DNA of 37,879 nucleotides. Origin: Candidatus Altiarchaeota archaeon. Its GTDB lineage: Archaea; Altiarchaeota; Altiarchaeia; IMC4; QMZM01. The position numbers and the translations under genes are program-made. Shown here piece after piece: positions 1 through 37,879 of this stretch. The number at the start of each line of letters is the position of its first letter. The stretch's first letter is position 1. Where the stretch lies: the NCBI GenBank assembly GCA_016931955.1, contig JAFGDV010000023.1, positions 1 through 37,879 of the forward strand. The letters are read 5' to 3'. A model generated the notes under the pieces. It searched no databases and was not told where the DNA came from. It worked only from the letters and a program-made list of their open reading frames with translations.

Positions 1-33
1 ACCTTGCGCTTGCACCTCCTTTGTTTTTGACAT
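1..33 (-). CDS. 5' end of a CDS running off the left edge (MSKTKEVQAQG...)
   Basis: CAT at 31-33, open frame to position 1, 18 nt downstream of the 52..627 gene on the same strand; only 11 codons visible. Confidence 0.45.
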   Translation of the reverse strand, partial: MSKTKEVQAQG

Positions 34-51
34 TTTAGTGTGTTTGTAAGT

Positions 52-627
52 TCATACCACACCCTTTAGGGTGTGGTTGTTGATTTTCTTTATTTTTTGG
101 ATTTCGTGTTCGTCCAGTTTTTCGGAGTATATTATCCTCAGGTGTTTGGCGTCTTCAAGGTCTTTGTCGGATTTCAGGTGTTCTTCTTTGAAGGCTATGT
201 TGGCTTCTATGCTTGAAAAATACACATCTAATCCAGTTAAAGGTATTTTTGTCCGGGTTTTTAGTTGGTATTCGTCTAATGCGTCTTTGGCTAGTTTTAG
301 CTCCATTTCTGGTATGAATTTTCCTTTTTTCACGAACCTTATGCTGCTATTCTCTGTGAGGTATTCGTCATAGACTTTTTCGGGTTTGCCGGGCTGTATG
401 CACTCAAATCCTCCTTTCTCTAAGTCGTGGTAGAGTTCTGTGAATTCTTCTCTGGTTATCCGCTCTATCACTACGTCGATGTCTTCTGTTCCTCGGCTTC
501 TGCCGTGTGCTATGGCTACGAATCCAGACACTATGATGTATTTGCAGTGTTTTTCCAGGATCTTGGTGAAGTCTTCTGTGAACTCATCTAGCAGCGTCTT
601 GTCGCTTACGGATCTGTCCGCGCTCAT
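52..627 (-). CDS. nucleotidyltransferase-fold protein (DUF6036/AbiEii-like)
   Basis: YIIVSGFVAIAHGRSRGTEDIDVVI matches the G-x-A...R-x-T-x-D-x-D NTase signature; C-terminal K...KDLED motif. Confidence 0.7.
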   Translation of the reverse strand: MSADRSVSDKTLLDEFTEDFTKILEKHCKYIIVSGFVAIAHGRSRGTEDIDVVIERITREEFTELYHDLEKGGFECIQPGKPEKVYDEYLTENSSIRFVKKGKFIPEMELKLAKDALDEYQLKTRTKIPLTGLDVYFSSIEANIAFKEEHLKSDKDLEDAKHLRIIYSEKLDEHEIQKIKKINNHTLKGVV

Positions 628-645
628 GATTAGATATTGACTTAA

Positions 646-882
646 AAAGAATTAAAGAAAACCATATGCCGAGGGCGGACAACTGTAGGGGATAGAAACG
701 CCTGCACGAACACAGTCGATTATACAGATGAAAGCGCAGTAGCGCCTAACAAATGCCAATACACTTGCTCGGAACCCTGGCCACCAGGAGGCATATCTGT
801 GCCTGAGTCCCTCGGAGTGTTGGCTGTGATTATGTTGACTGCGTCAGGGTTCGTGTACCTGATAGCGAGAAGAAGGGGGTAA
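646..882 (+). pseudogene. orphan 3' fragment of a surface-protein gene with a PEF/PEP-CTERM-like sorting tail
   Basis: Frame open 646-882 with no ATG ahead of the VPE motif; reads ...CQYTCSEPWPPGGISVPESLGVLAVIMLTASGFVYLIARRRG* (VPE + TM helix + basic tail). Confidence 0.65.
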
Positions 883-987
883 CTTCTCCTCTTTCCCTTA
901 TCCTTATTTTATGTTTAACTGTATCAAGCCAGAAACCGCCTTTTATTGAACTGATTCTATTGAGTAAATACGGGAGGTGGTTGTTAG

Positions 988-1143
988 ATGACCGATAGAC
1001 GTACTAGTGTGGGTTTTCTCAGGAAGCAGGTATCTGAGTTCATCAAGGAACGGGACTGGGAGCGGTTTCATAATCCTAAGGATTTGGCTGTCTCGATTAG
1101 TATTGAGGCGGCTGAGTTTTATTGTCGCGTACTAAAGATATAA
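988..1143 (+). pseudogene. truncated MazG-like (DCTPP1-type) nucleotide pyrophosphohydrolase
   Basis: MTDRRTSVGFLRKQVSEFIKERDWERFHNPKDLAVSISIEAAE then similarity is lost (FYCRVLKI*); SD-like GGGAGGTGG at 972-980; not in the ORF track. Confidence 0.75.
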
Positions 1144-1228
1144 TAATTGGGGACTAGAGTTGGATAGGTGTATGAATTGTTGATATACCTAAAAGGCGAG
1201 AAATTAATATACCTAATGGTGTTTTGAG

Positions 1229-2584
1229 ATGTATGTTGACGCTGATATAGGGATAGATGAAGAAAAGATAAAATCTTCTGGTGAAATCCTGTCTATATTT
1301 GACAAGAAGGAGATAGATGGGGGGTGGTCCTTTGCTGAATATAAGCCTTCAGACACAGGCAAATGGAGTCATAATTATCATCGATATCCGGCTAAATTTA
1401 TTCCACAGTTAGTGGAAAAATTAATCGGCGAATACGTATCCTCTGAGGAAGCTCATGTAAATGATCCTTTTTATGGTTGTGGGACAACTATCGTTACTGC
1501 AATTTCTAGGGGATTAAAGGCAAGTGGGACTGACATTAACAGGATAGCCTATTTAATGACTAAGGTAAAATCAACGCCAATAGACCCAAGATATCTTGAC
1601 AAAAAAATAAATGACTTCTTAGCTAGCATAAAGAATTTGGATGATTCTCAGACACTATTAGATACTAAAAACATCGAACCTTTAATTCCAGAAAGGCAGA
1701 TTGAAAGAATCAATTACTGGTTTACAGAAGAAAATAAAACGAAGCTTGGTAGAATCCTAAGGATTATTCGTGAAGAAAACGACGAAAAAATAAGAGACCT
1801 TCTTACAGTTGCTTTTAGTCATATCCTCAAGAGTTGTTCTATATGGCTTCAAGGAAGCACGAAACCAACTCGGGATCCGAAAAAGAGACTTATTGATCCC
1901 TGTGTTGCTTTGAGAAGACATTTGAAGAAGATGCAGAGGGGGAATAGTGATTTCTACAAAGTTGTTCCATCAAATGTTCGAGAAAATCTTGGTGAATACC
2001 TTAATATCAAAATTGGCGACGCAAAGAAGCAACCTGTTGCAAATAGGAGTGTTGATTTGATAGTGACTTCAAGCCCTTATGTTACAAGCTATGAGTATGC
2101 AGACTTGCACCAGTTATCAACTGTTTGGCTTGACTTAGCTGAGGATTTAACCGAATACAAGAAGGAATTTATTGGAACCTCCTATAAGAGTTATAGCGAT
2201 AAAGAACTGAAAAGTAAGATTGCTGTAGACATAGTCAATAAAATGCTTGAAAGGAATCAAAAAATGGCAAAGGAAGTCGAGGCTTTTTTCATAGACTTGG
2301 AAGCAGTTTTTGATGAAAGTTTTAGGATTTTGAAGCCCGGAGGTAGATGCTGTTATGTTATTGGCGATACCAAGTTGAAGGGAGTAAATATACTGAACGC
2401 TGAGGTCTTTGCTGAGAGTTTGCAATATTCTGGATTTAGGCTTGATAGGGCTATAAAGAGGGAGATACCCTCCAAGATACTTCCTCAGAAGAGGGATGAG
2501 AAAACAGGTAGATTTGCCAATAATCATAATGCAAACTCGGAGGCTTATCCTGTTGAGTATATTGTAATTGGATTAAAGGAGTGA
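1229..2584 (+). CDS. DNA amino-methyltransferase (probably N4-cytosine) of a type II R-M system
   Basis: HNYHRYPAKF, motif I DPFYGCGTT, motif IV-like VTSSPY, RILKPGG; adjacent to an endonuclease gene. Confidence 0.88.
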   Translation: MYVDADIGIDEEKIKSSGEILSIFDKKEIDGGWSFAEYKPSDTGKWSHNYHRYPAKFIPQLVEKLIGEYVSSEEAHVNDPFYGCGTTIVTAISRGLKASGTDINRIAYLMTKVKSTPIDPRYLDKKINDFLASIKNLDDSQTLLDTKNIEPLIPERQIERINYWFTEENKTKLGRILRIIREENDEKIRDLLTVAFSHILKSCSIWLQGSTKPTRDPKKRLIDPCVALRRHLKKMQRGNSDFYKVVPSNVRENLGEYLNIKIGDAKKQPVANRSVDLIVTSSPYVTSYEYADLHQLSTVWLDLAEDLTEYKKEFIGTSYKSYSDKELKSKIAVDIVNKMLERNQKMAKEVEAFFIDLEAVFDESFRILKPGGRCCYVIGDTKLKGVNILNAEVFAESLQYSGFRLDRAIKREIPSKILPQKRDEKTGRFANNHNANSEAYPVEYIVIGLKE

Positions 2585-3273
2585 TGGATGTGAATTTTGA
2601 AGATTTGAAACAACTGTATCTTAAAAAACGAGAACAAAAAGGGGATGTTGTATATAGAAGTATTTCGGAATTACTGAAAGAAGCGAAGGTGATGCATAAG
2701 AGAGATTGGTTGGAGCATCCAACCCCAAATAGGGACCATGAACAAAGTTGGCGTGCATTTAAAGGGAAAAATTTGGAGAAATTAGTTCAATTTATTATAA
2801 CTGAAGAGGTTGAAAAACTTGGGCTAAAGGTGGTTAATGGTAATAAATTGGAAAAATCAACGAATTTATCGAAAGAACTAAGTCAGGTTAAGAGAAACTT
2901 GGCTATTGATTATGGCGAATTTGGCTTGCATTTACCGGATGTTGATATCATCATCTATGATCCTAAAAATTATAAGGTATTAGCTGCGATTTCAAGTAAG
3001 GTTACTCTGCGAGAAAGAATTGCCCAAACAGGTTATTGGAAACTTAAACTTCTTCAGGATGGAGCTACAAAACATATCAGGGTTTATTTTATTACACCCG
3101 ATGAGGATGGTACATTAACTTTTAAAAAACCGACGAAGAAAGGCAGAGCTATTGTAGAAGTAGACACAGATGGAAGTTATGTAATGTCTGAAGAGGAAAT
3201 TGAGGAAAGCAATAAAGTAAAAATGTTTGATAAATTTATTGAGGATTTAAAGAGGCTAGTGAATGATAGATGA
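2581..3273 (+). CDS. type II restriction endonuclease, CCGG family (BsaWI-like)
   Basis: QSWRAFKGKNLEKL, PDVDIIIY and SSKVTLRERIAQ (K-x-x-L-R-E-R of CCGG-family REases); overlaps the MTase stop. Confidence 0.8.
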   Translation: MMDVNFEDLKQLYLKKREQKGDVVYRSISELLKEAKVMHKRDWLEHPTPNRDHEQSWRAFKGKNLEKLVQFIITEEVEKLGLKVVNGNKLEKSTNLSKELSQVKRNLAIDYGEFGLHLPDVDIIIYDPKNYKVLAAISSKVTLRERIAQTGYWKLKLLQDGATKHIRVYFITPDEDGTLTFKKPTKKGRAIVEVDTDGSYVMSEEEIEESNKVKMFDKFIEDLKRLVNDR

Positions 3274-3946
3274 CAAACCCATTTTGCACCCAACTACTCT
3301 CTGGGATTTTCCTAAACAAAGTTACGGAAAAACTCCAAAAGGTGATTGGAAATTTAATGGCGTCACCCCTGCAGGAGCTATTTACAACCTTATCTTGAGA
3401 TACACAAAACTTAGTGATTTAGTCGTAGATCCGATGTGTGGAAGCGGTACGACAATAGATGTCTGTAAAGAGGAGGGTAGAAAGGTTATTGGCTATGATA
3501 TAGAACCCACAAGGTCTGACATTATCCGAAATGATGCGAGGAAGATACCCTTGTCCGATAACCATGTGGATATGGTTTTTATCGATTCGCCTTATGGGGA
3601 TAATGTTAATTACTCAGATAACCCGAATTGCATCGGTAAAATATCCTGTGAGACGGAAGAGTTTTATCAAGAATTGGAAAAAGTTGCTAAAGAGGCATAT
3701 AGAATCCTGAAACCAGGTAAGATTATTGCTTGGATTATTGGTGATCATTGGAGAAAGAAATCAGGATTTATACCCGTTGGATTTAGAGTCCATCAAATGC
3801 TTGAAAAATACTTTCAACCTGTTGATATAATATGTTTAATAAGACGGAATCAGAGATCAAACACGAACGCATGGGAGCAAAGGGCAATAAAATATAATTT
3901 TTATTTGCGGGGATTTAAACATTTATTTATAATGAAGAAACCCTAA
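3263..3946 (+). CDS. second, short N4/N6 methyltransferase
   Basis: DPMCGSGTT motif I, FIDSPY motif IV variant, RILKPG; overlaps the REase 3' end. Confidence 0.8.
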   Translation: MIDDKPILHPTTLWDFPKQSYGKTPKGDWKFNGVTPAGAIYNLILRYTKLSDLVVDPMCGSGTTIDVCKEEGRKVIGYDIEPTRSDIIRNDARKIPLSDNHVDMVFIDSPYGDNVNYSDNPNCIGKISCETEEFYQELEKVAKEAYRILKPGKIIAWIIGDHWRKKSGFIPVGFRVHQMLEKYFQPVDIICLIRRNQRSNTNAWEQRAIKYNFYLRGFKHLFIMKKP

Positions 3947-3960
3947 GAAACTAAATCGAG

Positions 3961-4221
3961 ATGACACTAAAAACAGTTAGACGAAAGGAGAGATATATAC
4001 CCGAGGAGACCAAAAAATTTAAAGAAAAGATAAGAGGGAGCATACAAGTTGGGTATCCAAGCTGTCATGGTAATAATCCTGACCCGGATAGAAACTGTCC
4101 GCCTTTGGATGAAATTAATCGTTGGTTAACTGAGAATAAAATAAAATCTAAAAAGCCCCCTGTGCATCTCATGCCTGCCAACTGGGAATGCAAAACATGT
4201 ATTTATCTGGATGATAGTTGA
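3961..4221 (+). CDS. small hypothetical protein, possible metal binder
   Basis: 86-aa ORF co-oriented with the R-M operon; CH...C...H...CKTC. Confidence 0.55.
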   Translation: MTLKTVRRKERYIPEETKKFKEKIRGSIQVGYPSCHGNNPDPDRNCPPLDEINRWLTENKIKSKKPPVHLMPANWECKTCIYLDDS

Positions 4222-4312
4222 GTTGGATATAAATCATTACAACCTTTGATTAATCTAAAAGCCTGTGCTAAGATAGAGAGGAAGACGGGAAAAAGGGATG
4301 GAGGGATAAAGT

Positions 4313-4732
4313 ATGACAAATTTGATTCTAGAACGGGAGTGGAAGACCATAGACTATGAATTATTTGAAAACAAACCGGATAGTGCACCTTTTTCGGAGG
4401 ACATCATAAAAAGAAGAGAACTGCTTTTGATTGCTCAATGCCTGCTTTCAGATTACAGAGCAGCGAAGATCCTCAAAGACAAAGAAACAATAGGAGGACT
4501 CTACCGAGCAACCATGGATCTGTACTCTGACTGGGGACATTATGATGCAATCAAAAAGAATTACTCACAAAGCGAGGCAGGAAAGCGATATTTTATCAAG
4601 ATGTATGAAACGGCTGTTGCCAATAACGACAGGAAAATGATCAACTTCTGTAAGTCAGTATTCGACGCCTATAACCATTTTGGGATTAATGGACACATAC
4701 TCCGACCCAACGGCAAAAGAAAAAGAACCTAA
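4313..4732 (+). CDS. hypothetical protein
   Basis: 139-aa ORF with GGAGGGA SD-like sequence upstream; no recognised family. Confidence 0.6.
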   Translation: MTNLILEREWKTIDYELFENKPDSAPFSEDIIKRRELLLIAQCLLSDYRAAKILKDKETIGGLYRATMDLYSDWGHYDAIKKNYSQSEAGKRYFIKMYETAVANNDRKMINFCKSVFDAYNHFGINGHILRPNGKRKRT

Positions 4733-4733
4733 A

Positions 4734-4788
4734 GTCTGTCCGAAGTGTAAGAGCCCGCTTCTGGGATGTGCCTAGACGTGAAAAGTAA
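4734..4788 (+). repeat. junction repeat family A, copy 1 (reads VCPKCKSP/FWDVPRREK* with a 1-nt shift)
   Basis: TGTAAGAGCCCGCTTCTGGGA at 4746-4766 is identical to 9031-9051. Confidence 0.75.
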
Positions 4789-4792
4789 AACT

Positions 4793-5329
4793 CTATTTCT
4801 TCGTCAGCTTTTTTCGCCAGAAGTCTTCCGACTCCACCCACAGATTTATTGAGTCTTTCCTGTATCTCACATAGAATACGATCATTGCCCCTGCGACTAT
4901 TAGTGCCGCCTTCCAGTATGCATATGGCATCTCCGTTAAGATCTTGGTGTAATCATTTTTTGGGTCGCCTACTTGGAGAATAAAGTTAAGCAGCAAATCC
5001 AAGAAGGCAGTGTAAGGAATAAGTCTCAGAAATCTGTTCCGCGGTATCCTGAACGCGAATACGGCTAGTATCATTAAGTCCACTAGATAAGGTGCGATCG
5101 TCTTTAGGAACACGAACCCATAAGTTGCACCATAAATGTTTTCACAAGTCGTCGTCGGCTGAAGTTGACTACCAGACAAAGCTATAGACGCATCATACCC
5201 CCACCACACACAGACTAAATAATGCGCAGGCTCATGCACCAAAAAAGCCCACAAACCCCAGGATAGACCGAAAACCAGAACCAAATACGTTACTACGACA
5301 ATCTTAAGCAACGTAGACTTTTGGAGCAT
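4793..5329 (-). CDS. integral membrane protein with HExxH motif (M50-like metallopeptidase)
   Basis: VHEPAHYL after the first TM helix; about 4 hydrophobic segments; downstream KNDY. Confidence 0.6.
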   Translation of the reverse strand: MLQKSTLLKIVVVTYLVLVFGLSWGLWAFLVHEPAHYLVCVWWGYDASIALSGSQLQPTTTCENIYGATYGFVFLKTIAPYLVDLMILAVFAFRIPRNRFLRLIPYTAFLDLLLNFILQVGDPKNDYTKILTEMPYAYWKAALIVAGAMIVFYVRYRKDSINLWVESEDFWRKKLTKK

Positions 5330-5367
5330 TAAACTAAATAACGGAAGCTAAACAAAAAAAACATACA

Positions 5368-5414
5368 GAGAGCCGTATTGGTATGTGCCTGAGAGCATGT
5401 CTTTGATTTTCATG
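5368..5414. repeat. junction repeat, degenerate A copy followed by B copy
   Basis: GAGAGCCGTATTGGTATGTGCCTGA then GAGCATGTCTTTGATTTTCATG, the same order as at 9028-9125 and 9694-9759. Confidence 0.55.
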
Positions 5415-5449
5415 TTTTATTTATAGAGTTCTAAAGATTATTAAATAGG

Positions 5450-6493
5450 ATGGACCGGAAAGACCAGAGAATAGACGAAACATATGCGAACATCAGAAGC
5501 ATACTGGAGACAGCACGAACAAAAGCATACAGAACAATCAACCAAACGATGACGGAAGCCTACTGGAACATAGGCAAAATAATCGTCAAAGAAGAACAAA
5601 AAGGAAAAAAGAGGGCAGAATACGGCAAAAAACTAATCAAAGAACTCGCCAACAGACTCACGAACGACTACGGCAAAGGCTTCACGGAAACCAACCTCAG
5701 ATACATGAGACAATTCTATCTCACCCAACCAAAACATCACGCATTGAGTGACGAATTAACCTGGACACACCACCGCCTCCTCCTAAGAGTAGAGAAACCA
5801 GCAGCCAGAAGCTTCTACCAAATCGAAGCAGAGAAAAACAGGTGGAGCACCCGCGAACTCGAAAGACAGATAAACACACTCCTATACGAAAGAATCGCGC
5901 TCAGCAAAAACAAAGAAACAATTAAAGCACTAGCACAAAGAGGACAGGAGATAGAGAAACCACAGGACGCGATAAAAGACCCCTACGTCCTCGAATTCCT
6001 AGGACTCAAAGAAGACAGAGACTACCTCGAAAAAGACCTTGAGCAGGCACTAATAGACAAACTCCAACAGTTCCTACTCGAACTCGGAAAAGGATTCAGC
6101 TTCGTGGAAAGACAGAAGAGAATAACAGTCGACGCAGACCACTACTATGTAGACCTAGTCTTCTACAACTACATACTCCGCTGCTTCGTACTCATAGACC
6201 TCAAAACAGGAAAACTCACCCACCAAGACATCGGCCAAATAGACTTCTACGTCAGATACTACGAAAAAGAAATAAAACAGGAAAACGACAACCCCACAAT
6301 AGGAATAATACTGTGCGCAGACAAAAACCAGACAATGGTAAAATACACACTACTCCAAGACAGCAGACAAATATATGCGCCCAAATACCAGCTACTGCTA
6401 CCAACCGAAGAAGAACTAAGAAAAGAAATAGACAGAGAAAAAGAACTCATCCAAAGAGAAAAAAACGCCGGCAGACGACGCAGACACGTCTGA
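5450..6493 (+). CDS. YhcG/DUF1016 family PD-(D/E)xK nuclease
   Basis: YWNIGK, WSTRELERQI, KDPYVLEFLGL, FLLELGKGFSFV, VDLVFYN...LIDLKTG, PTIGIILC. Confidence 0.93.
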   Translation: MDRKDQRIDETYANIRSILETARTKAYRTINQTMTEAYWNIGKIIVKEEQKGKKRAEYGKKLIKELANRLTNDYGKGFTETNLRYMRQFYLTQPKHHALSDELTWTHHRLLLRVEKPAARSFYQIEAEKNRWSTRELERQINTLLYERIALSKNKETIKALAQRGQEIEKPQDAIKDPYVLEFLGLKEDRDYLEKDLEQALIDKLQQFLLELGKGFSFVERQKRITVDADHYYVDLVFYNYILRCFVLIDLKTGKLTHQDIGQIDFYVRYYEKEIKQENDNPTIGIILCADKNQTMVKYTLLQDSRQIYAPKYQLLLPTEEELRKEIDREKELIQREKNAGRRRRHV

Positions 6494-6526
6494 GCCATTC
6501 TACTACAACAAAGCGCAGCTATAAGC

Positions 6527-6574
6527 CCTAAATGCAATGAGCCCACAGACTGGGACACGCCGAGGAAAAAGAAA
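6527..6574 (+). repeat. junction repeat family A copy (reads PKCNEPTDWDTPRKKK)
   Basis: GAGCCCACAGACTGGGAC at 6539-6556 matches 7291-7308 at 17/18; CTGGGACACGC is shared with the 9028 copy. Confidence 0.7.
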
Positions 6575-6586
6575 CAGGGGGGGATT

Positions 6587-6772
6587 TTAACGGATGATCT
6601 CTCCTCTAGTTTCTGTCTTATCCCCTTTGTCCTTGATCATACGCCTATAAGTCCACCAAAAAACCACGGCAAAAACAAAATAATTCAATGCCTGATGAAA
6701 CAACCTAAAAACCCAGTTAACAAGATCCATAACCCACATAAGAACATAGTCCATCTTGTCTATCATATACAA
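6587..6772 (-). CDS. small membrane protein
   Basis: 61 aa, hydrophobic core with basic tail; upstream sequence shared with the 7903 gene. Confidence 0.5.
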   Translation of the reverse strand: MYMIDKMDYVLMWVMDLVNWVFRLFHQALNYFVFAVVFWWTYRRMIKDKGDKTETRGEIIR

Positions 6773-6779
6773 GTCTTAC

Positions 6780-6851
6780 AATAAATAACTCGAGTTTTTC
6801 TAGGTTAACTTGACGTAGCCTGGAGGGAGAGGAGGAAGTCTGAGTAGCATG
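6780..6851. repeat. junction repeat family C, copy 1 (upstream of a minus-strand membrane gene)
   Basis: AATAAATAAC...GTTTTTC-TAGGTTAACTTGACGTAGC; core 6801-6819 matches 8119-8137 at 18/19. Confidence 0.7.
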
Positions 6852-6965
6852 CCCTCTGATGTGCCTATTCTTAACGGCCAGGTTATAATGATGAAATACC
6901 TAATATATATTGTGTGCAGCCGGCAAAGATGCTGGCAGCGTGATAAATAAGAGAGGAAAAACAAG

Positions 6966-7115
6966 ATGGCATACAACCTAACAAGTGACAGAACCATGCA
7001 CAAGGTAATCTGCTCTGACTGCGGGAGCGAAGCGGAAGTCCCCTTCAAACCCAGCGGCGACAGACCAGTCTACTGCAAGGAATGTTACAGAAAACACAGA
7101 CCCGAGAGATACTAA
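6966..7115 (+). CDS. CxxC-x17-CxxC zinc-finger protein (49 aa)
   Basis: MAYNLTSDRTMHKVICSDCGSEAEVPFKPSGDRPVYCKECYRKHRPERY*; VPFKP...RPVYC signature; GAGAGG upstream; not in the ORF track. Confidence 0.9.
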   Translation: MAYNLTSDRTMHKVICSDCGSEAEVPFKPSGDRPVYCKECYRKHRPERY

Positions 7116-7287
7116 CAAAAATTATTCTGTTCAGTTAACACACTTTCTTGGTTTGAACTTTCAGCAACATAGCCTTTTTTTCTATGAGCTAAAAGACATC
7201 CAAAAAACGATGGAAAACACAAGCAAACCACTTACTTCTTTTTTTAAGTCAAACAAAAAAACCCCAGCCCCCACTCCAACCAAAAAC

Positions 7288-7320
7288 AAAGAGCCAACAG
7301 ACTGGGACGGGGCGAGGCGG
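7288..7320 (+). repeat. junction repeat family A copy (reads KEPTDWDGARR)
   Basis: GAGCCAACAGACTGGGAC at 7291-7308. Confidence 0.65.
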
Positions 7321-7374
7321 GGGAATTTCCTAGGGATTACAGATTTATTCCTGAAATACCAATAATCTATCAAG

Positions 7375-7623
7375 ATGACGGAAGAGTTGATTTCTATAAG
7401 GATAGAGGAGCTCGAAGAGGGGGGTTATCTGGCAACGAGTGACGAGCTTCCAGGGCTGGTTGCCCAGGGAAGGACGATAGCAGAGACGATGGAGATAGCT
7501 AGGGACGTTGCAAGGAAGCTGATAGAGTCCTATGTGGAACATGGAGATCCAATCCCCTTCAAGCTAAGACATAAAAAGAAGCTGATCTCAGAGCTGAAGA
7601 TTCCCGTCGGGATGGCAGTATGA
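7375..7623 (+). CDS. hicB: HicB family antitoxin
   Basis: IEELEEGGYLATSDELPGLVAQGRTIAETME. Confidence 0.9.
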   Translation: MTEELISIRIEELEEGGYLATSDELPGLVAQGRTIAETMEIARDVARKLIESYVEHGDPIPFKLRHKKKLISELKIPVGMAV

Positions 7624-7847
7624 CCAGACTGAGATCAATGAAGCCCGAGCAAGTCATAAAGAAACTTAAGAAGGCAGGGTTTCAGTTCGACAGACAAGCC
7701 AAGGGAAGCCATGAGATCTGGTATAATCCTATAACGAAGAGGAGAACCACAGTACCCAATCATCCTGGTGTTGACCTGCCCAAGGGGACATTGAAAGCAA
7801 TAATAAGGCAGACAGGTCTGACATTAGAAGAATTTCTTGGATTATGA
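7620..7847 (+). CDS. hicA: HicA family mRNA interferase toxin
   Basis: LKKAGF..RQAKGSHEIW..TTVPNHPGVDLPKGTLKAII; ATGA overlap with hicB. Confidence 0.92.
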   Translation: MTRLRSMKPEQVIKKLKKAGFQFDRQAKGSHEIWYNPITKRRTTVPNHPGVDLPKGTLKAIIRQTGLTLEEFLGL

Positions 7848-7902
7848 AATGTTTGTCCATTGGCGGAATTCAACCTGCTGCCCGGGGAAACGCTGAGTAA
7901 AA

Positions 7903-8073
7903 TCAGTCCTTTCTTAGCACCACCCTATAGAAGTAGTAAGAGAAGAACGCTACAATTGACACAGCAAACAACACCCCACGAGCCTCCAACAAAAAATCCA
8001 AGACAAAACCCACCACCGCGGCGACAAATAACAGGATAAAGTACTTCCTAGAGGGATAGACCCTATGAGCCAT
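7903..8073 (-). CDS. small two-TM membrane protein (56 aa)
   Basis: MAHRVYPSRKYFILLFVAAVVGFVLDFLL...; start moved from 8178 because the upstream part is repeat sequence. Confidence 0.6.
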   Translation of the reverse strand: MAHRVYPSRKYFILLFVAAVVGFVLDFLLEARGVLFAVSIVAFFSYYFYRVVLRKD

Positions 8074-8096
8074 ATTAACTATTACCCTAAACCAAA

Positions 8097-8222
8097 AATA
8101 AATAACAGGGTTTTTCTTTAGGTTAACTTGATGTAGCTGATGAGGGGGTAGGAGACGGGCATGTTCTGTGGTTTTCATGGGGATATATGGGGTTTAGTGA
8201 TTTATAAAATAAGAGATGTAAA
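8097..8222. repeat. junction repeat, C copy 2 fused to a B copy containing a TTTATAAA box
   Basis: 8159-8208 matches 9076-9125 at 47/50; 8191-8222 matches 10442-10473 at 29/32. Confidence 0.8.
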
Positions 8223-8324
8223 GTTCACTTTGAGATAGGGAGAGGAAGAAGGAGAAGCCCCACAAGAACTCGAAGAATAAAACTATTTTTAGAGCCCGGC
8301 GTTGAAATAATATAATGAGACAGA

Positions 8325-8627
8325 ATGGAACAAACAGAAGACTTGGCAGCCGAAATCAGCAGACACCACAACGAAATAAAAGCATACGGTGTCAAAAAAA
8401 TAGGAGTCTTCGGATCATACGCCAGAGGACAACAAAAGAAGAGAAGCGACGTTGACGTATTAGTGGAGTTCCGGAAAGGCCAGAAGACATTCGATAACTA
8501 CATGGACCTAAAAATCCTCCTGGAAAAAAAACTCAAAAAGAAAGTCGACCTAGTCATCAAAGAAGCATTAACCCCCCCACTCAAAAAACACATACTCGCC
8601 GAGGTAAAATATGCACAGAAACCATAA
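8325..8627 (+). CDS. minimal nucleotidyltransferase (MNT/MntA-type antitoxin)
   Basis: FGSYARGQQKKRSDVD = GS-x10-DxD; KKVDLV. Confidence 0.92.
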   Translation: MEQTEDLAAEISRHHNEIKAYGVKKIGVFGSYARGQQKKRSDVDVLVEFRKGQKTFDNYMDLKILLEKKLKKKVDLVIKEALTPPLKKHILAEVKYAQKP

Positions 8628-8940
8628 ACTACTCTTAGACGACATCCTAGAGGCTGCAGACCGCATACAAGAATACACCAAAAATCTGACGCTCGCAGAC
8701 TTCAAGAAAAACAAACTCAAAGTCGACGCCACACTACGAAACCTAGAAGTCATAGGAGAAGCAACAAAAAACATCCCAGAAGAAGTCAAAAAGAAGAACC
8801 CTCAAATAGAATGGAAAAAGATGGCAGGATTACGAGACATACTCATACACGCCTACCCCAACATCGACATAGAGACCATATGGGACATAATAGAAAACAA
8901 GATACCAGAACTCAAAAAACAGATCAAGGAAATAAGATAA
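8611..8940 (+). CDS. HEPN/DUF86 (HepT-like) ribonuclease toxin
   Basis: RNLEVIGEA, W..MAGLRDILIHAY (R-x4-H-x-Y); overlaps the MNT gene. Confidence 0.92.
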   Translation: MHRNHKLLLDDILEAADRIQEYTKNLTLADFKKNKLKVDATLRNLEVIGEATKNIPEEVKKKNPQIEWKKMAGLRDILIHAYPNIDIETIWDIIENKIPELKKQIKEIR

Positions 8941-9027
8941 CCTATGAGAGGCAGAAGAGTTCGTTCTAAAAAAATTAGAACATTTATTCTAAAAAATAGA
9001 ACACAAGACAGGAAATAAAGGCGGCAT

Positions 9028-9125
9028 AAATGTAAGAGCCCGCTTCTGGGACACGCTTAAACGAGAAGTCTTCGAGCATGTTCTTTGTTTTTCATGGGGA
9101 TATATTGGGTTTAGTGATTTATAAA
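9028..9125. repeat. junction repeat, A copy followed by B copy (most complete composite)
   Basis: 21-bp identity to 4746-4766 and 47/50 identity to 8159-8208. Confidence 0.8.
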
Positions 9126-9189
9126 GTATGGTTTCCTAAAAGATTTAAGCATGAAAACCCTAAGATACAACACAGGAGGATGCGCGAAC

Positions 9190-9393
9190 ATGACTGAATC
9201 AATGATCAACATACCCAAAAAAGAATACCTACTCCTACTAAAATACAAAAAACTAGTGGACGCCGAATTCAAGGAAAAATTCACCAAAAAATTCCTCGAA
9301 GACGTCAGAAAAAGCGAGGAAGCCCATAAAAAAGGAGAATACGCCAGATGCGAGAGCAAAGAGGAAAGAAAAAAACTGTTCGACTCTCTGTGA
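9190..9393 (+). CDS. putative antitoxin upstream of RelE-like toxin
   Basis: AGGAGG SD then MTESMINIPKKEY...SEEAHKKGEY; small charged protein; start refined from 9151. Confidence 0.7.
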   Translation: MTESMINIPKKEYLLLLKYKKLVDAEFKEKFTKKFLEDVRKSEEAHKKGEYARCESKEERKKLFDSL

Positions 9394-9398
9394 TATCC

Positions 9399-9659
9399 AT
9401 GGCCTACAAACAGGACTATACAAAGCCGTTTCTTCAAGACGTTAAAGACATAAAAAAAGACAAAAACCTGTTAAACAGACTCAACAGAAAAATTGATGAA
9501 ATCCTAGAAAACCCAGAACACTACAAGCCATTAAAGAAAGACCTGAAAGGAAAAAGAAGAACCCACATCGGATCATACGTCCTAATATTCGAAGTCCGAG
9601 AAGACACCATCATATTCCACACATTCAAACACCACGACTACGCCTACCAGATAAGATAA
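9399..9659 (+). CDS. RelE/ParE family toxin
   Basis: YTKPFLQDVK...ILENPEHYKPLKKDLKGKRRTHIGSYVLIFEV...HHDYAY; start refined from 9348. Confidence 0.88.
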   Translation: MAYKQDYTKPFLQDVKDIKKDKNLLNRLNRKIDEILENPEHYKPLKKDLKGKRRTHIGSYVLIFEVREDTIIFHTFKHHDYAYQIR

Positions 9660-9693
9660 AACACTGCAACGAAAACAAAAACACCCAGATACA

Positions 9694-9759
9694 AAAAGCC
9701 TGATTCTAGGATGTAGCCGAGGCAGAATAGGATTAAGAGAGCATGTTTTTGTTTTTCAT
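9694..9759. repeat. junction repeat, degenerate A copy followed by B copy
   Basis: AAGCCTGATTCTAGGATGTAGCCGAGG ... GAGCATGTTTTTGTTTTTCAT. Confidence 0.6.
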
Positions 9760-9760
9760 T

Positions 9761-10099
9761 CTATTTGTAGCCGAATCGGCGGTCATACATTTTGTGGTTT
9801 AGGACTTCAAGGACGATGCAGGCCACCCCCGAGTTGTCGCCGACTAGTGAATAGATTAATCTCCAACGGCTGTCAAGGCGAAGCCTCCACAGGTTATTGA
9901 CGCCGAATCTTTGAATATAATACCTAGGGAATAATCTCTTCCGGATGCGTTGGCCGGCACAGAGATCAGATTCCAGCCTCTCTAAGCCTCGGCCGATGAT
10001 CCTGGAGAGGTACTCGGCTTCGCCGTCGCCGCCTGAAGCCTTCAATCGAAGATCCTGCAGTTCGCTGGCGAAACCCGGAGAAAACAGAACCTCGGTCAA
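9761..10099 (-). CDS. archaeal RelE-like toxin
   Basis: NLWRLRLDSRWRLIYSL...LEVLNHKMYDRRFGY; TTG start overlaps the upstream stop. Confidence 0.7.
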   Translation of the reverse strand: MTEVLFSPGFASELQDLRLKASGGDGEAEYLSRIIGRGLERLESDLCAGQRIRKRLFPRYYIQRFGVNNLWRLRLDSRWRLIYSLVGDNSGVACIVLEVLNHKMYDRRFGYK

Positions 10100-10368
10100 C
10101 GTCGATATGGGATAGAATCCTTCAGCAGCTTTTTGAGTTTCTTGTTGTCAGCGAACACCCAGACTATGCGGCCGTTTCTGTCGAAGACTATCTTGTTGCT
10201 GTCGGCCAGATACGCTAAGACTACGCCGAAGGTCTGCCACATCACGGCCTTGGGGAGAGCCCTCCAAAGCTGGTTCTTCGTCGGCGGCTCATCCAGCTTC
10301 CTGAGGGTTTCCTCGACCATCAGGATCGTGTCCAGCCGCGGCAGATGCACTATATTCAGGGGTTCCAT
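10096..10368 (-). CDS. winged-helix-like protein, putative antitoxin
   Basis: PRLDTILMVEETL...QLWRALPKAVMWQTFGVVLAYL..SNKI; coupled to the RelE-like gene; start refined from 10428. Confidence 0.65.
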   Translation of the reverse strand: MEPLNIVHLPRLDTILMVEETLRKLDEPPTKNQLWRALPKAVMWQTFGVVLAYLADSNKIVFDRNGRIVWVFADNKKLKKLLKDSIPYRR

Positions 10369-10441
10369 CTTGTATATAATATTATATATATGGACACATA
10401 TATAAGCTGCAGGACTCCAGGCCCGCACCAGGAGATTATAA

Positions 10442-10492
10442 GGTTTAAAGATTTATAAAGTAAGAGATGTAAAAGCCCACAGACCGGGGACA
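10442..10492. repeat. junction repeat, 3' part of B followed by an A copy
   Basis: GGTTTAAAGATTTATAAAGTAAGAGATGTAAA overlapping TGTAAAAGCCCACAGACCGGGGAC. Confidence 0.65.
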
Positions 10493-10529
10493 GAGATTTT
10501 TATTCTTGTCTGATGTAGAATACTGTAAC

Positions 10530-11747
10530 ATGAAAAAGATGATGATAACATGCTTGACATTGATCCTGCTAACAAACGGATGCCTGCAAACAGACCCCGC
10601 ACTCTGCGAACATATCGCAGACCAAAACAAAAAAGACACATGCTACAACTCACTAGCCATAAACAAAGAAGACTCCCTCTTCTGCGAAAAAATCCAAGAC
10701 CAAAAAACCAAAGAAAAATGCCACAACGACATAGCAAGATATGGAGAAATAACCCTCTGCGAACAAATAACAGATTCACAACAAAAAGACACATGCTATA
10801 ACTCACTAGCCATAAACAAACAAGACCCCCTCTTCTGCGAAAAAATACAGGGCACACAACAAAAAGACGAATGCTACGAATGGATTAGCCAAATAAGAGA
10901 AGACCCCACATTATGCGGAAAAATACAAGACCAGACCACAAAAGACAGCTGCCACACTACAATAGCACAATACACAAAAGACCCCCTAATATGCGAACAA
11001 ATAACAGACCAAGACACCAAAGACAACTGCTACGAAAACATTTTTTCAAACAACAACGACCCCGCAATCTGCGGACGGATTACGGACTCACCACAAAAAA
11101 ACGAATGCTACCTAAAAACAGCCCACAACAACAAAGACGCCACATTATGCGAACAAATCACAGACCAAAACACCAAAAACAGATGCTACTGGACAACAGC
11201 CCTAAACAAAGAAGACTCCACATTATGCGAACAGATTACGGATCCACAACAAGAATATCAATGCTATGATCTGATTGCTAAATCGAGAGGAGATCCCTCA
11301 ATCTGCGAAAAAATCAGAGACCAAAGCACCAAAGACGACTGCTATTTCAGCGCCGCAATATACAAAAACCCCCTCTTCTGCGAAAAAATCCCAAACAAAA
11401 TAAAAAAAGAATACTGTTACACCATGGTCGCCATATACTCAAACAACCCCCTAATATGCGAACAAATCCAGGATCAACAAAAAAAAGGATACTGCCACCA
11501 GAGTATTCTACTTTATAATACAGGCCCAGCATATTGCGAAAAAATCAGAGACCAAAGCACCAGAGACAACTGCTATCTGTCAACAGCCTACGACAGAAAA
11601 GACCCCACAATATGCGAACAAATACAGGACACACAACAAGAATACCAATGCTATGATTTCATTGCTCAATCAAAAGGAGATCCATCAATCTGCGAACACA
11701 TCAGAGACCAAGACACCAGAGAAGTATGCAAAAAATTCATACAATAA
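10530..11747 (+). CDS. Cys-rich repeat lipoprotein (15 repeats of about 26 aa)
   Basis: MKKMMITCLTLILLTNGC lipobox; repeats DPxLCExIxDQxxKDxCYxxIA; ATG at 10530. Confidence 0.88.
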   Translation: MKKMMITCLTLILLTNGCLQTDPALCEHIADQNKKDTCYNSLAINKEDSLFCEKIQDQKTKEKCHNDIARYGEITLCEQITDSQQKDTCYNSLAINKQDPLFCEKIQGTQQKDECYEWISQIREDPTLCGKIQDQTTKDSCHTTIAQYTKDPLICEQITDQDTKDNCYENIFSNNNDPAICGRITDSPQKNECYLKTAHNNKDATLCEQITDQNTKNRCYWTTALNKEDSTLCEQITDPQQEYQCYDLIAKSRGDPSICEKIRDQSTKDDCYFSAAIYKNPLFCEKIPNKIKKEYCYTMVAIYSNNPLICEQIQDQQKKGYCHQSILLYNTGPAYCEKIRDQSTRDNCYLSTAYDRKDPTICEQIQDTQQEYQCYDFIAQSKGDPSICEHIRDQDTREVCKKFIQ

Positions 11748-11794
11748 CACAGTTCTGGCTTTTTATTTTCTTGTTTCACGTAGAATAGTGTAAC

Positions 11795-12832
11795 ATGAAG
11801 AAGATCCTGTTCTCAATAGTTTTGCTCAGCGAAACAGCAACGGCATCATCCAGTGGTCTTCTCATCCGGCTAATCCAGGCACTATACTATCCAGTGTTTT
11901 TCCTAGCAACGCTCATGTACCTATACTGTATCATAGAATACCTGAAAGAAAGAAAAGACAAAAAATACCTGAAACACATAATAATCACCACCATAATAGC
12001 AGCAGCCAGCATAGCAGCCATAAACCTGATAAGCTGGGCCACATATGGATGCGTAATGATGCCCTACGCAGTCAGCGAAAACCTAGACTGCTGGGGTGCA
12101 GGATGCTTCGAACAAGAATGCCACTACAATCTGGCAATTAAAAAACAAGACCCCCTATTATGCGAACAGATCACAGACCAAGAAATCAAAGAAAGCTGCT
12201 ACACTATAGTCGCCATATACAAAGAAGACCTCGACCTCTGCGAAAAAATACAGAACACAGGGCATAGAGAACACTGTTTGATGGAAACAGCCATAAAATC
12301 GGGAAATGCCACAGTCTGCGAAAAATGCCCATATAGAGAATCCAGAGACCTATGCTATACCGCGATAGGAATAGACAAACAAGACCTCACCATATGCGAC
12401 CGAATCCAACACGATTTTGAAAAAATACTCTGCTACCAAAATATTGCAGTTTCCTCATCAAACCCTTTAATATGCGAACACTTCACTCAACCAGAATTTT
12501 GTTATACAAATATTGCAGCAGGAACAAAAAACGAATCAATCTGTGAAAAAATCACAGATCAACAGAAAAAAGAATACTGCTACGAGTCAGTAGCCTCAAA
12601 CAAACAAGACCCTGCATTATGTGAAAAAATCACAGACCAACACGCTAGAGATCGATGCTATGATTCCATAGCCTTAAACAAAAAAGACCCCACATTCTGT
12701 GAACAAATCACAAACCAGACCATCAAGGACAGTTGCTATAATTACATCGCAATAAACAAAAAAGACCCCACTCTCTGCGAACAAATCACAGACCAGGATA
12801 TAAAAGACATATGCACAAACTACACGTCATAA
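11795..12832 (+). CDS. Cys-rich repeat membrane protein (about 9 repeats) with N-terminal hydrophobic hairpin
   Basis: Same 26-aa repeat; signal-like segment plus two TM helices; upstream sequence shared with the 10530 gene. Confidence 0.85.
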   Translation: MKKILFSIVLLSETATASSSGLLIRLIQALYYPVFFLATLMYLYCIIEYLKERKDKKYLKHIIITTIIAAASIAAINLISWATYGCVMMPYAVSENLDCWGAGCFEQECHYNLAIKKQDPLLCEQITDQEIKESCYTIVAIYKEDLDLCEKIQNTGHREHCLMETAIKSGNATVCEKCPYRESRDLCYTAIGIDKQDLTICDRIQHDFEKILCYQNIAVSSSNPLICEHFTQPEFCYTNIAAGTKNESICEKITDQQKKEYCYESVASNKQDPALCEKITDQHARDRCYDSIALNKKDPTFCEQITNQTIKDSCYNYIAINKKDPTLCEQITDQDIKDICTNYTS

Positions 12833-12857
12833 AAACACCCCCCCAGCTGACACATGT

Positions 12858-14111
12858 CTAGAGAAACTCTCTCGGATCCGTTATCTCACCCCTGAGGGCG
12901 GAGGCTGCCACAGTCGCAGGAGAAGCCAAATAGATGCTTGCATCGGGGTTGCCCATACGACCTTTGAAATTTCTGTTGGCAGTGGATATAGCGTTCTCGC
13001 CGTCCGCGGGAACACCATTATGGGTGCCAACACACGGACCACAGCCGGGAGTGACGACGGCGGCACCGGATTCCACAAGGGACTGAATTATACCCTCACC
13101 CATAGCCTCCAAATAAACCCCCCGAGAAGAAGGCGCCACAATGAATCTGACGCCGGATGAAACACGCCGGCCCTTCAATATACTGGCTGCTATTCTAAGA
13201 TCCTCCAAGCGGCCATTAGTACAAGTACCAAGATAAGCGACACTAATAGGAGTGCCCACGACATCAGAAACAGGACAGACGTTGTCCACCTTATGAGGCT
13301 TGGCTATCTGCGGCTCAAGGTCGGAGACATCATATTCCTGGATTTTTCCGAATTCGGCGTCAGGGTCATTTTTCACGACGACTGGTTTCCTCTTAGAATG
13401 CTTCTTGACCCAGTTCAGAGTCTTATCATCCGCTTCGATGAGGCCCGCCTTAGCACCCATCTCAATAGCCATATTACAGACAGTCAACCGGGCGTCGACG
13501 CTCAAAGAAGAGATAACTTCGCCGGAGAACTCCACTGCCTTATAGGTCGCGCCGTCAGCGGTCATCTTACCTATAAGGTATAGTATAAGGTCCTTGGAGT
13601 ACACGCCCCTGGGGAGTTTACCATCTATTACGAGTTTTATGGTCTCAGGCACCTTGAACCATAGTTTTCCTGAGGAATAGACGGCGGCGATGTCGGTGCT
13701 GCCGATCCCTGTGGAAAAAGCGCCTAAGGCGCCGTAGGTGCAGGTATGAGAGTCTGCTCCAACGACAAGGTCGCCGGGAACAACGTGGCCGTGTTCGGGC
13801 ATCAACTGATGGCATACGCCGCAGCCTACGTCGTAGACAGTAATGCCCTGATTATTGGCGAAGTCTCGCATCATCTTATGGAGGTTCGAAACATCGCGTA
13901 GGGGGCTTGGGGCGGAGTGATCTATTACAAAGGCTATCCTCTCTGGATTACTCACCCTCTTAGAACCCATCTCCTTGAATGCCCTGATGGCTAGGGGTGT
14001 TGTACCGTCTTGGCTCATGGCGTAGTCTATGCTAGCTATCACTATGTCGCCTGCGTAGGCGTCTTTACCCGAATGAGTGCTTAATATCTTCTCAGAAATA
14101 GTCTTACCCAT
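12858..14111 (-). CDS. leuC: 3-isopropylmalate dehydratase / homoaconitase-family large subunit
   Basis: GADSHTCTYGA, GTCTNGR, CGPCVG, STANRNFKGRMG, YLASP; LeuC versus HacA specificity not resolvable. Confidence 0.92.
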   Translation of the reverse strand: MGKTISEKILSTHSGKDAYAGDIVIASIDYAMSQDGTTPLAIRAFKEMGSKRVSNPERIAFVIDHSAPSPLRDVSNLHKMMRDFANNQGITVYDVGCGVCHQLMPEHGHVVPGDLVVGADSHTCTYGALGAFSTGIGSTDIAAVYSSGKLWFKVPETIKLVIDGKLPRGVYSKDLILYLIGKMTADGATYKAVEFSGEVISSLSVDARLTVCNMAIEMGAKAGLIEADDKTLNWVKKHSKRKPVVVKNDPDAEFGKIQEYDVSDLEPQIAKPHKVDNVCPVSDVVGTPISVAYLGTCTNGRLEDLRIAASILKGRRVSSGVRFIVAPSSRGVYLEAMGEGIIQSLVESGAAVVTPGCGPCVGTHNGVPADGENAISTANRNFKGRMGNPDASIYLASPATVAASALRGEITDPREFL

Positions 14112-14120
14112 TTTAAAGTA

Positions 14121-14681
14121 TTATCGGCGTACAACCTTAAGAAGATCAGCGTTCGTGATAATGCCTTTGATGTCGCCCCCCTCCATGACAAGGATTGCTG
14201 TATTGTGTTCCAGGAGCTTGGAGAGTGTTGTCAATGATGTGGTGTTGTTCACGATGGGGAATGGGTGTTCCATGAAGTCTGCGACGTTTCTGTGGGAGAA
14301 GTCTTTCATGTTCGCTCCCTTCCCTATTTCGTTGAGTATTCTCTTCTCTGAGATGGAACCTGCGACCTTTTTTTTGTTGAATACTGGAATCTGTGATACC
14401 TTGAATCTGCTCATGATCCTTACGGTGTCTTCCATGGAGTCTGTTAATTGGACGCCGACGACCTTTGATGTCATCAGTTCTTTAGCGGTTATCTCTCTTT
14501 TCTTTAGCTCGTCCAGTGCCTTGCAGATGCGCTCCACCTTTGAGTATCTTGGGTCAACGGTTCCGGCTTCGAGTCTTGCGATGAGTGACTGGCTTACGCT
14601 GGCCTTCTCAGCCAGCTCGGACTGCGTTATACCTAAATCCTTGCGCAGCCGTTTTATCTCCGTTAGACCTAAGAGCCTCAT
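14121..14681 (-). CDS. XRE-type HTH transcriptional regulator with C-terminal CBS pair
   Basis: LRKDLGITQSELAEKASVSQSLIARLEAGTVDP followed by two CBS domains. Confidence 0.92.
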   Translation of the reverse strand: MRLLGLTEIKRLRKDLGITQSELAEKASVSQSLIARLEAGTVDPRYSKVERICKALDELKKREITAKELMTSKVVGVQLTDSMEDTVRIMSRFKVSQIPVFNKKKVAGSISEKRILNEIGKGANMKDFSHRNVADFMEHPFPIVNNTTSLTTLSKLLEHNTAILVMEGGDIKGIITNADLLKVVRR

Positions 14682-14682
14682 T

Positions 14683-14734
14683 TTATGCGTATATGCATAA
14701 TCTTAGGTATTTGATATTTATATATGAATATTCA
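14683..14734. promoter_or_regulatory. divergent promoter with TATA box and two palindromes
   Basis: TTATGC-N6-GCATAA at 14683-14700, TTTATATAT near 14717-14725, TGAATATTCA at 14725-14734. Confidence 0.55.
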
Positions 14735-14749
14735 ATAACTAAGACATTC

Positions 14750-16261
14750 ATGAAAACTATAAAGCAGATAAACGAAAAAATACGGAAAGGCGAAGCGGTA
14801 GTCGTCAGGGCTGATGAGATGCCCGAGATCTATGAAGAAAACCCAAGAAAGGCAGCCAAAGAAGTGGACGTAGTCACCACAGGCACATTTGGTGTAATGT
14901 GCTCTTCAGGGGCATTCCTCAACTTCGGCCACTCTGATCCACCTATAAAGATGCAGAAGGTCTGGTTGAATGAGGTGGAGGCCTACACTGGAATCGCGGC
15001 AGTGGATGCGTATATAGGCGCCACAGAACTCAGCATGGACAAAGGCCTAGAATACGGCGGAGGCCACGTTATCGAAGACCTGGTGTCCAGAAAAGAGGTA
15101 GACCTCAGGGCGACATCATATGGCTCCGATTGTTATCCCCGGAAAAAGATCGAAACAACCCTGACAATAGATGATCTGAGCCAGGCAGTGATGGTCAACC
15201 CAAGAAACTGCTATCAAAGATACAAGGCCGCAATAAATTCCACGAACACCATACTCCACACATACATGGGCACGCTGCTCCCCGACAAGAGGAATGTCAA
15301 CTTTGCAGGCACTGGCGAGATAAGTCCTCTGGCGAATGACCCTAACCTGGAAGTAGTCGGCGTCGGAACAAGGATATTCCTATGCGGGGCCCAAGGCATC
15401 ATACTAGGGGAAGGAACCCAGAGCTCTCCCCCGACCGGTTATGCGACCATACGCACTCAAGGAAACCTGAAGGAGATGTCTAAGGAGTTCCTAGCCGGTG
15501 CGTCGATTCTGGGGTATGGAGCGTCGCTCTTTATTGGCATTGGAATACCGATACCGATCCTGGATGAGCGAATAGCCCGGAATACTGCCGTAAGAAACGA
15601 GGACATAAGGGTGGACGTGCTGGACTTTGGTGTCCCCAAGAGGGACAGGCCCGTAGTAGGCCAGGTAAGCTATGCTGAGCTATTCTCCGGTAGGATTGAG
15701 ATAGACGGTAAAAAAGTTAAGACGAGCCCGTTGTCGAGCCTTAAGAAATCCCTCGAGATAATGGACACACTAAAGGGGTGGATTCAGGGTAAGGAGTTCT
15801 TCCTTTCAGAGACGATCCAGCCCCTGCCGAAGGACTCCATCTCTAAGCCGATGAAGCAGAGGAAGATGGTGCCTTTTGTTGGAGAAATCATGACCAAGAG
15901 GGTGATAACAGCTCATCCGGAAGACTCTATTGACTCCGTAGCAGAAACCCTCGTCAGGAAGGAGATAGATCAGATTCCTATAGTGGACGCAGAGAGAAAA
16001 CTTGTTGGGATAGTGACCTCCTGGGACATAACAAAGGCGGTTGCACTGAAAAAGAAGAAGCTGGGGGATATAATGACGAGGAACGTGATAAACTCAAGGC
16101 AGGATGAATACATAGATGCTGTCAGCCGCAGGTTTGAGAAATACAAGATACACTCCACTCCAGTAGTCAACGACAAAAAGGAGCTGGTAGGCATAATCAC
16201 GATGGCTGACATACTACACAGCGGCGTCACTAACAAGCTTCGTAGCAAGACGAAAAAATGA
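14750..16261 (+). CDS. L-aspartate semialdehyde sulfurtransferase (DUF39 + CBS; MA1821/MJ0100-like homocysteine synthesis)
   Basis: MKTIKQINEKIRKGEAVV, DVVTTGTFGVMCSSGA, YGGGHVIEDL, NPRN, C-terminal CBS pair; start refined from 14585. Confidence 0.93.
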   Translation: MKTIKQINEKIRKGEAVVVRADEMPEIYEENPRKAAKEVDVVTTGTFGVMCSSGAFLNFGHSDPPIKMQKVWLNEVEAYTGIAAVDAYIGATELSMDKGLEYGGGHVIEDLVSRKEVDLRATSYGSDCYPRKKIETTLTIDDLSQAVMVNPRNCYQRYKAAINSTNTILHTYMGTLLPDKRNVNFAGTGEISPLANDPNLEVVGVGTRIFLCGAQGIILGEGTQSSPPTGYATIRTQGNLKEMSKEFLAGASILGYGASLFIGIGIPIPILDERIARNTAVRNEDIRVDVLDFGVPKRDRPVVGQVSYAELFSGRIEIDGKKVKTSPLSSLKKSLEIMDTLKGWIQGKEFFLSETIQPLPKDSISKPMKQRKMVPFVGEIMTKRVITAHPEDSIDSVAETLVRKEIDQIPIVDAERKLVGIVTSWDITKAVALKKKKLGDIMTRNVINSRQDEYIDAVSRRFEKYKIHSTPVVNDKKELVGIITMADILHSGVTNKLRSKTKK

Positions 16262-16656
16262 ACAAATACATGCTGAAGATACCCTCGGAGGTTGTTGATT
16301 CACCCATAATCGCAACCACTGTCTTGGAGACAGAAGTGATGGTCAACATACTGAGGGCGAAGGTGGACTATGACGAGGGCACGATTGTGATAAGCATACT
16401 CGGAGACGCCGAGGAACAGAGGAGGGTCGTGGAAGCGCTCAGGGGGAAGGGGGTGGAGGTAAGTAAGCTCGAGAAAAATATAACAAACGACTTGAAGAAA
16501 TGCGTCAACTGCGGTGCTTGCATAGCTTTATGCCCTACTGACGCGATCTCATTCAACGCAGACCATTCTATCAGGGTGGAAAGTGAAAAATGCATCCGTT
16601 GCGGAGCGTGTGTGGTAGCATGTCCCCTCAGAAGCCTATCTATCCAGGTGATCTGA
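16258..16656 (+). CDS. NIL-domain 2x[4Fe-4S] ferredoxin subunit (MA1822-like)
   Basis: VNILRA NIL motif; CVNCGACIALCP and CIRCGACVVACP; ATGA overlap. Confidence 0.92.
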   Translation: MNKYMLKIPSEVVDSPIIATTVLETEVMVNILRAKVDYDEGTIVISILGDAEEQRRVVEALRGKGVEVSKLEKNITNDLKKCVNCGACIALCPTDAISFNADHSIRVESEKCIRCGACVVACPLRSLSIQVI

Positions 16657-17336
16657 AAAGATTCGAGCTCAGTTATAAGCAGACTAGCGTTGTTGTTTTC
16701 TCGGATCTTGACATAGCATCGGAAGTCTTGGAATTCCTCGAGGGGAGGTATGATGAGCTTGAAGCCTACTGCCTGAAGGAGCCTCTTTTCCTACTATCGT
16801 ATGACCCCGTGGGGTCGAGAAAGAAATCACCAACCATCGTTGAAATGATGGCAGCCGCCGCAGAAAAAGCCGAGGTTGGCCCAATGGCCGCAGTTGCTGG
16901 TGCTTTCTCTGAGCTAGTTGGCGGGTTCCTGCTGGAAAAGGGGGCGAGGGAGGTATTGGTCGAAAACGGCGGCGACATCTTCATGAAGTCTGAGAGGGAT
17001 AGGATTGTTGGAGTATACGCTGGGGATTCGGTTTTTTCTAATAGGATCGGCTTCAGGGTGAGGCCGGAGCAGACGCCCATGGCAGTCTGCACCAGCTCTT
17101 CCTCAGTCGGTCATTCTGTAAGTCTCGGTGACTCTGACGCGGTTTCCGTTGTTGCGGAATCCTGCCCTCTAGCGGATGCTGCTGCTACGTCCATTGGAAA
17201 TCATGTTAGGGGTGATGAGGGGATAAGCCTTGGGCTGAAGAGGGCGCAGGGGATAAAGGGGATCAAGGGGACGCTCATAATCCAGGGGGGGGAGATGGGT
17301 TTCTGGGGGGAACTGCCTGAGATAGTACCACTATAA
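16590..17336 (+). CDS. UPF0280 / ApbE-like protein (MA1715-like); start uncertain
   Basis: VGPMAAVAGA, VENGGDI, CTSSSSVGHSVSLG, ADAAAT. Confidence 0.9.
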   Translation: MHPLRSVCGSMSPQKPIYPGDLKRFELSYKQTSVVVFSDLDIASEVLEFLEGRYDELEAYCLKEPLFLLSYDPVGSRKKSPTIVEMMAAAAEKAEVGPMAAVAGAFSELVGGFLLEKGAREVLVENGGDIFMKSERDRIVGVYAGDSVFSNRIGFRVRPEQTPMAVCTSSSSVGHSVSLGDSDAVSVVAESCPLADAAATSIGNHVRGDEGISLGLKRAQGIKGIKGTLIIQGGEMGFWGELPEIVPL

Positions 17337-17378
17337 CTAATATTTTTCTTTGGTCGTGTAATAATATTAGGATGTAAA

Positions 17379-18731
17379 ATGCATGATCTGGTCATCATCG
17401 GCGGAGGAGGCGCAGGACTTACTGCAGCCATTAAAGCGAAGAAGACGAACATGGATGCAAGGATTACCTTGATAAATAAGGAGAGTGTGTCGTATTCACC
17501 CTGCTCCCTGCCCTTTGTCATCTCAGGGGAAATAGAAGGCCTTGATAGGATATCCCATGATCTGAGGGAGATATGCAAGGAGGATGAAATAACGTGTGTG
17601 ATAGACACAGTAACATCAATAGACGTGAAAAAGAAGGTCGTCAAAGTCGGGAGCGGAAGAGAGTTCCCCTACACCTCACTCATCATTGCGACAGGAAGCC
17701 TTCCATCTATACCCCCTACTCAAGGGATTGATCTGAAGGGGGTATACACCCTTCAGTGGATTGAGGATGCTCAAGCCATTCTTGAGGAATTGAGGGCGGC
17801 GAAGAATGCCGTCGTTATCGGTGGGGGCTCAGTCGGCTTGGAGATGGCGGAGGCATTCATCAAGAGGGGTATTAAGGTCACCATGATCCAAAGATCCGGG
17901 CACGTCTTGAGGAGGTCTCTGGATCCGGAGTTTTCAAAGATGGTCGAAGACGAGCTCATGAGGAATGGAGTGGAGATCCTCTTCAACACCCCTGTGAAGG
18001 AGATCCGGGGGGAAGGGGGCCATGTGAATGCTGTTGTCACACCCAATGGTGAGATACCTGCAGACATCGTCTTGTTTGGCGTCGGAGCCGTGCCCAATGT
18101 TGAACTGGCTAGGAATGCTGGAATAAAGGTCGACGAGGGGGGCATAGATACCGACGACTTGATGCAGACGAATATTGATGACGTGTACGCGGCAGGGGAC
18201 TGCGTGGACTCTATGTCGATCGTTACCGGGAAACTGATGCTCAGCCAACTCGGCACTACTGCGATCAGGCAGGGCACGGTTGCTGGCATGAATGCTGTTG
18301 GGGGCTATGTGACCTTTGAAGGCGTCTTGAATTCGATGGTCTTGAAGCTCTTCGACTTGGAGGTAGGTAGAACAGGTCTTACTGTTAAGGATGCTGAGGC
18401 AGAGGGCATAAAAGTCGTCATAGGAACGGCTGTTGGGAAGACGAAGGCGGAGTACTTTCCAGGCGCAAAAGATGTCAAGATAAAGCTGGTTTTTAATGCT
18501 TTGAATAGAAGATTGATCGGGGCGCAGATAGCTGGCGCAGAAGGTGTTGCAGGGAAGATAGACTTGCTCGCCTTTGCGATAGCCAACAATGCCGAAATAG
18601 TTGATTTGATGAAGCTTAAGTATTGCTATACCCCCCCAATCACTCCATCACATAACCTGATAGTTCTTGCGGCGGAGAACGCATTCAAGAAACTCAGAAG
18701 GTTTATAGAGGTTAGAAAGAGGAGGTTTTAG
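17379..18731 (+). CDS. CoA-disulfide reductase / NADH oxidase family flavoprotein
   Basis: GGGGAG, SYSPCSLP single redox Cys, ATG, GGGSVG, YAAGD, C-terminal YTPP. Confidence 0.9.
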   Translation: MHDLVIIGGGGAGLTAAIKAKKTNMDARITLINKESVSYSPCSLPFVISGEIEGLDRISHDLREICKEDEITCVIDTVTSIDVKKKVVKVGSGREFPYTSLIIATGSLPSIPPTQGIDLKGVYTLQWIEDAQAILEELRAAKNAVVIGGGSVGLEMAEAFIKRGIKVTMIQRSGHVLRRSLDPEFSKMVEDELMRNGVEILFNTPVKEIRGEGGHVNAVVTPNGEIPADIVLFGVGAVPNVELARNAGIKVDEGGIDTDDLMQTNIDDVYAAGDCVDSMSIVTGKLMLSQLGTTAIRQGTVAGMNAVGGYVTFEGVLNSMVLKLFDLEVGRTGLTVKDAEAEGIKVVIGTAVGKTKAEYFPGAKDVKIKLVFNALNRRLIGAQIAGAEGVAGKIDLLAFAIANNAEIVDLMKLKYCYTPPITPSHNLIVLAAENAFKKLRRFIEVRKRRF

Positions 18732-18732
18732 G

Positions 18733-19185
18733 TTACTTGACGTTAAGGTAGACGTCGTCTTCTACGTGTCCTCCGCTGTATGTCACAGTAACGTCTACGC
18801 GGTAGGTTCCAGGGTATGTTGCATTAGCCTTCAGGTCGAAGTTGAGTTTCATGCTCTCCCCAGCTCCCAACTCAGCCGCTTTTTCAGTCTCCTGTTCCCG
18901 TTCGTCTCGGAATAATAGGGCGGGGTTCCTCGTCTTAAGCTTGACATATATGTTGAGATCATCTGTTCCCCTGTTTCGCAGATCAACCCAGAGTGTGCTC
19001 TCCCCTGTTAGCTCAACCTCGCCGGGCTCGGTGTAGGCGTTTATACACAACCCATTAGAGCATCTATAATCTGGTGTGAATGGGTTGAAGAAGGATATGG
19101 CCATGAAGATGAATATGACCACAGCTATCATGCTTATGACCACATTCCATCTTATCCTTGATATAAGGTCTTTGACTAGTTTCAA
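18733..19185 (-). CDS. membrane-anchored protein with a single Ig-like domain
   Basis: N-terminal TM helix; VDLRNRG...LGAGES...PGTYRVDVTV beta-sandwich pattern. Confidence 0.7.
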   Translation of the reverse strand: MKLVKDLISRIRWNVVISMIAVVIFIFMAISFFNPFTPDYRCSNGLCINAYTEPGEVELTGESTLWVDLRNRGTDDLNIYVKLKTRNPALLFRDEREQETEKAAELGAGESMKLNFDLKANATYPGTYRVDVTVTYSGGHVEDDVYLNVK

Positions 19186-19223
19186 TTTGATTACTAAATA
19201 TTCTGAAACAGTGTATAAATAAT

Positions 19224-20474
19224 CTAACGATGTATTATGTCTTCTATGACAGATTTTATCTTGTCTAATATGATGTCTTCCCCGTCCACCTTCCTGTCTT
19301 CCATCAGGATCTTTCCGTCACATATGGCCGTATCTATGCATGAGCAGTTTGCGGAATAGACCACGTCTGAGACCCGATTATGTCCTGGAGAAAGCTCAGG
19401 TTTCTTCAAGTCTATGAGTATCATGTCAGCAAGCCCATCTTCTCTGATGTCCCCAATATTGAGTCCAAGGGCTCTGCCCCCGTTCAAGGTCGCCGCCTCT
19501 AGGGCCTCTCCAGCCGGCATAACCGTGGGATCCATTGTAGAGTATTTGTGTATCAATGCAGCGGTCCTCATCTCCTCCAACATATCTAAGTTGTTGTTTG
19601 AGGCGCATCCGTCGGTTCCGATGGATATGATCAATCCAGCTTTTTTCATCTCCTGGTAGGGCATAATACCGGAGGCAAGCTTTAAGTTGGATGTTGGATT
19701 ATGTGATATCCTGACTTTGTGTGATGCGAGGGTCTTGATTTCCTTGGGTGTGAGCCATATGGAGTGCGCAGCTATCAGCCTATCCGAGAGGAAACCGATG
19801 TCTTCCAGGAAAGGAACCGGTCTCTTTCCGTGCATTTTTTTGCAGTCTGTGTTTTCTTTCTCCGTCTCTGCGAGATGGAAGTGTATCAGCAGTTCTTCTT
19901 TGTCTGCTGTCTCCTTAACCCACTGCAGGCTTTCCTTTGACATAGTATATACTGCATGCGGCCCCAATGCAGCCTTTACTCTGTCGTTTTTCATCTCCTT
20001 GACGTAGTCTATGAATTCTAGAGTGTTCTTCTTCATCTGCTCAGCCTGGTCTTCCCTGAATAGGTCGATGTATGATTCTGCTAGGACCGCCCTCAAACCC
20101 ATCTCTTCCGCTGCCTTCGCCGTTCCCTTCATATGCCAGTACATGTCGTTGAAGCACGTGGTCCCCGTCTTTATCATCTCCAAGCATGCTAGTTTAGAGC
20201 CCCAGTAGACGTCTTCCTCTGTTAGTTTAGCCTCAAGCGGCCATATCTTTTCCTGCAGCCACTCATGCAGTCGCATATCGTCCGCGTAACCCCTCAACAA
20301 CGTCATCGCAGAATGAGTGTGCGTGTTAACGAAACCCGGGAAAGCAGCCTTGTCTCTGCCGTCTATGACATGCTCAGCCTCAACTTTCTCCCCGATCTCT
20401 ACAATCCGGTTCCCCTCAATATAGATGTCTGTTTCATTACCACCTAAAAGCACGTCCTTGATCAGTATGCTCAT
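19224..20474 (-). CDS. mtaD: 5'-methylthioadenosine/SAH (5'-deoxyadenosine) deaminase, amidohydrolase family
   Basis: NTHTH, LRGYADD, HFHLAET, AAHS, GTDGCASNN; coupled to the MTA/MTI phosphorylase. Confidence 0.85.
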   Translation of the reverse strand: MSILIKDVLLGGNETDIYIEGNRIVEIGEKVEAEHVIDGRDKAAFPGFVNTHTHSAMTLLRGYADDMRLHEWLQEKIWPLEAKLTEEDVYWGSKLACLEMIKTGTTCFNDMYWHMKGTAKAAEEMGLRAVLAESYIDLFREDQAEQMKKNTLEFIDYVKEMKNDRVKAALGPHAVYTMSKESLQWVKETADKEELLIHFHLAETEKENTDCKKMHGKRPVPFLEDIGFLSDRLIAAHSIWLTPKEIKTLASHKVRISHNPTSNLKLASGIMPYQEMKKAGLIISIGTDGCASNNNLDMLEEMRTAALIHKYSTMDPTVMPAGEALEAATLNGGRALGLNIGDIREDGLADMILIDLKKPELSPGHNRVSDVVYSANCSCIDTAICDGKILMEDRKVDGEDIILDKIKSVIEDIIHR

Positions 20475-21166
20475 CCCAGCTCCTCTATTGTTGTTTTAAG
20501 CAGTTTCTTGATTCTTTCAGTATTTCTTAGCGCGTCTTTCATGATCTCTTCGAAGTCCAGTTCCTCCTCCCTTATGCCGTGGGCGTAGTTGTCTACTGTG
20601 CAGATGCATGCGTATGGTATATCCAACTCCTTCGCCAGCGTCGCCTCAGAAGCCATCGTCATCCCCACGACGTCGGCGTAATCCTTGAAGAATCTTATCT
20701 CCGCCTTTGTCTCAAGCCGAGGGCCAATGGTCTGCGCATAGACCCCTTTCTCGATTACATCTATACCCGCTTTTCTCGCAGCGTTTATCATCGTCTCCCT
20801 GAGGAATTCATCCAAGCCAGGAGTGATGTGTTTTCTTTCATCATCAAAGAAGCTTTCTATCCCCCAGGGATTCAAGTAGTCGTCTGGTATGAGGATGCTT
20901 CCTGGCTTTATCTCCTTCTTCAGGCTGCCAGAGCAACCTACGCCGATTATTTTTTCGGCTCCGAGATCCCCTAGCGCCATGATGTTGGCTTTGTGGTTTA
21001 TCATGTGTGGCGGGATCTTCCTGTCTCGTCCGTGCCTCGGCAGGAATATAACTTCTTTGTCGACTAATAGGTAGGTTTTCCCATACCTGTTTCCAACAAC
21101 CGTTGGCTTCAAGTCCCCGAAGAAGTCTGCTTCTGAAAGCCCCGTCCCACCTACTACGGCAATCAT
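20471..21166 (-). CDS. MTAP-family purine nucleoside phosphorylase (probably methylthioinosine)
   Basis: GGTG, PRHG, GPRLETKAE, VVGMT, TVDNYA. Confidence 0.88.
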   Translation of the reverse strand: MIAVVGGTGLSEADFFGDLKPTVVGNRYGKTYLLVDKEVIFLPRHGRDRKIPPHMINHKANIMALGDLGAEKIIGVGCSGSLKKEIKPGSILIPDDYLNPWGIESFFDDERKHITPGLDEFLRETMINAARKAGIDVIEKGVYAQTIGPRLETKAEIRFFKDYADVVGMTMASEATLAKELDIPYACICTVDNYAHGIREEELDFEEIMKDALRNTERIKKLLKTTIEELG

Positions 21167-21195
21167 GTTATTATTTTACCAAAAACATTAATTAA

Positions 21196-21819
21196 GTGAT
21201 GAAAGAATTCAGCTGTGATCTGCGCTCTTGGGATAATATGCGTGCTCTATCGGAGAAGGTTGCAGGAAAGATCATTGAGTTAGGTTACAGGCCTGACGTG
21301 ATCGTCGGCATTCTTCGGGGGGGTCTTGTTCCCGCTATGAACCTCTCCGATCTTCTTGGAATCTATAATATCCTAACTGTCAGAGTAAGGCACTGGGGCG
21401 TAACAGCCACCAAGGATGGGAGGGCAGTTTTGGATGTTCCCTTAAACCAAGACCTCTCAGGCAAGAAGATACTCTTGGTGGATGATCTAACCGATACCGG
21501 AGAAAGCTTTATGGTCTCCTTAGAGCATATCAAGACATTGAATCCAGCAGACGTTAAGACCGCTGCTTTAATCCATAAGTCCTCCTCCTCCATGAAGCCT
21601 GACTTCTACGCCGAAGAGGCCAAGGAATGGAAGTGGATCATCCTCCCTTGGAATCTCACCGAAGACCTCTGTAATCTAGTCAGGAAGGTCATGGGAGAAC
21701 AGAAGGTTAAGGATGTTTCTGGGATAAGGACTGCACTGAAGCAATCATTTGATCTGGCGGTGAGCGATGAGGGCATAGAAAAAATACTGGAGGAACTGAG
21801 GAGGAGGGGTCTTTACTGA
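21196..21819 (+). CDS. purine phosphoribosyltransferase (Gpt/Hpt-like)
   Basis: ILRGGLVPA, LLVDDLTDTGES PRPP motif, WIILPW. Confidence 0.88.
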   Translation: MMKEFSCDLRSWDNMRALSEKVAGKIIELGYRPDVIVGILRGGLVPAMNLSDLLGIYNILTVRVRHWGVTATKDGRAVLDVPLNQDLSGKKILLVDDLTDTGESFMVSLEHIKTLNPADVKTAALIHKSSSSMKPDFYAEEAKEWKWIILPWNLTEDLCNLVRKVMGEQKVKDVSGIRTALKQSFDLAVSDEGIEKILEELRRRGLY

Positions 21820-22271
21820 GTGACCACTTCCAGGTATACCTCAAAATCGCCCTCACCCAGTTCAGGATCCTTAAGCAAGCTATAGGTAAAGTTCTCCCAG
21901 AATCTGCCTGAATCATAGACATGGTCTCTGCGCATTTTTTTGATGGTATCCATTGATCTGCCTGTTTCCTGGAGCCTCCAGTTCAATTCATTCTTGTGTT
22001 CTCTGAGCAGATTCAGCAGGTCCTCTGCTATCAAATCGTCTGCTTCGATCATCTTGCCTTCTGGGTAGAGGACGATGGCATAGCATTCAAGTATCTCTAT
22101 GCCCATTAATTCGTCTATGAGTTTTTCTGTGACTCCGTCTAGGAGCTTGTATTTTAGTGCATGGGGTCTGACTTCTTTTTCCCATCTCTTGATCTGGTGG
22201 TAGTCTTCGAAGCTGTCCAAGTCCTGAACAGGATCCTTCCGGGTGGTCACGAACAGGTGGATTGAGTTCAT
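21813..22271 (-). CDS. hypothetical protein
   Basis: 152-aa acidic ORF with a TATA-like element upstream. Confidence 0.65.
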   Translation of the reverse strand: MNSIHLFVTTRKDPVQDLDSFEDYHQIKRWEKEVRPHALKYKLLDGVTEKLIDELMGIEILECYAIVLYPEGKMIEADDLIAEDLLNLLREHKNELNWRLQETGRSMDTIKKMRRDHVYDSGRFWENFTYSLLKDPELGEGDFEVYLEVVTQ

Positions 22272-22303
22272 GTTTAATATCTTATTGATTTACTTATATA
22301 AAC

Positions 22304-23143
22304 CTATCTGTAGTCTGTCATATCTATTGTGTATTCTTCCTCCCCGGTGTGTTTGATCACGACGAACCTTATCTCCCGGTCCCTTAATTCTCCGTAGTCC
22401 TTGAAGACGTAGGTGTTTACTGCGAAGTAGGGGGGTGAACCCGGCCAGTAAGCTGTCGTCTCGGGTGAATCATCCGTTATCGTCTCTATTGGATGGATGA
22501 CTTCGCCCCTCAGCTTTATCACAGCCGCTATGTCGTCTGCGAAATCCTTTGAGTTGCCGTAGAGTTTCACCCTGAACTCTATCTCTCTCCGTGTCGTGAT
22601 TTCATAGATCTCCTCATCGCTTAGTTTCCTGTATTCTCTGGCCTTTGACGCCGCCCTCAGGGCCAGGTTCAGGTATGGCGTGTATACTATGATGTGTTCG
22701 TAGCCTACTGTGTAGTTGGGGTACGAGTATTCACTGAGGATATTCGCCAGATCAAACCGATTCTCTTCACCCCAGTTTATGGCTTCGTCGATTTCTTTTT
22801 CGGTGAGCCACCTCTCCAGGATGGGGATGGTTGTCGTAGTCGTTGTCCTGCAGACGAACTCGCACAGGCACGTTGTCTGATTGATTCCACAGTATTCTAC
22901 CGGTCTTGGATCGCATTGTTGCTGACAATATGTCTGGCAGTTGTCTTCAGTCCAAGGACATGGTTTTGTCGTAGTAGTTGTAGTGGTCGTCGTGGTTTCC
23001 TTGATCATGGTTGTTGGAGGGCAGTCCACTATGTCCGTCACTATTGTGCCGTCCCAGCACTGGTATTCTAGTTTAGGTTCTGATTGGCTGACACATCCGC
23101 AGAATAACGTGATAGAGAGTAAGAGGATTGTTTGCGCCCTCAT
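22304..23143 (-). CDS. lipoprotein with Thr-rich linkers and small Cys modules
   Basis: LFCGC lipobox, CWDG...CP, poly-Thr tracts, globular C-terminus. Confidence 0.8.
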   Translation of the reverse strand: MRAQTILLLSITLFCGCVSQSEPKLEYQCWDGTIVTDIVDCPPTTMIKETTTTTTTTTTKPCPWTEDNCQTYCQQQCDPRPVEYCGINQTTCLCEFVCRTTTTTTIPILERWLTEKEIDEAINWGEENRFDLANILSEYSYPNYTVGYEHIIVYTPYLNLALRAASKAREYRKLSDEEIYEITTRREIEFRVKLYGNSKDFADDIAAVIKLRGEVIHPIETITDDSPETTAYWPGSPPYFAVNTYVFKDYGELRDREIRFVVIKHTGEEEYTIDMTDYR

Positions 23144-23209
23144 ATTATCCCTTTTATCCTTCTGCTATAAATACTTCAGGTTTTTTTATACCTAAGTGAA
23201 ATACTTTAT

Positions 23210-24607
23210 ATGAGTGGGCTTTTTGGGGTCGTCTGCAGAGGCGACTGCTCTAGTAGTCTATTTCTCGGCACAGACTACCACTCCCACCTAGGAACACAAT
23301 ACGGCGGCTTGGCTGTTTATTCCGGCGACTCCATAAAAAAGAAGATCCACGACATCAGCAGAAGCCAGTTCAAGTCCAAGTTCTTCGACGACATACAGCT
23401 GATGAAGGGCAACTCAGGCATCGGTGTCATAAGCAATAAATACGCTCAACCCCTCGTCTTCCAGTCCCAGCTGGGGTCCTTTGCCATATGCACCGACGGC
23501 TTGATCGAGAACGAAGACGAGCTCATAGCTGAATTGATCTCGGACGGCATATTCTTCAACGAACTCAGCAATGGCTCAACCAACGCGACTGAATTGGTTG
23601 CTAGATTGATCTGCCAAAAGGATTCAATAGTTGAAGGGATCGCCTACATGTTCAAAAAGATTGAAGGTTCTATATCCCTGCTCTTGTTGAATAAAGAAGG
23701 CGTATATGCTGCGAGAGACCGCCATGGTCATTCATCCCTCGTAGTAGGTATTGGCGAAGATAAGTGCGCAGTAGCCTCCGAATCATGTTCCTTCCCGAAC
23801 CTTGGGTTGGATTCTGTTAAATTCCTCGGACCCGGAGAAGTGGTCTTGTTGAAGTCTGACAGCTTTGAGTCCCTGAAATCTAATGGGGAGCTTAACAGGG
23901 TCTGCGCTTTTCTCTGGATCTATACTGGATTCCCTGCTTCAAGCTATGAGGGGAAGAACGTGGAATTCGTCAGGGAACGCTGTGGCATGGCTATTGCGGA
24001 AAAAGATGATGTGGAAGCCGACATGGTGGCGGGCGTCCCGGATTCTGGGACGGCGCACGCAGTCGGCTATGCCATGACGTCCGGAATCCCCTATAGGAGG
24101 CCGCTCGTCAAATACACTCCCGGATACGGGCGCAGCTATATTCCGCCTTCTCAGGAGATAAGGGACCAGGTAGCCTTTATGAAGCTTATACCAAGCGTTG
24201 ACTTGATAAGGGACAAACGCATAGTCTTGTGTGAGGATTCCATCGTCAGGGGGACTCAGTTGAGGAATTACACCCTAAAGAAATTGTTCGACGCCGGCGC
24301 CAAGGAAGTCCATGTGAGACCTGCCTGTCCCCCTCTCCTCTTTCCCTGCAAGTTCAACATCTCTACCAGGACTAGGGACGAGCTTATCGCGCGGAGGGCG
24401 ATCAAGTCCCTGGAAGGCAGAGATCTTGAGGACATCAGTGAATACCTTGATCCTAGTTCTGAGAAATACGGGAAGATGGTGGAGTGGATCAGGGAGGACA
24501 TAGGAGCCACTTCTCTGAGATATATCTCAGTCGAAGACATGGTGGAGGCCATCGGTCTTCCAAGGAATGAACTATGCCTCTACTGTTGGACTGGAAGATT
24601 TCATTAA
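23210..24607 (+). CDS. purF: amidophosphoribosyltransferase homologue lacking the catalytic Cys1
   Basis: GVPDSG, EDSIVRGTQ, RPACPP..FPC, CLYCW; N-terminus MSGLFG instead of MCG. Confidence 0.85.
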   Translation: MSGLFGVVCRGDCSSSLFLGTDYHSHLGTQYGGLAVYSGDSIKKKIHDISRSQFKSKFFDDIQLMKGNSGIGVISNKYAQPLVFQSQLGSFAICTDGLIENEDELIAELISDGIFFNELSNGSTNATELVARLICQKDSIVEGIAYMFKKIEGSISLLLLNKEGVYAARDRHGHSSLVVGIGEDKCAVASESCSFPNLGLDSVKFLGPGEVVLLKSDSFESLKSNGELNRVCAFLWIYTGFPASSYEGKNVEFVRERCGMAIAEKDDVEADMVAGVPDSGTAHAVGYAMTSGIPYRRPLVKYTPGYGRSYIPPSQEIRDQVAFMKLIPSVDLIRDKRIVLCEDSIVRGTQLRNYTLKKLFDAGAKEVHVRPACPPLLFPCKFNISTRTRDELIARRAIKSLEGRDLEDISEYLDPSSEKYGKMVEWIREDIGATSLRYISVEDMVEAIGLPRNELCLYCWTGRFH

Positions 24608-24631
24608 TTTTAATCCCTCCTATATTATATC

Positions 24632-25483
24632 ATGGACCTCAGCAATATCGGAGTCTTCGATATTTTATGGATTCTGTTCATTCTCTTGTTCCTGATTCCC
24701 TTGATCCGGAAGAAGTTCACGGACGCTGCAAGATTCGCATTAATCCGGAGTATTGAGCGGGCTAGGAAGTCTCGGGTTATCACGATGATCCACCGCCAGG
24801 AGGGTCTCAGCTTTCTTGGAGTCTCCCTCAGCTACATCAATATTGAAGACTCTGAGAGGATTCTCAGAGCTATCCGTTTGACTCCTGATGATGTTCCAAT
24901 AGACTTGATACTGCACACCCCTGGCGGCATTGTTCTTGCCGCGACTCAGATTGCTCTCGCATTGAAGAAGCACCCGGCTGAGGTCCGCGTTATTGTCCCC
25001 CACTATGCCATGTCCGGCGGCACCCTCATAGCCTTAGCAGCCGACAGGATCATCATGGACGAGAACGCCGTCTTGGGTCCGGTGGATCCTCAACTGATGG
25101 TGTTCATGAAGTCTTATCCTGCTGCTTCTCTGTTGACTGTCTCTCAGCTGAAGGAGCCTAAGGACATGGACGACGAGACATTGATCTACATCGATGTGGC
25201 CAGGAAGGCTCTCTCTCAGACCAAAAAATTGGTGTGTTCTCTCCTAAGCAGCAGACTGGAAGCTAACGAGGTCGAGTTCATCTGCGAGAAACTGACGGAG
25301 GGCGTGTGGACCCATGATCATCCTCTCACTGTCGAGGATCTTAGGGGGATGAATCTTCCAGTGGAAACGAAGGTCCCAGTGGAGGTATACTATTTGATGA
25401 GCCACTACCCTCAGCCTACGAGGCTCACTCCTTCAGTGGAATACATCCCTGCACCGTATAAGAAGGAACCTAAAGTAAAGTAG
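24632..25483 (+). CDS. ClpP-class serine protease (SDH_sah/DUF114)
   Basis: LILHTPGG, YAMSGGTLIALAAD, LGPVDPQ, WTHDHP; N-terminal TM helix. Confidence 0.9.
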   Translation: MDLSNIGVFDILWILFILLFLIPLIRKKFTDAARFALIRSIERARKSRVITMIHRQEGLSFLGVSLSYINIEDSERILRAIRLTPDDVPIDLILHTPGGIVLAATQIALALKKHPAEVRVIVPHYAMSGGTLIALAADRIIMDENAVLGPVDPQLMVFMKSYPAASLLTVSQLKEPKDMDDETLIYIDVARKALSQTKKLVCSLLSSRLEANEVEFICEKLTEGVWTHDHPLTVEDLRGMNLPVETKVPVEVYYLMSHYPQPTRLTPSVEYIPAPYKKEPKVK

Positions 25484-25541
25484 GGCTTTTTAAAGAACCA
25501 AGTCTATAGATAATTCTATATCTACTGTAGGTGGTTGGCTT

Positions 25542-28500
25542 ATGAACCTTAAGCAGAGAATCTTGGCTGTGTTGGTCTTTTTTATATTATGCTCTGGACT
25601 TACTGTGGCGGATTATGGTCGAATCTTATCTGTCCAAGAGAATTCTGGCAGAGATCTCTCGGATTATCAGGTTTTGGTTAATCTTTCAGGGGATGATTTC
25701 CCTGTTGAGTCAGCAGCAGGCGGTTCTGATATACGCTTCTACGATATGTATGGCCTTATGCTGCCTTACTGGATTGAGTCTTTTGATCCCTCCTCGCCTG
25801 AGGCGCTTATCTGGGTCAGGGTGCCTTTTATCCCTGCTAATGAGACAGCAGCTCTCTTGGTTTCTTGGGGGGAGCCTTCTCTGCCTGCGGTGAGCAATGC
25901 TTCCGCCGTCTTTGAGTGCTTTGACGACTTTGAGTCAGGCAGCTTAGGGAACTGGCAGGTTGTCGCAGCTAGTTGGTCTATCATCAATGAATCAGGTAAC
26001 TTGGTTATTAGGGGTAGTGGGGGTTCGAACACCCATCATGGCTTGGCTTGGAAGGGATTTGTTCCCTTAGCGCCTGGGATTGAGGTGAAAGCGAGGGTTA
26101 AAAACATCGACCCATATAGTTCTAGTCCTGGTAGGGTGGATCCTGGCATCTATTGGGGTTATACTTCTCTTGCAGGTTCCGCACTCCCTGGTTATGCTGC
26201 TAACTCAGATAACAGGTATCATAGGCTTCGCGTTGTCAGGTCTACGGGTTCTGAGACCATCCTTGATTCTCAATACATATCCTCTATGAGTTCTTCAAAA
26301 TACTATACCTACATCCTTCGTGTACAGGATGATGGTTCTCTCTCTGGCATGATACTTGACGGCGATTCTGTGATATATTCTACGAATGCTGTTGACCTTA
26401 CCTATGTGAGCTCAGCAAACCATCCTGGCCTATTTGCCGACTTCGACGGCAAAGCAGGTTACTGGGATGATTTCGTGGTTAGAAAATATACATATCCTGA
26501 GCCGAATGTATCAATAAGCGAGCTTCCCGTACCTAGGCTTTTTGGGTTCTCTGACAACTTCAGCAGTGATTCTGGTATGTGGACGTATGTGGGCAGCGCC
26601 TATCGTGATGCAACGAACGAGTATGTGGTTCTCACGACAAATGGAGGCGGCCAGGTCGGCGTCGTCTGGCTGAAGGAGAATATTTCGTCGAATTTTTCTG
26701 TTGACTTCAGGTATTTGATCACCTACTGTGGGTTTTATAGGGGGGATGGTATGGTTTTCATGTTTTATAAGGACCGCAATTATGTGCCTGGCAGTGGAGG
26801 GGCTCTTGGGTTCATCGGCTCCCCTTCAGTTGTTCCAGGCTATGGCGTCGAATTCCAGACTTGGCTGAGCAATCATGTTTCCTTGATTAAGGACAGCGTC
26901 GACAACCATCTAAAGTCCGTCGGCGGCTCGTGCTACTGTGATGGAGTGTGGCATAATGTTTCAGTCAGAGTCAACGATTCCGGTGTCTCAGTCTTCCGTG
27001 ATGGCGCCTTCCTGTTATCTTGGAGTGGTACTATGAATCGTTCCTTTGGTGGCTTCGGTTTTTCGGCCGCCACTGGTATGGCTGTAGAATACCATATCAT
27101 CGACGACTTCAGGATAACTGCGGGTCATTCGCCTTCTCCTCCTGAACCAGGGCCGGCATTCAATTTCTCCATCTCTGATAACCAGACCACGTCTGTCGGC
27201 GGAGACGCAGTTTATGCGTTAACTCTGAGCAACCCGAACATGTTTCCATTAATTCTTAATCTGAGCGTCTCCGGCCTTGATGCAGGCTGGTTTACTCTGA
27301 GCGATGAGTCTGTGCTTCTGGTCGCCGGTGAAACACGTGATGTCTTGTTGTATGTGTCCGTCCCCGAAGACTGTGGCGCTGCCGGAGTCCGTCTCTTTAG
27401 TGTTTCTGCAGGCGGAAAGTCTGTTGATTCTGTTTTATTCGTCGATTCTGCGCCCATAATCTCTGATCTGATACCTCATAACTACTCTACTCTGAGCTCT
27501 AATGATGTCTTGTTTTCCTGGAAGACGTCTGTGAACTCCTCCACAGAGTTGTTCCTTAAAGAGGAATCTGAGCCTGATTTTTCATCCCTTGTGGGCGTTA
27601 ATGGATTAGATCATGTTGTGCTTGCATCTAATCTTACCAGGAATATGCTCTACTCTTGGTATGTGCGCAGCTATTCTGTCTGCGGCTGCTCTAACTCCTC
27701 TGAGAGAGTCTTCTACGTAGACAACGGCGTCGTATTCACTCAGGATGATTACTTCTTTAATGTTGAGCGGGACTATAACCAGTATGTTATCCTCTCTGTC
27801 AGAAACCTGGATTCTGAGTCTCATACCTTATTAGTTCAGGCCATGAACCCCTACGATGACCTTATTGTGGGCTTCGTCGGTAATGGTTCACTTGACCAGA
27901 ACCTCGGCCTTGATCCGGGTGAATCCGCTGACATGCATTTCATGGTCCATGCTCAGGATGCGATGCTTGAAGACTATTCTCTCCTTGTTAATCTCACAAA
28001 CCTTGGCGTGGAGAACATCTCAGACTATGCCGTAGTCCACGTCCATGTCCGCCGTCCCAACATCAATTTCACGTTAACTGAGCTTAGTGTGAATCCAGTG
28101 ACCTTGGCGAAGACTTATAAGATAACTAACTACGGGGATCCGATAACAGACCTCAAGGTGTCTGCGGATGATAGTCTTTCCGCTGGTCTTTTGTTTAATC
28201 CTGTTATAAACCACGGCAACCTCCGTAGCGGTAATTCAGTCGAATTTGAAGCCATCCCCGTCCTCTTTGAGAATTTCACGGGCATTGTGGGCGAGATCAG
28301 GGTTCAGGGGTTGGATTCTGTTGTGGTGGGGGGCGCTAACTTTACTCTGCCTCCAGGCAAGCAGGTCTATCTGGGTAAGGTGTATAATCCTCAGTTGTGC
28401 ATTCAACTGGAGGACTGGTATTGCAGTAACCGCCCTAATGTCGACATATACTTTGATATTCCTGCGGGGTACTTTGCGGATAATTCTCAGAGCGGCACCC

Positions 28501-29588
28501 TGCGTATGTCGTTTGACCCAAACTATGATAACTGGCATGTTAAACCCCATAATGTCTACTTGAGCGTTAACGGGCACTCGGTTGGCTCCATAATCAACAG
28601 GATTCCTGAAGATAGTTATTCCTTCTCCTTTAGTCCGGAGCTTCTGCACTATTCTGAGAGCGGCGTCGGACGTAACGTTATCAGTCTGCGCTCAACTCAT
28701 CCTCCAGGCCATTACTCCGTCTATTACGGCGTTGGAGTATGTACTTGTCTGGATGAGTATTCTGGCTATGTTGTCGCCACTAGTTCGGAGGAGGCCAGCG
28801 AGTTGTTGTGGAGTTTAAGTTTCCTATTCAAGAGTTCATCGTTTATCGACTTTGAGTTGTTGTCTCCTCTTCTTGGTGAAGAGTTGGTCGCCGGCAGGCC
28901 TACTGTGGTGAGGGCGCGGGTTATCGATGATGGTTCAGGCGGCACCTACCCTGTGAATGCTTCTTTTTCAGGCGGCAAGGTTGTCTGGTTGTTTGATGAC
29001 GGAAAGCATGGCGACGAGGTTGCTGGGGATGGGGTCTACACCAACTATGTGGTTCCTCCTATGGCTCATACAGGCAGCCTTAATCTCTACTCCGAGAACT
29101 GTGTTACATCTGCCTTGTTTGAATTGGATTTCAACATATCCTTGCTTCCTGACTTGGCGGTTTCCTCTGCAGGCATATCCTTCTCTAATCCTTCTCCTGC
29201 AGTCAATGAATCCATAACAGTTGATGCTAGAGTCCACAACATCGGATACGATAATATCTCGGATGTCCGGGTTCAGTTGTTCGTTGGCTCTGATACGTTA
29301 TCTGAGCAGGTTTTTCCGTTTTTGCCGGTTGGCAGCCACGTTTCTGTTTCAGCGAACTGGACTGCTTCAGCAGGCGACCATCTTTTCTCTGTTTTCGCGG
29401 ATCCCTACGACGCCATCCCTGAAGTGTATGAGACCAATAATTTTGCCTCTAGGCTGCTTTCCGTAGGCGGCGGAGGTGGGGGTGGCGGAGGAGGTAATGG
29501 GACAGGTAATGAGACAGCAGGTGATCTTCCCGACCTGGCCGTCTACGGCCACGAGATCATTTTCATGAAGATTGGGGGTGGCGGATGA
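25542..29588 (+). CDS. large secreted adhesin-like protein (DUF2341, ConA/legume-lectin-like, Ig-like, choice-of-anchor-X-like, CARDB)
   Basis: Signal peptide; DIRF..LPYWIE..IWVRVP; GDGMVFMF; LFDDGKHGDEVAGDGVYT; PDLAV...ETNN; Gly linker and a terminal lone PDLAV strand. Confidence 0.85.
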   Translation: MNLKQRILAVLVFFILCSGLTVADYGRILSVQENSGRDLSDYQVLVNLSGDDFPVESAAGGSDIRFYDMYGLMLPYWIESFDPSSPEALIWVRVPFIPANETAALLVSWGEPSLPAVSNASAVFECFDDFESGSLGNWQVVAASWSIINESGNLVIRGSGGSNTHHGLAWKGFVPLAPGIEVKARVKNIDPYSSSPGRVDPGIYWGYTSLAGSALPGYAANSDNRYHRLRVVRSTGSETILDSQYISSMSSSKYYTYILRVQDDGSLSGMILDGDSVIYSTNAVDLTYVSSANHPGLFADFDGKAGYWDDFVVRKYTYPEPNVSISELPVPRLFGFSDNFSSDSGMWTYVGSAYRDATNEYVVLTTNGGGQVGVVWLKENISSNFSVDFRYLITYCGFYRGDGMVFMFYKDRNYVPGSGGALGFIGSPSVVPGYGVEFQTWLSNHVSLIKDSVDNHLKSVGGSCYCDGVWHNVSVRVNDSGVSVFRDGAFLLSWSGTMNRSFGGFGFSAATGMAVEYHIIDDFRITAGHSPSPPEPGPAFNFSISDNQTTSVGGDAVYALTLSNPNMFPLILNLSVSGLDAGWFTLSDESVLLVAGETRDVLLYVSVPEDCGAAGVRLFSVSAGGKSVDSVLFVDSAPIISDLIPHNYSTLSSNDVLFSWKTSVNSSTELFLKEESEPDFSSLVGVNGLDHVVLASNLTRNMLYSWYVRSYSVCGCSNSSERVFYVDNGVVFTQDDYFFNVERDYNQYVILSVRNLDSESHTLLVQAMNPYDDLIVGFVGNGSLDQNLGLDPGESADMHFMVHAQDAMLEDYSLLVNLTNLGVENISDYAVVHVHVRRPNINFTLTELSVNPVTLAKTYKITNYGDPITDLKVSADDSLSAGLLFNPVINHGNLRSGNSVEFEAIPVLFENFTGIVGEIRVQGLDSVVVGGANFTLPPGKQVYLGKVYNPQLCIQLEDWYCSNRPNVDIYFDIPAGYFADNSQSGTLRMSFDPNYDNWHVKPHNVYLSVNGHSVGSIINRIPEDSYSFSFSPELLHYSESGVGRNVISLRSTHPPGHYSVYYGVGVCTCLDEYSGYVVATSSEEASELLWSLSFLFKSSSFIDFELLSPLLGEELVAGRPTVVRARVIDDGSGGTYPVNASFSGGKVVWLFDDGKHGDEVAGDGVYTNYVVPPMAHTGSLNLYSENCVTSALFELDFNISLLPDLAVSSAGISFSNPSPAVNESITVDARVHNIGYDNISDVRVQLFVGSDTLSEQVFPFLPVGSHVSVSANWTASAGDHLFSVFADPYDAIPEVYETNNFASRLLSVGGGGGGGGGGNGTGNETAGDLPDLAVYGHEIIFMKIGGGG

Positions 29589-32500
29589 TGGATCATAGAA
29601 CCTCTCTCTTGGTCGTCTTTGTTGTTCTGTTGTCGACTTTAGGCGCTGCTGCCGGCTTCGATGTCTCCGTTGTCCCGAAGAAGGAGGAGGTGTCGGTTGG
29701 TGAAGTGGTTGACGTCGTCGTGGAACTCTCGAGTAAAGACTTTGAAGGCAACCTCTCTCTTTCAGTAGTTCTTGATAAAGAGGGGATTGATCTTTCCTGG
29801 TTTAATTGGTCTTCTCTTAATGTTTCCCTTTCTTTGGGTGAAGTGAGGGTTATCCCCTTGCGGGTCAATGTTCCCTTCATCACTTCTTCTGGGAATAAGA
29901 AGTTTGTCGTGGAAGCTGTATCCTCTGACAAGTCCTCATCCGGTAAGTGTATGTTTAAGGTCTTTGATTCTTCGCCGAGTGTTTTTCTGTCTTCTCCAGT
30001 GAATGACTCCTTCGTTGAAGACATTGTTGGAGTGGATGGCTTTGTTTCTGGCACTGATGTCCTGGTTTCTTTGTCTGTGGATTCTTCCTTTGTCTCCAGT
30101 TCTTTGCCTTATCTCTGGAATACGTCAGAATACCTGGATGGAGGGCATGTTTTGTCTTTGACCGCTTCCAGTAAAAAGGATTCTAATTCATCGTCCGTGT
30201 TTGTGGAAGTGGATAATACCTGGCCTTCTGTTTTGTTCTATTCTCCCTTGAATGGTTCCTGTGTTGCGGGTTTGGTTGAAGTGGATGGTTCTTTCTCTGA
30301 TTTGTATCTTGATTCCACGAACTTGAGCATCGACGGCGTGGTCGTCTCCGATGTTTTGCCTTATACTTGGGATACTTCCATTTACTCTGATGGCTGGCAT
30401 ATCCTTTCTCTGTCAGCCTCTGACTTCATAGGTCATCAGTCATCTGTGAGTAATCATCTTTACGTTGACAACACGCCTCTTAGTCTCTCCGTCTTTGAGC
30501 TTACCGTGAATCCTACTTTGGAGGATCCTGAGTACACCCTCTTGGGTGTGGTGAACAAGAATGCCTCTGTCTACGTTAACGGCGTCCCTGTTTCTTTGGT
30601 GAATCTTTCTTTCATGCGCTCTCTTACCTTGCATGAGGGCCTTAACTCTGTAGAAGTCGTTGCCCTGGATTGCGTGGGTAGGAATGTTTCTTGGACTCAG
30701 TCTCGTGCCTTGGACGGCGACCGTCTTCCTGATTGGTATGAGTTGTCTGTTCTTGGAACTGATCCATTGGATGGTGACTCAGATGATAACAACATCTCGG
30801 ATGGTTTTGAGGATTTTGACTCTGATTGGGTTTTGAACTATTTTGAGTTTCTTTTCTTGACTGATCCCTTCAGTAATGACACCGACGGTGATTCTTTGTC
30901 TGACTTCTTCGAGCTCCAGTACCTGGGTTCTTCTCCTCTTCTTTTTGACTCTAATGGCGACGGCTTTTCTGATGGTGTGGACGACCCCGACGGCGATTCT
31001 TTGTCTAATCTGGAGGAGCAGTCTGCCGGCAGTCATCCTTGGCATAATGACTCCGACTTCGATGGTCTTTTGGATCCTGAGGAAATAGTTTTTGGCTCTG
31101 ATCCTATGTGGTTTGACTCCGACGGTGATTTTCTCAGGGATTGGAGTGAGCGTAACTTGGGAACTGATCCCTTGAATAATGACAGTGACTTTGATGGTGT
31201 CTTGGATGGTTTGGAGCTTTATTCTCTTAAATTCTTGAGCAATGATAGCCTGGCTTCTGCCGTTGTCACCGGAGTCGGCGACTTCACTGGCTTGGTTTCT
31301 GTGGAATATTTTTCTGAGAATCCCCTCTTCGCCTATGGTAGTCTTCCGGGTTTTGTTTCTGCCGCCGAATTCAGGTCAGCCAGAAATTTTTCGTCTGCCA
31401 TGATCAGGCTTTATTATCCTTCCTCCGTCAACGAATCTAACTTGTCTTTGTTTTACTGGGATCCAATTGACCTGGAATTCATTGAAGTCGCCAACCAGAC
31501 TTGGAACCCAGATGAAGACTACATCGAAGCCGAAGTAAGCCATTTTTCATTTTATTATCTGTTTGATTCGGGCAGGGTGTTTCGTTCTTGGGATAGTATC
31601 TTGTTTGACCTTGGTGATGTTGTCCGTATTTCTGTTCCCGTCTATAATTCAGGTAATGATTCTGCTTTTGATGTTCGTGTTGGCTTGTTTGTGGGTGATC
31701 CTTTTGATGGTGGTTTTTTGGTGGATGAGGATGTTATTTCTTATATTGCTCAGGATTCCTATGAGGTGGCTTCTTTTTCTTATACGTTGTCTGATGACTT
31801 GGAGTTGTGGGTTGTTGCTGACTTTGATGAAGCCATTAATGAGTCTAATGAGGCGAATAATGACGCTTTTGTTGTGTATTCTACGAAGGATTCTGATGGG
31901 GATGGTTTGTCTGATTGGGAGGAAGTCTACGGTACTAGGTTGACTTATCCTTGGTTGCTTGTCTCTCATCCTGATCCTTGGTCTGTTCCTGATTTTAAGG
32001 GTTATGGTCTGCCTAATGTTGACTCTGACTGGGATGGTGTCCCTAATTTCTTGGATAATGATTCGGATAATGATGGTCTTTTTGACTGGGAGGAGGTCAC
32101 TGGGGTGGAATTGTTGGGCGGCAGACGCTACCACACATACATCTCCGATCCCTACAGCCCGGACACAGACAGAGACGGATTGACCGACAAAGAAGAAGTC
32201 GACGGCTGGTATGTGAAGGTTATAGATACTAAAGAAGAAGCTATAGCCTGTTATATGGCGTTTTTGGATGCTGAGAATAGGGGAGAAGAACCTACGTCGG
32301 TGGATATTACGGAATACATTGAGGAGTATGCTGTGGTTTCTAATCCTCAGGTTAATGATTCTGATCTTGATGGTGTTTTGGATTCTGAAGAGCGTTGGGC
32401 TGGTTTAGATCCTAATAAGGGTGACACGGATGGAGATTATATCCCTGATCTGGTTGAGTTGCATGGTCCCTACTTGGATGCTGATTTTTTTGATATAACT

Positions 32501-34576
32501 GGCCCTAAGTTTTCGCTTATCGATACTGAAGAACTTGGTTATCTTAAGTTCAGGTTGACTTATCGTGTCTATGACGAGGCTGGTTTGAGCGAGGTTGCAT
32601 TGAGGAAGGACGCACCTTTTGATGTTATAGAAGAACCTCAAGTCTTACCTCCTGGTAATCCAACTGAACATAATTTTTATTTTACTATATCTGCTTTGGA
32701 TGCTGTGACGGGTTTTAATGTTGTCATGAATGGTTCTGATATTCACGACAATTTTGATTCGCATGTTATAAATTGGGATGGATTGTTTGTGGAGACTGCT
32801 AAGGGAGCATCTGAATGGTATATCTTGCATTATAAGGATAGTATGAATCCTTTTGCTGGTGGGGCTTTATGTGGTATGTTTTATGGTATAGGAGGTACTG
32901 CGCAGGATATCACAAGTATTGCTGCGGAGATTGCTGATGATCCCTCTACGTTCATAACTATTATTCAGGATACGGGGGAGAGTTTTGACGAGCATGGGAT
33001 TTCTTTTCCGCAGAAGGTTTTGGATGCAATGGGTGCTCAGGTTGAAGTGTATCAGAAAGATGTGAATCCGTTTGGTAATGGTTCTGTGGAGTATGATGAG
33101 TTTAGGACTGGTTTTTATTGGGGTTATGCTGGTGGTGTTGGTGTCACTTTTCTTGTGCCTGTGGCGGGTGTTGCTAAGGCTCCTCCGCAGATAGCTAAGT
33201 ATTTGAATGTGTTGTCTGGTGCGAAGCTGGTTAGGAATATTGCTTTTATCTCTAGTAGTGGGGCTGTTGTTGGTTATGTGTTGACTGAGGTTTTCCCGGA
33301 TAGTGAACTTATCAGGGATATTTATCATACTACTCTGGGTGTTGCTGTTTTCGCCGATACTGCTTGGATTCTTCATGGAGCTGGGGTGAATGTTGTTAAG
33401 CTTAAGAATTATGCTGTTAATAGTTGCAAGTTGAGTATTAGGTTTGGTAGGGCTAAGTTGGCTCAGTTTACCAGCAAACTTACTTCTGTTTGGGGGTCCA
33501 CTAAGACTGAGAGCTTTGTCAGTAAGTTGCCTTCGACTGTTCAGGATGATCTTTTCTTGGTTTATGAGTCTAATCCTGCAGTTGTCAATGAGGTGTATTT
33601 GACGAATCTTGACTCTAAGGTCACGGTTTTGTTGGATGAGGGTTGGTTTGGCGTTGATGCTTTGGAGGCTTCTACTGTTCGGGAGGTTGGTCTTACGTCT
33701 GTTGTGGCTGTCAACTATGCACCTGTTGAGTTTGTAGGGTTTACTGCTGCCGAGTTTGACAGTGTTTTGTTGTTGGAGGAGGGTATTCCTGGGAGCGTGT
33801 CTGCGTTGTCGTCTAGCAGCGAGTTGTCTGGAGTCAATAAGCTGGTTAAAGTCGCCGAAATTAATCGTCGGGTGCCGGGCAGTGGTCAGAGTATTGGGGG
33901 AATAATGGATAAGGCGGGTGCGTCTGAGTCTGTGGATGCTTTGTATGCGGCTCGGCGTCCTTATCTTGGTAAGGGTATTCGTGAAGTCATTGAGAGAGAG
34001 AAGACTTTGTTGAAGGTTAATGGTTTATCGGCGAATGCGCCTCAGGCTCAGGAATGTTTGGAGTATTTGGGTAAAATAGAGAGGAATGCTAATAATATTC
34101 GTGCCGCAGGTTTTGATCCGGGTGAGGTGTCGAAGTGGGCGAAGGGGCGCATAGAAGTGGATGGAGTAGGTAAACCAGTCAAGACAGCGGCAACATCCAA
34201 TAACGTAGGCAACCTTGAAGGCGACCTGTTCGAACTGGAAACCTCATACAAGAAACCAACATCTAGGGGCGCGGGAGTAAAAGATATGGGCAAAACAATA
34301 CGCAACAGCGCAGGCAGCACCGACGCGGATGTTAGATACCTTAACGGAGACATACGAGAAAGCAAAAACATAGACTGGAGTAAGGTTAAACCAGGAACAG
34401 ATGAGTATACGGACCTTACTAATAATTTACAGCATAAGTTGAATGTTTTCAAAGTGTATAAAAGTAGCAATCCTTCAGCAGAAATTAGATTTAGTTTTAA
34501 AGGTGATTTGAGCGACGTGGAGAGCGGAATCAGAACATGGCTTGAGGGAGAGGGATATATCGTGGAGGGTATTTGA
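29585..34576 (+). CDS. secreted polymorphic-toxin-like protein: Ig-like domains, DxDxDG Ca-binding repeats, CARDB, hydrophobic region, C-terminal PD-(D/E)xK-like nuclease
   Basis: Signal peptide; many D(S/T)DxDG repeats; Gly/Ala-rich hydrophobic helices near 32850-33390; C-terminus GDLFE...TDADV...RESKN; ATGA overlap with the upstream gene. Confidence 0.8.
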   Translation: MMDHRTSLLVVFVVLLSTLGAAAGFDVSVVPKKEEVSVGEVVDVVVELSSKDFEGNLSLSVVLDKEGIDLSWFNWSSLNVSLSLGEVRVIPLRVNVPFITSSGNKKFVVEAVSSDKSSSGKCMFKVFDSSPSVFLSSPVNDSFVEDIVGVDGFVSGTDVLVSLSVDSSFVSSSLPYLWNTSEYLDGGHVLSLTASSKKDSNSSSVFVEVDNTWPSVLFYSPLNGSCVAGLVEVDGSFSDLYLDSTNLSIDGVVVSDVLPYTWDTSIYSDGWHILSLSASDFIGHQSSVSNHLYVDNTPLSLSVFELTVNPTLEDPEYTLLGVVNKNASVYVNGVPVSLVNLSFMRSLTLHEGLNSVEVVALDCVGRNVSWTQSRALDGDRLPDWYELSVLGTDPLDGDSDDNNISDGFEDFDSDWVLNYFEFLFLTDPFSNDTDGDSLSDFFELQYLGSSPLLFDSNGDGFSDGVDDPDGDSLSNLEEQSAGSHPWHNDSDFDGLLDPEEIVFGSDPMWFDSDGDFLRDWSERNLGTDPLNNDSDFDGVLDGLELYSLKFLSNDSLASAVVTGVGDFTGLVSVEYFSENPLFAYGSLPGFVSAAEFRSARNFSSAMIRLYYPSSVNESNLSLFYWDPIDLEFIEVANQTWNPDEDYIEAEVSHFSFYYLFDSGRVFRSWDSILFDLGDVVRISVPVYNSGNDSAFDVRVGLFVGDPFDGGFLVDEDVISYIAQDSYEVASFSYTLSDDLELWVVADFDEAINESNEANNDAFVVYSTKDSDGDGLSDWEEVYGTRLTYPWLLVSHPDPWSVPDFKGYGLPNVDSDWDGVPNFLDNDSDNDGLFDWEEVTGVELLGGRRYHTYISDPYSPDTDRDGLTDKEEVDGWYVKVIDTKEEAIACYMAFLDAENRGEEPTSVDITEYIEEYAVVSNPQVNDSDLDGVLDSEERWAGLDPNKGDTDGDYIPDLVELHGPYLDADFFDITGPKFSLIDTEELGYLKFRLTYRVYDEAGLSEVALRKDAPFDVIEEPQVLPPGNPTEHNFYFTISALDAVTGFNVVMNGSDIHDNFDSHVINWDGLFVETAKGASEWYILHYKDSMNPFAGGALCGMFYGIGGTAQDITSIAAEIADDPSTFITIIQDTGESFDEHGISFPQKVLDAMGAQVEVYQKDVNPFGNGSVEYDEFRTGFYWGYAGGVGVTFLVPVAGVAKAPPQIAKYLNVLSGAKLVRNIAFISSSGAVVGYVLTEVFPDSELIRDIYHTTLGVAVFADTAWILHGAGVNVVKLKNYAVNSCKLSIRFGRAKLAQFTSKLTSVWGSTKTESFVSKLPSTVQDDLFLVYESNPAVVNEVYLTNLDSKVTVLLDEGWFGVDALEASTVREVGLTSVVAVNYAPVEFVGFTAAEFDSVLLLEEGIPGSVSALSSSSELSGVNKLVKVAEINRRVPGSGQSIGGIMDKAGASESVDALYAARRPYLGKGIREVIEREKTLLKVNGLSANAPQAQECLEYLGKIERNANNIRAAGFDPGEVSKWAKGRIEVDGVGKPVKTAATSNNVGNLEGDLFELETSYKKPTSRGAGVKDMGKTIRNSAGSTDADVRYLNGDIRESKNIDWSKVKPGTDEYTDLTNNLQHKLNVFKVYKSSNPSAEIRFSFKGDLSDVESGIRTWLEGEGYIVEGI
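33773..33921 (+). repeat. 149-bp pre-toxin direct repeat, copy 1
   Basis: Ungapped match to 35221-35369; last 69 bp (33853-33921) identical. Confidence 0.95.
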
Positions 34577-34579
34577 ACT

Positions 34580-35134
34580 ATGGGCGGAAGCTTTTTTATA
34601 AAAAATTATAGGGAAGTAGCTTTTTTCAAGTCCGATATTTGTGCGAAAATAGTATCCCAATTCATTGACTTGGGGGCCATATACAAGCCAGAATTTGGTT
34701 ATTGGAGTGAAACAAAAGGCAAAGTTAGTAAGGCAACTTTAAAAGAAGCCACCAATGACGTAAGCACACAAGGGGGCTCAATACATTTTTTTTACAAAGA
34801 CATAGACTTCAGCCTAAGTTTACATTTTAAGGGTTTCATCAACCTCAAGAAGTATGGCATAGTCAGTTTGTTCATTGATCGTTGTTTTTTTAATTGGGAG
34901 ACCCTTGATTTGCTTGAGAACTATGAAATCTTCACCAGATTTGCTGAGGAGGCTTACAAGCTGATCGATCCAGTATTCTGTTGCGCCTACTACAACCAAT
35001 ACGACAAGACGGTGGATGATGCTTTCCTTGATGAGGCGCGTAAGAAGAGGAGGACTTGGGAAGAACTGAAAGAGGAACTGGAAAAGGCAATCGAATTAGA
35101 CTTGAAGTTGAAAGACCTTAAGCCGAGTAAATAA
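34580..35134 (+). CDS. putative immunity protein 1
   Basis: Starts 3 nt after the toxin stop; no signal peptide; aromatic-rich; call is positional. Confidence 0.65.
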   Translation: MGGSFFIKNYREVAFFKSDICAKIVSQFIDLGAIYKPEFGYWSETKGKVSKATLKEATNDVSTQGGSIHFFYKDIDFSLSLHFKGFINLKKYGIVSLFIDRCFFNWETLDLLENYEIFTRFAEEAYKLIDPVFCCAYYNQYDKTVDDAFLDEARKKRRTWEELKEELEKAIELDLKLKDLKPSK

Positions 35135-35136
35135 AA

Positions 35137-35991
35137 GTGGCGAAAGCTAAGTATCATGTTTGGTTGACGTTACTGTTCTGCTTATTAGTCTTATCCAGTC
35201 CAGTTTCTTCTACTAACTCCTTGGAGGAGGGTGTTACTGGTTCGGTGTCTGCGTTGTCGTCTAGCAGTGAGCTTTCGGGTGTCAGTAATCTGGTTAAAGC
35301 CGCCGAAATTAATCGTCGGGTGCCGGGCAGTGGTCAGAGTATTGGGGGAATAATGGATAAGGCGGGTGCTGGTCGTAGCTTGGATTTGTTGTATAGTGCC
35401 CAACGAAGTGATTTGTTGGCGGGTGAGTTGGCGGTTGTTCGCAGTGGTCGCACTATTCCTGAAGTCGCAGGTGGACTGTCTCCAGCTAAGACTGAGGAGG
35501 TGTTGGAGTATTTGGGGAAACTGGAGAGACGATACGGCAGCAGTGCAATAGAAGGGAAGAATACTTTGATCTGGGCTGTGGAAGATGAAGGAGGTGTTTC
35601 AACCATAAAAAACACCAAAATAAAGGGCACGACACTGGTAGTGGAAGGAGATAACTATTATGGGTATACGCACTACTGGAAAAAACATGTTACAGGCACA
35701 ATCCCCAACGGAGACTTGTTCAAAGACATGTTCCCCGAAATAGCCGGCAACGAAGAAGCTTTTCTTAGAGAATGGGTACCTAAAACAATAAAGAACGGAG
35801 ATGTAGTAGCCCTTAGTAGCAGTAGGTTTGGGTATGTTATTGAGCCTTTTGAAGATGGGAGAAAAATGTTGGTAGTAGTTGAATACAACTTTGATGTTAA
35901 AATTGGCATTGACTTTACTCAAAGTAGTGGTTCTACTCAAAGTAGGCTAATAACCACTTACCCCTGTATAACTAAACCAAATTGTTTTTGA
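35137..35991 (+). CDS. second toxin cassette: signal peptide + pre-toxin repeat + alternative C-terminal domain (possible BECR/EndoU-like RNase)
   Basis: GTG start; shares LEEG...GGIMDKAGA and LEYLGKxER with the 1663-aa protein; unrelated C-terminus with GYTHYWKKH and LITTYP. Confidence 0.75.
   Translation: MAKAKYHVWLTLLFCLLVLSSPVSSTNSLEEGVTGSVSALSSSSELSGVSNLVKAAEINRRVPGSGQSIGGIMDKAGAGRSLDLLYSAQRSDLLAGELAVVRSGRTIPEVAGGLSPAKTEEVLEYLGKLERRYGSSAIEGKNTLIWAVEDEGGVSTIKNTKIKGTTLVVEGDNYYGYTHYWKKHVTGTIPNGDLFKDMFPEIAGNEEAFLREWVPKTIKNGDVVALSSSRFGYVIEPFEDGRKMLVVVEYNFDVKIGIDFTQSSGSTQSRLITTYPCITKPNCF
35221..35369 (+). repeat. 149-bp pre-toxin direct repeat, copy 2
   Basis: 35301-35369 identical to 33853-33921. 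Confidence 0.95.
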
Positions 35992-35997
35992 TTTAAA

Positions 35998-36537
35998 ATG
36001 GATAAATTTCGGATAGAAGTTGGGGATTTAACGAAGTATGGGGATAAATCTGAGCTGCGGGGCTTTTCTCATGAAAACCCAAATCTTCATCCACTGGATG
36101 TCTATACTTTTGCAGAAATCTCCGTTTATTTTAATGGCGAGCTTATTAATTCTCCTCGAGCAAAAGAAAAGGGTTGGAATTCATCAGCTACAGCATATTT
36201 ATTGAATTTCTTCCAGGATCTTCTTTCTGAAAAAGTATATTCTAATGGAGAACAATATGATGCTCGTTTAGATTATGGTGGTCCAGGATTTTATTTTAAG
36301 CGAACAGGTGAGAACATGGAAGTTAGTTTCGGCCCTTCGCCGCCAAATGAATACAGTCGAGTGACTGTCTCGTATCTGGATTTTCTCGAGGAGGTTCTCC
36401 GGGCTAGTGGAGAGTTCCTCGATAAGTTATTTGAGATTAATTCTAAGCTTAAGGATCATGAGGATATTGCGGCGTTGATTAAAGAGCGTGAGCAGGTTAA
36501 GGCATTATATGAGCGACTGAAGAATGAGAGTAAATAG
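35998..36537 (+). CDS. putative immunity protein 2
   Basis: Starts 6 nt after the cassette-2 stop; no signal peptide; no visible similarity to immunity 1; call is positional. Confidence 0.65.
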   Translation: MDKFRIEVGDLTKYGDKSELRGFSHENPNLHPLDVYTFAEISVYFNGELINSPRAKEKGWNSSATAYLLNFFQDLLSEKVYSNGEQYDARLDYGGPGFYFKRTGENMEVSFGPSPPNEYSRVTVSYLDFLEEVLRASGEFLDKLFEINSKLKDHEDIAALIKEREQVKALYERLKNESK

Positions 36538-36634
36538 TTTTCTGTTCAGGTTAGGTGTATTATGTCTCCTGCTTAGTGTTGTTCTCTCACCCGCGGCGAC
36601 TGCTTTGGATTCTTTGTCTGAGTTGTCTGCGTAA
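36524..36634 (+). pseudogene. signal-peptide-only stub, possible truncated third cassette
   Basis: MRVNSFLFRLGVLCLLLSVVLSPAATALDSLSELSA*; ATG overlaps the immunity-2 3' end; not in the ORF track. Confidence 0.55.
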
Positions 36635-36656
36635 GGTTGCTGGGGTTTCAGGGGAG

Positions 36657-36713
36657 ATATGTAAACTTTTTGTTCAGGTTATTTATATATGAGTTTCCTA
36701 TAAGTTTACATAT
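36657..36713. promoter_or_regulatory. 12-bp perfect inverted repeat bracketing a TATA box
   Basis: ATATGTAAACTT (36657-36668) and AAGTTTACATAT (36702-36713) around TTTATATAT (36682-36690). Confidence 0.65.
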
Positions 36714-37833
36714 GGAGTATGAGATCCTATCCCACCTACTGTTAAGCGGGGAAAAATCTGTAAAAGAAATAGCCGAGTTATTGAAGATATCGGAGACCTA
36801 CGCCTCCAAACTCACGGATAGGATGGAGCGAGAAAATCTGGTATCAAAGAAGAGATCCGGCAGACAGGTTATTGTAAAACCAAATACAAGCAGCCCCCTC
36901 GTCAAGGAATTCTCAAGATTCGTCGTCATCGTGGGAAACCACCCACCATACACGCCAAAGGATTTCCTAACACCCGAAAGCAAAAGAATAATAACCAAGT
37001 CACTAATCAAAAAACCAAAAAGCATCAAAGAGATAAAAAAAGAGACAAAATACTCGAGAGTCACCATAAACAAGACACTGAAATCCCTGAAAAAATCAGG
37101 GATCGTGAAAACAGAAGACAGAAGACCTAGGAAGTATCATACCACAGACAGCCCACTAACCAAGGCATTGACTCCGATAATAGAATACCTAGAACTAGGC
37201 ATACGATCAAAAAATGTGTTAAACAGGATAGCATCCGACCCCAGAACAGAAGCCTTAGTAGTATACGGCTCAGAGGTGTGGGGCAGAAAAGACGAACTCA
37301 GCGACGTAGATGCGTTTGTGGTCGTTGATTCACCAGAGAACGTAAAGGCTATTAAAGAATATGAGCAAGAAGGTTTAGAACTGAACGCATTCTCCAGGAA
37401 AGGCTTAGTCCATCTGATACGAAGAGAGCCGTGGTTTTTCAGGTTAATCCTCCAAGGCAAAATCCTGACCGGAGAAGACTTCTTGAAGGACATATCTGAT
37501 ACCCGATCAAAGGGAGACACAGGTGAAGTGGTTGGAGAGATAAAGGAAATGCTTGAGGGCTTAGATAGGATTACATCGACAGAAAAAGCCAAGATCCTTA
37601 TGTACTGTATAAGAAGCCTCCTTGTATTAAGATTACATCAAGAAGACAAACTGTCCTGGGAAAACTATTACAGGGAATTAGATAAGGAGTATCCACGATA
37701 CAAGGAGATAAGGAGGATGCGTCATGGTCTGGGAGAAGTCAAAGCCAAGGACATAGAAAACATAAGAGATAAACTGTTGAAGGAGATAGGATATGTCAAA
37801 AAAGAGCAGAAAAAAATCAGCAACAAGCCTTGA
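36712..37833 (+). CDS. tandem wHTH + nucleotidyltransferase (MNT-like) fusion protein
   Basis: Two ArsR/MarR-like HTH units, then YGSEVWGRKDELSDVDAFVV (GS-x10-DxD) and a helical tail; start refined from 36637. Confidence 0.85.
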   Translation: MEYEILSHLLLSGEKSVKEIAELLKISETYASKLTDRMERENLVSKKRSGRQVIVKPNTSSPLVKEFSRFVVIVGNHPPYTPKDFLTPESKRIITKSLIKKPKSIKEIKKETKYSRVTINKTLKSLKKSGIVKTEDRRPRKYHTTDSPLTKALTPIIEYLELGIRSKNVLNRIASDPRTEALVVYGSEVWGRKDELSDVDAFVVVDSPENVKAIKEYEQEGLELNAFSRKGLVHLIRREPWFFRLILQGKILTGEDFLKDISDTRSKGDTGEVVGEIKEMLEGLDRITSTEKAKILMYCIRSLLVLRLHQEDKLSWENYYRELDKEYPRYKEIRRMRHGLGEVKAKDIENIRDKLLKEIGYVKKEQKKISNKP

Positions 37834-37879
37834 AGCACAAGCCAGAGCACATGAGACACTCTACGGTAAAGACTGGTAT
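37793..37879 (+). CDS. 5' end of a CDS running off the right edge
   Basis: AGGAGA SD then MSKKSRKKSATSLEAQARAHETLYGKDWY..., overlapping the upstream gene end. Confidence 0.55.
   Translation, partial: MSKKSRKKSATSLEAQARAHETLYGKDWY

Follow-up and report, generated by a model that had tools for sequence, protein, structure and literature searches.

A polymorphic-toxin-like five-gene operon in a sediment archaeon

INTRODUCTION

In CdiA/CdiB CDI systems, the C-terminal (CT) toxin varies while the junction motif ahead of it is conserved, and a cognate immunity gene accompanies the toxin; CDI orphan cassettes are downstream second CT/immunity pairs that share the junction region. The bacterial 'T2SS class' toxins (Zhang et al. 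2012, PMC3482391), as the cited parts of that survey describe them, combine a signal peptide, a repeat-rich trunk, a pre-toxin region and a C-terminal toxin with an immunity gene next to it and alternative toxin genes further downstream. The same parts state that Sec-dependent toxins may be surface-anchored or diffuse, and that few archaea have classical polymorphic toxin systems (about 15 of roughly 225 genomes at the time).

The predicted archaeal polymorphic toxin systems consist of a long secreted first protein followed by immunity genes and further C-terminal toxin genes, in the account given in the sections of PMC8416519 used here. These sections credit Makarova et al. 2019 with identifying archaeal systems whose effectors contain Ig domains, name nucleases (DNase or RNase domains) as their commonest toxins, and report on large secreted proteins of archaea that have several CARDB domains and among which an arCOG 'often associated with PTS' ranks with the most frequent. 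They also describe the VARTIG module of Thermococcales, whose operon starts with the gene for a large secreted protein with Ig domains. The C-terminal region of this protein is variable and recombines, the genes downstream vary as well, and a role in self/non-self recognition has been proposed for the module.

Here, we analyse an archaeal operon whose layout matches that of the systems in PMC3482391 and PMC8416519, as far as the cited parts go, which we count in favour of a polymorphic toxin reading. We regard it as the better-supported view, held with some reserve, that the locus is a Sec-exported polymorphic-toxin-like antagonism system in which the first C-terminal module (CT1) would be a nuclease with C as its immunity protein, and gene D would encode a second toxin with E as its immunity protein.

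RESULTS AND DISCUSSION

Overall architecture of the operon

The window, the whole 37,879-nt stretch of DNA that was analysed, contains five genes of a sediment archaeon, A–E, in a polymorphic-toxin-like operon on the + strand (25542–36537):

25542–29588, + strand: gene A, 1348 aa, secreted surface protein; its stop overlaps the start of B by 4 nt
29585–34576, + strand: gene B, 1663 aa, secreted protein (signal judged by hydropathy)
34580–35134, + strand: gene C, 184 aa, without a hydrophobic segment; putative CT1 immunity protein
35137–35991, + strand: gene D, 284 aa, GTG start; signal-like residues 1–28, shared segment 29–132, CT2 133–284
35998–36537, + strand: gene E, 179 aa, without a hydrophobic segment; putative CT2 immunity protein by position only

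The frames of all five genes are intact, the intergenic distances are −4, 3, 2 and 6 nt for A/B, B/C, C/D and D/E, respectively, and 99 nt separate the stop of E from the next open reading frame. C and E are unrelated to each other (best E 0.22 in sequence comparison), and the hydropathy scan finds no hydrophobic segment in either. The initial annotation had described this layout, with its genes, strand, spacing and small downstream genes, and an archaeal host, and both descriptions hold. Its broader interpretation as a polymorphic toxin system is sustained by the architecture and by the in silico binding of CT1 to C, while the silent cassette, the adhesin partner and the new trunk that were part of it are weakened or unsupported, as set out below.

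The trunk of B and its neighbour A

B is a large multidomain protein with extracellular-type domains and an N-terminal export signal, the latter judged from hydropathy only (hydrophobic residues 4–31, hydropathy 2.3). From its signal-like N-terminus, it proceeds through Ig-like beta-sandwiches, a region of TSP3-type Ca-binding repeats, CARDB, a second TSP3 region of this kind, about 440 residues without a family, the segment shared with D, and CT1. The trunk includes the following regions:

30707–31264, + strand: TSP3 region 1, B residues 375–560 (PF18884 TSP3_bac, 28.3 bits; cut-off 25)
31619–31864, + strand: CARDB, B residues 679–760 (PF07705, E 8.6e-08, above cut-off)
31862–32479, + strand: TSP3 region 2, B residues 760–965 (PF18884, 26.5 bits; cut-off 25)
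32462–33772, + strand: no-family region, B residues 960–1396 (no Pfam match at E<=1)

In addition, a CglD-like match covers residues 391–557, and residues of about 1090–1270 form Gly-rich, weakly hydrophobic stretches in which a hydropathy of 1.58 is reached only at 1219–1237. A search among proteins of 914–2911 aa (5.8 billion sequences) for relatives of B returned B itself only. N-glycosylation sequons are about three-fold enriched in residues 1–1000 (24 observed, 8.3 expected), and fall to 2 against 4.6 expected in residues 1001–1663, with none beyond residue 1165 and none in D. A sequon-rich trunk with a sequon-free end of B (the last ~500 residues) and a sequon-free D fits a displayed stalk and a cargo that needs to stay unmodified.

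Gene A likewise encodes a hydrophobic, signal-like N-terminus, followed by DUF2341, a lectin/LamG-like region, choice-of-anchor-X, CARDB and a poly-Gly tail, and carries 31 sequons. It is a domain mosaic, and giant surface proteins in 30 of the 61 genomes of the phylum contain the same domains. Only the 4-nt gene overlap ties A to B, so that a role for A as the adhesin partner of the system, as first proposed, is not borne out. No cell anchor can be recognised in A or in B, nor is any delivery machinery apparent.

No Pfam family for Rhs, HINT, haemagglutinin or TPS domains was detected in A or B (E<=0.1) or in segments of B (E<=1), in agreement with the earlier statement that Rhs, Hint and haemagglutinin domains are not visible. 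The locus thus differs from the CdiA/CdiB systems, as it contains no TPS domain, haemagglutinin/FHA repeat, VENN motif or CdiB-like/transporter gene and its second unit has a start codon and signal peptide of its own, and from the Rhs/YD-repeat toxins, as it contains no RHS/YD repeats, HINT or Rhs core. By comparison with the 'T2SS class' in the cited parts of PMC3482391, none of the processing proteases or repeats assigned to that class (HINT, caspase, ZU5, RHS, ALF and others) was found here, and the host is an archaeon without an outer membrane. The suggestion of a new trunk and delivery type goes too far, since Ig-bearing effectors of predicted archaeal polymorphic toxin systems are already on record in the cited sections of PMC8416519 (citing Makarova et al. 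2019). As compared with the archaeal systems described there, what sets this locus apart is that searches with the pre-toxin segment, the two C-termini and the two small genes hit no described family, and that a separate signal peptide precedes the putative second toxin.

B and D share a segment and a DNA repeat

Our sequence comparison reveals that B residues 1397–1501 and D residues 29–132 are identical at 67 of 105 positions (64%, E 9e-24). The match stops just past LEYLGK[IL]ER, beyond which the C-termini of B and D are unrelated. At the DNA level, the likeness is concentrated in two direct copies of a block:

33773–34087, + strand: shared 'pre-toxin' segment copy 1, B residues 1397–1501, ending LEYLGKIER
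33772–33921, + strand: near-identical DNA block copy 1, 90% identical to copy 2; exact run 33853–33921
35220–35369, + strand: near-identical DNA block copy 2, partner of 33772–33921

The comparison of B with D is a mosaic, in which 135 of 150 nt are identical within the block (including a 69-nt exact run), 58 of 134 in the next stretch and 21 of 26 in an island at LEYLGK. The likeness of the block is far beyond chance because the longest word common to the rest of B and D is only 11 nt. The genome bin holds two copies only. The 69-nt exact run beside sequence of 43% identity points to recent conversion or selection and not to uniform decay, and the directly repeated 150-nt block, with which the shared segment begins, is a candidate substrate for homologous recombination.

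The C-terminal domain of B

The last 162 residues of B form CT1:

34088–34573, + strand: CT1, B residues 1502–1663, putative restriction-endonuclease-fold toxin (motif, Atlas neighbours, modelled interface with C)

In CT1 numbering, the motif residues are G45xxxE49, D79/D81, E91-S-K93 and Q115, with E91-S-K93 (E1592/K1594 of B) as the single [DE]xK of the module. The Tox-REase-7 signature is given as GxxxE, IxD, ExK and Q in Table 2 of PMC3482391; CT1 has the GxxxE, ExK and Q elements, whereas it reads T-D-A-D in place of IxD and has no literal match there. The composite GxxxE...D...[DE]xK...Q occurs in CT1 (in 63 of 5000 shuffles) and in the C-terminus of P0003 (211 of 5000), with spacing ranges that were set after seeing the sequences; it is absent from CT2, C and E. 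About half of the shuffles contain the bare E...D...[DE]xK core. Furthermore, a Tox-REase family appears in 16 of the 30 nearest Atlas language-model clusters to CT1, although these neighbours share 124–159 of 256 features, fewer than the 170 typical of true family members, so that chance or distant kinship could account for them.

Profile searches do not place CT1 in a recognised toxin family. CT1, CT2, C and E match no toxin or immunity family in Pfam (E<=10), NCBIfam, PHROGs or PADLOC, and although CT1 has GxxxE, D, ExK and Q elements, it has no match at E<=10 to the HMMs of Tox-REase-7 and other Tox-REase domains (PF15646–PF15649). In this genome, the HMMs of Tox-REase-2, -3, -5 and -7 and PBECR1 find no match at E<=10, including Tox-REase-7 (PF15649; 25-bit cut-off) across the whole genome. 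AlphaFold2 models have mean pLDDT values of 33.8 (CT1) and 33.4 (the other model), too low for fold comparison, and the pI values of CT1 (5.96, not basic) and C (5.82, not markedly acidic) are unlike those of many nuclease/immunity pairs. Of the PD-(D/E)xK-like C-terminus noted in the initial annotation, the motif is real (E91-S-K93 with acidic residues before it), whereas the fold finds no support from the HMMs. In the reading that we favour, CT1 would most likely be a metal-dependent nuclease of the restriction-endonuclease fold, and it would presumably be both active as a nuclease and toxic.

Predicted recognition of CT1 by C

The modelling of a toxin–immunity complex that had been suggested for this locus gave a positive result for CT1 and C. 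The median score is 0.78 (0.78, 0.79 and 0.78 in the individual runs) as compared with 0.37 for the best of three controls, with pLDDT values of 81–83 for the partner and 77–85 for the other chain and agreement of the runs in at least 70% of contacts. Among solved complexes, 51 of 78 attain the score mark, as do 2 of 108 mismatched pairs; in the calibration with neighbouring genes drawn blindly, 7 of 44 pairs also passed, so a pass indicates likely binding rather than immunity. The modelled interface on CT1 includes residues 48–49, 74–79, 81 and 91–96 and covers E49, D79, D81 and E91-S-K93, the putative catalytic residues. Thus, the product of the gene that starts 3 nt past the stop of B binds the putative toxin domain in silico, with the contact placed on the motif. 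No like complex in the PDB is detectable by sequence, and database profile and sequence searches returned no family and no homologue of C, the putative cognate immunity protein of CT1.

The same data bear on a different explanation, in which B and D are variable surface-recognition or adhesion proteins whose C-termini bind different ligands or partners, with C and E as chaperones or binding partners, in a VARTIG-like self/non-self recognition. The trunk of adhesion-type domains (Ig-like, CARDB, TSP3, lectin-like) and the undetectable toxin family in the C-termini agree with it, the CT1–C model shows binding only, and the cited sections of PMC8416519 present an archaeal polymorphic-toxin-like layout without an identifiable toxin, for which recognition hypotheses are offered. 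However, C and E lack export signals while B and D have them, which makes a stable extracellular partnership unlikely; a protein that binds a secreted C-terminus from within the cytoplasm is consistent with immunity or a chaperone role. The interface lies on the sole [DE]xK motif and its acidic partners, the Atlas neighbourhood of CT1 is rich in Tox-REase clusters as given above, and the C-termini, in contrast to the displayed trunk, carry no sequons. In VARTIG (arCOG07710), by its description in those sections, variation falls in an Ig domain, the genes downstream frequently encode membrane or Ig proteins and no toxin was found, whereas here the variable modules are non-Ig and the small genes are without a hydrophobic segment. 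We therefore consider recognition a rather unlikely explanation that still carries some weight.

In the antagonism reading that we prefer, B would be a glycosylated, Ca-binding surface protein, and CT1 would act as a nuclease inside a competitor cell. C would stay in the producer cytoplasm and protect by binding over the CT1 catalytic residues. Delivery would take a route across an S-layer and a membrane.

Gene D as a second secreted unit

As in polymorphic toxin loci, the unit downstream of C repeats the pre-toxin region with another C-terminus and its own small gene, but it comes with a separate start codon and signal peptide. The signal-peptide-like N-terminus of D (hydrophobic residues 6–26 by hydropathy) was missed in the initial annotation; its first 28 residues lead from a Lys-rich start through a hydrophobic core of some 13 residues to an end of small residues, the arrangement of a Sec signal peptide. 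The C-terminal module of D is the following:

35533–35988, + strand: CT2, D residues 133–284, C-terminal module unrelated to CT1; no family match

All Atlas scores of CT2 are below 0.9, CT2 was not found in the 60 other genomes of the phylum, and the search for near-length relatives of D returned D itself only. E has no family and no homologue in database profile and sequence searches, and would, from its position only, be the immunity protein of CT2.

D/E could instead be a silent orphan cassette, active only once recombined onto B, in which case the signal peptide of D would be incidental. The direct 150-nt repeats are placed so that a crossover would fuse the B trunk to CT2, and, according to the cited parts of PMC3482391, orphan cassettes of polymorphic toxin systems as a rule retain a portion of the conserved upstream region. 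Against this, the frame of D opens only two codons before the GTG, which lies 2 nt past the stop of C and begins a Sec-type signal peptide, and the gaps of 2 and 6 nt indicate co-transcription of D with C and E. The joined B::CT2 form was not seen in the one run that holds the locus, which is no evidence of absence because this run is stored as contigs, and contigs drop rare variants. The start of D so close to the stop of C, together with its signal-like N-terminus, makes an autonomous second secreted toxin the more likely identity of D, and a silent cassette appears quite improbable to us; the swappable cassette of the initial annotation is to be revised in this sense.

As an autonomous toxin, D would be exported by its own signal peptide, with the same 105-aa segment ahead of CT2, and E would protect against CT2. 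A crossover between the direct block copies would delete CT1, C and the D signal peptide, fusing the B trunk to CT2 and keeping E. We infer both the pairing of D with E and the actual occurrence of such recombination.

Rarity and variants

All modules are ORFans, almost without relatives. This might be expected if D were a decaying remnant of a partial duplication of the 3' end of B and the small genes were chance ORFans without current function. Such decay is very improbable in view of the intact frames, the tight spacing kept over five genes, the 69-nt exact run next to 43%-identity sequence, and a CT1–C model that is confident and specific against controls.

The shared segment occurs in 3 of 1,835,955,588 representative proteins, two of which are B and D, and nothing was found in the other genomes and collections searched. 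With so few carriers, polymorphism among homologues cannot be shown. The search for C-terminal variants behind the pre-toxin segment, suggested earlier, did yield one foreign carrier, but this carrier looks CT1-like at the first helix; beyond that helix, the P0003 C-terminus aligns with CT1 no better than shuffled sequence, as 199 of 300 shuffles equal or exceed its score. In the one DNA run that holds the locus (X1), two more contigs align to the conserved block over just 80 and 102 nt, differing at 7 and 9 positions, and then continue into unlike sequence, the contigs breaking at the block. These two partial contigs hint at further variants.

Operon layout and host

Five forward-strand genes form a tightly packed operon, with intergenic gaps of –4, 3, 2 and 6 nt:

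25542–29588, +, gene A, 1348 aa
29585–34576, +, gene B, giant secreted protein, 1663 aa
34580–35134, +, gene C, small protein, 184 aa
35137–35991, +, gene D, second secreted protein, 284 aa, GTG start
35998–36537, +, gene E, small protein, 179 aa

The same gene layout is described for polymorphic toxin systems in PMC3482391. By comparison, no domain defining the CDI, Rhs or MafB-type systems was found in the locus, in agreement with the initial annotation, which had noted no Rhs, Hint or haemagglutinin domain. We consider that the locus is probably a Sec-exported polymorphic-toxin-like system with two toxin/immunity pairs, the likeliest of the explanations weighed here, in which CT1 (B residues 1502–1663) and CT2 (D residues 133–284) would be the toxin modules.

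The host is an archaeon. Ribosomal protein S4e, a marker that was positive only in the 4 archaea of 14 control genomes, scores above the family cut-off in its genome (1.55 Mb, 46 contigs, 92% complete), and the genes adjoining the operon match archaeal-type families. For this phylum the collection comprises just 61 species genomes, and synteny with relatives is limited to a purF-like gene and an SDH proteinase, at which point the relatives' contigs diverge or end. Downstream of E, after 99 nt, lies gene F (36637–37833, +), with two winged-helix (MarR/TrmB-type) domains and a nucleotidyltransferase domain; in PADLOC it matches CRISPR-associated regulators through their helix-turn-helix parts alone. 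F could regulate the A–E locus, although it is at least 99 nt from E.

Architecture of the secreted proteins

Both A and B begin with a hydrophobic N-terminal segment typical of exported proteins, which is absent from C and E. The B trunk consists of Ig-like sandwiches, a CARDB domain and two regions of TSP3-type Ca-binding repeats that exceed the Pfam cut-off. No family in Pfam (E ≤ 10 or ≤ 1), NCBIfam, PHROGs or PADLOC was matched by B residues 960–1396, the segment shared by B and D, CT1, CT2, C or E. B residues 1–1000 carry about three times as many N-glycosylation sequons as expected by shuffling (24 versus 8.3), whereas residues 1001–1663 are depleted (2 versus 4.6), with none beyond residue 1165 and none in D.

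According to PMC8416519, many archaea are predicted to carry polymorphic toxin systems, which as of 2021 were without experimental characterization; Ig-domain effectors exist among them and nucleases are the commonest toxins. Since Ig-domain archaeal effectors are already reported there, the earlier proposal that B may represent a new trunk loses force. The pre-toxin segment shared by B and D appears to be new, as do the two C-terminal modules, the two small proteins and the arrangement of a second putative toxin with a signal peptide of its own, although Makarova et al. 2019 or its supplements may list similar loci.

A is a mosaic of domains common to giant surface proteins in 30 of the 61 genomes of the phylum, and several such proteins sit in the host genome itself; host contigs C38, C40 and C42 contain giant open frames (1884, 5136 and 2843 aa) that resemble A in DUF2341, lectin-like or CARDB regions. 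Matches to the B trunk in the phylum are single-domain only (13 of 61 genomes). At its 3' end (29461–29588), A carries a poly-Gly run followed by the apparent first strand of another CARDB domain, and its stop lies 4 nt inside B. In the sediment run described below, contigs are cut at 29461–29496, so that the A/B junction lacks independent assembly support. Ahead of the B start the reading frame stays open for no more than 20 codons, which rules out a simple A–B fusion through one frameshift.

A shared segment and a DNA mosaic in B and D

B residues 1397–1501 and D residues 29–132 are identical at 67 of 105 positions (64%, E 9e-24), and the likeness ends directly after LEYLGK[IL]ER. At the DNA level, a 150-nt block (33772–33921 in B, 35220–35369 in D) is identical at 135 of 150 positions, including a 69-nt exact run, whereas the following 134 alignment columns are 43% identical; a short island at LEYLGK comes next (21 of 26 identical). 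Elsewhere the longest word common to B and D is 11 nt, which places the repeat far above chance and upholds the earlier observation of a repeated region with differing C-termini. The initial annotation placed the junction at LEYLGK; the sharp step in DNA identity falls after '...MDKAGA', about 55 codons earlier. C is unrelated to E. It is highly improbable that this mosaic is a decaying duplication.

The hydrophobic segment of D (residues 6–26), preceded by Lys and followed by small residues, had been overlooked. This export-type N-terminus makes D resemble an autonomous secreted protein and not a silent cassette, which argues against the original view of D as a swappable cassette. The classical silent-cassette arrangement, for which a near-identical block in front of unrelated C-termini might be cited, is accordingly quite unlikely. 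Under the favored reading of two toxin/immunity pairs, the 150-nt block would be a site of recombination: crossing over at its two direct copies would remove CT1, C and the D signal peptide, fuse the B trunk to CT2 and retain E.

The host genome bin holds just two copies of the conserved block. A candidate third copy in the E–F spacer (36590–36632), where one frame resembles the Ser-rich start and could be read as the stump of a third cassette, was reported by neither blastn-short nor relaxed tblastn and was rejected as unproven.

CT1 as a candidate nuclease

CT1 contains a single [DE]xK motif, E91-S-K93 (CT1 numbering), preceded by D79/D81 and G45xxxE49 and followed by Q115. This order follows the Tox-REase-7 signature 'GxxxE, IxD, ExK, Q' as listed in Table 2 of PMC3482391, save that CT1 has T-D-A-D in place of a literal IxD, and we count it in favor of a putative nuclease. 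Shuffling yielded the composite motif, with spacing ranges set after the sequences were viewed, 63 times in 5000 for CT1 and 211 times in 5000 for the C-terminus of P0003, the sole foreign protein with the shared segment; the bare core motif is present in about half of the shuffles. CT2, C and E do not contain the composite motif. Furthermore, a Tox-REase family appears in 16 of the 30 Atlas clusters nearest to CT1, though these neighbors have 124–159 of 256 features in common with it, under the 170 typical for family members. Four Tox-REase HMMs found no match in the host genome at E ≤ 10, and AlphaFold2 gave no usable fold for CT1. For CT2, the Atlas scores are all below 0.9, a weak lead only, and the PBECR1 HMM did not match.

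Past the first helix, CT1 and P0003 align no better than shuffled sequences (199 of 300 shuffles score at least as well). A MAFFT alignment setting the P0003 DAK opposite S-A-G of CT1 was rejected, S-A-G being non-catalytic, and an alternative drawn by eye is without statistical support by the same shuffle count.

A non-toxic, VARTIG-type variable recognition system would likewise have differing C-termini behind a common segment; with the modelled C interface on the [DE]xK motif of CT1 speaking against it, we regard this reading as not very likely.

C as a candidate immunity protein

Modelling of the toxin–immunity complex, proposed in the initial annotation as a check, gave scores of 0.78, 0.79 and 0.78 for CT1 with C versus 0.00, 0.37 and 0.01 for three controls. 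In the models, the pLDDT is 81–83 for the partner and 77–85 for the other chain, and at least 70% of contacts agree between runs. Of 78 solved complexes, 51 reach the mark used for the complex score, as do 2 of 108 mismatched pairs and 7 of 44 blindly drawn neighboring pairs. Sequence comparison reveals no solved complex of this kind, so the model is unlikely to be reproducing a known structure. The confident CT1 interface includes residues 48–49, 74–79, 81 and 91–96, that is, the residues read as catalytic before the complex model was made. C is therefore placed by the model, with its own confidence and not a measurement as the basis, over the putative catalytic residues of CT1. Charge complementarity between CT1 and C was looked for, and none was found.

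The locus offers a compact test case, pairing a 162-aa candidate nuclease, with named putative catalytic residues, and a candidate immunity protein of 184 aa whose interface is modelled with confidence; CT2 and E provide a built-in non-cognate control pair, and the recombination product of the 150-nt repeat is exactly predictable. If the reading is true, new toxin and immunity families would be added, and archaea would be seen to assemble such systems out of surface-protein domains of their own, not only from bacterial imports.

Rarity of the module

A profile of the shared segment matched three of 1,835,955,588 representative proteins, namely B, D and P0003, a 420-aa singleton encoded on a 2869-bp contig. 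The alignment of P0003 with B (E 3e-14) starts about 55 residues ahead of the shared segment and extends over the first CT1 helix. The suggested search for the pre-toxin segment gave this one foreign carrier among the representatives; in 40 related genomes, B residues 1001–1663 found nothing. The shared segment had no matches in metagenome or genome contigs. Searches of near-length proteins returned only D itself with D, and nothing beyond the window with CT1 (E ≤ 10); B residues 1040–1400 likewise found nothing beyond the window among proteins of 914–2911 aa in a set of 5.8 billion sequences. The remaining 60 genomes of the phylum contain no relative of C, E or CT2, nor were any found for C in genome contigs or for C and E in viral contigs. 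In the PDB, sequence and profile searches with CT1, CT2, a CT1 plus P0003 profile, C and E gave a best E of 0.021, to a beta-galactosidase, judged to be chance.

It is conceivable, if unlikely, that the 105-aa segment is a new delivery or docking module of a rare archaeal lineage, serving contact-dependent inhibition without bacterial homology. Interchangeable toxic cargoes would then be shown on the end of B, acting as a stalk that is glycosylated and stiffened by Ca, or D might be exported separately and loaded onto, or co-delivered with, that stalk. The segment would carry the cargoes through the S-layer and single membrane of a neighboring archaeon, and the Gly-rich, weakly hydrophobic region before it might be a membrane-entry device.

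Possible variants in a sediment community

The locus is present in one DNA run, a sediment metagenome that is possibly the source sample and hence not independent. Its contigs break exactly at both repeat copies, and one covers 33892–35330 without a difference. Two extra contigs, one of 700 nt at depth 36 and one of 417 nt at depth 42 (versus about 31), match the block over just 80 and 102 nt, at 33821–33900 and 35279–35380, with 7 and 9 differences (about 91% identity); they run on into sequence unlike the window and are missing from the genome bin. This suggests that more variants of the module are present in the sediment community. Two metatranscriptome runs of the same study gave no match to the locus, which counts neither for nor against its expression. 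No joint of B to CT2 was seen in the run, which is kept as contigs, a form that drops rare variants. The sole joint reported, 33900 to 36609, has 21 letters on its short side, below the reliability limit, and was dismissed as a mapping artefact.

Other features of the window

At 5450–12832 (+), the strand is A-rich, with an AT skew of +0.26 to +0.40. The ORFs at 10506–11747 and 11795–12832 (+) contain 78-nt (26-aa) tandem repeats, and 4 kb at about 6500–10500 have the same composition with ORFs all of 112 aa or less; these may represent degraded or frameshifted repeat-protein genes. In addition, a 279-aa protein encoded at 22304–23143 (–) starts like a lipoprotein, its hydrophobic N-terminus leading into a Cys, and contains poly-Thr linkers and Cys-rich stretches; it too is probably a surface protein.
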